In this document: positions 1-64,000 of the stretch, one piece after another
Layout: every line of letters starts with the position of its first letter
Position numbering within the stretch: the stretch's first letter is position 1
IMG/VR virus record: IMGVR_UViG_3300028805_000057
Coordinates: 83,895-147,894 of that record
From: a virus
Taxonomy: Duplodnaviria > Caudoviricetes
DNA length: 64,000 nt
Strand: one strand, 5' to 3'
The notes under the pieces: model-generated
The model's input: the letters and a program-made list of their open reading frames with translations, nothing else
Databases searched by the model: none
Told to the model about the DNA's origin: nothing
Position numbers and translations under genes: made by a program

Positions 1-3
1 TAA

Positions 4-50
4 TCAAAATGGGGTGCTGCGGGTAAGTTACCCGTGGTGCCCTTAATTTT
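4..50 (+). terminator. Intrinsic terminator-like hairpin preceded by TCAAAAT motif
   Basis: ggggtgctgcgggtaa-g-ttacccgtggtgccct inverted repeat followed by taatttt. Confidence 0.6.
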
Positions 51-70
51 AATGGAAGGAGGACGAGATA

Positions 71-415
71 ATGAGATACTTTGCTAAATTAGGTTATAGA
101 TATACTGAAGAACAGAAAGACTCTGAAGGCAGACCTAATGGTATCTATAAAGAGATTTATATTGAAAGACCTTACAAAGCAGAAGTAATGTCATCTGGTT
201 ATCGGAACCAACAAGGCGAAGGTATTAATGATGACTACAAAATAACAAACAAGTTTAGTGTATTAGCTTGTGATGCTTTTACATTATCTCATCTGAATTC
301 TATTATCTGGATTGAATATTTAAATGTCAAATGGAAGGTGACTTCTGTTGATATACAAAGACCCAGATTAATAATTTCAATAGGAGGTGAGTATAATGGC
401 GTTGAGCAAGAATAG
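71..415 (+). CDS. Head-tail adaptor / head-closure protein
   Basis: AGGAGG RBS; C-terminal WKVTSVDIQRPRLIISIGGEYNG typical of siphophage head-closure proteins; position before tail terminator. Confidence 0.7.
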   Translation: MRYFAKLGYRYTEEQKDSEGRPNGIYKEIYIERPYKAEVMSSGYRNQQGEGINDDYKITNKFSVLACDAFTLSHLNSIIWIEYLNVKWKVTSVDIQRPRLIISIGGEYNGVEQE

Positions 416-704
416 AGAAGATTTACATCAAGTACTTCTGACTTATTGTCCTAACGTATATTACCAACCTCCAGAATCAGTGAAACTTAAATTTCCATGC
501 ATAATTTATGCTATGGCTACTTTAAGTCCACAGTATGCTGACAATAATCCATATCTCTTGCATGTATCTTATGATATGAGGTATATTACAAGAGATGCAG
601 ATGATGAAACAGTATATAATTTGGCTCTATTGCCAAAGTGTAAGCATGGTAAAATGTATGCAAAAGATAATTTGTATCATCATTCTTACACAATCTATTA
701 TTAA
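396..704 (+). CDS. Tail terminator / tail completion protein
   Basis: GGAGGTG RBS before ATG 396; NVYYQPPESVKLKFPCIIY motif; directly upstream of major tail protein. Confidence 0.75.
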   Translation: MALSKNREDLHQVLLTYCPNVYYQPPESVKLKFPCIIYAMATLSPQYADNNPYLLHVSYDMRYITRDADDETVYNLALLPKCKHGKMYAKDNLYHHSYTIYY

Positions 705-733
705 AAAATACAGAACAAGGAGGAAAAACAACC

Positions 734-1432
734 ATGGCTAAACTCACATGGGATGAAGCGGCCAATCGTTTATATGAAACTGGTGTCGATCATGTAGTTC
801 TTTTCCCTATGTTTGGTACTACCAAAGCTAATAGTGCTTACGCTAAGGGTGTTGCTTGGAATGGTGTTACAGGTATCACAGAGAATCCTGAAGGTGCAGA
901 TGCAAATGATATCTATGCAGATAACATGAAGTATTTGTCACTGATTTCTGTTGAGAACTGGAAGGCTACTATCAAGGCTTACACTTGGCCCAGAGAATTT
1001 AATAGATGTCAGGGCGAGCTTGAGTATAATGATGGTACTCATATGGGATTGTTCTTTGGTCAGCAGAATCATGAAAGATTTGGTATTGCTTGGAGAACAA
1101 TTCAGGGTAATGCAGTTAAGGGTGATTCTTATGGTTACAAGCTTCATGTTGCTTATGGTCTTACTGCAGCTCCTTCAGAGAAGGATCATGCTACAGTTAA
1201 TGATTCTCCTGAAGCAACAGAGTTCTCATGGGAACTTAACTCAATTCCGGATGCATTTGTAACAACTGAAGATCCTAATACAGGAGAAGTTCTTGCACCT
1301 ACTTCACATATTGTAGTAGATAGTGTATTGAATCCTACTGGATATGCAGCTCTTGAAGCAGCATTATTTGGAACAGTAAGTGCAGATGCATATCTTCCTA
1401 CACCCGATTATTTAGCAACTTTAGTATCTTAA
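734..1432 (+). CDS. Major tail (tube) protein, copy 1
   Basis: YETGVDHVVL..GVAWNGVTGITE.PEGA..NDIYADN.KYL and TVNDSPEA.EFSWE motifs; tail operon position. Confidence 0.85.
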   Translation: MAKLTWDEAANRLYETGVDHVVLFPMFGTTKANSAYAKGVAWNGVTGITENPEGADANDIYADNMKYLSLISVENWKATIKAYTWPREFNRCQGELEYNDGTHMGLFFGQQNHERFGIAWRTIQGNAVKGDSYGYKLHVAYGLTAAPSEKDHATVNDSPEATEFSWELNSIPDAFVTTEDPNTGEVLAPTSHIVVDSVLNPTGYAALEAALFGTVSADAYLPTPDYLATLVS

Positions 1433-1450
1433 TGAAAGGAGAAAGACATC

Positions 1451-2233
1451 ATGGCAGCTTTGGTTTGGGATGCTGATAATGAGAGACTGTTTGAGACTGG
1501 TGTGGATCATGTAGTCCTCTATCTTATGAATGATGACGGCACATATGCTGAGGGTGTTGCATGGAATGGTGTTACCGGTATTACCGAGTCACCTGAAGGT
1601 GCAGATGCTAATGACATATATGCTGACAATATTAAGTATCTTTCTCTGATCTCAAAGGAAGACTGGAAAGGTACTATTAAAGCTTATACTTATCCTAAGG
1701 AATTCAATCAGTGTATGGGTAACTTTGGTGTTGGTTCAACATCTTCAGCTCTTGGTTTCAAGGCTCATGTTGGACAGCAGAAGAGAAAGAAGTTTGCTCT
1801 TTCTTGGAGAACCCGTCTTGGTAATGATACACTTGGTGATAGTTTTGCTTACAAGATTCACATTGCTTGGGGTCTGAGTGCAGCTCCTTCAGAAATGGAT
1901 CATGCTACACAGAATGACTCACCTGAGGCACAGGAATTTAGCTGGGAAATCAGTTCGATTCCTCCTCAGACAAGTGAAAAGATTCCTTATGATGGAACTA
2001 CCACTGCAGCAAACAAGATTGCTGTTCAGCCTTGCGCACATGTATTTGTAGCAAGTAAGATTGTTACATTTGATCAAGTAACAGATGTTGATAATGAAGA
2101 TCTTGCTGCTCTTGAAGCATATCTGTATGGCACTAATGAGTCTGCAGTGGGTGAGGGTGACGATACTCCCGCAAAGGTTCCTACTCTGACAGAACTTATT
2201 CAGGGTTATCCTACAGGCAACTACGGATCGTAA
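1451..2233 (+). CDS. Major tail (tube) protein, copy 2 (paralog)
   Basis: Same motifs as 734..1432 with long near-identical blocks; longer divergent C-terminus. Confidence 0.8.
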   Translation: MAALVWDADNERLFETGVDHVVLYLMNDDGTYAEGVAWNGVTGITESPEGADANDIYADNIKYLSLISKEDWKGTIKAYTYPKEFNQCMGNFGVGSTSSALGFKAHVGQQKRKKFALSWRTRLGNDTLGDSFAYKIHIAWGLSAAPSEMDHATQNDSPEAQEFSWEISSIPPQTSEKIPYDGTTTAANKIAVQPCAHVFVASKIVTFDQVTDVDNEDLAALEAYLYGTNESAVGEGDDTPAKVPTLTELIQGYPTGNYGS

Positions 2234-2252
2234 TTTTACAATTAAATAATTA

Positions 2253-2296
2253 TTATAGGGGGAGCTTGAAATACAGTTTCCCTCTATAATTTTTTT
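2253..2296 (+). terminator. Intrinsic terminator after tail tube genes
   Basis: ttatagggggagct...agtttccctctataa stem followed by T run. Confidence 0.75.
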
Positions 2297-2312
2297 CATT
2301 AAAATATAACTG

Positions 2313-2451
2313 TTCACTGCGTTCAAATTTCAAAATGAATATAAATTGGGCTTTAAATATTAGGTTCAAACGAGACTTCTCACTTCGTTCAAAGTACATT
2401 TTCTTCATTTTTGTTCGGAAAAAAGTAGTTCTCATTTCATTCAAACTAAAA
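2313..2451 (-). repeat. Three copies of the dispersed TTTGAACGAAGTGAGAA-type repeat
   Basis: ttcactgcgttcaaa (2313), ttctcacttcgttcaaa (2377), gtagttctcatttcattcaaactaaaa (2425); related copies elsewhere in window. Confidence 0.65.
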
Positions 2452-2470
2452 GGAGACAAGGAGATATATT

Positions 2471-2938
2471 ATGTTAAAGAAAATAATTAAGTATACAGAT
2501 TTTAATGATAATGCAAGAACACAGGAATTCTATTTCTATCTTTCAAAGAGAGATATTCAAGCACTTGATGCTAAGTATCAGGAAGATGGCGGACTTTCTG
2601 GAAGATTTAACATTATAGTAAATGATAGAGATGCAAGAAGACTTCTTGAAACAGTTGAAGATCTTATTCTTTTATCATATGGTGTTAAGTCAGAAGATGG
2701 TACAAAGTTTAATAAGAGCGAAAAAGTAAGAGAAGACTTTAGATGGTCTGCAGCTTATGAAACTCTGTTTGATGAATTAACAGATATGAAGGATAATACT
2801 GATAAATTCTCAGATTTCCTTAAAAAGATATTACCTAATGATGTTCAGGCACAGATTACAAAAGCAGAATCTGAAGGTAAAGTAGAAATGCCTGAGATCC
2901 TGGCCGAGGCTATTAAGGACACAGAGGCTAATAAATAA
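2471..2938 (+). CDS. Tail assembly chaperone
   Basis: MLKK.I.YTDFN...FYF.L and SYGVKSEDG.KF.KS..F..S.AY..LF.EL pattern; between tail tube and tape measure. Confidence 0.75.
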   Translation: MLKKIIKYTDFNDNARTQEFYFYLSKRDIQALDAKYQEDGGLSGRFNIIVNDRDARRLLETVEDLILLSYGVKSEDGTKFNKSEKVREDFRWSAAYETLFDELTDMKDNTDKFSDFLKKILPNDVQAQITKAESEGKVEMPEILAEAIKDTEANK

Positions 2939-3567
2939 TGCTTGCATTAACAGTCAAAGCTTTTAGTGTGTTTGATGAAGCAACTGAACAATTTATTTCA
3001 GTTGACAAACCAACTAGTCTTCTCTTGGAAAATTCTCTTTATGCTATTGGTGAATGGGAAAAAAAATATAAGAAACCATGGTTTCCAGATAGTAGAGCAA
3101 GTGCTTATGCAAAAAAGAAAGAACAACAAGAAAAAACTCCTGAAGAAATATTGTATTTTATAAAATGTATGATACGATATAAAGATAGAGAGTTAATAAT
3201 AGATGTTAGCGAGATAGATGAAAAATTACTTTATGGTTTAACAGAAGAAGATTTAAAGAAAGTAACAGATTATTTACAAGATAGTCAAACTGCTTTATCG
3301 TCTATTCCTGAAACTAAACCTGATAAGAAACATAAATCAGATCCAATTAGATTAACATCTGATAGAATGTATGCATGGCTTGCAGAATTACAAATACCAT
3401 TTGAAGCTGAGTATTGGAATATTAATAGATTAATGAATGTTATACAAGTAGTTAATTATGATAATACTCCAGATGATAGAAAGAAGAGAGCTAAACCAAT
3501 GGAAGTAGCTCAAGACTACGCAAGAATAAATGAAGAGCGTCTGAAAAAACTCGGCACGAAAGGATAA
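2938..3567 (+). CDS. Second tail assembly chaperone-like protein
   Basis: LENSL.AI.EWE.K.KKP and IPFEAEYWNINRL motifs; TAATG overlap with upstream gene. Confidence 0.65.
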   Translation: MLALTVKAFSVFDEATEQFISVDKPTSLLLENSLYAIGEWEKKYKKPWFPDSRASAYAKKKEQQEKTPEEILYFIKCMIRYKDRELIIDVSEIDEKLLYGLTEEDLKKVTDYLQDSQTALSSIPETKPDKKHKSDPIRLTSDRMYAWLAELQIPFEAEYWNINRLMNVIQVVNYDNTPDDRKKRAKPMEVAQDYARINEERLKKLGTKG

Positions 3568-3573
3568 TTAATT

Positions 3574-3960
3574 ATGATACAGATGACCAGTAAGGGCGAG
3601 TGGAAGAAAACCAGGAAATGGCTTGATAAAGTCGGAAAGCACAAGTTATACTTAAATGAAATGAGAAAGTATGGACAGCGCGGAGTTGAAGCCCTGAAGA
3701 ATGCTACACCTGTCCTTACTGGTACAACTGCTGAATCTTGGTATTATGACATTAGTGAATCCGAGAAAGGCAAATATAAAATTACTTGGTGCAATAGTAA
3801 TGTTGAAGATGAATGGTATAATGTAGCATTATATATACAATTAGGACATGCTACAGGAGCTGGTGTTTGGATTGAAGGTTTGGATTACATTAATCCAGCA
3901 TTAAGATCTATTTTTACAGATCTTGAAAAAGCTGTATGGCAAGAGTACAGTACAAATTAA
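3574..3960 (+). CDS. HK97 gp10-like tail/neck protein
   Basis: ALKNATPVLTGTTA.SW.Y, QLGHATG and G.DYINPAL motifs. Confidence 0.7.
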   Translation: MIQMTSKGEWKKTRKWLDKVGKHKLYLNEMRKYGQRGVEALKNATPVLTGTTAESWYYDISESEKGKYKITWCNSNVEDEWYNVALYIQLGHATGAGVWIEGLDYINPALRSIFTDLEKAVWQEYSTN

Positions 3961-3985
3961 AATCTCTTGAAAGGAGGAAATCAAA

Positions 3986-6900
3986 ATGGTCGATATAGAT
4001 GAAAGAGTCGTGTCTATGAAATTCGACTCAAGCGACTTTGAGAAGAATACTAAATCGACAATGAGCATCTTAGATAAACTTCATGAAAAGTTATCATTTA
4101 AAGATGTTGCTGATAGTGATTCGCTGAACGCCATCACAAATAATGTACAAAAGATGGCAGATAAAGCTTATACAATCGTTGATAGGATGATTGATAAGAT
4201 TAAAGATAATATAGCTAATAAGCTTGTTAATTTCCTTCAAGAGAATACATTAGGACAATTTAAAGCAGGTTTTGATAAGTATGCTGATATGACTACCTCT
4301 GTTGCAACTTTAAGTTCACAAGGTTATGCAATGAAGCGTATTAATGAACAGCTTGCGAGACTAAATTACTTTACAGATGAAACTTCATACAACTTCACTT
4401 CAATGGTTAGTGAAATTGGTAAGTTTACAGCTTCAGGACAATCACTTGAAGATGCTACGACAGCAATGATGGGTATTGCAGAATGGGCAGCACTTTCAGG
4501 TAAGAATGCAAATGAAGCATCAAGAGCAATGTATCAGCTTTCACAAGCTCTTGGTTCTGGTACAATGAGACTGATAGACTATAAGTCAATTCAGAATTTG
4601 AATATGGATACAATCGAGTTCCGAAAGAATGCTATTGAAGCAGCTATTGCAGCAGGAACTCTTAAAGATAATTTAAATGGTACGTTTACATCATTAGTTG
4701 ATAATAAGACAACATTTGCTATTCAAAACTTCGCCGAATCATTAAGTGGTAAATGGTTTAATAGTAAAGTAATGATGGAAACATACAAGAAATATTCTGA
4801 TGCAGTTGATGAAATTAGAGCAATATATGAAGAAGGTACTTATACAACACTTGCCGGTGATGAAAAAGATATAAATACAACTGCAGATGCTGTTAAACTT
4901 GTTAAAGAAAATAATGAAGAACTTATTAAAAGGTTTAGAGAAGCTAATAAAAAATTAACTAGTGATCAGATTGATGACTTTCTGAAAAAATGGAAGAAAG
5001 TTGAAAAAGTCACTGGTATGACAGTTAAAGATTATGCCAAAATGCATGAAATTTCTGAAGAAGAAGCCAAAACTATGATGGCTGCTAAAGAGAAAGGTTA
5101 TGCAGAATATTTAAAAGAGTATGCAGAAGTATTTAAAGAAACTGAACAAAGTGCAGAAGAAGCTCTTGAAGATTGGCATACATATGTTTCAACTTATGGT
5201 ATTAAAGCATTTGAAGCAGCTCAGGAAGCAAAGACATTTAGAGATGCTATTGAATCTGCTAAGGATGCAGCAAGTACTGTTTGGACAACTATTTATACAG
5301 AAGTATTTGGTAATTATGAAGAAGCAAAAGAGCTTTGGACTGATTTGGCAAATGCTTTATATGAAATATTTGTAAATCGTTTGTGGGATCTTGAAGGTAT
5401 CTTTAATTATTGGAAAGATGGATACGAAAAAGATGCTGAAAAGCAAATAAAAACTCTTAAAGAAGAATATGACAAGTTAACTGCTAATGGTGCTCCTGCA
5501 GATGTATATGGTAGACAACGTGTCGAAGAAATAAAAAAAGAAATGGCTGAAATTCAAGCACAATTGGATACTGGTTTATTAAATGGTAGACGAGTATTAT
5601 TTCAAGGTTTGTATGCGTTTGGTGGTGGTTTAAAAAGCGTTATACAAAATTTTAGAGATGCTTGGAATGGATTATTTGATGAAAATGAGAGTGCTAAAAA
5701 GTTATTTAATTTAAGTGAACGTATCAGATATGATGGTTTTAGATTCTATGATATGCTTACTAATAAAGAAACTGGTTTAGTTGCTACTGATTTTTATAAA
5801 AATATTGCACAAGGTATAAAGAATTTATTTGCTCCATTTAAAGGTGCTATAGAAGTAATTAAAGCTGTTATTAATTCATTCTTACCTGCTAGAAAAACAA
5901 CTAAGGATATACTTGTTTCATTATCTGAAGCATTTAAGAATTTTACAGAGAAACTTGTACCTAGTCAAGAAACTTTACAGAAGATTGCAAAGATATTAAG
6001 AGGTGTAGTTTCTGTTATACGTTTAATTGCAAAAGCAGCATATGGTTTATGGACTGCTATAATTAAACCAATTCTTAGTGTATTGTTTGATGGTTTAGGA
6101 AGTATAATTGGATTCTTAACAGATATACTAGCTTCAATGGCAGATGGTTTCTATGGATTTGAAAATGCTATAGGACCAATGGAAGCTTTACAGGTTGTTG
6201 CTGAAGCTGTTCAATGGGCATTTGAAGGAATTCTCGAAATACTCAAATCAGTTGCTGGTGTGATTTGGGATATATTTGGACCTGCAATTAGCTTTGTAGT
6301 TGGTATATTTAAAGATTTATTTAATAAAGCTAAAAATTTATTTAGTGGTGAAAAAGGTAATGTCTTTAAGAATATTGGTAATGGATTCAAGAATGTTACA
6401 AGTAGAGCTAAAGATGCTTGGAAGTCAACTGAAACCTTTGCTGATGTTTTTAATAGATTTAAAGAAGGTAAAGGCATAAGTAATGTTGTTGAATTACTTG
6501 GTGCTTTACTCGATAACTTTGTTACAAGAATTGGTAGAACTGTAATCGCAATATTCGGTCTTGAAGATGTTATAACAAATGAAAATGGTAAAATTGGAGC
6601 AGCATTCAGTGATCTTAAGAGCTCATTAAGTGGTGTTGCTACAATATTTAAATGGATTTATACAAATGTTATACGACCTACATTACAGGTAGCATTTACT
6701 GGTCTTGCTAATTGCATAAGAGATATTGGCGAAGCTTGGAAATCTGGCGACGTTATGAGAATTATGCAAATATTAACTCAAGCATTTAAGACCATCGGTA
6801 GTTTTCAATTATTTAAAGTATTACAAGCTTTAAGTAGATCATTTGGTTCTGCTGGTATTCTTAGAGTATTAAGAAATGGTGCCAAAGCATTAAAGAGTTT

Positions 6901-9900
6901 ATCAAAATGGTTGGGTGCAAAAGCAGTAAATGAAGTATCAAGTGCTATCTTTAAGTTAGTATTAGCATTTAGTATGTTACTTGGTGTGCTTACTGCAATG
7001 TCTTTCTTACCTGCAGAAAACTTAGAGAGAGTATCGGGTTTATTGTTAAATGCTGGTATTGCTCTTGGTGTTATGATGGTTGCAATGACTACACTTTCGA
7101 TTGTCGCAACTAAGACAAGATGGGGATTAGTAGGCATAGCAGGTTCAATGATTGCAATAGTTGCAGCTACTTGGACGTTTATATTTGTAATTGAGAAAAT
7201 AAGACAAGCTATAGAAAGATTTAAAGACGAAACTGAAGGATTCGGTGGAATTTTAGTTGCTATAGCTCCTATTATTGCAGTATTAGCAGCGATGTTTATT
7301 GTATTTAAAGCAGCTGCAAAGATCGGTAATAGTGGTGGACTATTAGCATTTAGTGCCGGTGTAATGGCATTAGGTGTTGCTGTATTTGCTATGGTATTTG
7401 CACTTGATAAGATGGTTACTTTCTTACAAGATAATACTGCTGAAAATGTTATTTCCGCTATTTTAGTAACTGTAGCTATTATGACAACTGTTGCTTTAGC
7501 TAGTGGTTTAATGTTAAGATTAGTTGGTAAGAGTTTCCAAAATATTAGTAAATCAGCTGGAGCAATTGCTATGGCTGTTGCTATAGTAACTGTAGCATTA
7601 ACTACTGCTTTAATTGTTATACCATTACTTGAAGAAATGGTTCAAAATAGTGATAGATTCCCTGAATATGTAGAAGCTTTGGCAATATTTACAGCAACAA
7701 TGATATCAATCAGTGGTTCTTTTGCATTAATGACAAGTAGAACTAAGGGTGGTTTCCACATGTTAGCTGCTGGTATTGTATTTAATATATTTGCTAAAAC
7801 TATTTCAAATATAATAATGCCATTATTAGAATCTCTTAAAGGTTTAGATTTTACTGAGTATCTTGGTGGTATATTAGCATTAGGTATGATGATGGTTGCC
7901 ATTTCATATAGTATTAAATTAGTTATGGAAGGCGTTGCTGAAATAGTTAAAGCTATTAGTAAGATTAATTGGAAGAGTTGGTTTGCTATAATATTAAGTA
8001 CTGGTGCTGTTATAGCTGGTATTATGTTATTAGCAAGTTATTTGGAAAATAATAAAACTGAAGTTAGTGCTGGTGTAATAATTGGTGTTATTGGCACTGC
8101 TTTAGCTGTAATACTTGGATTTGGTTTATTTGCAGAAATGTTAATGAAGATAACAAATCAAAATCTGAATAATAGCATTTCTCAATTAGCTGCTGTATTT
8201 AAATGGATGACTGCTTTCATTACATCAATAGTAGTTGGTTTGGCTGGCACAATGGCTTTATTAAAGTTATTATATGACGGTAATGAAATGGAAGCATTAA
8301 GTCGTATGGCAATATTTGCTGGTATTGTTTTAGCTACTATTGGTCTTACATTATTGATGTTTGGTAAATTTATTAAATCGGTAAGTCAAAAATTATCACT
8401 TATACCCGATGCAAATTTAACAAAAGTAAGGAATTTATTAATTACTATATTTGCTGGTATGGTTGGTATAATGCTTGCTTTAGTAACATATACTATAGTA
8501 ATTGATGATACTTTCTCAAGATGGGAAGAATATGCAGCTCCATTAGCGACTATTGTTGCTACGATGTTAATTGTAACAGGAGGAATCTTAGCAGAAATTG
8601 CAGCATTTATTAATTTCTTACCAACACTTGAATTTAATAAGAGTGCTGTTACTATTGTTATTTCAACATTAGCGGCTGTATTATTAGATATATTAGCTAT
8701 TGGATTGATATTAATTCCTTCATTTGAAAAGATGAGAGATGTTGATTGGAGAGTTGTATTATCATTACTAGCTGGCATTGCTCTGATTATATTCTCCATA
8801 TCAATGCTAACTGTCGCGGCTGCAAGAACAACAACTTGGGAAAAGACTTTAGAAGCATTAGTAGTAGCATTAGGTACATTGGCGGCTATTGCGGTATTCC
8901 TTCCTGCTATTGCAAAAGCATTTGAAGCAATGAAAGGTATCGGATGGACTGAGTTTGCAGTATTAATGTTAGGTTTCTTAATTCCTTTTGTTGCTGTACT
9001 TATAGCTGTTAAATCAATGACAGAAATTGCTCCTAAATTTGCTGCAGCTGCTGGCAATATTGCTTTAGGATTTATTGCGATTGCCGCTGCGATTGCTGCA
9101 GTAGCTATTGCTATTGGATTACTTAAAGAAATGTTCTCACCTGGTAGTACATTAATTGGTCAAATGCTAATGAAGGGTGAAGCAGAAGGTATTAAGAAAG
9201 GCTCTAAAGAAGTATATGATGAAAATGAAAAAGCTCAGGAAGGATTACTTGAACAAACTGAAGAGATTGACCAAATAAATTCACCCTCTAAGAAATTTAG
9301 ATACTATGGTAAGATGATTGATAAAGGTCTTGCTCAAGGTATTACTAAAAATAGAAGAGTTGCAATTAAAGCTGCGACTGCTCTTGCTATATTTACTAAT
9401 GATGGATTCTGTGAAGAACTTGGTATTGCATCACCTTCAAAAGTATTCTATGAGAATGGTCGATTTGTTGTTAGAGGTTTCATTAATGGTTTAAATGATG
9501 AAAGTAATAAGAACAAGAAGGCTGGTGCTGATATGGCCGAAGGCTTTACTGAAGGTATGGACAATATGATGGATGGAATGAAAGATAAATGGTCCGGATT
9601 ATGGTCTGAACTTGGCATGGATGAAGATATTAAGAAGGCTATTGAAGAAGGTACTGAAGGTGCTGGATCAGTATTTGCTAATGGTTTACTTGATGAATTA
9701 ACGGGTGAAGATAGCACTATTGTAAGTCAATTAAGTGCCGCTGAAGCTCAAGAGTTATCAAGACTTAAAGGCATACAAGCTGAGCGAGATAAAGCACTTA
9801 AAGAATTTGATAGAAGTTGGTCTGGTCCTCATGATGAAAGTTATACATCTACAAAACAAAAATTATCAGATAGTTACGGAAAGAATCTTGATGCACAAAT

Positions 9901-11602
9901 TGCGGCTCTTGAAAGTAAAGCTGGTCAAGTAACTAAGAAAAATAGTGGATTATCTGGTTTATTTAGTAGTATATTTGGCGATACATTTACTAATCTTGGA
10001 AAAGACGGAAACTTTATAGATACTCTTAAAGGATTCGGAGATAAAATTGGTAGTGGTATTGGATCAGTATTTAATAAAGATGGAAGTGCTTATAAGAGTC
10101 TTAAAGAAACTGGTCAATCATTACTTAGTGAATTCGGTATAGATTTTGGTGGTAATGGTAGTAATACTAGTGGAACTCCAGCAGATAATGTTGGTAAACA
10201 AGTTGGTACTGGTATTGGAAATGGTTTAAATACTTGGTTAAATGGTAAAACATTTAATGACACTATGGAAACTGCTGGAAAAACAATAGGTAATTCTATA
10301 AAAACTGGTATTGATGAGATTTTAGATAAATATAATCCATTAAAGAATCTAGAACTTATTGCTGAAACTGCTTATGAACGGTTAAAGGCTGCTATAACAG
10401 GTAGTGAAAATCGTTCAAGTACAATGAGCGCATTAAGTGATATTTTGAACAAAAAAGCATCAGTTTATGGATGGGAAAATGATGAAGTTACATTATATAA
10501 TGAATTTTTAAAATTATATAATAAAATGGGTAGAAATGTACTTATGGATAATGCTCAGATTGAAAAAGTTTTAACTACAATTTATAATAATGGTAAGTAT
10601 GGTAGATTAAGTGAAAATAGTAAGATTGATTGGGAATTAGATATGTTCGGTGATTTTGTTTATAATGGAATAACCGATCTTGTAGGAACAAGTTATATTG
10701 AAGAAGAATATGAAAAAGCTAAAGAAAATTTATTAAAATCAAGTATTGATTGGGGAACTTTATTAAAATCTAATGATTATTATACATTCCAAAATTATTT
10801 ATTGGAATTATTGCCGATGGGAACATCAAATAGTGTTATTAAAAATTGGTCGAATGCATATACTAGATATACCAATGGCGCAGATACCACATTTAATAGA
10901 GAATTACAAAAAATATTTGCTGACGAGAAATTCAAAGAACAATTCTTATCTTCCGGAACTGATATTATTAAATTCTTATTCTGGGGTATGAAAGTTGGAT
11001 ATTTGGAATATGAAGATGGTATATTAAATACTGCTAATGGCAATGCTGCTGATATTATTCAGGCATACTATGATAATTTCAGAGAGCATTCGCCTTCCAA
11101 AGTTGGTATTGACATAATGAAATTCTTTATGGAAGGTCTTAAGATTGGTATCGATGATAATACAAAATCGGTTCTTGATAGTGTAGGAATAAGTACTGAT
11201 TTAATAACCGATTCTACAATTACTGGTCTGAATGCAATGGTTAATGCTCTTGAAGAAGATGTTCAACCTCAAATTACTCCAGTAATAGATGCAGATGCTG
11301 TAAATAATGGTATATCATCTATTAATACATCATTTGCTAATCTAAATCCTACAATGCAAGCAACTATTGATTCATTCCATGATGATGCACCAAATTATAA
11401 TGGACAGTTAGCAATATTAGCTAATGCAATTAATGGAACAAATACACTTGTTAATAATCTCATGAATATGTTAGCAGAAGGTGATATTGTTACTGTTAAT
11501 GTTACCGGAGAAGTTGATACAAATAATCTGTATGAACTTGTAGTTAACACAAATCGTGAGAAATTTAAACAAACTGGTAAAAACAAATTAATGTCATACT
11601 AG
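3986..11602 (+). CDS. Tape measure protein
   Basis: 2538 aa; N-terminal IDERVVSMKFD; tape-measure domain (ASRAMYQLSQAL); long hydrophobic mid region; repeated SPSK motifs near C-terminus. Confidence 0.95.
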   Translation: MVDIDERVVSMKFDSSDFEKNTKSTMSILDKLHEKLSFKDVADSDSLNAITNNVQKMADKAYTIVDRMIDKIKDNIANKLVNFLQENTLGQFKAGFDKYADMTTSVATLSSQGYAMKRINEQLARLNYFTDETSYNFTSMVSEIGKFTASGQSLEDATTAMMGIAEWAALSGKNANEASRAMYQLSQALGSGTMRLIDYKSIQNLNMDTIEFRKNAIEAAIAAGTLKDNLNGTFTSLVDNKTTFAIQNFAESLSGKWFNSKVMMETYKKYSDAVDEIRAIYEEGTYTTLAGDEKDINTTADAVKLVKENNEELIKRFREANKKLTSDQIDDFLKKWKKVEKVTGMTVKDYAKMHEISEEEAKTMMAAKEKGYAEYLKEYAEVFKETEQSAEEALEDWHTYVSTYGIKAFEAAQEAKTFRDAIESAKDAASTVWTTIYTEVFGNYEEAKELWTDLANALYEIFVNRLWDLEGIFNYWKDGYEKDAEKQIKTLKEEYDKLTANGAPADVYGRQRVEEIKKEMAEIQAQLDTGLLNGRRVLFQGLYAFGGGLKSVIQNFRDAWNGLFDENESAKKLFNLSERIRYDGFRFYDMLTNKETGLVATDFYKNIAQGIKNLFAPFKGAIEVIKAVINSFLPARKTTKDILVSLSEAFKNFTEKLVPSQETLQKIAKILRGVVSVIRLIAKAAYGLWTAIIKPILSVLFDGLGSIIGFLTDILASMADGFYGFENAIGPMEALQVVAEAVQWAFEGILEILKSVAGVIWDIFGPAISFVVGIFKDLFNKAKNLFSGEKGNVFKNIGNGFKNVTSRAKDAWKSTETFADVFNRFKEGKGISNVVELLGALLDNFVTRIGRTVIAIFGLEDVITNENGKIGAAFSDLKSSLSGVATIFKWIYTNVIRPTLQVAFTGLANCIRDIGEAWKSGDVMRIMQILTQAFKTIGSFQLFKVLQALSRSFGSAGILRVLRNGAKALKSLSKWLGAKAVNEVSSAIFKLVLAFSMLLGVLTAMSFLPAENLERVSGLLLNAGIALGVMMVAMTTLSIVATKTRWGLVGIAGSMIAIVAATWTFIFVIEKIRQAIERFKDETEGFGGILVAIAPIIAVLAAMFIVFKAAAKIGNSGGLLAFSAGVMALGVAVFAMVFALDKMVTFLQDNTAENVISAILVTVAIMTTVALASGLMLRLVGKSFQNISKSAGAIAMAVAIVTVALTTALIVIPLLEEMVQNSDRFPEYVEALAIFTATMISISGSFALMTSRTKGGFHMLAAGIVFNIFAKTISNIIMPLLESLKGLDFTEYLGGILALGMMMVAISYSIKLVMEGVAEIVKAISKINWKSWFAIILSTGAVIAGIMLLASYLENNKTEVSAGVIIGVIGTALAVILGFGLFAEMLMKITNQNLNNSISQLAAVFKWMTAFITSIVVGLAGTMALLKLLYDGNEMEALSRMAIFAGIVLATIGLTLLMFGKFIKSVSQKLSLIPDANLTKVRNLLITIFAGMVGIMLALVTYTIVIDDTFSRWEEYAAPLATIVATMLIVTGGILAEIAAFINFLPTLEFNKSAVTIVISTLAAVLLDILAIGLILIPSFEKMRDVDWRVVLSLLAGIALIIFSISMLTVAAARTTTWEKTLEALVVALGTLAAIAVFLPAIAKAFEAMKGIGWTEFAVLMLGFLIPFVAVLIAVKSMTEIAPKFAAAAGNIALGFIAIAAAIAAVAIAIGLLKEMFSPGSTLIGQMLMKGEAEGIKKGSKEVYDENEKAQEGLLEQTEEIDQINSPSKKFRYYGKMIDKGLAQGITKNRRVAIKAATALAIFTNDGFCEELGIASPSKVFYENGRFVVRGFINGLNDESNKNKKAGADMAEGFTEGMDNMMDGMKDKWSGLWSELGMDEDIKKAIEEGTEGAGSVFANGLLDELTGEDSTIVSQLSAAEAQELSRLKGIQAERDKALKEFDRSWSGPHDESYTSTKQKLSDSYGKNLDAQIAALESKAGQVTKKNSGLSGLFSSIFGDTFTNLGKDGNFIDTLKGFGDKIGSGIGSVFNKDGSAYKSLKETGQSLLSEFGIDFGGNGSNTSGTPADNVGKQVGTGIGNGLNTWLNGKTFNDTMETAGKTIGNSIKTGIDEILDKYNPLKNLELIAETAYERLKAAITGSENRSSTMSALSDILNKKASVYGWENDEVTLYNEFLKLYNKMGRNVLMDNAQIEKVLTTIYNNGKYGRLSENSKIDWELDMFGDFVYNGITDLVGTSYIEEEYEKAKENLLKSSIDWGTLLKSNDYYTFQNYLLELLPMGTSNSVIKNWSNAYTRYTNGADTTFNRELQKIFADEKFKEQFLSSGTDIIKFLFWGMKVGYLEYEDGILNTANGNAADIIQAYYDNFREHSPSKVGIDIMKFFMEGLKIGIDDNTKSVLDSVGISTDLITDSTITGLNAMVNALEEDVQPQITPVIDADAVNNGISSINTSFANLNPTMQATIDSFHDDAPNYNGQLAILANAINGTNTLVNNLMNMLAEGDIVTVNVTGEVDTNNLYELVVNTNREKFKQTGKNKLMSY

Positions 11603-11623
11603 GGAAAGGAGGAATAATAATAC

Positions 11624-12607
11624 ATGGCAAAAGGTGAAATAGAATATATTAGTTATGAACCTGGTTGGAGTCAAACAAAAGGCTATTTCTTAACTGGTAT
11701 TGTTCAATTTAAATTTAATTCAAAATATTATTTAACTAAAAATAGTGTTAGAATATATTATAGACCTTTAGCATCTCAATCTGATGCTGATTATGTTGAT
11801 ATTGTTCCTCCAGACTCTACTGAAACTGGAACAAATATATTAAAAGCTGATAGTTGGCAAAAACCTTATACACCAACTTTACAAGCTCAAAAGAGTTATG
11901 AAGATATTTCAGCTTTGATAAATAATGCTGTAAAAATAGTAAAAGGTCTTAGTAATGATAAATATGTTGTTAAATTTACTATTTCTAATCTTACTGGTAG
12001 TACACTATATGTTACTGCAGCTCGTTTAAGGTTATTTAATTCAAAAGGTGATTACAAGACGTATGTAAGAGCTCCAGAAAATGAACAAGGTAATTTTGGT
12101 TTCACTACTATGACTTCACCAAATTATATTTTTGAAAACCAAACTTTATTTTGTGTTGCTAAATATAGTCTTGGAACAAATAATACTTATACAACTGATT
12201 GGGAAGATTTTACTGATTGCATAAAGTTACCTTCATATGATGTAAATTCCGAAGATGTGAATGAAGATTGGGAAGATGCTGACTATAAAACTCATCGTAT
12301 AGCTGTAAGAAAGAAAGTAAATGGAAAGTTTGAAATGATTTTCCCAACAATGACTCGTTATAAAGAATTTCTTAATTATATTGAATTAAGTAAGCAATTA
12401 AATGGTGATGGCATAGCATATGTGGAATTAAGATTACAAGTTAATAACATTCTTGATATACAACCAATGTTAGACATATCTCAAACGAAATGTGTTAATT
12501 ACATTGGTAAGTTCTTTATCAAAATAGATAATAATGCTTGGGTTCAACCAATATTTGGACATTATGATAAGTATAGTCCATTAAGTATTACTATACAAGA
12601 AGCTTAA
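11624..12607 (+). CDS. Probable distal tail (Dit-like) protein with N-terminal extension
   Basis: Immediately after tape measure; C-terminal SYDVNSEDV...LSITIQEA resembles Dit-like domains. Confidence 0.5.
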   Translation: MAKGEIEYISYEPGWSQTKGYFLTGIVQFKFNSKYYLTKNSVRIYYRPLASQSDADYVDIVPPDSTETGTNILKADSWQKPYTPTLQAQKSYEDISALINNAVKIVKGLSNDKYVVKFTISNLTGSTLYVTAARLRLFNSKGDYKTYVRAPENEQGNFGFTTMTSPNYIFENQTLFCVAKYSLGTNNTYTTDWEDFTDCIKLPSYDVNSEDVNEDWEDADYKTHRIAVRKKVNGKFEMIFPTMTRYKEFLNYIELSKQLNGDGIAYVELRLQVNNILDIQPMLDISQTKCVNYIGKFFIKIDNNAWVQPIFGHYDKYSPLSITIQEA

Positions 12608-12626
12608 GCATTTTATTTCCCCGTTT

Positions 12627-12670
12627 TAGAGCTGGCTCTGTGGAATTTCTTCGAGGGTCAGCTCTTTTGT
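12627..12670 (+). terminator. Intrinsic terminator
   Basis: agagctggctct...agggtcagctct stem followed by tttt. Confidence 0.7.
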
Positions 12671-12742
12671 TTAATTACGAAGCTTGCTGAGAAATTCAGT
12701 TTGCTTGCAAAGTATATTATTGATAGGAGGTGATCAGGTGAA

Positions 12743-13123
12743 TTGGGTTATATAAGATTAAACGAAAACCCACATGGGATTCTTGTAGATGATTGTGTTA
12801 TACGAGCAATCTCTACAGCTACTGGACGAAGTTGGGATGATGTATATTTGGACTTAATGTTGGAAGGTCTAGAACATAAAGATTACCCTAATAAGAACGT
12901 AATTTGGTGGAACTATCTACAAAGAAAAGGTTATAAACGATTTATTATTCCAGATACTTGTCCAATGTGTTACACTTTAAAAGATTTTGTTGAAGACCAC
13001 CGTCATGGTATTTATATTGTCGGCGATGGAAGCCATGTAGTAGCAGTTGTTGACGGATATTACATAGATAGTTACAATTCTGGTAATATGTCAGTCTTGT
13101 ATTACTTTACTACAAAATTTTAA
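12743..13123 (+). CDS. Papain/C39-like peptidase-fold protein
   Basis: DCVIRAIS...HVVAVVDG..IDS gives a Cys-His-Asp arrangement; strong GGAGGTGAT RBS with TTG start. Confidence 0.6.
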   Translation: MGYIRLNENPHGILVDDCVIRAISTATGRSWDDVYLDLMLEGLEHKDYPNKNVIWWNYLQRKGYKRFIIPDTCPMCYTLKDFVEDHRHGIYIVGDGSHVVAVVDGYYIDSYNSGNMSVLYYFTTKF

Positions 13124-13135
13124 AGGAGGATTTTA

Positions 13136-13315
13136 ATGAGAAAGAAGAAAGAAGAGAATTTTGATCCAAGTTTATGGATTACATTATTTACAACATTAAT
13201 GACAACAAATAATAATTCTTCAAATATTGTATTAGAAAAGCAGGTAGCATATTTACAAGGAAAATTAGATGTGTTAGAAAAGGTAATATTAAATGAAGAA
13301 CCAAATACAGTTTGA
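13136..13315 (+). CDS. Hypothetical protein, 59 aa (not in ORF track)
   Basis: AAAGGAGG RBS; MRKKKEENFDPSLWITLF...; translated by hand. Confidence 0.6.
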   Translation: MRKKKEENFDPSLWITLFTTLMTTNNNSSNIVLEKQVAYLQGKLDVLEKVILNEEPNTV

Positions 13316-13466
13316 TAATATTAATTTCTCTAATCCAGCTGATGTACCAATAATACTACGTTTATTACTTGCTAGTAAAGATGAAGAATCTGCAAAACAA
13401 TTTAAAGAATATTTAGAAAAGGAGAAAAATATGAATGAAAAAAGAGAAAAAAGAATCATCTTGTGA
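13293..13466 (+). CDS. Hypothetical protein, 57 aa (not in ORF track)
   Basis: MKNQIQFDNINF...; overlaps both neighbours in operon style. Confidence 0.45.
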   Translation: MKNQIQFDNINFSNPADVPIILRLLLASKDEESAKQFKEYLEKEKNMNEKREKRIIL

Positions 13467-13590
13467 AGGTTGTATACATTTATATAATTATCCAGATGGA
13501 ACTAACAGATGTAATTATCCAATGAGTATTGAGAAACTTTGTTTGGAGAGTTATGATAGGATTTATAAAACTGAAAGGAGAACTAAATGA
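13435..13590 (+). CDS. Small Cys-containing protein, 51 aa (not in ORF track)
   Basis: AAGGAG upstream; CEGC...C...C; ATGA overlap with next gene. Confidence 0.5.
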   Translation: MKKEKKESSCEGCIHLYNYPDGTNRCNYPMSIEKLCLESYDRIYKTERRTK

Positions 13591-14048
13591 ATTATCCAAA
13601 TCAATTTTACCCACAAAATAATAATTTTATGTATCCACAGCAATATAGACAAGAACAATTAAATCAAGTTTATGCGAATTCGTATAATTCAAATTGTATT
13701 TTTGTAAAAGATAGAAATGAAGCAGAAATGTGGCAAATAGCTCCAGGTAATAAATTAATATTTGAAGATCAAAATGGAGTATATTTTTATGTGAAATCGC
13801 TTGGTTTTAATCCAAATGATCGACCAATTTTTAAAGTTTATAAACGAGAAGATTATGTTGAGCCCGTCCAACAAAATGTTGAACCTGTTGAACAGAATCC
13901 TCTCAAAGAAGAATTTGAGAAATACCAGAATTCTACAAAACTTGAAATGGATAATCTCAGGTCAAGTTTAAATGAATTAAAAGAATTAATTAATCAGAAT
14001 TCTAAACCAAACTTCAATAAGAATTATAAGAAGGGAGGTAAAGAATGA
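13587..14048 (+). CDS. Gln/Asn/Tyr-rich protein, first gene of five-gene cluster
   Basis: AAAGGAG RBS; MNYPNQFYPQ low-complexity N-terminus, FYVKS motif, C-terminal coiled coil. Confidence 0.8.
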   Translation: MNYPNQFYPQNNNFMYPQQYRQEQLNQVYANSYNSNCIFVKDRNEAEMWQIAPGNKLIFEDQNGVYFYVKSLGFNPNDRPIFKVYKREDYVEPVQQNVEPVEQNPLKEEFEKYQNSTKLEMDNLRSSLNELKELINQNSKPNFNKNYKKGGKE

Positions 14049-14245
14049 TGAATAATATGATTCAACAACTTTTTCAGGTTATGAAAATGCGTGGTATTAC
14101 TATACCACAGAATGTTAATATGAATGATCCTCAGGCGATAATTCAGTATTTAATGTCTAATGGAAAAATAAGTCAGGAACAGTATAACACAGCTTATAAT
14201 CGAGCAAAGAATAACTATCCTGGCGCTTTTAATAATTCACAATAA
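14045..14245 (+). CDS. Small Gln/Asn-rich protein
   Basis: GGAGG RBS; DPQAIIQYLMSNGKISQEQYN. Confidence 0.75.
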   Translation: MMNNMIQQLFQVMKMRGITIPQNVNMNDPQAIIQYLMSNGKISQEQYNTAYNRAKNNYPGAFNNSQ

Positions 14246-14368
14246 TTTAGGTTTCAATATTTATTGAGAATTGTTTTAAGCCGGCCTGAAAAATATTTTT
14301 CATAAAACAATTCAAAATAGGTATTAAACATATAACAAAAATAATAATACTTATGGAGGATTTTAATT

Positions 14369-15265
14369 ATGATTAGTACAAATGATAACATGGTAATGCC
14401 TGTAGCACCTTTTATGGGATATGGAAATGGTAACAATTGTGGCTTTGGTAATGGTGATTGGGGAAGTTGGATAATTTTGTTTCTGATCTTTGGCCTTTTC
14501 GGAGGTTGGGGAAATGGAAATGGCTTCGGCGGAGGCAATGGAACAAATGGTCTTTATCCTTGGCTTAATAATTCCAACCAGATCAATGATGGTTTCAGAG
14601 ATCAGATGCTGAATACTACAATTAATGGAATACAGAATGGTGTAGTATCAGGATTTGGCGATGTGCAAAATTCACTCTGCGCTGGATTTGCGGGGGTTAA
14701 CGCGACTGTGAATGGGGCTCAGAATGCAATTGCTAATCAGCTCTATACAAACCAGATTTCAGATCTTGAGAGGAGTTTCGCTGCTCAGACTGCTAACTCA
14801 CAGGGACTGATGAATCTTCAGTCTCAGTTAGCTCAGTGTTGTTGTGATAATCGCTTAGCGACTGTAGGAACGCAGAATATAGTACAGTCCGAAGGGAATA
14901 TGACAAGAACAGCTGATGCTAATAACACAAGAGATATTATTGATGCACAGACGCGCGGAACTCAGGCAATACTTGATAAGCTCTGCCAGTTAGAACTTGA
15001 TGGTGTTAAGGCTCAGGTTGAATCAAAGAATGACGAGATTGCAAGACTTCGCCAGGATTTATCAATGAAAGACCTTGCAGCATCTCAGACTGCACAGAAT
15101 GCATTTATTGCACAGGGATTGAATAGTGAAGTTGACGCTTTGTACAATAGGTTAAAGAATTGTCCAGTACCTTCACAGCCTGTTTATGGCTCGCAGCCAA
15201 TATTTACATGTCCTACTAACTATTATAACAATAATGGTTGTGGTTGCGGATGTGGCGTAGCATAA
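14369..15265 (+). CDS. Gly-rich membrane/coiled-coil protein with CCC and CGCGC motifs
   Basis: GGAGG RBS; WIILFLIFGLFGGWG hydrophobic segment in Gly/Asn-rich context, QCCCDNR, C-terminal GCGCGCG. Confidence 0.85.
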   Translation: MISTNDNMVMPVAPFMGYGNGNNCGFGNGDWGSWIILFLIFGLFGGWGNGNGFGGGNGTNGLYPWLNNSNQINDGFRDQMLNTTINGIQNGVVSGFGDVQNSLCAGFAGVNATVNGAQNAIANQLYTNQISDLERSFAAQTANSQGLMNLQSQLAQCCCDNRLATVGTQNIVQSEGNMTRTADANNTRDIIDAQTRGTQAILDKLCQLELDGVKAQVESKNDEIARLRQDLSMKDLAASQTAQNAFIAQGLNSEVDALYNRLKNCPVPSQPVYGSQPIFTCPTNYYNNNGCGCGCGVA

Positions 15266-15344
15266 TCAAAATAAGTAGTAAAATGTAACTAGTAAACAAA
15301 TGATTTAAAATCCTTATTAATCTAATTGGGCAAGAAGAAAGGGG

Positions 15345-16064
15345 TTGAAATTTTTTATGATAGCATTTCGTGATTTAACAGGTCAAAAATTTAATATGTT
15401 AACCGTTCTTTACAGATATGAAATAGATGCTCCAAATGGAGATTCACGGTGGGTCTGCTCGTGTGAATGTGGCGGTACAACGATAGTAACTGCATCAAAT
15501 TTAATATATAATGGTGTTAAAAGCTGTGGATGTTTAAAAAGAACGAATCATTTTAAAATACATGGTGATTGGAATAGCAAACTTTATACTAGATGGCGAA
15601 GTATGATACGACGTTGTGAAGATCCCAATTTTCCATCTTATAATAATTATGGTGGTCGTGGTATACAAGTATGTCCAGAATGGCATAATTATGAAAATTT
15701 TAGAGATTGGGTAAATAGTACTCAAGATGATCCAAGTTTAACATTAGATAGAATTGATGTAAATGGTAATTATGAACCTAATAATTGTCGTTGGGCAACA
15801 CAAAAAACACAACAAAATAATAAAAGAAATAATATTTATGTAACATATTTTAACGAAACTCATTCATTAAAAGAATGGTGCGATATATTAAATTTACCAT
15901 ATGATCTAGTTTATCGTCGTATAAGTCGTTTAAATTATGATTTCTGGAGAGCAATTTCAACCCCTCTTCCTGACCATTATTATGAAGATTGTTATGACTA
16001 TGATTATTCAAATGAATATTATGAAGATCCATATGAATATGACAATTACATATATGATGAGTAA
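15345..16064 (+). CDS. HNH homing endonuclease
   Basis: DLTGQKF..LTV, CSCECG, KSCGC, YGGRGI.VC.EW, LTLDRIDVNGNYEPNNCRWAT..Q.NN motifs. Confidence 0.9.
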   Translation: MKFFMIAFRDLTGQKFNMLTVLYRYEIDAPNGDSRWVCSCECGGTTIVTASNLIYNGVKSCGCLKRTNHFKIHGDWNSKLYTRWRSMIRRCEDPNFPSYNNYGGRGIQVCPEWHNYENFRDWVNSTQDDPSLTLDRIDVNGNYEPNNCRWATQKTQQNNKRNNIYVTYFNETHSLKEWCDILNLPYDLVYRRISRLNYDFWRAISTPLPDHYYEDCYDYDYSNEYYEDPYEYDNYIYDE

Positions 16065-16081
16065 GGTAGAAAGGATAATGA

Positions 16082-16534
16082 ATGGCAGCTGAATACGATA
16101 GTACATCGGCTCAGAATGTTTCTGCAAACAGCGCCGTACTTTTTACAAATGCACCAGTTCCTTGTAATGAAAATTTAGTAATACATCGAAATGGTTCAGG
16201 TATTTTTAGATTAGCAAATAGGTTTTTCAGACAGAATCTTTGTTCTTGCTGGAAGCGTAACTCAAATTATAATGTTTCATTTGGAGCAAATCTTAGTATC
16301 CCAGAAGGTGGAACAGTTGAACCAATCTCTCTTGCTGTCGTAATAGATGGCGAAATTGATGAGAGTGCGATTATGACTGTTACACCTCAGGCTACTGGAG
16401 ATCAGTTTAATGTTAGTGTAGATGTATTAGTACAGGTACCTTTTATATGCACATGTAGTAATGTATCTGTACGAAATATATCGACACAAGCAGTAACAGT
16501 AACAAATGCAAATATTAAATTTGATAAAGCATGA
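16082..16534 (+). CDS. Beta-rich protein of the five-gene cluster (possibly BclA-C-terminal/C1q-like fold)
   Basis: VIHRNGSGIFRL, YNVSFGANL, several Cys; fold call is inference. Confidence 0.7.
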   Translation: MAAEYDSTSAQNVSANSAVLFTNAPVPCNENLVIHRNGSGIFRLANRFFRQNLCSCWKRNSNYNVSFGANLSIPEGGTVEPISLAVVIDGEIDESAIMTVTPQATGDQFNVSVDVLVQVPFICTCSNVSVRNISTQAVTVTNANIKFDKA

Positions 16535-16549
16535 AAGGAGAACTAAAAA

Positions 16550-16996
16550 ATGAATGATCTTTGGAAAGAATTAGAAAGAACTTGTGAAAGAGCAACACAT
16601 GAACTTTCACAGTTAAATGACAGATTAGAAACTAATAAGAATATGATGTCTCCGGCTGACCTTGAGGTGATGTTCAAGCTCATGGATATTGTAAAAGATA
16701 CAAAATCCACTATGAAGAAAATCATGGAAATCGAAGACCTTGAACAAGGATATGATAAGGATTATTCCGGAACTTATTATTCTCAACCTATGTGGGATAG
16801 ACGATACAGTGGCAACTCTTACCATGGTCAGTATACCATAGCCACTGGTGATGGACGAAATGATTACTCAGGTAGAAACATGAGAAGATCATATTCCAGA
16901 GGCGACGAAACAAGAATGGAACTTGAGGAAATGTTAAACAATACTCGAGACCAGAATGAAGCTGAAGTTATTAGAAAAATTCTGAATAGACTATAA
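16550..16996 (+). CDS. Helical protein with YSG/YSR repeats, last gene of cluster
   Basis: AAAGGAG RBS; DYSG, RYSG, DYSG, SYSR repeats. Confidence 0.75.
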   Translation: MNDLWKELERTCERATHELSQLNDRLETNKNMMSPADLEVMFKLMDIVKDTKSTMKKIMEIEDLEQGYDKDYSGTYYSQPMWDRRYSGNSYHGQYTIATGDGRNDYSGRNMRRSYSRGDETRMELEEMLNNTRDQNEAEVIRKILNRL

Positions 16997-17111
16997 TATA
17001 AAATATTCATAATCTCTCTAATACTTTCAACTAATTGATTAAATAGGCCGGCTTTAATCGGTTAGATATTTACAACTGAATAATTTTACAACTTAATACT
17101 TTGACAAAAGG

Positions 17112-17219
17112 TAACTCGGTGGCGGAATGGGTAAACGCTTAATTGTACGCACGTAAGATTTCTACCAAATTCAGGTCGTGTAATGAAATCATGTAAGGTT
17201 CAAATCCTTACCCGAGTTA
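17112..17219 (+). ncRNA. tRNA-like element 1 (acceptor, D and T arms; no canonical anticodon arm)
   Basis: taactcgg/ccgagtta stem, TGGCGGAATGGGTAAACGC D arm, GTAAGG-TTCAAAT-CCTTAC T arm; ~55 nt irregular middle; no encoded CCA. Confidence 0.75.
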
Positions 17220-17271
17220 GAATTATAAAAAGATATTTATACACAAAAACATAAGGAGGGATCTATAAGGT

Positions 17272-20200
17272 ATGAAACCGGTTTATTACAAGAAAAATGG
17301 TGTGGTTAATAAGGTGGCTGGTGTATCAGTACCAATCCCTTATCCTGCAGATGATGTTAGTTATGATAATACTACAAGTCAATTAGAAGCAACTGATGTA
17401 CAGTCTGCAATTGATGAATTAAGTCAAAAAGAAGCAGGTGTTCAGTCAGACTGGAATGAAACTGATAATACAAAATTAGATTATATCAAGAACAAACCTA
17501 CTATTCCTGATCCACAAATTCAGTCAGATTGGACGCAGTCAGATGATACAGCAAAAGATTTTATAAAGAATAAACCTAGTATTCCAGCAGCTCAGATACA
17601 ATCTGATTGGTCACAGTCAGATAACACACAATTAGATTACATTAAAAACAAACCAAGTAATTTAGTACAAGATGCTTCTTATGTACATACGGATAATAAT
17701 TATACATCTACAGAGAAGACAAAACTTGGAACTATTGCAGAAGGTGCAGAAGTAAATGTACAATCTGATTGGAACCAAACTGATACTGATGCTGACGATT
17801 TCATTAAGAACAAACCCACTATTCCTGATGCTCAAATACAGTCAGACTGGAATCAGACAAGTGGTACAGCAAAAGATTTCATCAAGAATAAACCTACATT
17901 AGGAACTGCAAGTGCTTTAGACGTAGCAACTAGTGGCGATGCAAGTTCTTCACAGGTTGTAAAGGGTGATGATTCTAGATTAACAGATGCAAGAACACCT
18001 ATAAGTCATACTCACACATTATCTGAAATCACCGATGCTGGTACTGCAGCAAGTAAGAATAGCACAAGTTCAGTCACAGCAGGATCTACAGACTTAGTAG
18101 AATCAGGAGCTGTCAAGACTGCTATAGATAATGCTGTATCAGGTGCTTATAAACATGCAGGTACTAAAACTTGTGCAGAATTGATTTCCAGTCTTCTGAT
18201 CGCAAGTAATAATGGTAATGTATATAATATTACAGATAGTGGCACCACAACATCAGACTTTATAGAGGGTGCAGGAATCCCTATAAGAGCTGGCGACAAT
18301 GTTGGTATTGCTAAAATTAGTGATAGTATATACAAATTTGATTTGTTAAGTGGTTTCATCGACACAAGTAATTTTGTTACTAAATCATCTACAAGTGGTT
18401 TAATAAAGAATGATGGAAGTATCGATACAACTGAATATGCTCCCGCTAGTTCTATACCAGCTGCTCAGATACAGTCGGATTGGAGTCAATCAGATAATAC
18501 AAAATTAGATTATATCAAGAATAAACCTACATTAGGTACGGCGGCTGCTAAGAATGTTCCTGTAAGTGGTAATGCTAGTACTTCGGAAGTTGTTTTAGGA
18601 AATGATAGCAGACTTACTGATGCTAGAAATGCTGCTGATGTTTACGAATGGGCTAAAGCTAGTGCAAAACCCAGTTATACCAAATCGGAAGTTGGTTTAG
18701 GTAATGTAGATAATACAAGTGATTCTACCAAAAAGAGTAATTTTACTGGAAGCATTGCAAGTGAAAATATGGGCTTTGTTACAGGTGGTGATGCTTATAC
18801 TGCATTAAATGGTAAAGTAGATAAAGTAGATGGCAAAGATTTATCATCTAATGATTATACTACTACTGAAAAGAATAAACTAGCTGGTATTGCAAGTGGA
18901 GCAGAGGTTAATGTACAATCTGACTGGAATCAGACTAATACTTCTTCAGATGATTACATCAAGAACAAACCATCAAACTTAGTACAAGATGATTCTTATG
19001 TACATACAGATAATAACTACACTACTACAGAGAAAAATAAATTAGCCGGTATCGCATCTGGAGCAGAAGTAAATGTACAGTCAGATTGGAATCAAACTAC
19101 TACAGGTTCTGATGACTATATCAAGAATAAACCCACTAAACTCTCACAATTTACAAATGACAGCGGTTTCACAAAAGTTGAATCAAGTACTACAAACGGA
19201 AACATCAAAATAGATACCGTTGAAACCCAAGTATACGATGATAGTGAGATACAGAATTTAGTAGACACTTCCTTAACCGAAACAGAGTATGCTAACCCTC
19301 TTAGTCTAACAACTGATAATGCTCAAAACGCTGTTGATACTAAGATAAAGATAGAACCAATACAAGATCTTCACGGATATGATAAACCTTGGGTAGGTGG
19401 TGCAGGGAAGAATAAACTTGAAATTACTTCAATAACTAAAATCTCTGGTGGCATAACATTTACAGTTGTAAAAGATGATGCTAATAATATTACAAAAATC
19501 AATATTAAAGGTTTATCTACTGCAGAAACATATTATCTTTTAAATAATCAATCTTTAGAAAACGGAGAATATGAGGTATCTGGTGGTGCTGAAGTAGGTA
19601 AATACTTTATATATGTAAATGGTAATAAAATAGGTGGAGGACAAACTTCACTTGCAGTCACTTTATCAAACACAAGATTTACTGTTGATAGTTCATTATA
19701 TACAAGTTATGATGTTGGTATTGGTGTATTTAACAATGTAAACTTAAATGCTGGGTATGACTTATATCCAATGATTCGTTTAGCTTCAGAAAGTAATACT
19801 TTTGCTCCTTACTCTAATATATGCCCCATCTCCGGTCATGATCAAATTGACATTTTAGGGTGCGGTGTAAACATCTGGAATGAAGAATGGGAACTTGGTG
19901 ATTACAGTAGCACAAACGGCGAACCGGTATCTGATAGTAATAGATTACGTAGTAAATCTACTGATTACATTCGCATTGCACCTTCTGCTGGTTATATTAA
20001 AGTTGGCAATGGTACAGTAAAAGCGTACCTCTGTTTCTATGATAAAAACAAAGCACATCTGTCAAGCATTACAGCAAACGGTGTATTTAGTATTCCGCAG
20101 AATGCCGAGTATATGCGGTTCTGTTTAGAGAGAACATATGGAACAACATATAACAATGACATTATTATAGCATTAGGTAGTGATGCCATTCCCTACTCCC

Positions 20201-20850
20201 CCTACCAATCCTCCAACAACCTTTCTCTCGCCCTCCCCTCAACTGTCTATGGAGGAGTGCTTGATTTAGAGAGTAGTGAGTTACAAGTTACTCATAAAGT
20301 AAGATTGTTAACAAATTCAGATACTTGGTATATTGATGCTAGGTGGAATAATTGTTTTTATACTGCATGGACACGAGATGGTTATGCTCCGTCTAGATTT
20401 GGTTTAGACGCGATATCATCTCAATATCATTCTATAACTGGGGATGTAGAAGAATTACAAAATGGTGATTTCATATATGATAGTTCTGTAATTTCTGGTT
20501 CAAATAATTCTATGGTAGTAAAAAATGAAAAATATACTACTGTTAATGAATTTAAAGATAGTTTAACTAATAATCCAATTCAAATCTGTTACGAACTAGC
20601 AACCCCTACAACCATCCACCTCACCCCTTCACAACTCTACTTACTAAAAAATCAAAACAATCTCACAACATCACAATACACACAAATTAAAGTAATATAC
20701 AGAAATGGCATCTTTGCTTTATTAGATCCAGCTACAGAAACAACTGATGGACTGATGAGTGCAATGGACAAAGTAAAATTGGATAGCATAAATACAGAGA
20801 ATGTATCACTCGATCTCTTATCACATGCTATTGTTTTACAAAGGATATAA
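17272..20850 (+). CDS. Tail fibre protein with QSDW..YIKNKP repeats and C-terminal receptor-binding module
   Basis: Eight QSDWxQxD...D(Y/F)IKNKP repeats; VGLGNVDNT, KVDKVDGK.LS.NDYT..EK.KL fibre motifs; IEPIQDLHGY.KPWVGGAGKN module. Confidence 0.85.
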   Translation: MKPVYYKKNGVVNKVAGVSVPIPYPADDVSYDNTTSQLEATDVQSAIDELSQKEAGVQSDWNETDNTKLDYIKNKPTIPDPQIQSDWTQSDDTAKDFIKNKPSIPAAQIQSDWSQSDNTQLDYIKNKPSNLVQDASYVHTDNNYTSTEKTKLGTIAEGAEVNVQSDWNQTDTDADDFIKNKPTIPDAQIQSDWNQTSGTAKDFIKNKPTLGTASALDVATSGDASSSQVVKGDDSRLTDARTPISHTHTLSEITDAGTAASKNSTSSVTAGSTDLVESGAVKTAIDNAVSGAYKHAGTKTCAELISSLLIASNNGNVYNITDSGTTTSDFIEGAGIPIRAGDNVGIAKISDSIYKFDLLSGFIDTSNFVTKSSTSGLIKNDGSIDTTEYAPASSIPAAQIQSDWSQSDNTKLDYIKNKPTLGTAAAKNVPVSGNASTSEVVLGNDSRLTDARNAADVYEWAKASAKPSYTKSEVGLGNVDNTSDSTKKSNFTGSIASENMGFVTGGDAYTALNGKVDKVDGKDLSSNDYTTTEKNKLAGIASGAEVNVQSDWNQTNTSSDDYIKNKPSNLVQDDSYVHTDNNYTTTEKNKLAGIASGAEVNVQSDWNQTTTGSDDYIKNKPTKLSQFTNDSGFTKVESSTTNGNIKIDTVETQVYDDSEIQNLVDTSLTETEYANPLSLTTDNAQNAVDTKIKIEPIQDLHGYDKPWVGGAGKNKLEITSITKISGGITFTVVKDDANNITKINIKGLSTAETYYLLNNQSLENGEYEVSGGAEVGKYFIYVNGNKIGGGQTSLAVTLSNTRFTVDSSLYTSYDVGIGVFNNVNLNAGYDLYPMIRLASESNTFAPYSNICPISGHDQIDILGCGVNIWNEEWELGDYSSTNGEPVSDSNRLRSKSTDYIRIAPSAGYIKVGNGTVKAYLCFYDKNKAHLSSITANGVFSIPQNAEYMRFCLERTYGTTYNNDIIIALGSDAIPYSPYQSSNNLSLALPSTVYGGVLDLESSELQVTHKVRLLTNSDTWYIDARWNNCFYTAWTRDGYAPSRFGLDAISSQYHSITGDVEELQNGDFIYDSSVISGSNNSMVVKNEKYTTVNEFKDSLTNNPIQICYELATPTTIHLTPSQLYLLKNQNNLTTSQYTQIKVIYRNGIFALLDPATETTDGLMSAMDKVKLDSINTENVSLDLLSHAIVLQRI

Positions 20851-20930
20851 AATAATATGAACGAACATCGTGAGTACATCAGTTTTGTGTAACAAAAGTG
20901 TACATTGAACGAAGTGAGATGTCCGTACAA

Positions 20931-21062
20931 TAACTCGGTGGCGGAATAGGTAGACGCTTAGTCCAAGGTATGCGACAGATCTACATAATGAAACGTGGAT
21001 TCAAGACATTATGATGGAGATACTAAGATACTATACAGGTGTGCAAATCCCTGTCCGAGTTA
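20931..21062 (+). ncRNA. tRNA-like element 2
   Basis: Same taactcgg/ccgagtta acceptor, TGGCGGAATAGGTAGACGC D arm, ACAGG-TGTGCAAATC-CCTGT T-like arm; ~75 nt extended stem (cttagt/actaag) in place of anticodon arm. Confidence 0.75.
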
Positions 21063-21090
21063 TAGATTTTTTAACAGAAAGGAGACAATT

Positions 21091-24000
21091 ATGTCACAGG
21101 ATTACTTAGACAAACTCATAGAAAAAGACGAAACGGGGACTCAAATACAGTCTATCCCGTTACATGATACAGAGTTACGAGGGATTACTATAGACGACCC
21201 TATCACAGTCGAAGGTAATCCAATCAATTTCTCCACAAAGAATGAACAAAATGCTATTCAAACAGTGGTTGACTTAGAACCTATACAAGACCTTCATGGA
21301 TATAGTAAACCCTGGGTTGGAGGAGCGGGGAAGAATTTGTTGCCTTTAACTATTGAGGGGATAAAGAGTGCTAATAGTGGGGCTACTTGGATAGGAAATT
21401 CCACAGTTTTAGCAAATGTGACAGTTACGATAGTTACAGACAATGATAATAATGTAATAGGAATAAAATTTAATGGTACTGCCAATTCAAATATTTTATT
21501 ATTTACCCAATCAGTTTACATAAATGGTAATTATACTATATCTGGATGTCCGTCTGGTGGTAGTAATGGAACTTATAGATTAGATGTTCGTAACGCATCA
21601 AACAGTTCTGTTATAATAGAAGAATATGGCACTGCAAAACAATTTACATACGAAGGAAATGTCATAGGTCTTATTAGAATAGCAAACGGAACAAATGTAA
21701 ATAATTTAATTTATATTCCTCAATTAGAAGTGGGAGATACTAAAACTACTTTTGCTCCCTACACCAACATCTGCCCCATCCTCCCTCACGAGGAAATCAA
21801 AATAGGGGGATGCGGGAAGAATTTGATTGATACCAATTCTGCAACGCAAGGAAAAGATATAAATTCCAGCGGAGAAATTGTAAATGCTTCAGATACACAT
21901 TATGTTACTGATTATATTCCAGTAATCGAAACAAAGACTTTGCATCAAAACAGAATAGGTAATTGGGCAGCGATCGGAAATGCTTTTTATGATAAGAACA
22001 AAAACTTTTTATCATTTATAAGCGGCGAATATCTAATTTCACATAATTTGAATTTTACTGTTCCTGAAAATGCAAAATATGTAAGATGCACTATTACAGA
22101 TCCTATTAATACGATGCAACTCGAATACGGAACTTCAGAAACATCTTATACCGCTTACAAACAATCCAACTCCCTCACTCTCCCCCTCCCCGAGGATATA
22201 TACGGCGGAACCCTGAACCTGGAGACTGGGGAGATGAGGGTAGAGAAGAAGATTGCCGATTTTGGTAATTTTACTTGGTATTATGATTCTAGCAGATCAG
22301 TTATGTCTTCTAATCAAATAACGGATACTGCAATTGGAAGCGGTGTAAATGCTAATTTTATTAATACGGCATTTGAACGAAATGATGTTGCTATTGCATC
22401 TATGCCAAATAATACTAGTAAAATTACAAATGGATATTTTTATGTAAAGACTAATTTATGGACTGATGATTCAGTATTTAAGACTACTATGACAGGTCAA
22501 AAACTAGTCTATGAACTCGCTGATTCTTACAAATATACCATCCAACTAACCCCTCATCAACTTAAACTCTTTAAAGATGTTAATAATCTGAACTCATCAG
22601 ACTATACAACTTTAAATGTAACCTACCATTCTAACTCAATTGCATCCCTAGCACCAGCTACTGATACGACTGATGGTCTCTTAACAGCTATGGATAAGCG
22701 TGCCCTCGACCGTACTGAAGAAATCATCGAAGGTAACCCTATAGCATTCGAGACCGAGTCCACTCAAGTGGCAAAATCGACTATTGTAGATATTGAACCT
22801 ATACAGGACTTACATGGATATTCTAAGCCATGGGTTGGGGGAGCTGGGAAGAATTTGTTACCGATGACAGTTGATGATATAAAAAATATTTCTACTAATA
22901 CAGGTACGTGGGACAATAATGTTTATACAAAAAATGATATAACATTTACTTTTATACAAGATTCTGATAATAATGTTACTGGTATTAAAATTAATGGAAC
23001 ACCAACTTCTGATACATTTCTTTATTTTCCTTCAATTAATGCAAATGGCTCATATAAACTAAATGGTTGTCCTTCTGGAGGAGAATATGTCAAGTATAAT
23101 ATATCAACAAAAGTTGATGGTGCATGGACAACTACAAGTTATGATTATGGATCGGGTGCAAATATTACAGCAACCTCTTCTATAGAAATTGCTATAACTA
23201 TAAAAGTTGCTGTAACTAACCAAATGTGGTATCCTATGATACGCTTATCAACTGTAACAGACTCAACCTTTGAACCTTATACCAACATAGCATCTATCTC
23301 TGGTAGGTCTGCTATTACTGTTGATGTTTGTGGAAAGAATCTTGTAGACGTTAATAATATTAAACGCATACATCCAAAAACTGGTGATATAAATGATAAA
23401 TGGATAACTTTTGATCAGTATATTCCATATGTTCCTGATGTTAGTTATGTCTTTACTTCGATTATAGGAATATCGACAGTATACGCCATGTCTTTAAATG
23501 TATATGATTCTGATTTTAATTATATAGTTGAAGAAGCCAAGATTAATATTAATCCTAATAATATATCGTTTAGTATAGCAAATAAAGAAGGAAGTTATGT
23601 AAAAATTGGTTTCTACCATTCTAGTTCTTTATCTGGCTACACAATGACTAATCCTCTTTTATGCCCTACAAGTAATACAGATGGAGTATATACCCCTTAC
23701 CAGCAATCCACCTCTCTCCAAATCCAACTTGACGAGACTGTCTATGGTGGTCAATTAGATGTTGAAAATGGAGTTTTAGTGGTAGATAGGGAAATGAAGG
23801 TGTATGATGGAACTAATTATACTCCAACTGACCATTATACTGGAAATATTTATGTGAATATTGAAAATACTGCGAAATATAAACCAAGTAACGAAGATTT
23901 GTGGATGTCGTGTAATTGTGCGAAATGGGTAGCTAATGACATAACGACAAGAGGTAGTTATTGTTATAATGGTTCGCTAGGTGCATACTTCACTAAAAAT

Positions 24001-24258
24001 TCAACTTTTGCATCAGCAAGTGATTTTGCAGCCTATGCACTTAACAACAATATTCAAATGGTAATACCAATTCTTACCCCTACTACAATCTCTCTAACAC
24101 CCGAGCAAGTAAAATTATTATCAGGTGTTAACACTATTACAACCAATGCTGATAAGATTACATTAACTTATCGTAATGGTTCTGTAGCAACATTAAATGA
24201 TTTGGAATCTCTGTATGCTAAACTTAAAGCATACATTGATTCTCTACATTCTAGTTAA
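21091..24258 (+). CDS. Tail fibre / receptor-binding protein with two tandem IEPIQDLHGY..GGAGKN modules
   Basis: AAAGGAG RBS supports ATG 21091 rather than 20995; two copies of the module seen once in 17272..20850. Confidence 0.8.
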   Translation: MSQDYLDKLIEKDETGTQIQSIPLHDTELRGITIDDPITVEGNPINFSTKNEQNAIQTVVDLEPIQDLHGYSKPWVGGAGKNLLPLTIEGIKSANSGATWIGNSTVLANVTVTIVTDNDNNVIGIKFNGTANSNILLFTQSVYINGNYTISGCPSGGSNGTYRLDVRNASNSSVIIEEYGTAKQFTYEGNVIGLIRIANGTNVNNLIYIPQLEVGDTKTTFAPYTNICPILPHEEIKIGGCGKNLIDTNSATQGKDINSSGEIVNASDTHYVTDYIPVIETKTLHQNRIGNWAAIGNAFYDKNKNFLSFISGEYLISHNLNFTVPENAKYVRCTITDPINTMQLEYGTSETSYTAYKQSNSLTLPLPEDIYGGTLNLETGEMRVEKKIADFGNFTWYYDSSRSVMSSNQITDTAIGSGVNANFINTAFERNDVAIASMPNNTSKITNGYFYVKTNLWTDDSVFKTTMTGQKLVYELADSYKYTIQLTPHQLKLFKDVNNLNSSDYTTLNVTYHSNSIASLAPATDTTDGLLTAMDKRALDRTEEIIEGNPIAFETESTQVAKSTIVDIEPIQDLHGYSKPWVGGAGKNLLPMTVDDIKNISTNTGTWDNNVYTKNDITFTFIQDSDNNVTGIKINGTPTSDTFLYFPSINANGSYKLNGCPSGGEYVKYNISTKVDGAWTTTSYDYGSGANITATSSIEIAITIKVAVTNQMWYPMIRLSTVTDSTFEPYTNIASISGRSAITVDVCGKNLVDVNNIKRIHPKTGDINDKWITFDQYIPYVPDVSYVFTSIIGISTVYAMSLNVYDSDFNYIVEEAKININPNNISFSIANKEGSYVKIGFYHSSSLSGYTMTNPLLCPTSNTDGVYTPYQQSTSLQIQLDETVYGGQLDVENGVLVVDREMKVYDGTNYTPTDHYTGNIYVNIENTAKYKPSNEDLWMSCNCAKWVANDITTRGSYCYNGSLGAYFTKNSTFASASDFAAYALNNNIQMVIPILTPTTISLTPEQVKLLSGVNTITTNADKITLTYRNGSVATLNDLESLYAKLKAYIDSLHSS

Positions 24259-24282
24259 TAAAAAAATGTTAATCATCCTCTC

Positions 24283-24321
24283 ATTATATAACACTATAAG
24301 TTAGTGAAGTATAATGGGAGG
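24283..24321. promoter_or_regulatory. Palindromic divergent promoter pair (CAC-N15-TATAAT on both strands)
   Basis: + strand CAC 24292, TATAAT 24310-24315 then GGGAGG; - strand CAC 24306, TATAAT 24288-24283. Confidence 0.5.
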
Positions 24322-24360
24322 AATTTTTATGAATAATAAAAAAAATCAGGAGGAATCAAA

Positions 24361-24717
24361 ATGATTATAGTAGATAAACAGGAAATAACTTTAACTAGAG
24401 GTGATACAGCATATCTACGCTTTATTCCTCTTGTCAAAGATTATCAAACTAATACATGGGTTGAAAAGATATTAGAGGAAGGTGATAGAGCTTTTTTCCG
24501 CATTAAGACAAATGCAGCAACCGTATTAGAGAAAGAATGTTTAGTTGAAATTGAAAATAATAAAGTAAGATTAACAATAGATCCGGAAGATACAATTCCT
24601 TTAGACTTCAAGACATATTACTACGAAGTCGAATTAGTTACGAATCTTGATGAACACTTTACATTTATTGCTCATCAAAGATTTACAGTAGGAAAGGAGG
24701 AAGAACTACATGGCTAA
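24361..24717 (+). CDS. Baseplate/upper-baseplate Ig-like (BppU-N-like) protein
   Basis: ITLTRGDTA..., IDPEDT..L...YYYEVEL motif; tail-fibre region. Confidence 0.6.
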   Translation: MIIVDKQEITLTRGDTAYLRFIPLVKDYQTNTWVEKILEEGDRAFFRIKTNAATVLEKECLVEIENNKVRLTIDPEDTIPLDFKTYYYEVELVTNLDEHFTFIAHQRFTVGKEEELHG

Positions 24718-25096
24718 TCTTGGTGGTAGTAGAGGATTAGTTCAGGCTGAATTTGAGATAAGTGGTGAAGTACAGAAGACTGATGGTTCTTTGTATGTTG
24801 CAGTCATCTCAAAGACTAAAGCTGAATGGGCAGCAATTCCTCAATTTATGTCTAAAAATAGAGTAATCTATGTTTATAGTGATTATAGACAGGAATTCGA
24901 TGCAACTACTGGCAAAGTAATCAATATTCCAGGAGTCAAAATAGGTGATGGTGTATCATATGTTATAGATTTACCATTTATGACAGAACCGGTTACTCAA
25001 GCAGATATTGACCGATGGAATTCAAATGTTGGTCTGGACGCAAGAGTTGATGAAGAAAATCATAATCTGATATTCTTTTATGGAACAGAAGAATAA
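24710..25096 (+). CDS. Tail-fibre-associated protein (Mtd-N/hyaluronidase-like N-terminal motif)
   Basis: TKAEW...IYVYSD...VKIGDG....DLPF. Confidence 0.6.
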   Translation: MANLGGSRGLVQAEFEISGEVQKTDGSLYVAVISKTKAEWAAIPQFMSKNRVIYVYSDYRQEFDATTGKVINIPGVKIGDGVSYVIDLPFMTEPVTQADIDRWNSNVGLDARVDEENHNLIFFYGTEE

Positions 25097-25118
25097 TTAA
25101 TATATGGAGGAACATATC

Positions 25119-25658
25119 ATGGCAAATTCTATTCTTTATACAATAACAATGCCCAACGGACATACATATGATCTTGGAGATGCATATGCAAGAGAATTAA
25201 TAAAAGAATTATTAAACTTTCATGAATGGCTTGGAATCACTACAAGTCCTATAGAAGATGGCGATACAACAAATCCCATTTTAATTAATGGAGTAGAAGT
25301 TACAGCTGTAGCAGGTGATGTTGTTTCAAGAAGTACTGATCATGAAGATTTTGTAATGTCAAGTAGCGGTGTATGGCAGTCATTTGGTCACCTTTCAGGC
25401 TTAGGTGCATTGGCATTCAAAGATACTGCAAGTGGATCATACACTCCTCAGGGTTCTATTAGCGGAACAACATTAGGTACAAAATCAATAAGTCAGGTAA
25501 CTAATACTGGTACAATGCCTACATTTACAGTGCAGGGTACTAACTTAGTTATCACGGGTGGTACTGAACCTACAATTGAGAGTACTACAGTTGCTGATGG
25601 CACAGTTGCAACAGAAGGTACATTCACTGGTACACCGGCTACAATTACTGTTTCTTAA
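25119..25658 (+). CDS. Thr/Gly-rich tail-associated structural protein
   Basis: GGAGG RBS before ATG 25119; LGALAFKDTASGSYTPQGS, FTGTPATITVS. Confidence 0.65.
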   Translation: MANSILYTITMPNGHTYDLGDAYARELIKELLNFHEWLGITTSPIEDGDTTNPILINGVEVTAVAGDVVSRSTDHEDFVMSSSGVWQSFGHLSGLGALAFKDTASGSYTPQGSISGTTLGTKSISQVTNTGTMPTFTVQGTNLVITGGTEPTIESTTVADGTVATEGTFTGTPATITVS

Positions 25659-25695
25659 AATATTTAAAGAAAATACCAAAAGGAGGTACACATAA

Positions 25696-26109
25696 ATGCC
25701 TAATCCTATTCTTGACAAGATAACGGTTGACGATATAGAATATGATCTTGTCGGTAATGGTGGTGGTCATGTCATTGAGAAATCTGATGGAACTGATATG
25801 ACCCAGAGATCAAATCTGCAGTTTGTTGATGCTCAATTAACAGATGATTCAACAAATGATAGAACTAAAGTAGAAAATGTAAAAATAATTCAAAATGAGA
25901 GTGAATTAGCAAATCTTCCTGATGGTATTTATATGGGAGCTCAAGATGAAGCAATTCCATTTTCATTTGAAGCTGAAGATATAAGTTATGATAATACTAC
26001 AAGTCAACTTACAGCAACTAATGTACAGGCTGCTATTGATGAATTAAGTCAGGATGTGCAGAATCTGACTGATTTACTTATGAAACTTATTAATAATTTA
26101 AGTAGCTAA
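25696..26109 (+). CDS. Tail-associated protein sharing a fibre trimerisation-type motif with 17272 gene
   Basis: SYDNTTSQL.AT.VQ.AIDELSQ occurs here and at N-terminus of 17272..20850, also similar at DNA level. Confidence 0.65.
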   Translation: MPNPILDKITVDDIEYDLVGNGGGHVIEKSDGTDMTQRSNLQFVDAQLTDDSTNDRTKVENVKIIQNESELANLPDGIYMGAQDEAIPFSFEAEDISYDNTTSQLTATNVQAAIDELSQDVQNLTDLLMKLINNLSS

Positions 26110-26112
26110 AAC

Positions 26113-26168
26113 TAAAAAAAAGATAGGCTTAAACAGCCACACGATTACTGTATCTAAGTCTATCTTTT
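26113..26168. terminator. Probable bidirectional terminator
   Basis: A-run-agataggcttaaacag...ctgtatctaagtctatct-T-run. Confidence 0.65.
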
Positions 26169-26245
26169 GATTTTTACCCATTATCTCTTTCTCCCATTAT
26201 ATAAAACTAAATTTTAGCGATATGTAATGAGAGGAGATTATCAAA

Positions 26246-26395
26246 ATGGATAGAAATACTGAAATACCTTTAGATGAAATTATAGAGTTAATGTTAAATG
26301 CTGAAAGTGATGAAGAGTATGAATTATACAAAGCATATTACTATGAGCATTACATTAAACCTAATAAGAAATCTAAAGACAAAAATGTATGTTAA
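26246..26395 (+). CDS. Hypothetical acidic protein, 49 aa (not in ORF track)
   Basis: GAGGAG RBS; MDRNTEIPLDEIIELMLNAE... Confidence 0.55.
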   Translation: MDRNTEIPLDEIIELMLNAESDEEYELYKAYYYEHYIKPNKKSKDKNVC

Positions 26396-26412
26396 ACCCC
26401 TTAACATAACAC

Positions 26413-26474
26413 AATTGCTCAAGAAATGGATATGGCCATTATGTACCAAGGGTTCGATTCCCTCTTGAGTAATT
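26413..26474 (+). ncRNA. Minimal tRNA-like element (closing stem + T arm)
   Basis: aattgctcaa/ttgagtaatt stem enclosing aatgg/ccatt hairpin and AGGG-TTCGATT-CCCT T arm. Confidence 0.55.
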
Positions 26475-26676
26475 AACTCTATAGATAGTAGTCTTGTAGT
26501 ATGAAATGAAGATGAGAATAACTTAGTATTAAGTACAAAGACATTTGATGTATAGGAGTGCTATTTATAGAGTTCAAATATAACCATTTGGAGAAAGGTT
26601 TAGGTGATGATCTAAATACTTACCAAATGGTTTATTTGTTGGCACTGTTAATATTTTATATTAGGAGGAAAAAACT

Positions 26677-26949
26677 ATGAAAATGCCAAAACTTCCAGAC
26701 TCGGTATATAATTGGCTTAAGTGGATTTCGCTTATAGCTTTACCGTTGTTCTCAACTTTCTTATCTACGATTTTATCTGCTTTAAGTGTAGATCCAAACA
26801 CGATTAGAATAATTTGCACAATTTTAAATGCAACTGCGGCATTAATTGGCGGTTTAATTGGTGTTTCTACAATCAGATATAATCATGAAAAAGATGAAGC
26901 CAATAAGATATTCGAACAGCAGAATATCACAAATGGTGATACAAAATGA
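26677..26949 (+). CDS. Holin (Dp-1-like), copy 1
   Basis: VYNWLKWISLIALP, two hydrophobic helices, GLIGVST..YN; upstream of endolysin. Confidence 0.8.
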   Translation: MKMPKLPDSVYNWLKWISLIALPLFSTFLSTILSALSVDPNTIRIICTILNATAALIGGLIGVSTIRYNHEKDEANKIFEQQNITNGDTK

Positions 26950-27152
26950 ACCCTGTGATACAGACGTTTGCTGGACTCTTGTTATTACTTATTTTACTAT
27001 TAGTAATGTCAGCTATAGCAAGAGTCAGCGAACAGTTTGAAAATGATAGAAAGGAGGACAAAGATGACAACTCTCGAGGTAGGGAAAACATACAAAAACA
27101 TACAAAGCGGAAGGACAGTAGTGATTCTGGGAAGACTGGACACTCTGGCTAA
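26946..27152 (+). CDS. Small membrane protein
   Basis: ATGA overlap with holin; N-terminal hydrophobic helix and charged tail. Confidence 0.45.
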   Translation: MNPVIQTFAGLLLLLILLLVMSAIARVSEQFENDRKEDKDDNSRGRENIQKHTKRKDSSDSGKTGHSG

Positions 27153-27312
27153 AGAAGGTTGTTTATTGGCAGAAGATAAAATGTATGGTGTAATTTTACC
27201 AATCTTTAATGAAGATCCTAAGAATTGGGAGTTATTACCTAATTCTCCTTCTGTCAAAGATATTATTAAAGAAAGGGGAATCAGTAAGCATGAATATAAC
27301 ACCTCAACGTGA
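27064..27312 (+). CDS. Hypothetical protein
   Basis: AAGGAGG RBS before ATG 27064 (MTTLEVGKTYK...). Confidence 0.6.
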   Translation: MTTLEVGKTYKNIQSGRTVVILGRLDTLAKEGCLLAEDKMYGVILPIFNEDPKNWELLPNSPSVKDIIKERGISKHEYNTST

Positions 27313-28048
27313 TGCTAAGCCTTATTATGTCGAAGTGAGAGATAATCTTACGCAATATGTCTGGAATATGAATTATCCAACTATTATTACACAAGATACT
27401 ATCAATAAAGCATATAGAGATTGGTATCATAATACAAATGGTAATGTTGGTAAATATAACAAAGCATACTATGATAAGAAACTAAGAGAAGGAGAAGGTA
27501 AGCCTGGTAGTGACTGTTCTGGTATGCATTATGGATTAAGTGGCTATGATAAAACAGCACAGGGGTATTACGATGAATCACCAGAAGACAAAAAAGGAAC
27601 CATTGATAGTATTCCTATTCATGATCTGGTTATTTTGTACCGTGGTCAATCTAAAAGCAAAATAACTCATACTGGTATTTATCTTGGTAATGGAATGACA
27701 ATACATATGGCTAACTCTACTGATAATTGTATATATGAAACTACAGATGCAGGTAAATGGAAATGGTGGAGTTATGCTAAATTTATTGATTACTCCAAAC
27801 CATTAGGAGCAAAACCAATAATCACCAGAGTAATCAAAATAGGTAATAAAGGTATTGATGTTAAACTTTTACAAGACCAGTTAATTAAAAAAGGCTATGA
27901 TCCTGGAAAGATTGACGGTGATTTTGGTTCAAAAACCTATACTGCTCTTAAACATTTCCAAGCAGACAATAATATAGCTGTTGATGGTATTGCAGGAAAA
28001 CAAACTGTTAAATCTTTGGGGATGCTGTGGAGAGGCGGTTCTTATTAA
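27290..28048 (+). CDS. Endolysin: NlpC/P60 peptidase plus C-terminal peptidoglycan-binding domain
   Basis: SDCSG...HTGIYLG..TIH catalytic pattern; G.KG.DVKLLQ..L...GY..G.IDGDFG..T..AL..FQ......DGIAG PG-binding motif. Confidence 0.9.
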   Translation: MNITPQRDAKPYYVEVRDNLTQYVWNMNYPTIITQDTINKAYRDWYHNTNGNVGKYNKAYYDKKLREGEGKPGSDCSGMHYGLSGYDKTAQGYYDESPEDKKGTIDSIPIHDLVILYRGQSKSKITHTGIYLGNGMTIHMANSTDNCIYETTDAGKWKWWSYAKFIDYSKPLGAKPIITRVIKIGNKGIDVKLLQDQLIKKGYDPGKIDGDFGSKTYTALKHFQADNNIAVDGIAGKQTVKSLGMLWRGGSY

Positions 28049-28264
28049 GAAGCGAAACTCAGGTTTGCTTGCAAAGCTCTGAGGCCCATCATATTAATTC
28101 ACAAAATATTCTTGTCTTACTGGATTGATTATATTTTACAAATTGTATTTCATAGCGTAAAGAACCCCATAGAATATGCCAAACATGGTAATCACCTCCT
28201 TAGTTAAAAATTATCATGAAGGTGAGACAAGATATTTTATATTAAAAACACTCGAAAGGAGGAA

Positions 28265-28403
28265 AAATATTATGAACATAACCATGTAGAAAATCGCATG
28301 GGATTTATTCATAAATATTTACAAACAAATATTATGAACAGAACCATACCAAAAAACTGCATGGGATTTATTCATAAATATTTACAAACAAATATTATGA
28401 ACA
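28265..28403 (+). repeat. Tandem 62/63-bp hairpin repeat over a start codon
   Basis: aaatattatgaaca at 28265, 28327, 28390; gcatgggatttattcataaatatttacaaac twice. Confidence 0.9.
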
Positions 28404-29965
28404 GAATAATGTTTTATAATAAACTAGATAAGTTTAAGAAAAACCTAGAAGAAAAAAATAGTTTAGAACATAGATTTAGTGATCACGATGGTGTTGATAA
28501 TAAACTTGATACTAATGGAAATAGACCCAGAGAAGTTCATACGAATGAATATAAGGGCACTTTTAATAATACTAGACGTGGTAATTTATCTAGAGCAACT
28601 AAACCTAAGTCTAATTATGGACAGAGTTATTATACAAAGATTGATAAATATTATCCTGATGGTACTGCTAGATACTTCTATTCAAAAGATGAATATGAAG
28701 CATATCAAAATGGGCAGGTGAAAGGTAATAGTGCTAAACATCTTGATCAAATGATGAAAGAAACTGCTGAGAGAAAAGTTATCGAAGATAAAAAGAAACA
28801 ACAAGAAGAAATCTATAGAAAGAATAAAGAAGCAGATGAAGCAAGAGTTAAAGCAGAACAAGAAAAATATGCTAAATTACGTGCTGAAAATAACAAACAA
28901 AAACCTAAGACAAGAGAAGAAGCTGAAAAAGAAGCTATAAAAAGAGAACAAGAAAGAATAAGAAAAGCTGATATTGAAGCTAACAAGAAACCTGAAACTA
29001 AGGCACTTGAACAAGCTGAAGATGAATTAGTAAAACTTAAAGGAAAACAGAATCTTGCTAAGAATCGTGGTTTAGATGACAAAAACAATAAGAAAGAATA
29101 TGATAAGTTGACTAAAGAAATCGAAGCAAAAGAAAAAGAAATTGCTTCAATAAGAAAGAAGATGGCTGATGAAACATTAGCGAATAGAGATAAAGAAATT
29201 AAAGAAGCTACAAAAAGAGAGCAAGAAAGAATAGAAAAAGAAGCTACTGAGAAACTTGAAACTTGGAAAGAAAATATTAAAGATAATATCAATGATTATG
29301 CTCTTGAAGTATATGATAATATTAAGAGATGCGCAAATGATAGAGATGTTTCTTTTAATGTAGATAATCCATTTGTAGATTTATTTAAAGAAGCTCTTAA
29401 GAAATATGATCCAGACTTTGATGGAGATATCGCAGCATACGTGAGACCTTATCCTGGACAAAGTATTGCAGGTATACTTGGCAGTGAATTACTTAAAGAT
29501 GATAAACATACCAAGATTGCTAAGAAAGTTCTTAATGAATTAGAAGATAATTTAGATAAAACTATTGATAAATATACTATTAATGATGAACAATATGATG
29601 ATTTCTTAGATCATCTTAAAGGAAAACAGGAAAAGAATAAAACTGCAGCTATTGATAAAGAAATGGATAATGCAAGAAAATCACTTGAAGCAATGTATAA
29701 TGGTGATGAAAACAGTATTAATCTTGATAAATCTCTTAAGAAAGTACTTGAAACTAAACTTAAAGAAATTGACCCTGAATATGAAAAAGGTAATCTTTAT
29801 AAATATGTAAGACCTTATATTCTTGGTAAATGGTGGAAAGATGATGAATCATATGCTAAAGTTACGGAAGCTCTTAATGAACTTGAAAAAGAATTAAGAT
29901 CTGCAAATAAACATGATGATGCATATGGTGATTTTGTTGAAAAAGTTTCAAAAATACTTGCATGA
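28397..29965 (+). CDS. Leader-tagged coiled-coil protein (putative virion internal protein); start uncertain (28298/28334/28397)
   Basis: MNRIMFYNKL...SLEH leader; YYTKID...RYFYSKDEYEAY motif; K/E-rich helices. Confidence 0.7.
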   Translation: MNRIMFYNKLDKFKKNLEEKNSLEHRFSDHDGVDNKLDTNGNRPREVHTNEYKGTFNNTRRGNLSRATKPKSNYGQSYYTKIDKYYPDGTARYFYSKDEYEAYQNGQVKGNSAKHLDQMMKETAERKVIEDKKKQQEEIYRKNKEADEARVKAEQEKYAKLRAENNKQKPKTREEAEKEAIKREQERIRKADIEANKKPETKALEQAEDELVKLKGKQNLAKNRGLDDKNNKKEYDKLTKEIEAKEKEIASIRKKMADETLANRDKEIKEATKREQERIEKEATEKLETWKENIKDNINDYALEVYDNIKRCANDRDVSFNVDNPFVDLFKEALKKYDPDFDGDIAAYVRPYPGQSIAGILGSELLKDDKHTKIAKKVLNELEDNLDKTIDKYTINDEQYDDFLDHLKGKQEKNKTAAIDKEMDNARKSLEAMYNGDENSINLDKSLKKVLETKLKEIDPEYEKGNLYKYVRPYILGKWWKDDESYAKVTEALNELEKELRSANKHDDAYGDFVEKVSKILA

Positions 29966-29981
29966 AAGGAGAGTGATTAAG

Positions 29982-30251
29982 ATGGATACATCAAGTATTG
30001 CAGTAATTATTGTGGCATTAATCGGCGCAATAGCAACAATAACATCAAATATTGTAATGAACAACAAACAGTCAGCAGCAATGGATGCTAAGTTGGATAA
30101 GCAGCAAGGAATTATTGAAGAACGACTAAGTAATTTAAAAGAATCAGTCGATAAACATAATAACTTTGCTCAGAAAATCCCAGCAATCGAAGCAAATATT
30201 GAAAACATTGAAAAACGAATCGACAAATTAGAAAGTAAATTAATAAAGTAA
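29982..30251 (+). CDS. Membrane-anchored coiled-coil protein (XhlA/holin-like)
   Basis: AAAGGAG RBS; N-terminal hydrophobic helix, VDKHNN motif, coiled coil. Confidence 0.65.
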   Translation: MDTSSIAVIIVALIGAIATITSNIVMNNKQSAAMDAKLDKQQGIIEERLSNLKESVDKHNNFAQKIPAIEANIENIEKRIDKLESKLIK

Positions 30252-30264
30252 GGAAGGAGTCAAA

Positions 30265-30417
30265 ATGGATAGAAATACATTCTTTGATAATCTAAAAAGT
30301 TATAATGCTAACTCCTTACATAATAATATTACTAACAAACATGCTAGTAATAGATTCGAGTTTTATGATTCATTACAACACCATGGAATGAGAGGAAGTA
30401 AAAAGAAATCAAAATAG
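30265..30417 (+). CDS. 50-aa leader-only mini-gene (not in ORF track)
   Basis: AAGGAG RBS; MDRNTFFDNLKSYNANSLHNNITNKHASNRFEFYDSLQHHGMRGSKKKSK. Confidence 0.65.
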   Translation: MDRNTFFDNLKSYNANSLHNNITNKHASNRFEFYDSLQHHGMRGSKKKSK

Positions 30418-30431
30418 GGGGTTAAATAATC

Positions 30432-31313
30432 ATGGATAGTTTTGAATTTTATTATAATCTTGATTCATATAATAAAAACTCCTTGAGACATAAATCGGAG
30501 TCCTCTCTTAAAGGTACACAAAAAGAAAATGTTAAATACTTTAAGAGAGAAGGTACTCCTGGTAATTACAAATATTATTATACAAAAGAAGAATACGAAG
30601 CTTCTAAGAAACCTGAAAATAAAGTAGATGTTGTAACAAATGTTAAACCTACTTTACAAGCTAATAAAACTTTTAATAAGAAAAAGAAAGTATCTCATAA
30701 GTCATTATATACACCTATGCAACAAGCTAAGAAAATAAATAATGCTAAGATGAATAAACAATATGATAAGAAATTTGTAGATGTTGTACAAGGTAAAGAT
30801 AAAATGACATCTGAGGAAAGAGTAGAAGAATATAAAAACTATTTACAAGATCCTGAGAATTACAATGAAGATACATATATAGAAAACAGATTAACAAAAC
30901 TTGGTGAAGGTGGAAATGTTAATCTTAATCTTCGACCTGAGATTTCTACACAAGAATTAATAGATGCAAAATGGCCTGAAAAAGAAGTAGGCGAAGGATA
31001 CGCTACAGTATTTTCAAGTACATTTTCAAATGAAGGTGACACAGAATTTTATAACTTTACTCCGATTGTTATGGATCCTAAAACTGGTGAGTATCTTGGT
31101 TGTATGGATCCTGAAGAATTTAAACAGTATTGTTATGATGTAATTGATGGTATAAGAGAAGATGATAAGAATTGTCAAATAGGTGGAGCATTTACTGGTG
31201 AAAATGCAAAAGATTTGGCAGAAAAAGCAGCTATAGAAATTCATGATTTACATGAACAGCAACATGTTAATGAAGAGAATAAAAAGAAAAATAAATCAAA
31301 CAATTCAAAATGA
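30432..31313 (+). CDS. Leader-tagged protein with C-terminal GNVNLNLRP..ATVFS domain
   Basis: MDSFEFYYNL...SLRH leader; KYFKREG...KYYYTKEEYEA motif. Confidence 0.75.
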   Translation: MDSFEFYYNLDSYNKNSLRHKSESSLKGTQKENVKYFKREGTPGNYKYYYTKEEYEASKKPENKVDVVTNVKPTLQANKTFNKKKKVSHKSLYTPMQQAKKINNAKMNKQYDKKFVDVVQGKDKMTSEERVEEYKNYLQDPENYNEDTYIENRLTKLGEGGNVNLNLRPEISTQELIDAKWPEKEVGEGYATVFSSTFSNEGDTEFYNFTPIVMDPKTGEYLGCMDPEEFKQYCYDVIDGIREDDKNCQIGGAFTGENAKDLAEKAAIEIHDLHEQQHVNEENKKKNKSNNSK

Positions 31314-31331
31314 GGGGGTCCTGGTAAAAAT

Positions 31332-32249
31332 ATGTTACAAAAAGAATTCTATACAAAATTAGAAATGGCAAGACAAAAGCAGGACTCCTTACAACATCAT
31401 GGTATTAAAGGTCAGAAGTGGGGTGTAAGGCGTTTCCAGTATATGGATGGTTCTTACACCCAAGCTGGCCGTGAAAGATATGGTTATGGTCCTGCAAGAC
31501 AACCAAAACAAGAAGATGATAAAGTTGGTGTTATGATACCTATTCCTTCAGCTGCAGTTCCACCAATATTGGCTGCTGGTGCTGCTATTTTAGGAGTAGA
31601 ATTAGGATTATCTACAATAGGTGATGCTATACATAATGCTAAAGTTTCGAAAGATATTAAGAATTGGGAGGCAAATCGAGCAAAAGAAGAAACTGATCCT
31701 AAGACTGGTCTTAAACTTAAATCTGATCCAAATGCTTCTGTTAAAGATGATATGAAAATGATTAACAGAGAATATGGATATGGAATGTTTGCTAAGGCGA
31801 TTTGGGATATTGATTCAAAGAAATCAATGGGTCATACAGAAAATTGTATGCTTTGTACAACTGCTTTGGATCTTAAGAGAAGAGGATATGACGTTAAAGC
31901 CGGTTCAAGTAAAGATGGATACTATGCTAAAGATGTTGCTAATTGGTATAAAGAAAAGAAACAACCTACTATGGGCAAATTTAATAGCATTATAGAACAG
32001 CTTAATAAACAACCTGAAGGTTCTTATGGAAACTTTATGGTATACTGGAAAGAAGGCGGTGGGCATTCTATGTTTTACAGGATTGAAGGTGGTAAACCTG
32101 TAATATATGATGCTCAGTCTAACAAGAATTATACAATATATGAAATTTCAAATCATATAAATAATTCAATTCCAGGACATTGTTTCTTAAGAACAGATAA
32201 CTTAACACCGGATTACGATTATTTAAAGAAGAATAATATTATAGCCTGA
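31332..32249 (+). CDS. Leader + HHGIKGQKWGVRR domain + papain-fold toxin (glutamine deamidase-like), copy A
   Basis: NCMLCTTA..L.RRGYDV.A, GGHS, YDAQ, RTDNL: Cys-His-Asp pattern of Tox-PL family. Confidence 0.75.
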   Translation: MLQKEFYTKLEMARQKQDSLQHHGIKGQKWGVRRFQYMDGSYTQAGRERYGYGPARQPKQEDDKVGVMIPIPSAAVPPILAAGAAILGVELGLSTIGDAIHNAKVSKDIKNWEANRAKEETDPKTGLKLKSDPNASVKDDMKMINREYGYGMFAKAIWDIDSKKSMGHTENCMLCTTALDLKRRGYDVKAGSSKDGYYAKDVANWYKEKKQPTMGKFNSIIEQLNKQPEGSYGNFMVYWKEGGGHSMFYRIEGGKPVIYDAQSNKNYTIYEISNHINNSIPGHCFLRTDNLTPDYDYLKKNNIIA

Positions 32250-32375
32250 ACGAAGTAAAAAGCTCAGCCTGTGATTGATTTTGAGCAGGGTGGCATAGAA
32301 CGAATGTTTAGGATAAAGAATTTGGTTTTCAGAATGAAAAGCAATTATTATTGCATAGGAGGGTTCAAAATAAGT

Positions 32376-33977
32376 ATGAATAGATATGAATTCTATGGAA
32401 ATATTAATACATACAGAAAAAATCAATCAAATAAAGAAAATGAATTAACTCACTACGGAACTCTCGGTCAAAAATGGGGTGTTCGTAAGTGGCAGAACTA
32501 TGATGGTACTTTTAATGAGGCTGGTAAGGAAAGATATTTTGGAACTAAGAAAGCTAAAAATGAAGAAAAAATAAATTCAAAATATCAAAATAAAGATGGT
32601 TCTTTAACACAAGAATATATAAATAAAATTCAAAAATTAACTAATGAAGGTAAATTTGATGAAATTGAAAAACTTAAAAAACAAATAGATTTTGATAAAG
32701 TACAAGAATGGTCTAAGAAAACAAATCCGAATTTATATAAAATGCCAGATTTTAGTGATCCTTCAGAATATGAAGGAGATTTTGAATCATATGTTGAAGA
32801 TAATTGGGAAACTGCAGCTAAGAAAAGAGGGTTCGATCTTGATGATATTTTAACAGATGAACAATATGAAATAATTAATCAGGATATGAAGGATTATTTT
32901 AATAGTCATGAAGAAAAAATAGGTTCTGTCTTTAATAAAAATTTAAGTGAAGAAAAGAAAGATAAATTACGAGAAAAATTATATTCACGTGATAGTGAAA
33001 TGCTTACTATAGATCAATTATATGATGAAGATGAACAGAAATATTTATTAAATAAAAAAGTTTCTAAAAAAGTTAATAAATTAGTTGATTGTTTGACTAA
33101 AGGTGATTTTGATGAATATAATAAAATATTAGAAGATGTTGACCCAGAACATTTACAAACAGTAAAGAATGCTGCACAAGATTTAGCCAATACAAAACAA
33201 TTAAGAAATGTCGATACATCTAGATTAACTGAAGTTTCAAAAGATATTTTTGGAAATGATAATATATTAGGTGTTCAAAGTATTCTTGCAATGACAAATA
33301 GTGATGACATTAATGCACATTCATCAAATAGAGTGTATCCAGTAGATATACGACAGTCAATTATAGATAATAGTACTCTATTAAAAACTGCTATATTAGA
33401 ATATGAAAGAGGCTATAAAGATGGATACGAAAGAGATATACAAATTGCTTCTGGCGGTGATGAACGCCGTGCAAAATATATGAAACAGTTTGTTGATGAT
33501 GTCGAAGCTGTTAAAGAATACTCTAAAGATTCTAAAGAAATTAATGATGAATTACGTAAGTTAAAAACAAAAGAATCTTGTGACGATAAAGCTTTTATTA
33601 ATTATCATTATACAGAAGCTTTATATGATAATATGCGTAAATATATAAATGATGATTTTCCTGTAAGACTTAAAAAAGGAACAAATGATGCTAAGAAAAT
33701 GGTTAATAATCTTTATAAAAACTTTGAAAAATATTCAAAAGAATTTAAAGAAGATTTATATTATCAATTATTAGATTACTATGATGATGAATATATTTCA
33801 AAATCTGAATTTATGAAAGAAATAGGAAAAATCAATGCTGTTGAAATGTATGGTAATGGTAATATAACTTTTACTTATACAGTACCAGGTGAAATGGGAT
33901 ATGATATGGTTAATATAAATGGCAATATAAACGATAATGGGAAACTTACAATAGATGATGCTGATTTTATTGATTAA
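32376..33977 (+). CDS. Leader + HYGTLGQKWGVRK domain + helical region + DUF2262-like C-terminus, copy A
   Basis: AGGAGG RBS supports ATG 32376; paralog of 35515..37029. Confidence 0.7.
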   Translation: MNRYEFYGNINTYRKNQSNKENELTHYGTLGQKWGVRKWQNYDGTFNEAGKERYFGTKKAKNEEKINSKYQNKDGSLTQEYINKIQKLTNEGKFDEIEKLKKQIDFDKVQEWSKKTNPNLYKMPDFSDPSEYEGDFESYVEDNWETAAKKRGFDLDDILTDEQYEIINQDMKDYFNSHEEKIGSVFNKNLSEEKKDKLREKLYSRDSEMLTIDQLYDEDEQKYLLNKKVSKKVNKLVDCLTKGDFDEYNKILEDVDPEHLQTVKNAAQDLANTKQLRNVDTSRLTEVSKDIFGNDNILGVQSILAMTNSDDINAHSSNRVYPVDIRQSIIDNSTLLKTAILEYERGYKDGYERDIQIASGGDERRAKYMKQFVDDVEAVKEYSKDSKEINDELRKLKTKESCDDKAFINYHYTEALYDNMRKYINDDFPVRLKKGTNDAKKMVNNLYKNFEKYSKEFKEDLYYQLLDYYDDEYISKSEFMKEIGKINAVEMYGNGNITFTYTVPGEMGYDMVNINGNINDNGKLTIDDADFID

Positions 33978-34013
33978 AATTTTTTAAAAGAAAAATCAAA
34001 ATGGAGGAATATT

Positions 34014-34283
34014 ATGGGCAATGACTTAGTAGGTCAGGCTATTGAAGCTATGAAAAAATATAGACCTGAAAAAACAGTAATAAAGATTTGGAATAAAGGT
34101 AAGTCATGTCTTATACTTGCTGCAAAGAATCCTAAAGAATACCAAATGGAGATGGATCCTTATTATATATTTGCTGAGGGTGCTATCTCCGGTATCTCTT
34201 ATTTGGATAATGCTGTCAAGTTAAAAAAGATAATGAAACCAGAGTATATAGCATACACTCGAAAGGAGCTTGGAAATGAATAG
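34014..34283 (+). CDS. Small leaderless protein, candidate immunity protein A
   Basis: GGAGG RBS; KKY.P..VI.I...DPYY...G.I.G shared with 35237..35497. Confidence 0.6.
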   Translation: MGNDLVGQAIEAMKKYRPEKTVIKIWNKGKSCLILAAKNPKEYQMEMDPYYIFAEGAISGISYLDNAVKLKKIMKPEYIAYTRKELGNE

Positions 34284-34337
34284 CTATACTATACAAAAAG
34301 CGTATAGCAGATCCATTCATTATGAAAGGAGTAATAA

Positions 34338-35225
34338 ATGAATAGAATAGAGTTTTATTCAAGTTTAAATAAATATAAAGATATTCAAGAGAAATCTGAT
34401 AATGAATTAAAACACTATGGCATAAAAGACCAGAAATGGGGTGTAAGACGTTGGCAGAATCCTGATGGTACATTTAATGCTGAAGGTAAGTTAAGATATT
34501 TCGGTGCTCAGCCTAAAGAAGGTAGTGTAACTGCACTTGCTGGTGTATTTGCTCTTTGGGGTGCAGAATTAGCTTTGTTAGTTGGCGGACCAGTGACTGC
34601 ATATGCAATACAAGATGCTAAAACTACAAATAAAATAAAGAAATTTGAAGCAAATTTAGCAACAGAAAAAACAGATCCTGAAAGTGGATATAAATTAAAG
34701 AATGAAAAAATGTCTAAAAATACTACAAAAGAAGACATGTCATATGTAAATATGGAACAACAATATGCTGGTATGAAACAAAAGAATAGAGATGCTAAAG
34801 AAGGAACTAGTATGAATTGTTCTTTATGTACTACTGCAATGGTTCTTAGACAAAAAGGATATGATGTACGTGCTGGTAAGACTAAAGAAGGTACATCATA
34901 TCAAGAACAAGAAAAACGTTATAAAGGTGGCAAGTTTACATTAGGAACATTCAAAGATATTATAAAAGAACTCGAAAAACAACCTGAAGGTTCTTACGGA
35001 CATTTCTCTGTTGAATGGAGAGAAGCTTATGGTGGAGCTCATAGTATGTTTTATAAGATTGAGAACGGCAAACCTGTAATATATGATTGTCAAGTTAATC
35101 AAGTTGTTAAACCGAAAAATTTATATAAAAATGCTTCGCCTCTTGAAGATAAGACTAAGTTTATGAGATGTGATAATCTCGAAGTTAATTGGGATTATAT
35201 AAAAGAGAATAAACTTGTACACTAG
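34338..35225 (+). CDS. Leader + HYGIKDQKWGVRR domain + papain-fold toxin, copy B
   Basis: NCSLCTTA..L.QKGYDVRA, GAHS, YDCQ, RCDNL; paralog of 31332..32249. Confidence 0.75.
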   Translation: MNRIEFYSSLNKYKDIQEKSDNELKHYGIKDQKWGVRRWQNPDGTFNAEGKLRYFGAQPKEGSVTALAGVFALWGAELALLVGGPVTAYAIQDAKTTNKIKKFEANLATEKTDPESGYKLKNEKMSKNTTKEDMSYVNMEQQYAGMKQKNRDAKEGTSMNCSLCTTAMVLRQKGYDVRAGKTKEGTSYQEQEKRYKGGKFTLGTFKDIIKELEKQPEGSYGHFSVEWREAYGGAHSMFYKIENGKPVIYDCQVNQVVKPKNLYKNASPLEDKTKFMRCDNLEVNWDYIKENKLVH

Positions 35226-35236
35226 GAGGAAATAAT

Positions 35237-35497
35237 ATGAATATAATAGATGAAATTAAAGATGCTTTCAAAAAATATAATCCTGATTTATATGTAATAG
35301 CAATATTTATTGCAGAAAAAGATTTATATTTTGTAGTTGCAAAACATACTCCCGATAAAACAACAGTTGAAGAAGATCCTTTCTATATGTATGGAAATGG
35401 AAAAGTTACTGGTGTTACAATAACAGATTCTGAAGAAAGAATGAATAATGCATTTGAAATTATGCAAGCAAAGAATCGTATTTATGAAATTGATTGA
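35237..35497 (+). CDS. Small leaderless protein, candidate immunity protein B
   Basis: Directly downstream of toxin B; KKYNP..VIAI...DPFY...G.V.G. Confidence 0.6.
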   Translation: MNIIDEIKDAFKKYNPDLYVIAIFIAEKDLYFVVAKHTPDKTTVEEDPFYMYGNGKVTGVTITDSEERMNNAFEIMQAKNRIYEID

Positions 35498-35514
35498 AAG
35501 GAGGGAGTCTTCAA

Positions 35515-37029
35515 ATGAATAAAATAGAATTCTTAGCAAATATAGATAAATATAAAGGCGAAGATCATTCTACTTTCCTTCAGCATTACGGAATCTTAGG
35601 ACAAAAATGGGGACAGCGTAGATGGCAAAATCCTGATGGCACTTTTAATGAAGAAGGTAAGCAAAGATATTTTGGTCAGAAATCAAACAATATAAGTTCT
35701 GAAGAAAAGATTGGTGGTTATACTGCAGATCATTTTCACAAAAATATTTATTTAAAGACTGACAAGAATACTCTTAAGAAAATTAAGAAGTATCCTGATA
35801 TATATGATACAGAAGGTTTAACTGATGATGAAATATTAAAAGCTGTTAGACGTGTTCCTAAGATACCTAATGCTAGAGCATATGGTAGAGAAATTAGAGA
35901 AGAACTTTATAATACTCAATTGAATAAGACAAGATCTAAGTATTACGAGACAAATACTAAAGATATTCTTGAAGCTGAAGATGTTGAAGAGCAAAAGATT
36001 GGTGGTTGGACAGATCATGGTAAAAAGATTGATGAATTATATCCTAATGATAATGGACATTTATATAGTGATAATCTTTACACATCTGATGAACAAGAAT
36101 ATTTTATGAATGAAAAAAATGCTAATAGAATAAATAAAATGGCTAAGTATGCTATGGAAGGTAATACTAAAAAGTATGATAAATTAATGGATAAAATTGA
36201 TGACAAATATAAAGATACAGTAAGAAGAGCAGTTCTTGATATTGAAGATGGTATAGATAATAAAGCTAATAATAAAAAAGGCAGAGAACTTTCTAAAGAA
36301 ATAGGACTTGGAGAAGTTGATTTAAATGCAATATTAAGAAATCGATATAAAGATGATGAACGAATGTATTCAATTAAAGATCGTGATATGATTCGTAATA
36401 ATATGGATACTATAATGACAGCAGTTAAGAAACTTAAAAATCAAGATATTAATGGATATTATGATGAAGTTGAAAAGATAGCTCGTACTGGTGAAGATAA
36501 AGATACTATTGATAGATTTGTAGATGACTATATTAGTATTAAATCATATATTGATGAAGGTAAAAAACTAGATAAAGAATTAAAAAATATGAAAAATATT
36601 CAAAGTAAATGTAAATATCCAATTGATTATGATACAGACGCAAGAGACTTTATGTTCTCAGAATATACAAAAGACTATAGATCAATTCAAGAAAAGATGC
36701 AAGATCCTAAAATACATAGAGACGGACAAAAAGTTATTAATAATCTTAATAAAAACTTTGATAAATATGTTGATCAATTTAAAGATAAAGTTGTTGAAAA
36801 TCTTTATGAAGATTATAAAGATTGGCATGCTGATGATGACAAGATACTATCTAAACAGCAATTTAAGAATGCCATTGGTAAAGTAAATAGTGGTAGTATT
36901 GATGATACTGGATATTTACAATTATATCTTGAAGATAATGGTTTATTCTATGGACATGTATTTACAAGTCTTGGAGTTATAGATGATAACGGTAATCTTA
37001 AAGTTGAAGATGTATTCTTAGAAGGTTAA
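35515..37029 (+). CDS. Leader + HYGILGQKWGQRR domain + DUF2262-like C-terminus, copy B
   Basis: RBS supports ATG 35515; C-terminal DNGLFYGHVF..G.IDDNG......LEG resembles DUF2262. Confidence 0.7.
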   Translation: MNKIEFLANIDKYKGEDHSTFLQHYGILGQKWGQRRWQNPDGTFNEEGKQRYFGQKSNNISSEEKIGGYTADHFHKNIYLKTDKNTLKKIKKYPDIYDTEGLTDDEILKAVRRVPKIPNARAYGREIREELYNTQLNKTRSKYYETNTKDILEAEDVEEQKIGGWTDHGKKIDELYPNDNGHLYSDNLYTSDEQEYFMNEKNANRINKMAKYAMEGNTKKYDKLMDKIDDKYKDTVRRAVLDIEDGIDNKANNKKGRELSKEIGLGEVDLNAILRNRYKDDERMYSIKDRDMIRNNMDTIMTAVKKLKNQDINGYYDEVEKIARTGEDKDTIDRFVDDYISIKSYIDEGKKLDKELKNMKNIQSKCKYPIDYDTDARDFMFSEYTKDYRSIQEKMQDPKIHRDGQKVINNLNKNFDKYVDQFKDKVVENLYEDYKDWHADDDKILSKQQFKNAIGKVNSGSIDDTGYLQLYLEDNGLFYGHVFTSLGVIDDNGNLKVEDVFLEG

Positions 37030-37042
37030 GGGAGGACCCTAA

Positions 37043-39436
37043 ATGACTAACAAAGAAATTCATGAAATGATTAAAAAATATGAATCAAAATGGGGACGAC
37101 TTGGGCATACTAATATTATGAGACCTGAATTAAATCACTCAGGAGAAGAAGGAGGAACAACAATGTCAAGCATGACTAATGATTTAATAGCATTTAGACA
37201 GAAAGTTGCTGCAGGTAGAGAAGCTAATAGACTTGCTCATAAATCAACTGTCAATGTTACAGATATTAATAGAAGATATTTTGAAGAGATTACCACAAAT
37301 GGTACTTTGATACATGCTGGAACTAATCAGCAAAACTACAAATACTATCAGAAGATAGATCTTGGTAATGGTCAGTCAAGATATTTCTATACTAAGGAAG
37401 AATGGGACGCTTACCAGAATGAAAAGAATGGTAAGAAACAGTCTACCGGTGGCGCTGAGAAAGTTCGTCAGATGCATAATGAGAAAGAATCTAATCTCCA
37501 GGGCATGATTAAAGATGGCGATTACTATGAAAAAGGTGAAGATGGTAAATTCCATAAGACTGATAAGAAATGGGATGATGTTAGAAAGCAGGCCATTGAA
37601 GAAGCTGATAACAAGATAATTGATGCTGCTAAAGAAGGTGGATATGAAGCTGCTAAGAAAGCTATCTTTGATGATGATCGTATGCTTGAAATGTTTGGCC
37701 AGTTTGAAGGCGGATTTGAGAATCATGGCTGGGAGCTTAATGATGATGACTCGATTACTGGTATGGATGATAATGATGAAAAGTACTTCAAGGAAATGGA
37801 AACTTGGCTTCGTAGCTTCAAGGATTCTACCGGTATAGATATTTATAAGAATCCCGATTTCCAGAAGTCTGTAATGGATGAAATTCGTAAGAGATATAAT
37901 CTTATGAAGAATCAGGCTAAGGAAAGAGAATCAAAAATCGAAGGAACTAAGAAGTATGCTACTCCTGAAGGTGCTGGTAAGAAGTCTGAAGAGAAGAAAG
38001 AAGAGACCACTAAGTCTGAAGAGAAGAAAGAAGAGACCACTAAGACCGAAGAGAAGAAGACTGAATCTAATAGCGGATCAGACTTTGATAAGAAGTTGAA
38101 TGAAACCATTACAAATGAAGGTTCTGATGCCACAGCTGATTATATCATTAATAACTCACCTGAATTTAAGGCTTATGCAAATGCTCTTCGTAAGGCTGTT
38201 GCTGATGGCAAGATTAAAGTATATCGTGATGGCGGAATGACTGGTAAGGAAAATAAAGAACTTGCTAGCACATTTGATCCGTTACTCGAAGACCTTGATG
38301 CTTTATTACAGAAAGCTGCTAAGAATCCAGACTTTGATCGTAAGGGTGTTGAGAAGCTTATCAATAAGGAATTTGAGAATATTGCTGCAGCTGCAACAGA
38401 GGATAAATATGGTGTAAGAGACAATACTAAGAAGTTTGTAAAACATTCCTTAGAAGAGCCTGAAATCATGGATGAGTATTCAGCATTTATGGAAAGAGTT
38501 AAGAAGGGTAGAGAAAAGAATAAACTTGCTCATTCTATAATGATTTCTCCTTCTGATTTAAATGCTAGATACGAGCAGTCCATTAAAGATCATTGTTTCT
38601 TAATTCATAGTGGCAATTTCAAGTATTACAACAAGATTGACTTAGGTAATGGTAATACAAGATATTTCTATACTAAGGCCGAGTGGGATGCTTATCAGAG
38701 AGAAAAGGGTTCTAAGACTAATACTGATCAGAAGCTTTCCAAAGAAACTTTAAAGCAGATCGAACAGCAAAAGCAGAAGAAAGCAAACTATGATAATAAT
38801 GCTGAAGCTGCTAAACATGAAGGCGACAGATGGCAGAAGAAAGAAGAGCCTAAGCCTAAAGTTACTGTTGAAACAATTGTAGTTGATGTAAAGAAAGATC
38901 CTAATTTTACAAAAACTGTAGATACTGTTAAAGCAGCAATTGATAATGGAGATATATCATATGTATATGATAAGCCCATTGTTAATATTGATAAGAAAAC
39001 TGGTAAACTAAGTGAAGCTGGTATGAAAGCTAATGAAGCTTGGCAGAATCTCTATAAGTCATTTAATGATTTATCGTCAAAGAATAAAGAAAATGGTTTA
39101 TCATATGAAGATGTTAAAGGCGCTTTAATGGATGCTTTTAATTCTGAATTAAAGAAAGCTCAATCTTCAAATAAGTCTGGATCTGATGATAAGCCAAAAG
39201 ATTCAAATCCTGATAACTTAGGCTTTGATAAGATGAAAGAAGGAATGACTCAGGAAGAATTTAATAAGGCATTGAAGGATGCTAGAGATTCTATTGATTT
39301 CGATAAGATGACAAATGAGATATCCGAAGTTATCAATGACCAGTTCAAGAATGTGGATCAAAGCGTTCTTGATGGCATTAAAGATCAGGTAACAAAAGAA
39401 ACTGAAAAAATGTTAAAGAATAAATTAGGTTTCTAA
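37043..39436 (+). CDS. Internally duplicated LxH-rich polyprotein-like virion protein
   Basis: Two copies of AF..(K/R)V..GRE.N.LAH...LIH.G..KYY.KIDLGNG..RYFYTK.EWDAYQ; six (L/V)xH sites. Confidence 0.75.
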   Translation: MTNKEIHEMIKKYESKWGRLGHTNIMRPELNHSGEEGGTTMSSMTNDLIAFRQKVAAGREANRLAHKSTVNVTDINRRYFEEITTNGTLIHAGTNQQNYKYYQKIDLGNGQSRYFYTKEEWDAYQNEKNGKKQSTGGAEKVRQMHNEKESNLQGMIKDGDYYEKGEDGKFHKTDKKWDDVRKQAIEEADNKIIDAAKEGGYEAAKKAIFDDDRMLEMFGQFEGGFENHGWELNDDDSITGMDDNDEKYFKEMETWLRSFKDSTGIDIYKNPDFQKSVMDEIRKRYNLMKNQAKERESKIEGTKKYATPEGAGKKSEEKKEETTKSEEKKEETTKTEEKKTESNSGSDFDKKLNETITNEGSDATADYIINNSPEFKAYANALRKAVADGKIKVYRDGGMTGKENKELASTFDPLLEDLDALLQKAAKNPDFDRKGVEKLINKEFENIAAAATEDKYGVRDNTKKFVKHSLEEPEIMDEYSAFMERVKKGREKNKLAHSIMISPSDLNARYEQSIKDHCFLIHSGNFKYYNKIDLGNGNTRYFYTKAEWDAYQREKGSKTNTDQKLSKETLKQIEQQKQKKANYDNNAEAAKHEGDRWQKKEEPKPKVTVETIVVDVKKDPNFTKTVDTVKAAIDNGDISYVYDKPIVNIDKKTGKLSEAGMKANEAWQNLYKSFNDLSSKNKENGLSYEDVKGALMDAFNSELKKAQSSNKSGSDDKPKDSNPDNLGFDKMKEGMTQEEFNKALKDARDSIDFDKMTNEISEVINDQFKNVDQSVLDGIKDQVTKETEKMLKNKLGF
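37982..38059 (+). repeat. 30-bp coding tandem repeat (KSEEKKEETT x2.5)
   Basis: aagtctgaagagaagaaagaagagaccact twice plus partial. Confidence 0.9.
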
Positions 39437-39439
39437 AAA

Positions 39440-39482
39440 TCAAAATGGGTACCTGGATAATTTCTGGGTACCCTTATTTTTT
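39440..39482 (+). terminator. TCAAAAT + hairpin terminator before tail-tip gene 1
   Basis: gggtacctgga..tctgggtaccc then T-rich tail. Confidence 0.7.
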
Positions 39483-39571
39483 AAAAAAGGAGACATTGGG
39501 CAAATGAGAAGCTTTCGCGCAAAATCAGCGTTCAAGCATTCCAAACCTAGCCGGAAAGGAGTGCCTAGCTT

Positions 39572-42500
39572 ATGAAATGGAACTACGATGATTCTATAAG
39601 AGATGAATTTAGCAAGGGACCGCATAGAGATATTCTCATAGTTCCTCATGCTACATATGTTACTCCAGTATCTGGTGGGCCTCCTGAAATAAAATCTAAG
39701 GTCCCTCAGTATATGTGGATTCCAATGCCTGTACCGATATGGGATGCTAAGGAAAAGAAGATGACGATTGTTACAATCCAACAGCCTTTTCCTAAGAAAG
39801 ATCCAAGTACAGGTGAAGTATTAAGAGAAGATGTAGAGTGGGTTATCACGAATGATGATATTATTAAAGAAAAGTTTAAATATTCTCATTCACTTAATTC
39901 GGAATCCAACTTAACATTCTCTTCTTGTAATGCTGCAATGGTACAATTTACCATAAGAAATAAGAAACAATATATACAAGAATTAGATGAACAGGGCGAA
40001 CCTACAGGAGAATATTACTGGGAACAAGAAATACCAAATTTACAAAACTATGAATTTGTAGAGAAGGACCCTGATGGTAATAGTAGAAAGATAGTTGGTG
40101 AATTATCTGGTAATGCTTGTATTAAAGTCTATACATACATAAATGGTGACTCAAGTACATTAATGTATTTAGGAATGTTCCAAGTTGAAGAAGATAAGAT
40201 GGTTGATAATGGGTATAACCGTCAAATTACTGCATATGACTTCATGGCATTCTTCAGAGATTGCGACATATTCTATTGGTATAAGCATCTCTGGACAGGT
40301 ATAAATAAACTGGACAATGACTTTGAAGACTATACAAGTGATAGTGATGAAGAAAAGAAGAAACCTGATGATTATGATGCTGAAGTTAACTGGGTAAGAA
40401 AACCGGCAAAAGATTTATATCCAAATAGAGATGGTAGATGGACTATAGGTGAAGCATTAAGGGATCTATTTGAAAACTTTGCGGCTTATGATATGATTAC
40501 TTATGATGAGGAAGAAATCGAAGTAGAGGATCCGGATACTCATGAAAAGAAAAAAGTTAAGACAACTGTAGCAAAATTAGGTAATACCGTAACAAACCCA
40601 AATAACTATGGACGAAATTATGAAGAAGGAACTGGTTATACAGGATTAGGTATGCCTGTAATGTTAGATCCTGATTTATATGATAATACAAAAGAATATA
40701 GTATACCAACAGAACCAGGTGCAGATCAATATGAATGTTATGGTTACATGGATGCTTTAGATATTGAATTTTATCAAGATCCGAATATAATGAAGTCAGA
40801 ATCTTTAAGTATGGGCAAATTCCTTGAAGATATTGGATTATTAGCTGGTAGATATCCTTATATCAGAACTGATCACTTACAAGATGATGATTGGTTTGAT
40901 CCTGCAACTAAAACAGGAAATCAAAATAGATATAATAATTATGAGAAATGTATTTTAACATTTAAACCTCTACCATCAAGTAAAGATGATAGCAAATTAC
41001 CTACTGATCAAATGTTGGATAATACAGAAATCAGTAAAGGATTTAGTCATGAATCTTATACTGTTGATGATATTGAGATAGTTAAGATAAATTTCCAAGA
41101 TAAAAGTAAGATTGAATATTCAAGACTTACGGCAAGTCAGAGAAAAGATAAGAAAACAGGTAATGTACAAACATTTACTTTTAGTGATAATATATTTGTT
41201 TCATACCTTGTCGAAAAATCTGATAATGAAGAAATTAAAAAGAAATTAGAGAATTATAAAGCATTAAAATTAAAGATATTTGGTAAAAACAATAAAAAAG
41301 GTAATATGAGTTCTACAGCATTATTTGCACAGGGATATTACAATATGAAATATAGAAGTTATGTCCCTTATGAACTTACAACCTATGCAGACCCTGTACG
41401 AGATGTCGGTGATAGAATAAAGATAACTTATACCGATGTCATCACAGGAGAATATGTAAGCTTTTTCTCATATATTCTTGAACGAGAAATGAATGGTATT
41501 CAGAAATGCCTGGATACTTACAAAGCTCAAGGTGATGGTCTTAATCCAGTATTTAGTAATTACCAAAGCGGTTCAAAGTATCAAAGTGGTTCAAGTTATG
41601 CTGCAAGTTCTTTCGGTTATAATGCTGTATATAGTGGAACTGGTTCCGGTGGATCAAGTGGCTCTGGTGCATTAGGAATTACTCCAAGTGACTTAGTACA
41701 GTATTGGCGAAACTTTGGTATAAGACTCTTAGATGAACCTAGTGACTGTCAAGCGAAGTTTGTTAAGGGAAGTGAACAAGGAGATCCTACTGCAGAACAT
41801 TATATATACAATATAAGTGGTGGTGAAACTAGTAGTATTAAAGATGGTAATACTACTAATCCAATATTATATGAACCTGGTGATGGTACTGGTACAAAGG
41901 AAGCGACTGTAACTGCCGGTGATTATGTTGATTGGGTAGAAGATTATCAGCACGATGATCTGATAGTACCAAGTTTTATTGACTATCCTTTATATGTTTA
42001 TACATTAAATAGTGAATGGAAATATGTTGGTAATGGCTATACAATGGGAGATGGCGGTTGTAATTTTTATGATAGTTCTAATGCTGAAATTATATTAAGT
42101 GATGGAACTATTGTAGAAGATGATACTGATATTGAAGGTAAAGCAGATGATACTCTAATTATTAAATTAAAATCTGGAACTCCGTATTATAAATATAGAT
42201 ATACTAATACAAGTTTTTATAGATATGCATCTGAAGATTGGGGTTTACCTTATACTACAAAAGAAGAATTAACAACTTCTGCAAGTATAAAAGTTGAACC
42301 TGGTGATACTATATGGGGTGCCGGGCAATGGTATTGTATTTATCAATATCCAGGAGTATGGGTTATTGCAGGTCATTATCCACAACTAGATATTCCAGTA
42401 ACACAAACAACTAAAAAATACATCTCACTCAAATGGTCTGATCCTCAAGATATTATAGACTGGAAACCTACACCTGCAACATGGGAAGGTACAGTAATTG

Positions 42501-43165
42501 TAAGGAAAGAGAACTCAGCACCACTTCATAGATGGGACGGAGAAAAAGTTGTTCGTACTACTACAAGAGATAAGTATAAGACTAAAGCATATAAAGATGA
42601 AGATATTAAAGCAAATAAAGTATATTACTATGGATTCTTTCCATATTATACAAAGATTGCCGATCCTGATCATCCTATAAGATTTTATACATTCACTAAG
42701 TCTATTAGAGTTGAGACTGGTATAGTTGCTCATCCTGCGACGATTACTAATTTGATAGTTTCTCATTTGGAGATTACTGTAGTATATGAAATACCATCTA
42801 TTGCTGCTGGAGTAAAATATAAATCAGTTACATTAGTTGGTAAAAAGAATGAAGCACCGGTTGACGAAACTGATGGTGATATTATTTTACCATTGGAGGA
42901 ATCATCTACTCAAGCAGTTATTGATGGTCTTGAACAAACTACAAGATATTACTTTATAATATTCTCTAAGGATACTGATGATGTTGTAGTATCATCTAAT
43001 TGTATGGATGCTATGACTACATATCCTCCAAAGATATTTGCTGAGATTATAGAAACTAGAAATGATCCTTATGATAGTGATTTCTTTACAGAGAGTATAG
43101 AAGCTGTTGGAATGCCATCAGAAAGTAATTTCTTTACTGAAATTATTAATGTTACACAAGGATAA
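39572..43165 (+). CDS. Tail-tip/baseplate hub protein with FN3-like domains, paralog 1
   Basis: LGMFQVEED..RQITAYDF, YVPY.L...DP.RDVGDRI, YILER...G....DTY.A.G hub motifs; LKWSDP...W.GT.IVRKE...YYYGFFPY FN3-like domain. Confidence 0.7.
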   Translation: MKWNYDDSIRDEFSKGPHRDILIVPHATYVTPVSGGPPEIKSKVPQYMWIPMPVPIWDAKEKKMTIVTIQQPFPKKDPSTGEVLREDVEWVITNDDIIKEKFKYSHSLNSESNLTFSSCNAAMVQFTIRNKKQYIQELDEQGEPTGEYYWEQEIPNLQNYEFVEKDPDGNSRKIVGELSGNACIKVYTYINGDSSTLMYLGMFQVEEDKMVDNGYNRQITAYDFMAFFRDCDIFYWYKHLWTGINKLDNDFEDYTSDSDEEKKKPDDYDAEVNWVRKPAKDLYPNRDGRWTIGEALRDLFENFAAYDMITYDEEEIEVEDPDTHEKKKVKTTVAKLGNTVTNPNNYGRNYEEGTGYTGLGMPVMLDPDLYDNTKEYSIPTEPGADQYECYGYMDALDIEFYQDPNIMKSESLSMGKFLEDIGLLAGRYPYIRTDHLQDDDWFDPATKTGNQNRYNNYEKCILTFKPLPSSKDDSKLPTDQMLDNTEISKGFSHESYTVDDIEIVKINFQDKSKIEYSRLTASQRKDKKTGNVQTFTFSDNIFVSYLVEKSDNEEIKKKLENYKALKLKIFGKNNKKGNMSSTALFAQGYYNMKYRSYVPYELTTYADPVRDVGDRIKITYTDVITGEYVSFFSYILEREMNGIQKCLDTYKAQGDGLNPVFSNYQSGSKYQSGSSYAASSFGYNAVYSGTGSGGSSGSGALGITPSDLVQYWRNFGIRLLDEPSDCQAKFVKGSEQGDPTAEHYIYNISGGETSSIKDGNTTNPILYEPGDGTGTKEATVTAGDYVDWVEDYQHDDLIVPSFIDYPLYVYTLNSEWKYVGNGYTMGDGGCNFYDSSNAEIILSDGTIVEDDTDIEGKADDTLIIKLKSGTPYYKYRYTNTSFYRYASEDWGLPYTTKEELTTSASIKVEPGDTIWGAGQWYCIYQYPGVWVIAGHYPQLDIPVTQTTKKYISLKWSDPQDIIDWKPTPATWEGTVIVRKENSAPLHRWDGEKVVRTTTRDKYKTKAYKDEDIKANKVYYYGFFPYYTKIADPDHPIRFYTFTKSIRVETGIVAHPATITNLIVSHLEITVVYEIPSIAAGVKYKSVTLVGKKNEAPVDETDGDIILPLEESSTQAVIDGLEQTTRYYFIIFSKDTDDVVVSSNCMDAMTTYPPKIFAEIIETRNDPYDSDFFTESIEAVGMPSESNFFTEIINVTQG

Positions 43166-43179
43166 AAAGGAGGCGTAAT

Positions 43180-43338
43180 ATGGACGGAAATAGCGGTATT
43201 TATGAAATACATGAGACTAAAGAAGAAGAAGAGTGGGGCGAAGAAGTAGTCTTAGAAAGTAGAGAACTTGATCCTACTGGTTTGTTTATTGAAGAGATAC
43301 AAGTAAGAAGATTGGGCGGTGGTAATAATGCTAACTGA
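43180..43338 (+). CDS. Acidic 52-aa protein (not in ORF track)
   Basis: AAGGAGG RBS; MDGNSGIYEIHETKEEEEWGEE... Confidence 0.6.
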   Translation: MDGNSGIYEIHETKEEEEWGEEVVLESRELDPTGLFIEEIQVRRLGGGNNAN

Positions 43339-43825
43339 TAATTTTTTAAGATTATTTAGTAATACTATGCAAAATCAATTAACAGCATATCAAGATTGCG
43401 GTGCGGGTAGCTATGGCATTTATCAAATGAATGAATTAATTGGTTGTAATGATGTAATTAGAAGAGGAAGAGATGATACCGGTTCAAGAGCATTAGGTTG
43501 GTATGTAATGATTGGGACTGGTAATACAACTCCAACAAAAACCGATATACATTTAAATAATATTATTGATTTAACCCCAACAAGTACATCTTTAGTTGTA
43601 GGTACTGATAATATTTTGAAAAAAGTAATACATAAATTTACTAATACTACGAATGATGCTTTAGTTATAAAAGAAATTGGTTTAGGATATGGTGGTAAAG
43701 TGCATGCGTCATGGCCTAATAATTATTTTATGTGTGCTAGAAAATTATTGGATACTCCCGTAACAATGCAACCTGGGGAAACATATCAATTTTCTTATAC
43801 AATAGGAATTAAATCAGGAGGTTGA
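43328..43825 (+). CDS. Tail-collar/fibre-base-like protein, copy 1
   Basis: IGTGNT.P...D..L, EIGL, ARK.L..PVT..PGE....Y.I; paralog of next gene; start could be 43319. Confidence 0.6.
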   Translation: MLTDNFLRLFSNTMQNQLTAYQDCGAGSYGIYQMNELIGCNDVIRRGRDDTGSRALGWYVMIGTGNTTPTKTDIHLNNIIDLTPTSTSLVVGTDNILKKVIHKFTNTTNDALVIKEIGLGYGGKVHASWPNNYFMCARKLLDTPVTMQPGETYQFSYTIGIKSGG

Positions 43826-43829
43826 TAAT

Positions 43830-44312
43830 ATGGTATTACATAATTTTGCTTATTCATTTGGTGGACAAACTTTATCACAAGTTTCAACAAGATTAGATTA
43901 TGGAGCTTCAAATGTATCTTCAATGACAGATGTAAATATGGCTAGTATATGGAATATATTTGCTGCAGCTGGTAGAGATAGTACTAATTCTGCTCATTTA
44001 TATTTAGGCGTTGGTAGTGCTACAGATAATGTTACATATGAAGATACTAGATTACATGAACCAATTACAAGTTTAACAGTTGTTTCAGCATCACAGGTTA
44101 CAGCAAGTGGAAGAATTATAAAATATGTAGATACTACTTTTAGAAATGATACTAATGCTGTAATTGGTATAAATGAAATAGTATTTGGATTTAATCTTTC
44201 TTCAAATGATAAACGTTGTGGTTTTATTATTGCAAGAAAAAGATTGTCACAAACTATTAATGTTAATCCTGGTGAAGTATATTCTTTATCTTATAGTATA
44301 CTTTTAAATTAA
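43830..44312 (+). CDS. Tail-collar/fibre-base-like protein, copy 2
   Basis: VGS.T.....D..L, NEI, ARKRL...INVNPGE...L.Y.I. Confidence 0.6.
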   Translation: MVLHNFAYSFGGQTLSQVSTRLDYGASNVSSMTDVNMASIWNIFAAAGRDSTNSAHLYLGVGSATDNVTYEDTRLHEPITSLTVVSASQVTASGRIIKYVDTTFRNDTNAVIGINEIVFGFNLSSNDKRCGFIIARKRLSQTINVNPGEVYSLSYSILLN

Positions 44313-44313
44313 T

Positions 44314-44358
44314 TCAAAATGGGTACTTAGAATAATCTCTAGGTACCCTCTTTCTTTT
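44314..44358 (+). terminator. TCAAAAT + hairpin terminator before tail-tip gene 2
   Basis: gggtacttaga..tctaggtaccc then tctttctttt. Confidence 0.7.
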
Positions 44359-44423
44359 AAAAAGGAGAAAATTGGGCAAATAAACCCATCACAATCTTAT
44401 ATCGAAAGGAGATTTCTTACAAG

Positions 44424-47400
44424 ATGAGATGGAATTATAATGACGAATACAGAGACGAATTCAGTAAGGGACCTCATAGAGACATCTTGATAGTCCCACA
44501 TGGTACTAAGGTAACACCTGTAGCTGGAGGACCTCCTGAAATCACTTCTCGAGTTCCTTTATTTAATGATGATGGAACACCTCAGACATCTGGTGGTCAT
44601 TTTGTTATGTCTGATGTTGATTGGGTTATAACGAATAAAGATATTGTGAAAGAACAGTTTAAATACTCTTATTCACTTAATCCTGCAGAGAATATAACAT
44701 TCAGTTCTGCATCATCAGCTATGGTACAGTTTACCATAAGAAATAACAAAGAATACAATCCCGATACAGATACTTGGGAATTAGATATACCTAACTTACA
44801 ATATTATTCATACTATGATAAGAATAATAATTTAATAATAGGTGAGTTAGAAGGAAATTATATCATTAAAGTTTATACTTATATCAATGGCGATTCATCT
44901 ACACTCTTATGTTTAGGAATGTTTCGTGTTGAGGAAGACAAAGCAGTAGATAATGGATATAACAGACAGATTACTGCTTATGACTTCATGGCTACATTCC
45001 GTGATATGGATATATTTAATTGGTATAAGAGATTATTTGATGGTATAAATAAATTGGATAATGATTATATCGATGCTACAAATAAAACAGGCGAGGAACA
45101 AAAGAAACCTGACAATTATGACGCTAATATTAACTGGGTTCGTAAACCATCAAAGAAACTTTATCCAAATAGAGATGGTAGATGGACTATTGGTGAAGCA
45201 TTACAAGATCTTATAAATAATCTAGCAGCATTTGATATGATCGTATGGTCTGATGATGGAAAGACTGCTATGGTCGGAGGCACATCTACGAATCCTTCAG
45301 CTGTTGGTAGAGATTATGGCGAAGGTTGTGGATACTCAGGATATGGTATGCCAATAGTAATTGATCCGAATATATTGGATAGTAATGCTAAACCGTATAC
45401 TCCTACAGAACCTGGTGAAAATGAATATGAAGAATATGGATACATGAAGATTCTGGAATTGGAATTTTATCCCGATCCAAGTGTATTAAAGTCTGGATCA
45501 TTAAGTATGGGTAAATTCTTAGAGGATATTGGTATATTAGCTGGTAGATATCCTATGATCAGACCTGATAAGTTAATAGAGGATGAAACAGCAGATTACT
45601 TTGATCCAAGAACTGTTACTGATCCTAAAAAGACAAGATACAATACTTATGAGAAATGTATATTAACATTCAAACCACTTCCTACAAGTAAAGATGATAA
45701 GACAGATACTGGTATACCTAAATTACAACCTGAACAACAATTAAGCAATCACGAAATAGTTAAAGGTTTTCAGCATGCATTATTTGATGTAAAGGATGTT
45801 ATGATCGTCAAAATAGGTATGCAAGATGGTGAGAAAATTGAATATAAGATATTAAATAAGACACAGAGAAAACAAGCTGAGACTAATGATTTACAAACAT
45901 TTACTTTTAGTAATAATCTTTTCTGTTCATATCTTGTTGATTCAAGCGATGATGAAGAAATCAAGAAACTCTTACCTGAATATAAGAAAATTAAAGAAAA
46001 ATTATTTGGTAAAGAGAAAGATAATCACAATATGACATCTGGTGCATTATTTGAAGATGGATACTATAATATTAAAAATCGTTCATATGTACCATACACA
46101 TTAACAACATATGGAGATCCTGTGCGAGATGTTGGTGATAGAATACTAATTAACTTTGAAGATAAGATAACTGGTGAAAAGACTCAGATGTATACTTATA
46201 TTCTTGAAAGAGAATTAAGTGGTATACAGAAGATGATGGATACATATAAAGCTAATGGCCAAATCACAAGTCCTGTATTCAGTAACTATCAAACTGGTAG
46301 CACATATCAAAGTGGATTTGGTATGAACATACAAATGCTTGGCTATAAGCATTCTTATGGTAAAGGAAGTGGCAGTAGTCAAGGTAAAATAGTTGGTGTC
46401 AGTCCAAGTGACTTAGTAAGTTATTTAAGAAATGTTGGAATTAGATTACTTGATGAACCTTTAACTGCTAGTGCGAAGTTTGTACAAGGTGGAGAAGGAA
46501 GTAGTACATATAATTGTTTAGCAATACAATCTTTTGAACATTCTGAATATCCAGATGCAACCGTATTATATGATGGAGATACCACAAATCCAATAACAAT
46601 TTGTCCGCAAGATAGTTATGTATTACAAGAAGTTACTGCCGTAGAAAATGATTATGTTTCTAATAGTTGTAATTTTGTTGACAAAAATGAATATTATGAT
46701 ACTGAACATAATTGTGGTGCATATTCTTCAATGTATATTTATGATGCTAATAAATGGTTATATACTGGTCTTACTAATATATTAAATGATAGTAGTACAA
46801 TTGCATATGAAACTAATATGATAAAAAATATTGATGAAATTTATCAAGGAAGTACTCAAAAGAATATACAAATAAGACGACGTATATATTATGATGATAC
46901 TTCGGTTGATTATGCAGAAATAAATAAGTATAAAGTTGATAGCATTCATTCATGTTATGGAACATGGTTTGATTCTTTTGTTGGATATCAAAATTATTAT
47001 TCCGAATCAGCCTTAAGCGAAGAAATAAATATTGAAGCAACATATGGCACATTAATTTATGGTTTAGATAATGCATATACTTGGATATATCCTGGTTTAT
47101 GGGCTGAAGGAGATTATACAAGTTCTTATCCTGAAGATTCTGAAGTTAATATCAAAAAACATGTTGCTCTTAAATGGGAAGACCCTGGTGATATTGAAAC
47201 ATGGGAACCTACTCCAGCTGATTGGAAAGGAACTATTGTTATTCGTAAAGAAGACTCTGCTCCTAAACATAGATGGGATGGAGAAGAAATAGTAAGAACT
47301 ACTATGAGTAATAAAGATGCTTATAAAGATACTGCATATAGAGATGAAGATATTGAAGTAAATAAAGTATATTATTATGGGTTCTTTCCTTATTACAAAA

Positions 47401-48281
47401 AGAGAGAACAAGATGGACATAATATTAATTTCTTTAGATATACTAAGGTTATAAAAGTAGAGACTGGTGTTATTACTTATGCACCTGTGATTGAGTCTAT
47501 TACTGTAGATGGTGACAATGCAACTATAACATATGCAATCATTGCACCAGAAGGAGTGACCTATTCTTCGATTAAGTTATATGGTAAGATAGGTTCTGAT
47601 CCAGCTTGTGATGATACAGATGATATTGTTGAAGATATTGATAGGAATGAGACAAGCATTGTTATTAGTGATCTTAGTTATGATACAGAATATTATTTTG
47701 TAATACAATGTGTTGATATGAATGAAGCTGAGACTAATAGTAATGTTATGGGATGTAATACAGAAAATCCTGTGCCACCTGATGTAAGACCTTATATTGA
47801 AAAAATAAATACAACTACTTGGGGAAATAATGCTCAACATTCATTATTATCTTATCAAAGTGCTAGTGGTAATTCGAGTGTATGTAATATTGAAGATGTT
47901 TATGCATATTGTGTACTCTCTGGAACATTTAATAATAATTATGATAAGAATCATTTTTATGTTTGTAATAATATTAGTATTATAATAATTACTGATCCAA
48001 CAATACAAGTAACATATAATATTGATATGTCTACAACTCAAGATGTAATTGTATGCTCTGGTAGAACTGGTTTTGGTCCTTATACACAAAAAGGTAATTA
48101 TACAAGTACAATGAGCGTATGGTCTACCGATAGTGTTACAACTACTGGTTATTGGTCTAATCAAACAGGTGCAAGTGGTTTTACTGCATCATTTAATAAT
48201 ATGACAGAATGTATGAGTTATTTATCAGATCATTTTAGACGTATTAATAGTTTAATAGTTGACGGTATTAATTGGATATAA
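44424..48281 (+). CDS. Tail-tip/baseplate hub protein, paralog 2
   Basis: Colinear with paralog 1 over the N-terminal ~680 aa; different insert and C-terminal domain. Confidence 0.7.
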   Translation: MRWNYNDEYRDEFSKGPHRDILIVPHGTKVTPVAGGPPEITSRVPLFNDDGTPQTSGGHFVMSDVDWVITNKDIVKEQFKYSYSLNPAENITFSSASSAMVQFTIRNNKEYNPDTDTWELDIPNLQYYSYYDKNNNLIIGELEGNYIIKVYTYINGDSSTLLCLGMFRVEEDKAVDNGYNRQITAYDFMATFRDMDIFNWYKRLFDGINKLDNDYIDATNKTGEEQKKPDNYDANINWVRKPSKKLYPNRDGRWTIGEALQDLINNLAAFDMIVWSDDGKTAMVGGTSTNPSAVGRDYGEGCGYSGYGMPIVIDPNILDSNAKPYTPTEPGENEYEEYGYMKILELEFYPDPSVLKSGSLSMGKFLEDIGILAGRYPMIRPDKLIEDETADYFDPRTVTDPKKTRYNTYEKCILTFKPLPTSKDDKTDTGIPKLQPEQQLSNHEIVKGFQHALFDVKDVMIVKIGMQDGEKIEYKILNKTQRKQAETNDLQTFTFSNNLFCSYLVDSSDDEEIKKLLPEYKKIKEKLFGKEKDNHNMTSGALFEDGYYNIKNRSYVPYTLTTYGDPVRDVGDRILINFEDKITGEKTQMYTYILERELSGIQKMMDTYKANGQITSPVFSNYQTGSTYQSGFGMNIQMLGYKHSYGKGSGSSQGKIVGVSPSDLVSYLRNVGIRLLDEPLTASAKFVQGGEGSSTYNCLAIQSFEHSEYPDATVLYDGDTTNPITICPQDSYVLQEVTAVENDYVSNSCNFVDKNEYYDTEHNCGAYSSMYIYDANKWLYTGLTNILNDSSTIAYETNMIKNIDEIYQGSTQKNIQIRRRIYYDDTSVDYAEINKYKVDSIHSCYGTWFDSFVGYQNYYSESALSEEINIEATYGTLIYGLDNAYTWIYPGLWAEGDYTSSYPEDSEVNIKKHVALKWEDPGDIETWEPTPADWKGTIVIRKEDSAPKHRWDGEEIVRTTMSNKDAYKDTAYRDEDIEVNKVYYYGFFPYYKKREQDGHNINFFRYTKVIKVETGVITYAPVIESITVDGDNATITYAIIAPEGVTYSSIKLYGKIGSDPACDDTDDIVEDIDRNETSIVISDLSYDTEYYFVIQCVDMNEAETNSNVMGCNTENPVPPDVRPYIEKINTTTWGNNAQHSLLSYQSASGNSSVCNIEDVYAYCVLSGTFNNNYDKNHFYVCNNISIIIITDPTIQVTYNIDMSTTQDVIVCSGRTGFGPYTQKGNYTSTMSVWSTDSVTTTGYWSNQTGASGFTASFNNMTECMSYLSDHFRRINSLIVDGINWI

Positions 48282-48297
48282 AAATAATTAGTAAAAA

Positions 48298-48341
48298 TCA
48301 AAATAGGGGTATCTAGGATTCTAGGTACCTCTAAATTTTTT
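48298..48341 (+). terminator. TCAAAAT + hairpin terminator before tail-tip gene 3
   Basis: aggggtatctag-gatt-ctaggtacctct then aaatttttt. Confidence 0.65.
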
Positions 48342-48361
48342 AAAGAAAGGACAAATACAAG

Positions 48362-51300
48362 ATGCGTTGGGCGTACGATGATAATACACGAGACTTATTT
48401 GGTAAGGGAATACATCGGGACATCTTGATAGTTCCTCATGCCACTAATGTTATAAAGGTTGCAGGTGGTCCACCTGAAATCACTTCTAAAGTTCCAGAAT
48501 TTAAATGGAATGAGACAGGAGGAAAAGATCATACAGGACAATACGAACCTGTAAAAGAAAATGGACATTATGTTTATCAGGATGTTGAATGGACTATTAC
48601 AAATGACGATATTGTGAAAGAGAAATTTAAATACTCTAGTTCATTGAATTCTGATGACAACTTAACATTCTCTTCTTGTAATGCTGCGATGATACAGTTT
48701 ACAATAAGAAACAAAAAAGAATATGTTCAAGACGAAGAAACACAAGAATATTATTGGAAACCCGAAATTCCAAATCTATTCAAATATGAATACACACAAA
48801 AAGATGGAAATGGTAATACTCAGAAAATAGTTGGTGAGTTAATGTCAAATGCATGCATTAAAGCATATATGTATTTTAATGGGGATTCTTCTACATTAAT
48901 GTATTTAGGCATGTTTAAAGTAGAAGAAGACAAATTAATTGACAACGGATATAATCGACAAATCACTGCTTATGACTTCTTAGCATGGTTTAGAGAAATA
49001 GATATTTTTTATTGGTATAAACACTTATTTGAAGGAATTAATAAATTAGGAAATGACTATGAAGATTATACCAATGATACAAACAGCAAAGAAAAACATA
49101 CACAAGCTGAATGGGATAAGAACTATATTAGAGAACCTAAAGAGAAATGGACTATAGGTGAGGCATTAAATGACTTGATAGACCATTTTGCAGCTTACGA
49201 TATGACAGTATTTGAAGAAGAAGTAGTAAATGAACAAACTGGTGAAAAGAAAAATGTAATGAAGTTAGGTGCCACCTCTACAAATCCTAATGATTATGGT
49301 AGAGATGACTATGAAGAAGGTAATGGTTATACTGGATTGGGTATGCCTATTATCTTAGATTCTAATGTTATGACTAAGGGTGCTAAACCTTATATGCCTA
49401 CAGAACCTGGACCTAACGAGAAAGAACAATATGGTTATATGAATATCCTCGAATTGGAATTTTACCAAGATCCAAAGATAATGAAGTCTGAATCATTGTC
49501 AGCTGGTAAATTACTAGAGGATATTGGATTATTGGCCGGAAGATATCCTTATATAAGAACTGATGACTTTGTTGATGGTGATTATATAGATCCTAAGACT
49601 ATTACACCTACTGAAGAAGAAAAGCATCCAAGTAAGTACATATGTTATGAAAAATGTATATTAACATTCAAGCCATTACCAAGTGCCGAAAATGATAAAA
49701 ATGTTGATAAAGTTCCTGAATCTATGTTTGATAATCATGATATAGTTAAAGGATTCCAGCATGACTATTATCAAGTGCAAGATATTACAGTAATGAAGTT
49801 TGAATTAGATGATGGTACTGAAATAAAATATAGCAAACTAAATAAAAGTCAGTTAGTTGCTGAACAAAAATCAGAATTACAAACATTCACTATTACAAAT
49901 AATATGTTTGCTAATTACTTAGTAACTAAATCAGATGACGATGATGTTAAAAAGATGTTAGACAAGTATAAAGTCATCAGAGAGAAATTATTTGGTAAAG
50001 ATAGTACTGCTGGTAATATATCTCCTGATGCTTTATTTAATCAAGGATATAACAATATTCGAAATCATATCTACACACCATATCAGTTAACTACATTTGC
50101 TGATCCTGTCAGAGATGTTGGCGACCGAATCAAAATAGATTTTACTGATATGATCACTGGTGAGCAATCTCACTTTTATACCTACATCTTAGAAAGAGAA
50201 ATGAACGGTATACAGGCAATGATGGATACTTATACTGCTAAAGGCACTATGAAGAATCCATTATTCACCAATTACCAAACTAGTTCCAAAGCAAAGAGTG
50301 GTGGTGATACTGGTCAAACTAGTGCTGACTTAGATATTATGACACCATTTGATTTAATTGAGTATATGCGTAACTGTGGATATAGAATGCTCGACGAACC
50401 CAGTGAATGCAGTGCGGTGTTTGCTAAGGGGACAGAACAAGATGATGGTGGAGAAACACATATATTTAATAATTTAAGTGCCAATCCTTATTATGCTCCA
50501 GATGAATATTATCCAAAAGATGGAGATACTACAAATCCTTATAAACATTGTACTGATTGGGGAGCTGATTATGCATATTACGAAGATGTTACTGCAAATA
50601 TTGGCGATTATGTACAAAATTTAAATTATGATTCATCTGATAATCCAGATCCAGCAGTTCCTGGATTTAATGATAGTCCATTATATGTTTATACCTTAAA
50701 TAGCGATTGGAAGTATGTTGGAGGACGATTCAATAACGTTGGTTGTAACTTTATACATAATTGCGCTGGAGATAGTGAACTAACCCTAGCAAATGGTGAT
50801 AACTTCGAAGGGTCTACTTGCGATGAAGTAATTATAAAACCTAAAGATGGTAATACAATATATAGATCTCATATTAAAAATACTAATTTTTATGAATATG
50901 ATGTTAATCCAAGAGAAGAAGATGAATATTATGAAGCTTCCGAAGTATTTACAACAACATCTGCCACAATTAAAGTTACTCCAGGTGACGCTATTAGTGC
51001 TCTTATACCATATAATCCATCAAATCCAGATTTAGATTATGGTATATATCAATATCCTGGCATTTGGGTTAAAGGAAGTGAATATCCAAAACTTAATCTT
51101 CCAATAACTATCAAATCAAAACCCTACGTTCAACTTAAATGGTCTGATCCACCGGATATAGATGACTGGGAACCAACTCCTGCAGCGTGGGAAGGAACTG
51201 TTATAGTTAGAAAAGAAGACTCAGCACCATTACACAGATGGGATGGCGAAAAGGTTGTACTGAATAAAACTCGAGATAAATATAAAACTAAAGCATATAA

Positions 51301-52264
51301 AGACGAAGACATCAAAATGGGTAGAACTTATTACTATGGATTCTTCCCATATTATACAGCTGATGATAGTGATCCTGAGCATCTTATAAGATATTACACA
51401 TTTACTAAAGTAATAAAGGTAGAGACTGGTGATAACTCTATTGCTTCGACGATTGATTCAATTGATGTAAATGGTAATACCGCAACTATCAAATATACTT
51501 TATCACAACCTGATAGTGCATCATTTGCTAGTGTCAAAATTTATGGCAAAATTGGCTCTAACCCGAGTTGTGATGAGACTGATGATATTGTGGTTGATGC
51601 TGATCCAGAAGCTATAACCAAAGATATTCCGAATTTGGAATATGATTCTACATATTATTTCTGCTTAGTTACAGTTGATAGTAATGATGAAGAATTGAGT
51701 TCGAATGTTGTATCTGTATTTACTGGTGAAAGTCCTATTCCACCAGAATATGATTATATAACTAGAGCTGGAACATATAATGTAAGAGTTATTGATGCTA
51801 ATCATGGTAAACATTATTATGATTTAACAGAAGTTCCATTTATTTGGAATAGGAGTCAATTAAGTAATCCATTTAATAAAAATTTACCATTTACATTATA
51901 TTATCCTGGTGAAAAATTTTATAATTGGTATTATAGTACAATAACTGGTATAAGATTTTATGATACAGCTACCATTAACTTAACTAAAGAATCTAATGAT
52001 AGTTATACTGCTTCATATACCGGTTTTAATTATAAACAAGGTATATCTCTTAATAATGGATATAATTATGTTAATAGTCATGGATGGACTTTTGAATCAG
52101 AAATAGGTGCTTATTTATACGTAAGTGATTGGTCTGAACAAACTCAACCGGTAACAATGACAACAAGTTTCAATAGTTTAAGTGGTGCACTAACATATAT
52201 TGAAGAACATTTTCGTCACGTTAATGTATATGTAGATGGTATATGTTGGGTTACAGCAACTTAA
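48362..52264 (+). CDS. Tail-tip/baseplate hub protein, paralog 3
   Basis: Same conserved blocks; insert resembles paralog 1, distal domains resemble paralog 2. Confidence 0.7.
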   Translation: MRWAYDDNTRDLFGKGIHRDILIVPHATNVIKVAGGPPEITSKVPEFKWNETGGKDHTGQYEPVKENGHYVYQDVEWTITNDDIVKEKFKYSSSLNSDDNLTFSSCNAAMIQFTIRNKKEYVQDEETQEYYWKPEIPNLFKYEYTQKDGNGNTQKIVGELMSNACIKAYMYFNGDSSTLMYLGMFKVEEDKLIDNGYNRQITAYDFLAWFREIDIFYWYKHLFEGINKLGNDYEDYTNDTNSKEKHTQAEWDKNYIREPKEKWTIGEALNDLIDHFAAYDMTVFEEEVVNEQTGEKKNVMKLGATSTNPNDYGRDDYEEGNGYTGLGMPIILDSNVMTKGAKPYMPTEPGPNEKEQYGYMNILELEFYQDPKIMKSESLSAGKLLEDIGLLAGRYPYIRTDDFVDGDYIDPKTITPTEEEKHPSKYICYEKCILTFKPLPSAENDKNVDKVPESMFDNHDIVKGFQHDYYQVQDITVMKFELDDGTEIKYSKLNKSQLVAEQKSELQTFTITNNMFANYLVTKSDDDDVKKMLDKYKVIREKLFGKDSTAGNISPDALFNQGYNNIRNHIYTPYQLTTFADPVRDVGDRIKIDFTDMITGEQSHFYTYILEREMNGIQAMMDTYTAKGTMKNPLFTNYQTSSKAKSGGDTGQTSADLDIMTPFDLIEYMRNCGYRMLDEPSECSAVFAKGTEQDDGGETHIFNNLSANPYYAPDEYYPKDGDTTNPYKHCTDWGADYAYYEDVTANIGDYVQNLNYDSSDNPDPAVPGFNDSPLYVYTLNSDWKYVGGRFNNVGCNFIHNCAGDSELTLANGDNFEGSTCDEVIIKPKDGNTIYRSHIKNTNFYEYDVNPREEDEYYEASEVFTTTSATIKVTPGDAISALIPYNPSNPDLDYGIYQYPGIWVKGSEYPKLNLPITIKSKPYVQLKWSDPPDIDDWEPTPAAWEGTVIVRKEDSAPLHRWDGEKVVLNKTRDKYKTKAYKDEDIKMGRTYYYGFFPYYTADDSDPEHLIRYYTFTKVIKVETGDNSIASTIDSIDVNGNTATIKYTLSQPDSASFASVKIYGKIGSNPSCDETDDIVVDADPEAITKDIPNLEYDSTYYFCLVTVDSNDEELSSNVVSVFTGESPIPPEYDYITRAGTYNVRVIDANHGKHYYDLTEVPFIWNRSQLSNPFNKNLPFTLYYPGEKFYNWYYSTITGIRFYDTATINLTKESNDSYTASYTGFNYKQGISLNNGYNYVNSHGWTFESEIGAYLYVSDWSEQTQPVTMTTSFNSLSGALTYIEEHFRHVNVYVDGICWVTAT

Positions 52265-52298
52265 AAAATTCACTTTTCAAAATAAGGAGGAAACAATT

Positions 52299-52562
52299 AT
52301 GAGAATTAGTGACAAAGTTTATAACATTTTGAAGTGGATTGCATTAATCTGCATTCCTGCACTTGTAACATTCTTATCTGTTGTATTAGGTGTACTCGAT
52401 GTAGATCCTAAGACAGTTAATGTAATCGTTACAATCATATCTGCTGTTGGTACTTTGATTGGTACTCTTATTGGTGTATCTACTAGTGCTTACAACAAAG
52501 AAAAGAATGAAGCCAATAAGATATTCGAACAGCAGAATATTACAAATGGTGATACAAAATGA
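52299..52562 (+). CDS. Holin (Dp-1-like), copy 2
   Basis: AAGGAGG RBS; VYNILKWIALICIP; C-terminus EANKIFEQQNITNGDTK identical to copy 1. Confidence 0.8.
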   Translation: MRISDKVYNILKWIALICIPALVTFLSVVLGVLDVDPKTVNVIVTIISAVGTLIGTLIGVSTSAYNKEKNEANKIFEQQNITNGDTK

Positions 52563-52883
52563 ACCCTATGATATACGTTGATGACAATAAAATAATAGAA
52601 GCTGAATAATTAATTCAAAAATTCGAAAAACTGCTTTTAATAAAGCATAAAATGCAAGTTCTCATAATATTCAAACTTAAAACTAGCATTCTAAAAACTG
52701 GCATTCTCATTTAAATTCGTATACACTATTCCTTCTGGGAAATCAAAATGGGTAGCTGGACTAAACTCTGGCTACCTAACTTGGTTTCCACACACTTTTC
52801 TTACAGAAAACTGTACTTTTCACTTCGTTCAAAGTAAAAAAAAAAAATGAGAGCAGATATTTCCGCTCCCATCTGTTTTTGTC

Positions 52884-53132
52884 TTATTTACATATTTCTC
52901 TCAATTTGTCCGTAAAATACATGTTAAGCGGACTCATTCCCTGTCGTTTTGCGATGGTGTTCTGTATTGCTGTAGTACACTCATCACAGACATCTTCATA
53001 CTTAGTCTGATAATCAGGATTTGTATTCGATCCTAATACTAAATAAGCTTGATAATGTGTGTGACCAGTTTCACTAGCAAACATTTGTTTACCGCAAATA
53101 TCACAAGTACATATCGTATCTGTCCTAACCAT
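52884..53132 (-). CDS. Zn-ribbon (CxxC..CxxC) protein
   Basis: AAAGGAG RBS on - strand; CDICGK...VCDEC; own promoter at 53175-53198. Confidence 0.75.
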   Translation of the reverse strand: MVRTDTICTCDICGKQMFASETGHTHYQAYLVLGSNTNPDYQTKYEDVCDECTTAIQNTIAKRQGMSPLNMYFTDKLREICK

Positions 53133-53174
53133 AAGTATCTCCTTTCTTGTTAAAAGATATTTTAATAAGTTCCT

Positions 53175-53218
53175 ATATTATAAGACATAAAAATAGCGAA
53201 AATCTTCATTTATATAAT
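53175..53218. promoter_or_regulatory. Divergent phage promoter pair
   Basis: - strand CGC(53198)-N15-TAATAT; + strand AGC(53195)-N15-TATAAT-GGAGG. Confidence 0.65.
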
Positions 53219-53231
53219 GGAGGTGAATATA

Positions 53232-53387
53232 ATGTTTAAAAAGCTTATAGAGCATACCAAAAAGAGAAAGAAGCAACTTATTGATGACAGAAGTCAAGAA
53301 GAAAAAGAAGTTGATTTTGAATGTGCAATGAAAACATTAGAGAAAATTAACTGGGCTAAAGAAATTCGAGACTTCATGAGAGCGTAA
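53232..53387 (+). CDS. Hypothetical early protein, 51 aa (not in ORF track)
   Basis: GGAGGTG RBS; followed by agagc-gtaattt-gctct terminator. Confidence 0.7.
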   Translation: MFKKLIEHTKKRKKQLIDDRSQEEKEVDFECAMKTLEKINWAKEIRDFMRA

Positions 53388-53649
53388 TTTGCTCTCTTTC
53401 TTTTTTTTTAATATAAATACTTTCTAGAATGCCCTTGTAATGCACTACAAGCCTCATTTAGGCCTATTTGGTATATTCTTGGTATAAATCTATGGTTAAA
53501 TATGAAACAGGCCTTAAAATCGATTCTGGTGCATTCTAGAGCTACGCTAAATTATTTGTCTACACTTTACTAAAGTAAACTGATGCCTAAATAGTTACGC
53601 TAAATTATTTGTCTATATTATAGCAACATAAACTATAAAATAAGGAGGA

Positions 53650-54156
53650 ATGTATATGGATAAGAAAGACAAAATAGTACTTGGTATTGTTGGTTGTTAT
53701 TTTGTTGGAAACTTTATTTATGCAATTTCAGAAAGATATCAGGAGAAGAAAAAAGAGACTAGAAGGGCAGAGCAGAGAAAAGCTGATTCTAAACGTCTAT
53801 CTGATATGCATGACGAATTAGACGAAAGTTTCAAAGATATGCACAAGATATTACAAGAACTAAGTGAAAGACAGCAAAAAGAAAATACAGCAAGACTTGT
53901 TAGATGTTTATACGCAATAATTAAACAGAGAAAGACACTCATGAAGAGTGAAGAAGAATTTGTCGTTAAAATGATACGACATAACAAAATGTTTGAAGAG
54001 GAACTTAATCCTGAGAAAGCAACAGATCAGGAAATAATAAGATATTTAGAAACAAAATGTAATTTTGATATATTCAATGATATACCAATGCTTACAGGTG
54101 TAAAGAAAACATATCAGTTTTATTCACTGAAAGATTTGGGTATTGAATCAATCTAA
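53650..54156 (+). CDS. Early protein with N-terminal membrane anchor
   Basis: AAGGAGG RBS; IVLGIVGCYFVGNFIYAI then coiled coil. Confidence 0.75.
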   Translation: MYMDKKDKIVLGIVGCYFVGNFIYAISERYQEKKKETRRAEQRKADSKRLSDMHDELDESFKDMHKILQELSERQQKENTARLVRCLYAIIKQRKTLMKSEEEFVVKMIRHNKMFEEELNPEKATDQEIIRYLETKCNFDIFNDIPMLTGVKKTYQFYSLKDLGIESI

Positions 54157-54283
54157 TTATATTTTAGGATAGCATCGAAATTTGGTGCTATTCACTTTTC
54201 ACTTCGTGTAAACCACAGTTCTCACTATGTTCGGTCTGTTTTTCGCAAATAATAATGTCTCTTTTATGAAGGAGGTACAAGAC

Positions 54284-54493
54284 ATGAAAACTGATAAAAA
54301 GATTGGGTTAGTATTGTGCGGTATTTTCCTTGGTATTAGGGCAATTTATGTAACTGAGAAGCTAGAAAGAGAAAGAAAAAAAGCTGAAGAGATACGTAAA
54401 CAGAATCTAATAAATCAGGGAAGACAATGTTTACACAATAACTTTTATTATGAGGAACCAAGTAATTGTACTGAGATAGTTAAGGGATCATAA
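54284..54493 (+). CDS. Small early membrane-anchored protein
   Basis: GGAGG RBS before ATG 54284; KKIGLVLCGIFLGI. Confidence 0.7.
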   Translation: MKTDKKIGLVLCGIFLGIRAIYVTEKLERERKKAEEIRKQNLINQGRQCLHNNFYYEEPSNCTEIVKGS

Positions 54494-54550
54494 TTTGGTC
54501 CCTTAATTTTTCGCTAATATTTACAAGTATATTATAGGAGGTGAATAAAC

Positions 54551-54712
54551 ATGAAAGTAAAAAAACTAATCGGAATATTACTTCTTGGTTCATCAGTAGC
54601 TTATCTTTTAGGTGATTATATTGGAAATAAAGCAATTGGTAATGGCAAGGAAATTATAATTAAAAATATTGAACCTGAAGAAATGAAAGAAGAACCAAGT
54701 AATGAAGATTAA
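54551..54712 (+). CDS. Small early membrane-anchored protein, 53 aa (not in ORF track)
   Basis: GGAGGTG RBS; MKVKKLIGILLLGSSVAYLLG, acidic tail. Confidence 0.7.
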   Translation: MKVKKLIGILLLGSSVAYLLGDYIGNKAIGNGKEIIIKNIEPEEMKEEPSNED

Positions 54713-54794
54713 TTAATGTTTAGAAATCAAAATGAGTAGGTCTTTATGGGCCTATTCGCTTTATTTTATGGTATTATTGTAGGAGGTAAATAAT

Positions 54795-55007
54795 ATGACA
54801 TTTAATGGATACAGATTTAAATTATTACATGAAGACAATAAAAAAGAAATCACTATTGAAGCAAAAGATGTTGATGATTTATACAAGTATATGTATAATC
54901 AAGGTTATGAATACATCGGTACAGGCGATTTCTTAGAAAGAGTTTTTATGAAACAGAAAAATGGTGCATTACCAGATGTAATATTATTTGAACGTGAAGG
55001 GAGCTAA
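54795..55007 (+). CDS. Hypothetical early protein
   Basis: AGGAGG RBS, own promoter and terminator. Confidence 0.7.
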   Translation: MTFNGYRFKLLHEDNKKEITIEAKDVDDLYKYMYNQGYEYIGTGDFLERVFMKQKNGALPDVILFEREGS

Positions 55008-55047
55008 TGCTCCTTTCTTTTTTCGCTAATATTTACAAGTGTATATT

Positions 55048-55234
55048 GGAGAGAAAGAGTCGAGTATAAAGGGAATTTATACTGTTAAATGGCCTTAGGA
55101 GCAAGTAGCGCACCCCCAGTATGTAAGGGCGCCTGGTATCTGTGAAGAGGAAACTCGAAGGGCAATACCCCAGTGTAAAAACTGAGCGTTTAGTTGAAAT
55201 AAACTATAAAGTGGCGGTCCAGCATTTCTCTTCT
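55048..55234 (+). ncRNA. Candidate structured non-coding RNA
   Basis: Follows promoter motif at 55024; ends pair (gagaaa/tttctc); at least five internal hairpins; locally GC-richer; no RBS-led ORF. Confidence 0.65.
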
Positions 55235-55339
55235 ATATTTTTTTAGTTTGAACATAGTAAGAACTACAGTTTTCTGAAAAGAAAAGTGTTCGCAAAAAAC
55301 TAATACCCTATTATAGGAAGAGAAAGGAGGTATAATATT

Positions 55340-55480
55340 ATGTTAGGAACAATTTTATTAACAATATTATTAACAATAGGTATAATTGCATTATTATCAA
55401 TATTATTTGTTATAATAAGTTGGTTACCATTCATATTATTAGATATCGAATTGACAATTGAAAAGTGGCGTCGAAAGTAG
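55340..55480 (+). CDS. Highly hydrophobic 46-aa membrane peptide (not in ORF track)
   Basis: AAAGGAGG RBS; MLGTILLTILLTIGIIALLSILFVIISWLPFILL...KWRRK. Confidence 0.65.
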   Translation: MLGTILLTILLTIGIIALLSILFVIISWLPFILLDIELTIEKWRRK

Positions 55481-55524
55481 GCGCTATCTTTTTTACTCCT
55501 AAATTAGAAAGGAGGATTTAATAT

Positions 55525-55773
55525 ATGAATGCAATTTATGAATTATTAACTAATCAAATGTTAGTAGCGAATTTAGATGATCCATTGGTAAATAAATTTG
55601 AAAAAATATCCGAAGGATTCCAAAATGGTGATTTTATAGCATCATTTTCAGATTTTATGGATATATATTCAAATTATAAAAATGGTGTAATTCATCATGA
55701 AAGAATTGAAAAGTTAAGAAACATAAAACAGAAACGTAAATTAAATCGTAACAAAAGAAATTGGAGAGTCTAG
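55525..55773 (+). CDS. Hypothetical early protein with basic tail
   Basis: AAAGGAGG RBS. Confidence 0.7.
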   Translation: MNAIYELLTNQMLVANLDDPLVNKFEKISEGFQNGDFIASFSDFMDIYSNYKNGVIHHERIEKLRNIKQKRKLNRNKRNWRV

Positions 55774-55887
55774 TAATAGGCTCTTCACTTTTTTCGCAAA
55801 ATTTTATAAAAACTGATACCCAAACAACTTCGCTAAATTGTTTGTCTGTATTATGACAAATAGTGTCGTACAAGAAAGGATAGAAAA

Positions 55888-56427
55888 ATGAAGATAATTT
55901 ATAGGAGAAAATTTAAGGAATTGAGAAAAGAATATGCAGACCTTGGAGAGTTCAAGTTAGACATCATTGAAGAGATGGCAAGAACTAATTCAGGTTATTC
56001 AGAGCAGTATTCTTCATATGTAAATTCTTGTAAGATTAAAATTGATCTGGACAAGATTGATGATTTAACTCTGACAAGAGGTTGGGAATACTACCTTAAG
56101 TACAGGAATTTGTTATTAAAGCGTGAAAGCATTCGTGGTGGTGCAGCAGTAGCAACTATGGGAGCATTCATGGTTTGGTTTACAAAGAAGTGTATTGATG
56201 TTAGTAAGAACAACGCAACTCTTGAAGAGGAATACAAGCGTGGCAGATCAGATGTTTACAAGGATATCGAGGAACATTGCAGGGATTGTAACTGTGGAGA
56301 TTCTTGGATTGGAGATACATCCGATGGTAAGCACATGATTCTTAGGATCTCCGATGAGGAGACAGAAGACTATAAAGAGTTTCAGGAAAGTTTAAAGGAA
56401 CTTGACGAGTACGATGATGAGATCTAA
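55888..56427 (+). CDS. Hypothetical early protein with central hydrophobic helix
   Basis: Own promoter 55831; GGAAVATMGAFMVWF; C-terminal part resembles 57947..58252 (EY.RG). Confidence 0.7.
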   Translation: MKIIYRRKFKELRKEYADLGEFKLDIIEEMARTNSGYSEQYSSYVNSCKIKIDLDKIDDLTLTRGWEYYLKYRNLLLKRESIRGGAAVATMGAFMVWFTKKCIDVSKNNATLEEEYKRGRSDVYKDIEEHCRDCNCGDSWIGDTSDGKHMILRISDEETEDYKEFQESLKELDEYDDEI

Positions 56428-56602
56428 TTAGAAATAATTGGAAATCAAAATGGGTAGTAGAGAAATCTGCTACTCACTTTTTTCAGATTGAACGAAGTGA
56501 GAACTGCAGTCTGAATAGAATGAAAACTGACATCCAAACAGCTACGCTAAATTGTTTGTCTATATAGTAAGAACTAATGTTAAGCACAGAAAGGAGAATA
56601 AC

Positions 56603-56896
56603 ATGATTGTTAATTTCACAAATTACAGAAGTTACTCGAAAATTGCTTTAAGGTCCGAGGACATTAGCCGCATTGAAGAGGATTATTTTCATGCAGTTAT
56701 TGTTATGAAGTCTGGAGAGCGTATTCCGGTATCGGAGTCGTTTCGTGAAGCTAGTGAAAGATTCAATAAGGCAGTATTAACAGAAGGTACTGAAGTAGGA
56801 GCAGAAAAAGCTATTGAGGATCGAGAGAAGGAAATTCGTATGAAGAAGTTATATAATAAGGTTTCAAACCGATTAAATAACGGATATCGAATTTAA
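56603..56896 (+). CDS. FlbD/SwrD-like small protein
   Basis: AAGGAG RBS; I..IEE....VIVMKSGERIPVSES..E pattern recalls flagellar FlbD family. Confidence 0.45.
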   Translation: MIVNFTNYRSYSKIALRSEDISRIEEDYFHAVIVMKSGERIPVSESFREASERFNKAVLTEGTEVGAEKAIEDREKEIRMKKLYNKVSNRLNNGYRI

Positions 56897-57011
56897 TAAT
56901 CTCTATTCAAAAAGGGGCGTAATTTGCTCCTTTTTACTTTTCTCATCATACTCGCATTTTTTTATACCTATATATTGAGTGGAATAGGACTCGCACAGAA
57001 AGAGGTATAAT

Positions 57012-57224
57012 ATGAAGAAGAATACTGAGAAGAAGAAGTTAACAAAGAAGCAGGTAGTTAAGGGTTTAGTAATTACAGCAGTAGCAGTTAATTTGATCGG
57101 TGTACCTTTATTAACATTTGAGTTATATAAGGAACACAAGCGGAATAAGCAGCTGAAGGAATTATTAGCAGATCTTACACCTGTTGATGAGACAGCTTCA
57201 GAAGACGAGTATTTCGAGGCATAA
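57012..57224 (+). CDS. Small early membrane-anchored protein
   Basis: Lys-rich N-terminus, one hydrophobic helix, acidic tail. Confidence 0.7.
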   Translation: MKKNTEKKKLTKKQVVKGLVITAVAVNLIGVPLLTFELYKEHKRNKQLKELLADLTPVDETASEDEYFEA

Positions 57225-57373
57225 TGCTTTTTGAGTATCAGAGTTAAACACAAAACGATTGGAATCAAGATATTTGGTTCCTTTCGTTTTTATTTAAGTT
57301 TTTGAATATCGTGAAAAAAGTGGCTTCTAATATGGAAACTAAATTCCAAAATTTTATCTAGGAGGAAAATAAA

Positions 57374-57613
57374 ATGAAGAACAAAACAAAAGGATTTATT
57401 GAAGGATTTATAACAGCACCCTTGGTGGCACTTGCAGGTTATTTTGTATATAAGACAATTAAGCCTGATTACCTCAAGGATTATGAAGAAGATACAGATT
57501 TTGATGACTTCAGTGATGACATTGATGATTTGGACACATTTGATGATTTAGATGATATTGAGGAAGAAGAGAAAGAAAGTACAGAAGTCAGCAATGACGA
57601 AATAAAAGAATAA
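57374..57613 (+). CDS. Membrane-anchored protein with very acidic tail
   Basis: AGGAGG RBS; FITAPLVALAGYFVY then D/E-rich tract. Confidence 0.75.
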   Translation: MKNKTKGFIEGFITAPLVALAGYFVYKTIKPDYLKDYEEDTDFDDFSDDIDDLDTFDDLDDIEEEEKESTEVSNDEIKE

Positions 57614-57652
57614 TAAAAATCAAAATGGGTAGTGGAGAAATCTGCTACTCAT

Positions 57653-57736
57653 CACTTTACAAATGTAAACTGATATCCAAACGCGAAAATTTACTCAACA
57701 CTTTACAAATGTAAACTGATATCCAAACGCGAAAAT
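57653..57736 (+). repeat. 38-bp direct repeat upstream of promoter
   Basis: cactttacaaatgtaaactgatatccaaacgcgaaaat twice. Confidence 0.85.
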
Positions 57737-57946
57737 GTTTGTCTATATATTGGAGCGGAGGCTCCTTAAATTTTATATTTTGGGAGGATTAAGTGTATGA
57801 GTAATGCAGAATATGTGAAATTTGACGAGCAGAAGTAAATAACTTTAAGGGAGTATCAAAGATATTTGGTACTCTCTTCACTTTTAGTTTGAACATGGTG
57901 AGAACTACAGTTTACTGAAGAATGAGGTAAAGTGAGGAGGAATAAT

Positions 57947-58252
57947 ATGAAAGAAGAAAAGAAAACTAAATTAAAGAAAATTTTAAAATGTACAGGTATT
58001 GCATTAGGTAGTGCTGGCATTATGTATTTGATATGTAAGTATTTGCCTGACCCTGTTGAAAAAGATGAGAAATCTGCAGAGTATGAAAGAGGCTATCACA
58101 ATGCGTTGGTTGATATGGTAGATTATTGTGAGAAGAATGGCAAATCAGTTGTAATCGAGAGAAGAGATTCACAAGATAAACCATATTTAGTAGCAAATTT
58201 AGTAAGTGAGAAACCAGAGAACGCAGTAGATTATCCTTATTTAATGTTTTGA
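57947..58252 (+). CDS. Small early membrane-anchored protein
   Basis: GAGGAGG RBS; Lys-rich start then GIALGSAGIMYLIC. Confidence 0.7.
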   Translation: MKEEKKTKLKKILKCTGIALGSAGIMYLICKYLPDPVEKDEKSAEYERGYHNALVDMVDYCEKNGKSVVIERRDSQDKPYLVANLVSEKPENAVDYPYLMF

Positions 58253-58260
58253 GGTAATAT

Positions 58261-58479
58261 ATGAATAAACGTTTAGTAAAAGTAGGCATGGTCATAGAAT
58301 GTAAACATGCTCCAGATGTAAAGTATTTAGTTACAAAAGTAGATAAGAAATTAAAAATTATATATGTCATTGGTAATATGTCTCTAAGTTTTAGAAAAAT
58401 ACCTATTGACATATTGTATTGTTTTAATGTTTATGGTAGATATACAAAAGAACAATTAAAGGAGATGTTTGACCAGTGA
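58261..58479 (+). CDS. Hypothetical protein
   Basis: GAGG RBS; operon spacing. Confidence 0.65.
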   Translation: MNKRLVKVGMVIECKHAPDVKYLVTKVDKKLKIIYVIGNMSLSFRKIPIDILYCFNVYGRYTKEQLKEMFDQ

Positions 58480-58718
58480 CAAGAACCTATAAACTATTCA
58501 AAATAAGTAGTAATAAAGAAAAACTTGTAAAAGAATATCCTACAATGCAAGAAGCTACTTACAAGGTTAAAAGTATTCTTGGATTAAAGGAATTTCAGAA
58601 ATGCCAGTATATTCCTTTATATGACGGTAATTTACAAGTTGGTATGGAATTTATACAAGACGGTAAAAAGATATTTGCGATTAGGAAGGAGATCATATGG
58701 CAGAACGAACAAATGTAA
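58476..58718 (+). CDS. Hypothetical protein
   Basis: GTGA overlap; AAGGAG upstream. Confidence 0.6.
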   Translation: MTRTYKLFKISSNKEKLVKEYPTMQEATYKVKSILGLKEFQKCQYIPLYDGNLQVGMEFIQDGKKIFAIRKEIIWQNEQM

Positions 58719-58749
58719 ATACTGGAGTTTGCGACTGAAAGGAGAAATA

Positions 58750-59121
58750 ATGGGTCTTAACATAATAGAACTTTCTGATGTAATGCAATATATTGATACA
58801 ATAGAAGATAAAAGAATACATGATTTATTACATAAAATGCGATTTGAATACAGTGAATATACTGAAATTGGTACAGTAGAAGATTGCAAGAACTATAAAA
58901 AATTATGTGATATACCAATGAGTCAGGTAAATGTATTATTACAAATGTCTAATAAAACATTACTTGATGAAATACAAGCATTAAATAAAGAAATTGAAAT
59001 GCTAAAAATATGTAAAGGTAATTCTCCTCGTAAAAATTATAATGCACAATATTATGAAGAACATAAAGAAGAAATAAGTAAAAAGAGAAAAGCTAAAAGA
59101 AAAGAAATAAAGGAGAAATAA
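58750..59121 (+). CDS. Hypothetical protein
   Basis: AAAGGAG RBS supports ATG 58750. Confidence 0.65.
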   Translation: MGLNIIELSDVMQYIDTIEDKRIHDLLHKMRFEYSEYTEIGTVEDCKNYKKLCDIPMSQVNVLLQMSNKTLLDEIQALNKEIEMLKICKGNSPRKNYNAQYYEEHKEEISKKRKAKRKEIKEK

Positions 59122-59516
59122 TGGCTAATATAATTGATAAACTTATCGAAAGATATAATGACAAAGTTATAAATATATTAGGAAGTGAGTATACTATTGT
59201 ATTTAGGTCACATAATGACGATGACCAATTAAATGATTGTGCTGCATATTGTTCTTATCATGAAAATATAATAGTTCTTGATTATGAATCAAAAAATTAT
59301 ATTGGTAAAAGTGATTTATATATAACTAATTGTATTAAACGCGCATTACGACATGAATTAATACATACATTTTTGGATGAATCTGGTTTATTCTGTAATG
59401 CAAATGCTTTTAAAGGTCCTTGGCCAGTGAATGAAGAAATGGTAGATTGGTTCGCTTTACAAATGCCAAAGATATTTAAAGTATTTCAAGAATTGGATTT
59501 GTTGGATAATGAGTAA
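59121..59516 (+). CDS. Putative HExxH zinc metallopeptidase-fold protein
   Basis: INILG.EY.I, LRHELIH.FL.ESGL, NEEMVDWFA.Q.PKI. Confidence 0.7.
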   Translation: MANIIDKLIERYNDKVINILGSEYTIVFRSHNDDDQLNDCAAYCSYHENIIVLDYESKNYIGKSDLYITNCIKRALRHELIHTFLDESGLFCNANAFKGPWPVNEEMVDWFALQMPKIFKVFQELDLLDNE

Positions 59517-59560
59517 GTTCGCTAATTTAAATGCTTCCTAATTGAAAGGAGGACTTAGTT

Positions 59561-59716
59561 ATGGACAAAATAGAAAATGATTATATTACAGTTTGGGATC
59601 CAATAAGAAATAGAACTATATTGATTACCAAAGAGGATTGTAAAAGATTTCAGGAAATAAATAAAGGTCTTGAAACTGAATGCCCAAATTTTGAAGCGAA
59701 GACAAAGGAGCAGTAA
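59561..59716 (+). CDS. Hypothetical protein, 51 aa (not in ORF track)
   Basis: AAAGGAGG RBS; own promoter and terminator. Confidence 0.65.
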   Translation: MDKIENDYITVWDPIRNRTILITKEDCKRFQEINKGLETECPNFEAKTKEQ

Positions 59717-59797
59717 TAATGGCTCCTTTCTTCTTTTTCGCTATAATATATATTCTCTTTATAGGAGCTTATAGTTAAGTTTAGAAAGGAGAATATT

Positions 59798-60046
59798 ATG
59801 ATAATGCATAAAACAACTTATAAGTGTGACATTTGTGGAAAAGAATCTGAAAAACAATCAGAAATGAATGGAAACATAACCATAGATTTTGAAGATACAT
59901 CATTTAATGGTTATACCCATGATATTGAATACAAGCAGGTTTGTCCTGAATGTGCACACAAAGTATCTGGTTTTATTGTAGATTTAAAGATTAAGAATAC
60001 TCAATGTATAAATATGGAAGAACTTGAGCAACTTTGTGATGAATAA
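59798..60046 (+). CDS. Zn-ribbon protein
   Basis: CDICGK...VCPEC; paralog of 52884..53132. Confidence 0.7.
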   Translation: MIMHKTTYKCDICGKESEKQSEMNGNITIDFEDTSFNGYTHDIEYKQVCPECAHKVSGFIVDLKIKNTQCINMEELEQLCDE

Positions 60047-60105
60047 CATCAAAATGGGGTAGTGACAGAATATGTTGCTACTCTATTTTTTAAAGGAGAA
60101 TAAAT

Positions 60106-60408
60106 ATGAGTGAAGTAATTGCAATAGAAACAGTAACAGAAACCGTAACACATGAAATAAAAATGATAAATGCTCTTAAATGTGATGTATGTGGTAAAGA
60201 GTTTACAGGAAAATATTGGGAATTAAATACTTATCATCACGATTGGGGTAATGATAGTATTGATAGTAATGAGTATTTTGATTTATGCAGTGAGAATTGT
60301 GTAAGAACAAAACTTGAAGGATATTTTAAAGAATGTAAACATAGTATTACTCAGCACTTTGATTTATCACAAGAATTATTTAAACCTCATAAGGAGAATT
60401 ATTTATGA
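60106..60408 (+). CDS. Zn-binding protein
   Basis: CDVCGK...DLCSENC. Confidence 0.7.
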   Translation: MSEVIAIETVTETVTHEIKMINALKCDVCGKEFTGKYWELNTYHHDWGNDSIDSNEYFDLCSENCVRTKLEGYFKECKHSITQHFDLSQELFKPHKENYL

Positions 60409-60614
60409 AAATAATTATTGATACTGATAAAATAGATGGTTTTAATAATTTACAAGATATTCCAAAAAATTGTAAAGAATGCCCTTATAGAAATGATATT
60501 CCTAGTGATAGTACAGTCGATTGGGATTGTGATTTAATTGGATATGGTTATAAATATAATGATGGTATTAGAAAAAGAATAAAAGATTGTCCTATTATTG
60601 AAAAAGTAAATTAA
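60405..60614 (+). CDS. Small Cys-rich protein
   Basis: PKNCKECPY...C...CPI. Confidence 0.65.
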   Translation: MKIIIDTDKIDGFNNLQDIPKNCKECPYRNDIPSDSTVDWDCDLIGYGYKYNDGIRKRIKDCPIIEKVN

Positions 60615-60627
60615 AGGAGAATACATA

Positions 60628-60975
60628 ATGATAGATGAAACATTTGATAATATAATTGGAGAAATCAATTTTGCAGAAGATAGTACAAAAAATTTTGAAA
60701 ACAGTTTAAAAATATTACGCTATAATATTAAAGAAATGAAAAATAATGGTTTCCTTTCTACAAAAGATATTTATAATTTATTAGATGATTTTCAAAAATA
60801 TTTAATATTTGATAATGAAACTAGTACTATAGATACTAGAGTATTAACAAAGCAACGTATGGTATACAAAACTAATGATATTGAAACATCACGAGAAGCA
60901 TTAGATTTCTTTGTCAAAGCATTTAAAGAAACTATGGAATTTGAAGTAGAAAAAAGAGGAATCAAAAATGAGTGA
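60628..60975 (+). CDS. Hypothetical protein
   Basis: AAAGGAG RBS. Confidence 0.65.
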   Translation: MIDETFDNIIGEINFAEDSTKNFENSLKILRYNIKEMKNNGFLSTKDIYNLLDDFQKYLIFDNETSTIDTRVLTKQRMVYKTNDIETSREALDFFVKAFKETMEFEVEKRGIKNE

Positions 60976-61228
60976 ATTCTTACAAGGTCATAGAGCACCT
61001 GATTTTTATATTGATTGGGATTTACCAACTTTTTCGCATGATGAAATAGATGAAGCAATAAGGGGTGCATACAAATTAATGCAGTATCCTTGTTATTTTG
61101 CTAGGAATCATCGTAATAAACGAATAAATAAGAAATGGCATAATAAGTATGGTATCGCAAAATATACTGAAAGAGAAGAAAGATATTTCAAAAATCATAA
61201 TAAAAAACTTATTTATGTAAAGGAGTAA
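60968..61228 (+). CDS. Hypothetical protein with KRINKKW.KYG motif
   Basis: GAGG RBS; basic motif. Confidence 0.65.
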   Translation: MSEFLQGHRAPDFYIDWDLPTFSHDEIDEAIRGAYKLMQYPCYFARNHRNKRINKKWHNKYGIAKYTEREERYFKNHNKKLIYVKE

Positions 61229-61233
61229 ACATA

Positions 61234-61605
61234 ATGCCAGATAAAGATCTATGTGGAACTTGTGCACATTTTAACAAAGATAATATAGTAACAGATAAAT
61301 GGTTAGGCAGTATACATGTATGTGACAAAAGTCATATATGTGAACCATGGAATTTACATGATGGTTGTGAAGATTATGTATTAAATGTAGGTGAATTAAA
61401 ACCTTGTCCATTTTGTGGAAATAAAGATATTACAATTGAAAAAGTATCACATAATGTAGGAATGGATGGAAGTTATGATAACTGGTTAATTAAATGCGGA
61501 GTATGTTTCGCAGAAATGAATATTCCAGCAGATATTTTTTATGGAAGAGAAGGTTATACAAAAGAAGAAGCTATTGCAATGTGGAATTGTAGAAAGGAGA
61601 AATAA
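61234..61605 (+). CDS. Lar-like (restriction alleviation family) Zn-finger protein
   Basis: ELKPCPFCG...I.C..C...EEAI..WN.R. Confidence 0.65.
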   Translation: MPDKDLCGTCAHFNKDNIVTDKWLGSIHVCDKSHICEPWNLHDGCEDYVLNVGELKPCPFCGNKDITIEKVSHNVGMDGSYDNWLIKCGVCFAEMNIPADIFYGREGYTKEEAIAMWNCRKEK

Positions 61606-61607
61606 AT

Positions 61608-61931
61608 ATGGATTATAATGATGAGATACATTCAGATGATTGGCATACAAGAGAAATACCAGATTCGCCAGTATGTATTAAAATAATCTCAGCAAAAGAA
61701 GCTAATGCTAAAACTATTAAAGCATTAAATGATTGTGCAACAAAAGAATTAAATAAAATAATGAGTGGTATTCATAATACAGCAAATGAAGGGTATTTTA
61801 CTTATGGCGGTGATGGCTATTTAAATGAAATCACTAAAAAAAGACTTGAAGAATTAGGTTACAAAGTTGAAACCGGCTCGCAATATAATGAACCATATTA
61901 TTCTATAAGTTGGGAGAAAGCAAATGAATGA
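61608..61931 (+). CDS. Hypothetical protein
   Basis: ISA.EA...LEELGYKV...ISW pattern common in phage small proteins. Confidence 0.65.
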   Translation: MDYNDEIHSDDWHTREIPDSPVCIKIISAKEANAKTIKALNDCATKELNKIMSGIHNTANEGYFTYGGDGYLNEITKKRLEELGYKVETGSQYNEPYYSISWEKANE

Positions 61932-62100
61932 AGAATATAGTTGTTTGGTCTGCAAACATTTTAATCCAGATAATATAGAAATAGATCATCATAACGCTAT
62001 GTTACGTTTTTGTCAAAATGATGGTACCAAATTAAAATCTTGTCGTAAGTTTAAATTAAATGAAGCAAAATATAATGCAAAAAGATTTGTAGAGGGGTAA
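61924..62100 (+). CDS. Small Cys-containing protein, 58 aa (not in ORF track)
   Basis: GGGAG upstream; CLVCKHFN resembles N-terminus of 61234 gene (CGTCAHFN). Confidence 0.55.
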   Translation: MNEEYSCLVCKHFNPDNIEIDHHNAMLRFCQNDGTKLKSCRKFKLNEAKYNAKRFVEG

Positions 62101-62105
62101 CCATA

Positions 62106-62474
62106 ATGCCATATTACAAGAAAAAAACTTATAAAAAAGGATATAATAAACAGCCTACTACTTATACACCATGTCCTGATACATATGCTTATCACGATAT
62201 AGACGAGCATAAATATGAAATACTTGGACAAATAGCTTATTGGCATGTTGAAGATTATCGTTATGTTATACCAAATAATAATGTAAAACCTGGAGAAATT
62301 AATATAGTTATGCCAGATGTTTGTAATGGTAATACAATAAAGATATACGATACCGAATATATTGTAAATAATACGGAACAGTTTGTAAATGAATTTGGTG
62401 TAGCAATGAATCCAAATGATTGTAATAACTTCAAATATGACACAGTTAAAGTTGAATCAATACCATTTTATTAA
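62106..62474 (+). CDS. Hypothetical protein
   Basis: GAGGGG RBS. Confidence 0.65.
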   Translation: MPYYKKKTYKKGYNKQPTTYTPCPDTYAYHDIDEHKYEILGQIAYWHVEDYRYVIPNNNVKPGEINIVMPDVCNGNTIKIYDTEYIVNNTEQFVNEFGVAMNPNDCNNFKYDTVKVESIPFY

Positions 62475-62487
62475 AAGGAGAAAATAA

Positions 62488-62916
62488 ATGACAGATGAAG
62501 AATTATATGAAATAGCAAATTATTTTATAAATAAAGATACATGTATGCATGCTAATTATTGTAAAATTGATTTAAAAGAAATGATTAAAGAAGATCCTCA
62601 GAAAGTAATAGATGATATACAAGATGAATTTCAATATTTATTAGGTATATGCGGTTGTGGATGTACTGATGAGGTATATAAAGGAATATATGCTTTTTTA
62701 AATATTGTAAATAACAAAACAAAGGATCCGCATAATAAAGAAAAAGCAGATCAAGTATATAGTTGGATAATAGATAATTGGGAAAATTATTTTATAGCAA
62801 ATGTTTTGGATGATAAAGGATTATTAGATCATGGTACTAGTATTAGATGTTGTTGGATTACAGAATTGGGTGAATGGTATTTAAAGATATTTGACAAATC
62901 TTGTAAGGAGGATTAA
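62488..62916 (+). CDS. Hypothetical protein (CGCG ... HGTSI..W.T..G, winged-helix-like end)
   Basis: AAAGGAG RBS; motifs as stated. Confidence 0.65.
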   Translation: MTDEELYEIANYFINKDTCMHANYCKIDLKEMIKEDPQKVIDDIQDEFQYLLGICGCGCTDEVYKGIYAFLNIVNNKTKDPHNKEKADQVYSWIIDNWENYFIANVLDDKGLLDHGTSIRCCWITELGEWYLKIFDKSCKED

Positions 62917-62918
62917 AA

Positions 62919-63566
62919 ATGGCTCTAGCACATGCACAAAAAGATAGTTTTTATACAAATAGTTATGGCGAAATGATGTCTCTTGATAAGTTTGCCTTAG
63001 CAGAAAGAAGATTAAAAGAGAAAAAGAAATTACTTGAAGATGTTCAAAATGAGTATGATTTACTTGAAGCAGATGCATTTAGAACATATAAGAAAGAAGT
63101 AATATATTTACTTTCATTAAATCCTGCTCTTATTAACAAAGCAATGAAATGGTTAAATATGCTTAAAAGTAAAACAATTAAAATTGATAAACGTAAGAAA
63201 TATGAAGAAAAAGTTATGTTTGAGATTCTTACAGGGGATTTACGAAAGTTATTAGGTTATAAAGATATTGAGATTACAAATATAACAGCATATGGCTATG
63301 AAGGTTATGCTTATGGTATTTACTTTAATTGTATGAACCATAAATTTGAACTATATGTACCAAATATGGATGTAGTTGACATAAAGCATTACAGAGACTA
63401 TAAAGAATATGCTTTTAAATTAGCATTATATAATTGTGACAAACCAAATATAGCAGAAAGTTTTGGAGCAACATACTTTGAATCAGAATTAAAAGATATT
63501 TTCGAGAAATGGTTAATTGATAATAATGTAATAGGTGTAGCATCATTACCGCAGGAGGTGGAATAA
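62919..63566 (+). CDS. Hypothetical protein
   Basis: AAGGAGG RBS; 215 aa. Confidence 0.7.
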   Translation: MALAHAQKDSFYTNSYGEMMSLDKFALAERRLKEKKKLLEDVQNEYDLLEADAFRTYKKEVIYLLSLNPALINKAMKWLNMLKSKTIKIDKRKKYEEKVMFEILTGDLRKLLGYKDIEITNITAYGYEGYAYGIYFNCMNHKFELYVPNMDVVDIKHYRDYKEYAFKLALYNCDKPNIAESFGATYFESELKDIFEKWLIDNNVIGVASLPQEVE

Positions 63567-63604
63567 ATATGGATTATAATGAATTGAAAGGAGAAGTATA
63601 ATAT

Positions 63605-64000
63605 ATGAGAGTTATAACAGCACCTGAAAAATATATAAGACAACCTAATGATATAACAGTATTCTTAGCAGGTGGTATTACAAATTGTTGGGAATGGCAG
63701 GATAAAGTAATTGAGGCATTGCAAAATAAAAAAGAAGTAGATTTGAATAATCTTGTAATATTTAATCCAAGAAGAAAAGATTTTCCTATAGACGATCCTA
63801 ATGCAAGTTATGAACAAATAAAATGGGAATTTAAAATGCTCGAACAATGTGATATTTTCTCGATGTATTTCTGTGCAGGAGAATCAGATCAACCAATTTG
63901 TATGTATGAACTTGGTAGAAATATTTGTAGAATGCAAATGAGATTTCCTACTGATTGGGATATAAGATTAATTATTACATCAGAATATAATTACAAAAGG
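63605..64000 (+). CDS. Nucleoside 2-deoxyribosyltransferase-like protein (runs off window end; not in ORF track)
   Basis: VFLAGGI...WQ, FNPRR, QIKWE, QPICMYELG motifs; AAAGGAG RBS. Confidence 0.75.
   Translation, partial: MRVITAPEKYIRQPNDITVFLAGGITNCWEWQDKVIEALQNKKEVDLNNLVIFNPRRKDFPIDDPNASYEQIKWEFKMLEQCDIFSMYFCAGESDQPICMYELGRNICRMQMRFPTDWDIRLIITSEYNYKR

Follow-up and report, generated by a model that had tools for sequence, protein, structure and literature searches.

MuF-type polymorphic toxins, reportedly described by Jamet and colleagues in BMC Biology in 2017, are encoded by phages of Gram-positive bacteria and join a head-associated N-terminal domain to variable C-terminal toxins, with immunity genes located downstream. 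The polyvalent proteins of phages and conjugative elements, said to have been described by Iyer and colleagues in J Bacteriol in 2017, are large multi-domain proteins delivered together with the DNA, in which several anti-host enzymes are joined and sometimes cut apart after delivery. Herpesvirus assemblin cleaves at V/L-x-Ala followed by Ser and frees the scaffold from the protease, and the internal protein loci of phage T4 are hypervariable. The T4 proteins IPI-III and Alt are diverse in cargo and have only a short N-terminal capsid targeting sequence (CTS) in common; T4 internal proteins become part of the scaffolding core and are trimmed by the prohead protease gp21, whose hydrophobic-x-P1 motif is used in scaffold and capsid proteins too, before they are injected (PMC3012670). 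In the giant phages phiKZ and SPN3US, the prohead protease is reported to cut ejection proteins at A/S/G-x-Glu; processing at a three-residue motif that also occurs in the capsid protein affects many proteins inside the head, virion RNA polymerase subunits among them (PMC5694885, PMC10052503).

Here, we analysed a window of 64,000 nucleotides (the whole stretch of DNA under study) from the 148-kb genome of a siphovirus, a large gut phage. According to the ORF translations, seven genes within 28397-37029 (ATG starts at 28397, 30265, 30432, 31332, 32376, 34338 and 35515) open with a leader of 19-26 residues ending in L-x-His, the final His being residue 25, 19 (and again 39), 20, 22, 26, 26 and 24, respectively. 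All seven N-termini quoted in a first-pass annotation of the DNA are present in the sequence. A GGAGG-type ribosome-binding site lies 6-10 nt 5' of six of the seven ATGs, and none was found upstream of gene 28397. In eight array proteins a pro-peptide that ends in hydrophobic-x-His is present at the N-terminus or further inside, the eighth being the product of gene 37043, whose looser leader, also noticed in the first pass, carries ELNH at residues 29-32 and is accompanied by two internal leader-like units. The His is followed by one of two modules, as had been proposed: the Pfam domain DUF7211, recognized by profile match, or a KYYxKID...RYFYTKxEWDAYQ hairpin (second module) that can be aligned across seven units. 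Within the 148-kb genome, hydrophobic-x-H-[YH]-G near an N-terminus was found only in array genes, in two terminase-adjacent genes and in the RNA polymerase, which excludes a chance origin of the tag.

The resemblance of HYG..GQKWGxRR to DUF7211, noted in the first pass, was borne out by matches of four array proteins to PF23847, a profile of 25 positions with a cut-off of 27 bits. Scored per protein, 31332, 32376, 34338 and 35515 reached 29.4, 21.4, 25.5 and 26.0 bits, and in a genome-level search 33.1, 26.0, 27.6 and 30.4 bits, so that 32376 alone stays under the cut-off of the family in the latter; a further gene at genome position 76540 scored 33.4 bits. The products of 28397, 30432 and 37043, all bearing the second module, gave no PF23847 match. 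Profile positions 5-22 align to QDSLQHHGIKGQKWGVRR with L-x-H included, and the tag was consequently rejected as a new motif, the Pfam model already spanning L-x-H.

The first tagged gene (28397..29965, + strand like all genes below; 522 aa) has a leader ending in SLEH (His25, codon 28469-28471), followed by a YYTKID...RYFYSKDEYEAYQ module, a Lys/Glu-rich coiled coil and a C-terminal repeated domain. A Pfam search returned a single coiled-coil-like match for it, and a 63-nt repeat is present three times immediately 5' of the gene. The array is then broken up by an untagged small membrane/coiled-coil protein (29979..30251, phrog_1863) which is 93% identical to the product of the ORF directly after the endolysin in the relative L012, so 28397 looks inserted between endolysin and 29979. 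Gene 30265..30417 (50 aa) is a leader-only remnant whose tandem leaders NSLH (His19) and SLQH (His39) lead into a truncated beginning of DUF7211 (HGMRGS) before the stop. In a metagenomic homologue (P0284) the same double leader is fused in frame to cargo of the 30432 type, which suggests, from the sequences compared, that the tag is a point of recombination. Gene 30432..31313 itself (293 aa; SLRH, His20, codon 30489-30491) encodes the leader, a KYFKREG..YKYYYTKEEYEA hairpin and a conserved GGNVNLNLRPEI...NFTPI cargo domain; its AF2 model, for which structure comparison found no PDB match, comprises a leader helix (3-15), the hairpin (38-49) and the cargo (90-290) with block-mean pLDDT mostly 84-93.

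The predicted toxin genes 31332..32249 (305 aa; SLQH, His22, codon 31395-31397) and 34338..35225 (295 aa; ELKH, His26, codon 34413-34415) both encode, in this order, leader, DUF7211, a hydrophobic segment and a papain-fold Gln_amidase domain. Located between them are 32376..33977 (533 aa; ELTH, His26, codon 32451-32453), with DUF7211 and about 470 aa of cargo, and the small untagged 34014..34283 (89 aa), a candidate for an immunity protein or inhibitor that acts against a Gln_amidase toxin. The untagged 35237..35497 (86 aa) starts 11 nt 3' of the 34338 toxin gene and is a candidate cognate immunity protein. In 35515..37029 (504 aa; FLQH, His24, codon 35584-35586), DUF7211 is followed by a conserved region (56-170) and a variable C-terminus ending in DUF2262 (PF10020, E=2e-7), and homologues have the N-terminal 170 residues in common and diverge beyond. 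The polyprotein-like product of 37043..39436 (797 aa) combines the N-terminal ELNH (His32) with two internal units, each comprising a leader-like helix, [RK]LAH (RLAH, His66; KLAH, His497), [TF]LIH (TLIH, His91; FLIH, His522) and YYxKIDLGNG..RYFYTKxEWDAYQ, which align with the N-terminal leaders of other array genes. The cargo had been called unrelated, which holds for 28397 and 37043, where the module alone is in common, but not for two paralogue pairs, 31332/34338 (40% identity) and 32376/35515 (29% identity over 555 columns).

The Gln_amidase family (PF15644) matched 31332 (E=3.1e-8) and 34338 (E=1.2e-7), both above the family cut-off, and Cys, His and Asp are conserved in both (NC, GHS, YDxQ); the two proteins are predicted to be intact papain-fold glutamine-deamidase toxins, and among the array cargos the assignment as toxin is limited to them. 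The 34014 product is 28% identical to that of 35237 and 80% identical to that of L012 13712-13969, which in turn matches gp16 of Gordonia phage Secretariat. Among these homologues, 35237 follows 34338 and gp16 directly follows the Gln_amidase gene gp15, whereas 34014 is one gene away from 31332; the small partner ORFs showed no match to a known immunity family. With polymorphic toxin systems taken in the sense of Zhang et al. (2012), the array shows both a conserved N-terminal trafficking-type part with alternative C-termini and, in 31332 and 34338, toxin domains with intact catalytic residues. Gln_amidase stands behind DUF7211 in 31332 and 34338 and behind the second module in L012 13974, and L012 carries a differently composed cargo set at the same array place. 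The proposed constant tag with variable cargo and its likeness to polymorphic toxins are thereby upheld, the latter also by the conserved immunity-like partner genes. As in MuF toxins, a constant, putatively head-linked N-terminus is joined to a variable toxin C-terminus, with candidate immunity genes downstream, but the tag is a 25-residue motif plus leader, whereas the MuF domain is folded and comprises about 100 or more residues, links to protease sites and RNA polymerase are absent from MuF toxins, and no Pfam match to Phage_Mu_F was obtained in any of ten proteins at E up to 0.1. The array is an enlarged, recombining late-gene cassette.

A profile survey of the tag, suggested in the first pass, retrieved 26,987 cluster representatives for DUF7211, and the same tag was seen ahead of unrelated C-termini. 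In 309 module copies, the His and the L/I two residues before it are conserved in 100%; 188 of the 309 lie internally, and 2-5 module copies are present in 120 of 150 proteins. Since the tag is so often internal and repeated, many family members are polyproteins and not leader-plus-cargo proteins. The residue after the His is H (.66), Y (.16), W (.08) or F (.07), followed by an invariant Gly. The stretch before the His has a median length of 12 residues in relatives (and can be 6 residues long, as in MSSLAH) and the strong conservation lies in the ~20 residues after it, which makes the earlier proposal that the leader directs packaging doubtful. The cargo domains found include Gln_amidase, GNAT acetyltransferase, 2H phosphoesterase and RNA polymerase, but most cargo has no recognisable function, so that the term effector is established only for the deamidase type. 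For His outside the module, hydrophobic-x-H-[SAGN] accounts for 12.3% in tag-family proteins versus 5.7% expected (p=4e-18) and for 3.7% in early proteins of the phage.

Upstream of the window, the phage encodes an N-terminal protease and a C-terminal HK97-fold capsid domain in one frame (phrog_3270, E=1e-194; the protease part matches phrog_3270 and phrog_80). Pfam gave no match at E up to 0.01 on the phage's own fusion protein; homologues of 47-84% identity bear both PF04586 (Peptidase_S78) and PF05065 and are labelled 'major capsid and protease fusion protein' by SEA-PHAGES. The two domains are separated by an acidic, disordered spacer (residues 126-365), most of whose sites lie where AF2 pLDDT is <50 (114-177 and 202-340). 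Nine of the 11 spacer His have L/I/V/M/F two residues before (p=7e-6 versus spacer composition) and nine have S or A next, the final site being MAH followed by SADYGIDNIDYLFP. Across 118 homologues (47-100% identity; 970 spacer His), 91% of the spacer His have L/I/V/M/F two residues before, compared with 19.6% from spacer composition, and 93% have S/A/G/N next, whereas the corresponding values for His outside the spacer are 48% (hydrophobic) and 11% (S/A). His363, just before the capsid core, and His133 are invariant and mark opposite ends of the spacer. The same pattern was found in Secretariat gp20, gp26 of Rhodococcus phage ReqiPoco6, 1706 orf10 and metagenomic loci. The search for L-x-H sites in the capsid proposed in the first pass was thus rewarded in all relatives examined: since hydrophobic-x-His is the dominant His context of the spacer and the pre-core site is invariant, the match is what one would expect if the motif were a cleavage code of the prohead protease. 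As judged from sequence statistics, the motif ending the leaders is that of the presumed scaffold/capsid maturation sites. In DUF7211 the His is followed by H/Y/W/F and Gly and in the spacer by S/A/G/N, so that cleavage at the DUF7211 site may be inefficient, take place elsewhere or not happen at all. We know of no precedent for a His-specific serine prohead protease.

A YonO-like RNA polymerase encoded upstream of the window also carries the tag (SLQH followed by YGTPRHSGRYPWGSG), as do the polymerases of ReqiPoco6 (DDYLAH, then YG) and 1706 (DDSLQH, then YG) and those of all lineages checked. It matches phrog_4291 with E=0 over residues 20-972 and PF05183 with 23.9 bits (cut-off 23.8), and is predicted to be a single-subunit RNA polymerase of the YonO/QDE-1 type, a lineage described in bioRxiv 10.1101/842583. 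The connector gene, located just upstream of the terminase gene, has a further tagged gene on either side, and in relatives tagged genes are located between the terminase and portal genes. The phage's lineage, to which Lactococcus phage 1706, Faecalibacterium phage FP_oengus and many actinobacteriophages also belong, is marked by the fusion gene and the YonO-like polymerase. The tag and its modular shuffling are demonstrated, as is the confinement of the tag to phages that carry the capsid fusion gene. Of 50,697 phage records, 203 contain the tag, 244 the fusion and 250 the polymerase, and the host genera are the same; this co-occurrence may reflect shared descent alone.

Most likely, the tagged proteins are head-loaded cargo, toxins among them, that the head protease cuts and that enters the host along with the DNA. 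We consider it probable that the tag serves capsid loading and maturation as a code resembling that of T4, but with a new site specific for His; cleavage and packaging are what we infer from sequence. Hydrophobic-x-His would be the cleavage code of the lineage's S78-type prohead protease, with the side chains at the cut and three residues before it facing the enzyme, as in T4 (L/I-x-Glu) and herpesviruses (V/L-x-Ala, then Ser). Tagged proteins would be taken in during procapsid assembly, more likely docked through the conserved handle after the His; at maturation the protease would strip the leaders and split multi-tag proteins into single cargos, and the spacer would be degraded. The cargo, including the tagged RNA polymerase, would exit the head with the DNA and act in the newly infected cell, the small partner proteins holding the toxins harmless in the producing cell. 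As in T4, varied cargo stands behind a short N-terminal signal whose end motif recurs in capsid-side sites. Here, however, the protease is of the HK97/S78 type and fused to the capsid protein instead of gp21, the cut residue would be His in place of Glu, the cargo would keep a conserved handle 20-30 residues long, tags are often internal and repeated, and the virus is a siphovirus infecting Gram-positive bacteria; no homology to either the T4 CTS or gp21 was detected, the protease part matching phrog_3270/phrog_80 and the motif ending in His. The capsid fusion and putative head-internal proteins including a polymerase share a three-residue motif as in phiKZ and SPN3US, which differ in motif, protease lineage and virion type and have neither a conserved handle nor a swappable cargo array. 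Polyvalent proteins differ in that here the same putative cleavage tag precedes each domain and many cargos are single genes. Assemblin resembles the fusion in its related protease fold, the hydrophobic residue three before the cut and the Ser after it, but cuts at Ala where His would be cut here.

The bulky residue and invariant Gly after the DUF7211 His, as opposed to S/A/G/N in the spacer, and the conservation of some 20 post-His residues far beyond the needs of a simple cleavage site would also suit an uncut docking or pseudo-substrate motif, in which L-x-H-[HY]-G..G.KWG.RR binds the protease/spacer part of the fusion or the portal and carries cargo into the head or regulates the protease, only the small-residue spacer sites being cleaved. 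This is unlikely, as second-module proteins have spacer-like small residues after the His, internal tags repeated ahead of each cargo domain are more easily explained as cut points, and the additional hydrophobic-x-H-[SAGN] sites are enriched in tagged proteins.

Were the tagged proteins packaged mainly as structural or ejection-apparatus parts (an internal head core or a membrane DNA conduit like the P22/T7 ejection proteins, with the array reflecting host-envelope adaptation), one could account for the hydrophobic segments after the tag in 31332, 34338, Secretariat gp15 and ReqiPoco6 gp20/21, the long Lys/Glu-rich coiled coils in 28397 and 37043, the lack of enzyme domains in most cargo and the database label 'structural protein' of 1706 orf7, which has two DUF7211 modules. 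We find this quite improbable in view of the intact toxin and enzyme domains and the RNA polymerase among the cargo, the immunity-like partner genes and a copy number and content that differ between close relatives, which is unusual for essential structural parts. The proteins might finally stay unpackaged and work within the producing cell or outside it, with the tag serving secretion, membrane targeting, regulated degradation or timing and its spacer likeness being a lineage-specific coincidence. The array adjoins lysis genes, a few family members contain cell-wall-binding CW_7 repeats, and support for virion presence in the phage itself comes from sequence; but the polymerase is consistently tagged, tagged genes lie between terminase and portal in relatives, the two-tag orf7 is annotated as a virion protein, and the motif-spacer match spans three positions and holds over 118 fusions, which renders this reading very improbable. 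The ReqiPoco6 record likewise names the polymerase of 1706 (gp75) a structural protein, again as a database label.

A broader version, to which we give slightly less than an even chance, is that cutting of hydrophobic-x-His before a small residue by the S78 protease is the capsid-loading and maturation code of a whole lineage of Actinobacteria and Firmicutes phages, that DUF7211 (~27,000 protein clusters) is its universal cargo handle, and that these phages package and inject their own RNA polymerase together with freely recombining toxins and anti-defence enzymes, many as head-protease-cut polyproteins. If true, a large domain of unknown function would gain a function, a readable rule would be at hand for the proteins carried in such heads, a prohead protease would have an unusual His preference, and a widespread siphovirus group, whose members include Lactococcus phages of dairies, Faecalibacterium phages of the gut and actinobacteriophages cultured in their hundreds, would inject its own RNA polymerase and swappable effectors. 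Like the T4 signal, the tag could be used to load foreign proteins into phage heads. The small residues after the His of second-module proteins are seen in LQH then S, LSH then A, LAH then S and LIH then S/A. In other viral contigs, proteins with this module likewise open with a short leader that has hydrophobic-x-His at its end, and the fusion gene is present in four of the five genomes bearing them. One tag-family member (P0001) has a truncated ORF upstream and the portal gene on its other side, and a protease-capsid fusion comes after the portal gene.

The array of tagged genes (window positions 28397-39436) lies downstream of a holin (26677-26949) and an endolysin (27209-28048) in a complete IMG/VR virus record (147,894 bp), of which the window covers bases 83895-147894; nearly all genes are on the + strand. 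The N-termini quoted in the first-pass annotation were all found in the sequence, and in every quoted gene except the first, 28397 (array genes are named by their start in the window), the proposed ATG has a strong ribosome-binding site. The module described there as DUF7211-like proved to be a match to Pfam DUF7211 in four genes (31332, 32376, 34338 and 35515); because the Pfam profile spans L-x-H-[HY]-G-x-x-G-x-K-W-G-x-R-R and thus itself includes L-x-H, the 'LxH' of the leaders belongs to an already catalogued domain whose function is unknown. The second module, KYYxKID..G..RYFYTKxEWDAYQ, is found in three genes, 28397, 30432 and 37043. In 37043 it is present twice, both times far inside the protein and with a leader-like helix and two hydrophobic-x-His sites ahead of it. 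The 50-aa remnant 30265 consists of two leaders and a truncated DUF7211 start, and its double leader is joined to 30432-type cargo in a metagenomic homologue. The tag comprises a short leader ending in hydrophobic-x-His and a handle after it (DUF7211 or the second module); it is carried by eight genes in the window and three more upstream, compared with some three copies for each cultured relative (582 places in 203 records).

On the upstream side, outside the window, the gene order is RNA polymerase, HNH endonuclease, DUF7211 protein of 451 aa, connector, DUF7211 protein of 578 aa, large terminase, portal and protease-capsid fusion. In the fusion (803 aa, phrog_3270), an acidic spacer lies between a prohead protease domain and a capsid domain of the HK97 type, and the AF2 model has pLDDT values below 50 at residues 114-177 and 202-340, i.e. 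in most of the spacer. L/I/V/M stands two positions ahead of nine of the 11 spacer histidines, and Ser or Ala comes directly after nine; the first site, VLAH/A (slash after the His), is placed at the end of the protease domain and the last, MAH/SADYGIDNIDYLFP, just before the capsid core. In 118 fusion homologues (47-100% identity) both end sites are invariant, and 91% of the 970 spacer histidines have L/M/I/V/F two residues before, residues that make up 19.6% of the spacer composition, while S/A/G/N follows in 93%. The same spacer pattern was seen in Gordonia phage Secretariat, Rhodococcus phage ReqiPoco6, Lactococcus phage 1706 and several metagenomic phages. A capsid-protease fusion was noted in an Arthrobacter phage paper, which gives no cleavage sites. 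The portal (genome 80058-81407; 14058-15407 of the upstream locus L007) carries hydrophobic-x-His-[AS]-[WY]-N near its N-terminus (residues 8-12), a motif conserved between the present phage, Secretariat, ReqiPoco6, 1706 and a metagenomic phage; all five lineages compared have hydrophobic-x-His-[AS] at residue 9-10. This may be an additional site of maturation.

DUF7211 proteins are present in the phages that have the spacer pattern (Secretariat, ReqiPoco6, 1706 and metagenomic phages). ReqiPoco6 encodes six consecutive ones between the terminase and portal genes, with starts approximating xxDNFLAH/YGVKGMKWG, and Secretariat gp15 carries two tags, one ahead of a GNAT domain and one ahead of a Gln_amidase domain. 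In Secretariat gp12 (5953-7653 of its locus L008) and ReqiPoco6 gp15 (14111-15727 of L009), a 2H-phosphoesterase-like domain, assigned by two H-x-T motifs and weak Pfam matches, is followed by an internal DUF7211 tag; it might act, as a packaged enzyme, on cyclic nucleotide or RNA signals. The RNA polymerase of the present phage (974 aa, YonO/QDE-1-type, phrog_4291 with E=0; genome 70101-73025, L007 4101-7025) starts with a leader and SLQH, followed by YGTPRHSGRYPWGSG as a variant form of this handle, and the polymerases of these relatives are tagged too. The polymerase has helix-turn-helix domains at both ends, and its tag is followed by YG..R.SGRYPWGSG. Among 50,697 phage records, the tag was found in 203, the fusion in 244 and the polymerase in 250, with the same host genera; the lineage was previously described on other grounds (bioRxiv 10.1101/842583).

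A tag profile search of 1.84 billion proteins yielded 26,987 cluster representatives. Every one of the 309 tag copies in the best 150 of these has the His and, two positions ahead of it, L/I; 188 copies are internal, and most proteins contain 2-5 of them. One tagged polyprotein gene lies between a truncated upstream ORF and a portal gene, with a fusion capsid gene after the portal. Histidines outside the tag in tagged proteins are twofold enriched for the spacer-type site. In other viral contigs, second-module proteins likewise start with a short leader ending in hydrophobic-x-His, and the fusion was present in four of five such genomes. In P0019, a metagenomic protein of 3,071 aa, the second half of the tag profile (DG..G..RYF) matches 33 times; this half may be a generic beta-hairpin repeat comparable to cell-wall-binding repeats.

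The paralogues 31332 and 34338 are toxins of the papain-fold glutamine deamidase type (PF15644); Cys, His and Asp are conserved in them, and the tag is followed by a hydrophobic segment. The small ORFs 34014 and 35237 are homologous to each other, and a homologue is located directly 3' of the Gln_amidase gene in Secretariat; this layout, usual for a toxin-immunity pair, makes them candidate immunity partners. 32376 and 35515 are paralogues with DUF2262 at the end. The 30432 cargo is a conserved domain with a confident AF2 model, for which no Foldseek match against the PDB at E<=0.001, no clear PDB match with VIA-align (best Z 4.3, helices only) and no usable match in the ESM Atlas was obtained; absence of a structural match does not make the fold new. 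NCBIfam, searched with ten proteins, returned nothing for nine and one sub-threshold, composition-type TolA match for 28397, and neither megablast of the array nor tblastn of the second module against phage records gave a match. In the relative L012 (135.7 kb), the corresponding position after the endolysin holds an array with a different gene set, one gene of which combines the second module with Gln_amidase, indicating that tag and cargo are shuffled, a feature shared with polymorphic toxins.

Since hydrophobic-x-His recurs in the disordered spacer, marks both spacer ends and precedes cargo, we read it as the cleavage code of the prohead protease of this lineage, and the tagged proteins as head cargo that would be cut after the His and injected with the DNA. 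A three-residue motif placed in this way is what T4 gp21 (L/I-x-Glu; PMC3012670) and the giant-phage proteases show. Database records label 1706 orf7, which has two tags, and the 1706 polymerase as 'structural protein', which indirectly favours packaging. The first-pass annotation had the leader direct packaging; leaders of the relatives have a median of 12 residues (shortest, 6) and the conserved part follows the His, where it would stay on the cargo, which makes the leader an unlikely loading signal.

The main rival is that the DUF7211 tag serves as a docking motif without cleavage. In its favour, DUF7211 has a bulky residue after the His (H/Y/W/F, then Gly), as opposed to a small one in the spacer sites, and the two kinds of site may be handled differently. 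A complex prediction pairing the protease domain (residues 1-135 of the fusion) with the N-terminal 60 residues of 34338 (score 0.01, mark 0.32) speaks neither for nor against binding. Three further candidates were rejected. A helix profile built from 86 distinct sequences, used for the idea that the leader copies the conserved spacer helix (VFDSMTDAQK...), matched the fusion alone among 329 phage ORFs; the motif of host Prp protease cleavage at L27-type sites differs, and Actinobacteria are not known to have this system; a type VII secretion signal does not match a tagged RNA polymerase.

Under the cleavage and head-cargo reading, the design itself, capsid-targeted and protease-trimmed internal proteins combined with phage polymorphic toxins, is known. 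The literature searched did not mention DUF7211, DUF2262 or the KWGVR/GMKWG motif in the present sense. New would be the tag, the His-specific site, the fusion of protease and capsid as its context, the presence of the tag on an RNA polymerase, the build as polyproteins and the size of the array relative to the cultured relatives.

Directly upstream of 28397 (28265-28410), a repeat containing CGC...TAAATA and the ATGAACAGA start is present in three copies 62-63 nt apart; 28397 is the sole array gene lacking a ribosome-binding site, and the repeat may represent a duplicated phage promoter whose 5' leader is very short. The window starts with two major tail protein paralogues (phrog_2645) in tandem (734-1432 and 1451-2233), as also found in Secretariat (gp23, gp25) and ReqiPoco6, and a 2,538-aa tape measure protein. 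The tail gene block is interrupted by an HNH endonuclease gene (15345-16064); a second HNH gene (genome 74055-74603) is upstream of the terminase gene. After the array follow three paralogous proteins of ~1,200-1,300 aa (phrog_18190; 39572-43165, 44424-48281 and 48362-52264), which may be host-recognition proteins, comparable to the multiple tail fibre genes of ReqiPoco6.

Follow-up and report, generated by a model that had tools for sequence, protein, structure and literature searches.

How the first minutes of an infection unfold is decided by proteins that the phage injects, but apart from those of T4, P1 and N4 and the MuF toxins, only a few such proteins are known. In T4, internal proteins and Alt carry a capsid-targeting sequence (CTS) that is cut by the gp21 prohead protease. 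Alt has been described in its own right (PMC5512222). Temperate phages encode MuF polymorphic toxins (Jamet et al. 2017, PMC5576092), including MuF-Tox-PL1 architectures reported by Zhang et al. (2012, PMC3482391), who also defined NC-H-DxQ as the Tox-PL1 signature. Members of the CdiA-CT/Cpe1 group have been proven to be protease toxins of the cytoplasm, and their immunity genes lie next to them (PMC12136450). What is new at the locus scrutinized here is a predicted Tox-PL1 toxin-inhibitor pair with a putative head-loading tag, a variant of the known phage-delivered toxin/immunity theme.

The locus spans positions 31332-37029 of the window, a 64,000-nt stretch from the 147.9-kb genome of a large, gut-type phage. 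Six real genes, all on the + strand and with GGAGG-type ribosome-binding sites, were identified:

31332..32249, + strand: ToxA, 305 aa; leader, DUF7211 core, hydrophobic segment and predicted Tox-PL1 papain-fold domain
ToxA parts: L20-Q21-H22 in the leader; DUF7211 core, residues 17-53; hydrophobic segment, about 66-95; catalytic domain, about 125-303, with N171, C172, C175, H245, D260 and Q262
32376..33977, + strand: bigA, 533 aa from ATG 32376; tagged, putative cargo protein
34014..34283, + strand: smallA, 89 aa; untagged PepSY-like partner, assigned to ToxA through co-retention
34338..35225, + strand: ToxB, 295 aa; leader, DUF7211 core, hydrophobic segment and predicted Tox-PL1 domain
ToxB parts: L24-K25-H26 in the leader; DUF7211 core; hydrophobic segment, about 62-90; Tox-PL1 domain with N160, C161, C164, H235, D250 and Q252
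35237..35497, + strand: smallB, 86 aa; untagged PepSY-like partner of ToxB
35515..37029, + strand: bigB, 504 aa from ATG 35515; tagged, putative cargo protein with DUF2262 at its end

The likely true start of bigA is ATG 32376, preceded by the ribosome-binding site AGGAGGG, in place of GTG 32271 in the ORF list; that of bigB is ATG 35515, preceded by AAAGGAGGGAG, in place of TTG 35494. ToxA and ToxB are paralogous (40% identity, E 8e-68), as are bigA and bigB (29% identity, E 3e-45) and smallA and smallB (28% identity, E 9e-12). The last two carry no tag, in agreement with the earlier note, which had described paralogous proteins of about 87 aa without a leader. In the studied genome, the Tox genes lie downstream of the tail and lysis genes, outside the head module, and an endolysin-like gene is located at 27209-28048.

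Both Tox proteins exceeded the Pfam cut-off of 24.1 bits for Gln_amidase (PF15644), ToxA with 35.1 bits (E 3.1e-8) and ToxB with 33.2 bits (E 1.2e-7). Among 75 homologs, N171, C172, H245 and Q262 (ToxA numbering) are invariant and D260 is retained in at least 90%, the equivalent ToxB residues N160, C161, H235, D250 and Q252 following the same pattern; by these alignment columns, both proteins carry the Tox-PL1 signature. The AF2 model of ToxA (pLDDT 81 overall, >90 across the catalytic domain) matched SpvD in the VIA structure comparison with Z 12.1 (rmsd 2.8, 146 aligned), along with 11 further papain-like chains at Z of at least 8. Papain-fold neighbors included the C39 domain of PCAT1 (Z 9.5), Citrobacter rodentium CdiA-CT (8.7) and OspI (8.6), while the pseudomurein endoisopeptidase PeiR (Z 9.1) and NlpC/P60-type MepS (Z 5.5) were also recovered. 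The Cpe1/Cpi1 and CdiA-CT structures (PDB 8ssm, 9l5u) share the papain-like fold (Z 8.5-8.7) and gave the top Foldseek match; they represent antibacterial cytoplasmic protease toxins with an adjacent, coevolving immunity gene, although ToxA and ToxB belong to a different sequence family. Profile, conserved columns and predicted fold together identify ToxA and ToxB as Tox-PL1 papain-fold Cys-His-Asp enzymes, predicted to act as peptidases or glutamine deamidases. The two paralogous papain-fold proteins with an NC/H/D motif that the earlier note had proposed, and their placement in the Gln_amidase/Tox-PL group, were hence confirmed at the level of prediction. So was their architecture of tag, hydrophobic helix and catalytic domain, with hydrophobic 19-residue stretches of KD 1.78 in ToxA (from residue 71) and 1.97 in ToxB (from residue 64). 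Since only 18 of 46 Tox family members possess the hydrophobic segment, membrane targeting is not general in this family, which numbers at least 565 proteins.

We surveyed 90 loci from related phages, 42 with a Tox gene and 48 without. The small protein was encoded in 40 of the 42 Tox loci and in none of the 48 others (Fisher p 1e-23); its HMM was trained on ORFs adjoining Tox genes, so part of this co-occurrence arises by construction, whereas the absence from the 48 loci does not. Both window copies matched this HMM (smallA, E 1e-18; smallB, E 5e-23), and the partner family extends to about 1050 clusters. Across 46 distinct Tox genes, the small gene was directly 3' of Tox in 34, elsewhere within the locus for seven, and fused in cis upstream of the tag in three. 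ToxA and smallA were retained together in relatives L090 (84% and 74% identical, respectively) and L091 (70% and 58%), neither of which encoded orthologs of ToxB and smallB. The conserved unit is thus two genes, Tox and the small protein, and not the three-gene module that had been suggested, because only these two co-occur across relatives. Likewise, the two copies do differ in gene order, but a better description is that a single cargo gene lies between ToxA and the smallA downstream of it. In the cis fusions, two L-x-H sites separate the PepSY-like domain from the tag core, and this speaks for a detachable inhibitor of the pro-domain type no less than for an immunity protein that stays behind.

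The smallB AF2 model (pLDDT 90.9) has the order H-E-E-E-E-H, with a helix packed on a four-stranded sheet. Its fold matches were weak, with Z at most 5.2, and included YpmB, UipA, FoxB and cystatins at Z 4.2-4.5. In Pfam, smallA and smallB reached no family threshold and did not match PepSY (PF03413). Among the 146 members of the small-protein family, however, 17 matched PepSY at E <=0.01, one of them, the partner in L029, above the gathering score (32.1 bits, cut-off 24), and PepSY was the only Pfam family that recurred among the matches. By these profile matches, the family is probably a divergent PepSY-like branch of which the window's own copies fall below the profile threshold. Imm35 (PF15567) was matched by 0 of 33 members at E <=1 and 0 of 146 at E <=0.01, a sub-threshold match occurring only in an actinophage neighbor (E 0.15). 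The resemblance to PepSY propeptides of M4 peptidases and to cystatin-type papain inhibitors would extend from the modeled helix on a four-stranded sheet to the predicted peptidase-inhibitor role and the existence of cis and trans forms. Unlike PepSY domains and cystatins proper, the window copies are below threshold and match these folds only at Z 4-5; moreover, the known associations of PepSY are with metallopeptidases and wall hydrolases and do not include Tox-PL1.

Complex modeling, which the earlier note had suggested for cognate and noncognate pairs, supported the pairing of ToxB with smallB. With alignments built within the analysis, the cognate pair gave an ipSAE, a measure of model confidence, of 0.82, compared with 0.03 for the best control; in benchmarking, 58 of 80 solved complexes attained the mark for this score, as did 2 of 110 mismatched pairs. 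Runs concurred in at least 92% of contacts, with a partner pLDDT of at least 90. The model inserts the smallB beta2-beta3 loop (residues 41-49) into the ToxB catalytic cleft; the contacts of smallB fall on ToxB residues 158-162, 226-236, 250 and 252, and the modeled interface covers C161, H235, D250 and Q252. Cpi1, in contrast, blocks substrate binding and leaves the active site open. We infer that each small protein binds over the catalytic cleft of its own Tox. Co-occurrence, adjacency and the modeled active-site complex all favor the view that the leaderless proteins are specific Tox partners.

DUF7211 (PF23847) matched all four tagged proteins. In the protein scan, only ToxA passed the cut-off (E-values: ToxA, 5.3e-7; bigB, 5.9e-6; bigA, 1.8e-4), while the genome scan, with a cut-off of 27 bits, gave 33.1 for ToxA, 30.4 for bigB, 26.9 for ToxB (27.6 with neighbors) and 26.0 for bigA. 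The H-x-G...W-G-x-R core is invariant in the four. The tag opens with L-x-H, with L or I at position -2 in 98% of tags and H at position 0 in 100%. The prohead protease is fused to the capsid protein in every related phage, and in the linker between them 92% of His residues occur within [LIVMF]-x-H, compared with 45% elsewhere, with one such site immediately before the capsid body in 39 of 39 sequences. Tagged genes border TerL, or are found between it and the portal gene, in about 80 related phages. A single phage may carry up to nine, with unrelated C-termini, almost always inside the TerL-portal block, and a tagged protein often lies immediately upstream of TerL, at the position expected of the small terminase. 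Lactococcus phage 1706 ORF7, annotated 'structural protein', matched DUF7211 at E 7e-11, and a half-tag was found on the phage RNA polymerase. In cultured actinophages, Tox-PL1 is fused to head proteins, with ORFs of about 100 aa next downstream, and in Arthrobacter phages homologous domains occur inside genes annotated 'capsid maturation protease' that adjoin the portal gene. The TerL-portal location, the shared linker motif and 1706 ORF7 uphold the idea that the tag is a phage feature in a head-cargo context.

Judged by its sequence, the leader ends in a putative motif of head-protein processing, where it would be cleaved in the manner of the T4 CTS. As in T4, a short N-terminal leader is found on unrelated proteins, including an enzyme proposed here to be injected with the DNA, and closes with a motif that the prohead protease would also use on head proteins. 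Unlike T4, the sequences are unrelated, the motif is L-x-H instead of L/I-x-E, a conserved 30-residue core would stay on the mature protein, and the protease is fused to an HK97-like capsid protein; the role of the leader is here read from sequence. The system would also act much as MuF toxins do, having a putative virion-addressing part at its N-terminus, a C-terminal toxin domain (Tox-PL1 in Zhang et al.) and a small downstream ORF, which for MuF head-module proteins is taken as the immunity gene of a toxin proposed to be injected with the DNA. It is not a MuF member: a scan of all 147.9 kb of the genome for the MuF domain (PF04233) matched nothing at E <=1, Tox would be addressed by a DUF7211 leader of about 35 residues with L-x-H, several tagged cargo genes occur per phage, and the PepSY-like partner is in some cases a cis fusion. 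With the bacterial Tox-PL1/Imm35 pairs (Zhang et al. 2012) it shares the catalytic family, the NC-H-DxQ signature and a dedicated small alpha+beta partner, a predicted peptidase inhibitor; it differs in its proposed delivery by phage instead of T6SS, T7SS or Rhs, and in a partner family devoid of Imm35 matches.

Taken together, the DUF7211 leader most likely directs ToxA and ToxB into phage heads under assembly; there, the prohead protease fused to the capsid protein would cut after the His of L-x-H. Once mature, the enzyme would pass with the ejected DNA into the next host cell and act there on a host protein, its hydrophobic segment possibly keeping it at the membrane; the earlier note had also named host defenses and rival phages as possible targets. 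In the producing cell, its own small PepSY-like protein would cover the catalytic cleft and keep Tox inactive, in the manner of an immunity protein or of a pro-domain that is supplied in trans and, in some relatives, in cis. On balance, we hold this model of a capsid-loaded, His-site-processed Tox, ejected into the host and silenced by a trans or cis inhibitor, to be probable, if narrowly so; in it we infer packaging, cleavage, ejection, toxicity and target, with binding taken from the complex model. More tentatively, and with some doubt, the pair may be a zymogen in which the PepSY-like pro-domain, in trans or in cis, plugs the papain-fold toxin until the head protease cuts L-x-H, with phages of this lineage using one short leader to load a variable set of enzymes, their own RNA polymerase among them, and delivering it active into the next host. 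DUF7211 with L-x-H would, in that case, serve HK97-type heads generally as a portable code for loading cargo. These data describe a large, uncharacterized family that unites a recognizable catalytic toxin domain with its own predicted inhibitor and a short, putative addressing leader, add a new candidate immunity or pro-domain family for Tox-PL1, and provide a testable model of how siphoviruses of gut Firmicutes may load, silence and deliver enzymes. A leader working as proposed would also offer a compact tag to load foreign proteins into phage heads.

The same observations may be read differently. Tox-PL1 could be a virion-borne entry enzyme, a helix-anchored cell-wall peptidase opening peptidoglycan with a PepSY-like regulator or stabilizer and no toxin, as might be expected from the hydrophobic segment between tag and enzyme in ToxA and ToxB, from PeiR and MepS among the structural neighbors, and from the ties of PepSY domains to the control of extracytoplasmic hydrolases; YpeB, for example, is a regulator/stabilizer of the spore lytic enzyme SleB. 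We consider this unlikely, as the nearest fold and sequence matches (SpvD, CdiA-CT/Cpe1, OspI, Pfam Tox-PL1) act in the cytoplasm, most family members lack the hydrophobic segment, the phage already has an endolysin-like gene, and a wall hydrolase has no obvious need of a tight cytoplasmic active-site inhibitor. A processing or 'releasing' peptidase that trims leaders or frees cargo at assembly or ejection, proposed by Zhang et al. for MuF-linked Tox-PL1 (PMC3482391) and in keeping with the Arthrobacter phage genes, is quite unlikely here: every related locus has tags and L-x-H sites, whereas only 42 of 90 have Tox-PL1, the capsid-fused protease of every phage can explain processing, and two diverged copies with private inhibitors suit a conflict enzyme better than housekeeping.

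We give little credence to an ordinary unpackaged toxin-antitoxin pair or a lysis-released, bacteriocin-like module, with DUF7211 otherwise used, e.g., to bind terminase or DNA. The placement of the genes after the lysis genes, in a genome for which packaging is only proposed, and the small-terminase position of many tagged proteins would suit such a module, but not the numerous tagged genes with unrelated C-termini in the TerL-portal block, the structural annotation in phage 1706, the motif shared with the protease-capsid linker or the half-tag on the RNA polymerase. Scarcely credible, and disfavored, is that the small proteins are Tad2-like antidefense sponges unrelated to the Tox enzymes: one weak Pfam match of smallA (E 0.18) suggested it, far under the cut-off and in one of 33 members, while the family was found only with Tox genes and PepSY was its only recurrent match.

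Alongside the capsid-loaded toxin and inhibitor that we favor, the locus carries bigA and bigB. The DUF2262-like ends attributed to both stood for bigB, which passed the Pfam cut-off for DUF2262 (PF10020; 32 bits, cut-off 29.8, E 2.1e-7, about 36715-36966) and matched DUF2262 clusters in the Atlas structure search at TM 0.70-0.72; bigA did not pass, and is linked through paralogy to bigB, the C-terminal 170 aa matching at E 4e-10. Their supposed membership in the toxin module did not hold, given that 87 more distant related loci contained no counterparts of bigA or bigB and that the C-termini are swapped in the nearest relative compared. By sequence, bigA and bigB are further tagged, putatively packaged cargo with exchangeable C-termini, outside the toxin-inhibitor unit. 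Consistent with such exchange, bigA shares only its first ~200 aa with its counterpart in L090.

Two papain-fold enzymes, ToxA and ToxB, are encoded in the window together with two small, untagged PepSY-like partner proteins and two large proteins bearing the same DUF7211 leader (hereafter the tag):

31332-32249, plus strand: ToxA, tag, hydrophobic segment and Tox-PL1/Gln_amidase domain
32376-33977: bigA, large tagged protein
34014-34283: smallA, 89 aa
34338-35225, plus strand: ToxB, paralog of ToxA
35237-35497: smallB, 86 aa
35515-37029 (open reading frame from 35494): bigB, large tagged protein

As the earlier note had proposed, all three types of gene are paralogous: ToxA and ToxB share 40% identity (E 8e-68), the small proteins 28% (E 9e-12), and the large proteins are related end to end (29%, E 3e-45). 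Gln_amidase/Tox-PL1 scored above the Pfam cut-off in both ToxA and ToxB, where a hydrophobic stretch indeed separates tag from enzyme domain, as did DUF2262 at the C-terminal end of bigB, an assignment matched by an Atlas structural search (TM 0.70 to 0.72). The DUF7211 motif was detected by Pfam in all four tagged proteins. Judged from ribosome-binding sites, ATG 32376 and ATG 35515 are most likely the starts of the large genes. We found no mention of DUF7211 or DUF2262 in the literature, the latter being a family of no known function.

The same note had grouped these genes into a duplicated three-gene module, a unit that we reject because neither bigA nor bigB has a homolog among 87 more distant related loci. 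In L090, the nearest relative compared, the counterparts of bigA and bigB match over the first ~190 to 200 residues only (72% and 68% identity), after which different C-terminal parts follow. bigA and bigB are better seen as extra tagged cargo with exchangeable ends, outside the toxin-partner unit. We assign the pairs as ToxA-smallA and ToxB-smallB, since smallB adjoins ToxB, beginning 12 bases after it, and ToxA and smallA are retained together in L090 and L091, another relative (84% and 70% identity for ToxA, 74% and 58% for smallA). bigA stands between ToxA and smallA, and one or two genes likewise intervene in both relatives. Orthologs of ToxB and smallB were absent from L090 and L091, their position being occupied by another Tox gene, which has a small gene of its own.

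To survey the partner family, 80 viral loci (fetched with the Tox alignment as query) and 12 from metagenome contigs were collected, and 90 loci, including the phage's own genome, were analyzed. A small-family gene of 67 to 115 aa lies directly 3' of 34 of 46 distinct Tox genes and elsewhere in the same locus for seven; in another three, the partner domain is fused N-terminally to Tox. The family occurred in 40/42 Tox loci vs 0/48 tag-bearing loci without Tox (Fisher p 1e-23), a co-occurrence that is partly by construction, the profile having been built from Tox-adjacent ORFs, while no such bias affects its absence from the other 48 loci. Among 1.8 billion representatives, the profile recovered ~1050 small-family clusters, almost all stand-alone and 71 to 112 aa long, and a word-based homology search with smallB returned only six close relatives. 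Among Pfam families only PepSY recurred, in 17 of 146 members, and one partner surpassed its gathering score. Imm35, which supplies the immunity proteins described for Tox-PL1 (PMC3482391), matched none of the small-family members (33 at E <= 1; 146 at E <= 0.01). Tad2-like (E 0.18) and Longin (E 0.025) identities were dismissed as single-member noise. Cadherin and desmoglein matches of the profile in PDB sequences were weak and spurious, arising from a 'V-x-K-x-T-G-x-V'-like motif, to which matches to giant repetitive proteins among the representatives were also attributed. The smallB model (pLDDT 90.9) has a helix packed on a four-stranded sheet; its structural matches, to PepSY proteins, cystatins and the DsbC N-domain, were weak (Z 4 to 5, at most 5.2) and suggest a fold class only tentatively.

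The enzymes belong to a large family, with at least 565 Tox relatives, the majority tag plus Gln_amidase, in a search of 5.8 billion proteins. Across a 75-homolog alignment N171, C172, H245, Q262, R287, and D289 (ToxA numbering) were invariant and C175 and D260 almost so, matching the NC-H-DxQ signature that defines Tox-PL1 in Zhang et al. (PMC3482391). The ToxA AlphaFold model was confident across the catalytic domain. At E <= 0.001, neither ToxA nor the small-protein model had a Foldseek match in the PDB, and the fold matches of ToxA rest on an exhaustive VIA-align comparison, in which SpvD was closest (Z 12.1, rmsd 2.8, 146 residues), followed by a chain deposited as YopQ (Z 10.2), the PCAT1 C39 peptidase (9.5), PeiR (9.1), Citrobacter CdiA-CT (8.7), and OspI (8.6). 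Members of the CdiA-CT/Cpe1 group have been demonstrated by experiment to be protease toxins acting in the cytoplasm, and their immunity genes lie next to them (PMC12136450). Judged from sequence, ToxA and ToxB may be either peptidases or glutamine deamidases.

For smallB modeled on the catalytic domain of ToxB, the complex score was 0.82, the highest of three control scores being 0.03. In the tool's calibration, 58/80 solved complexes and 2/110 mismatched pairs attained the mark of this complex, which is only a rough guide here, own alignments having been used. Three runs shared at least 92% of contacts with partner pLDDT of at least 90. The modeled interface comprises ToxB residues 158-162 (including N160 and C161), 226-236 (including H235), 250, and 252, with the variable beta2-beta3 loop (residues 41-49) foremost on the smallB side. 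The predicted complex supports a putative occlusion of the ToxB active site by smallB.

The source record (147,894 bp, the window being its bases 83895-147894) was rated complete by CheckV and represents a siphovirus of low GC with genes almost all on one strand. The window holds the major tail protein, a 2538-aa gene of tape-measure size, and an endolysin-like gene (27209-28048), 3' of which the gene run 28298-39436 closes at a strong terminator-like hairpin (39447-39473). A promoter scan performed no better than on shuffled sequence, and the region had no nucleotide match among 50,697 phage records. Head genes, including the portal and large terminase, lie 5' of the window (L001, the phage's own upstream locus), and further genes relevant to the leaders are as follows:

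genome 70101-73025 (L001:6102-9026): YonO-type RNA polymerase, 974 aa (phrog_4291, E 0)
genome 74621-75976 and 76528-78276 (L001:10622-11977, 12529-14277): two further DUF7211 proteins, directly 5' of the large terminase
genome 81431-83842 (L001:17432-19843): prohead protease-major capsid protein fusion with a very acidic ~200-aa linker
window 28298-29965, 30432-31313, and 37043-39436: second-leader genes, M-x-x-x-EFY..L..Y...S-L-x-H then Y-K-Y-Y-x-K...R-Y-F-Y-T-K-E-E-W-D-A-Y
window 30265-30417: 50-aa ORF that begins like an intact 369-aa DUF7211 protein (L090:5990-7099) and ends right after L-Q-H-H-G-M-R-G

The genome encodes six DUF7211 proteins, two of them directly 5' of the terminase gene; in one of these two, a region resembles a GTP-binding domain (phrog_289, E 9e-7). 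Each related phage carries between one and nine tagged genes, flanking the terminase or between terminase and portal, and Tox with its partner usually sits just 5' of the portal gene. Only two cultured phages were found with the tag: Faecalibacterium phage FP_oengus (gp69, between terminase and portal) and Lactococcus phage 1706 (ORF7, just 5' of the terminase and annotated 'structural protein'). Across 238 proteins the tag, whose onset is usually inside the first 20 residues, reads (D/N)-E-L-x-H-[HY]-G-[IV]-[KL]-G-[QM]-K-W-G-V-R-R-[YF]-Q-N-x-D-G-[ST]-L-T-x-A-G-x-x-R-Y, position -2 being L or I in 98% and position 0 being H in 100%. The motif at its opening is the same as that in the protease-capsid linker: in 39 such fusions, [LIVMF]-x-H contains 92% of the His in the acidic linker vs 45% elsewhere, motif density is 3.3 vs 1.1 per 100 residues, and all 39 have one site immediately before the capsid body. 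The phage's own linker is rich in [LIV]-x-H-[SA] motifs (IEHS, LEHS, LSHA, LIHS, and others), at which maturation cleavage may occur. In the cis fusions the PepSY-like domain is separated from the tag core by two L-x-H sites, where a cut would detach the inhibitor. On some Tox genes a second leader type (K-Y-Y-K-R-E...Y-Y-Y-T-K-E-E-W), L-x-H site included, replaces the tag. The second leader of the neighbouring window genes is present twice in their 797-aa protein and also heads other Tox-PL1 genes of L090 and L091; these window genes weakly match phrog_349 'virion structural protein' (E 0.008). The RNA polymerase N-terminus is a half-tag (S-L-Q-H-Y-G-T-P-R-H-S-G-R-Y-P-W-G), and this enzyme may also be head-loaded. 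The 50-aa ORF looks like a truncated cargo-gene remnant.

We propose that, late in infection, each Tox enzyme would be produced together with an inhibitor that blocks its catalytic cleft. The leader would direct the enzyme into the prohead, where the capsid-fused protease would cleave at L-x-H, and the inhibitor, lacking a leader or cut off in cis forms, would not be retained. When the next cell is infected, the enzyme would exit alongside the DNA and modify a host protein. The Tox-PL1 domain might instead be a muralytic enzyme used for entry, which we consider unlikely given that its closest matches are effectors and toxins acting in the cytoplasm, or a peptidase that processes the cargo, which appears slightly less likely still. 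That Tox and its partner form an unpackaged toxin-antitoxin pair is the most improbable of the three with a leader that shares its motif with the protease-capsid linker. The literature already describes MuF toxins, which are polymorphic, delivered by phages and followed by immunity genes (PMC5576092), as well as MuF-Tox-PL1 fusions and the Imm35 partner (PMC3482391). Unlike MuF toxins, the enzymes described here carry a short DUF7211/L-x-H leader, and no MuF domain was found in the genome; in contrast to Tox-PL1/Imm35, the partner is PepSY-like and occurs in trans and cis forms, and, unlike in either system, the pair is duplicated with diverged private inhibitors. What the present work adds is this toxin-inhibitor pair.

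In cultured actinophages, Tox-PL1 was found within head-module genes adjoining the portal or near the terminase, followed by ~100-aa ORFs to which the small-family HMM is blind:

L093:4236-4544: ORF of Arthrobacter phage Bumble
L094:2313-2627: ORF of Mycobacterium phage MiculUcigas

By eye, both ORFs share the pattern 'M-x-x-F-D-E-A-R-A ... V-N-K-E-T-G-E', and Bumble gp5 had a sub-threshold Imm35 match (E 0.15). Two other features of the window were recorded:

15345-16064: HNH endonuclease gene within the tail-gene block (phrog_374, E 5e-72)
39572-43165, 44424-48281, and 48362-52264: three paralogs of ~1200 to 1300 aa (phrog_18190), 3' of the cargo array

The first of these paralogs lies just 3' of the hairpin terminator, which contains GGGTACC.
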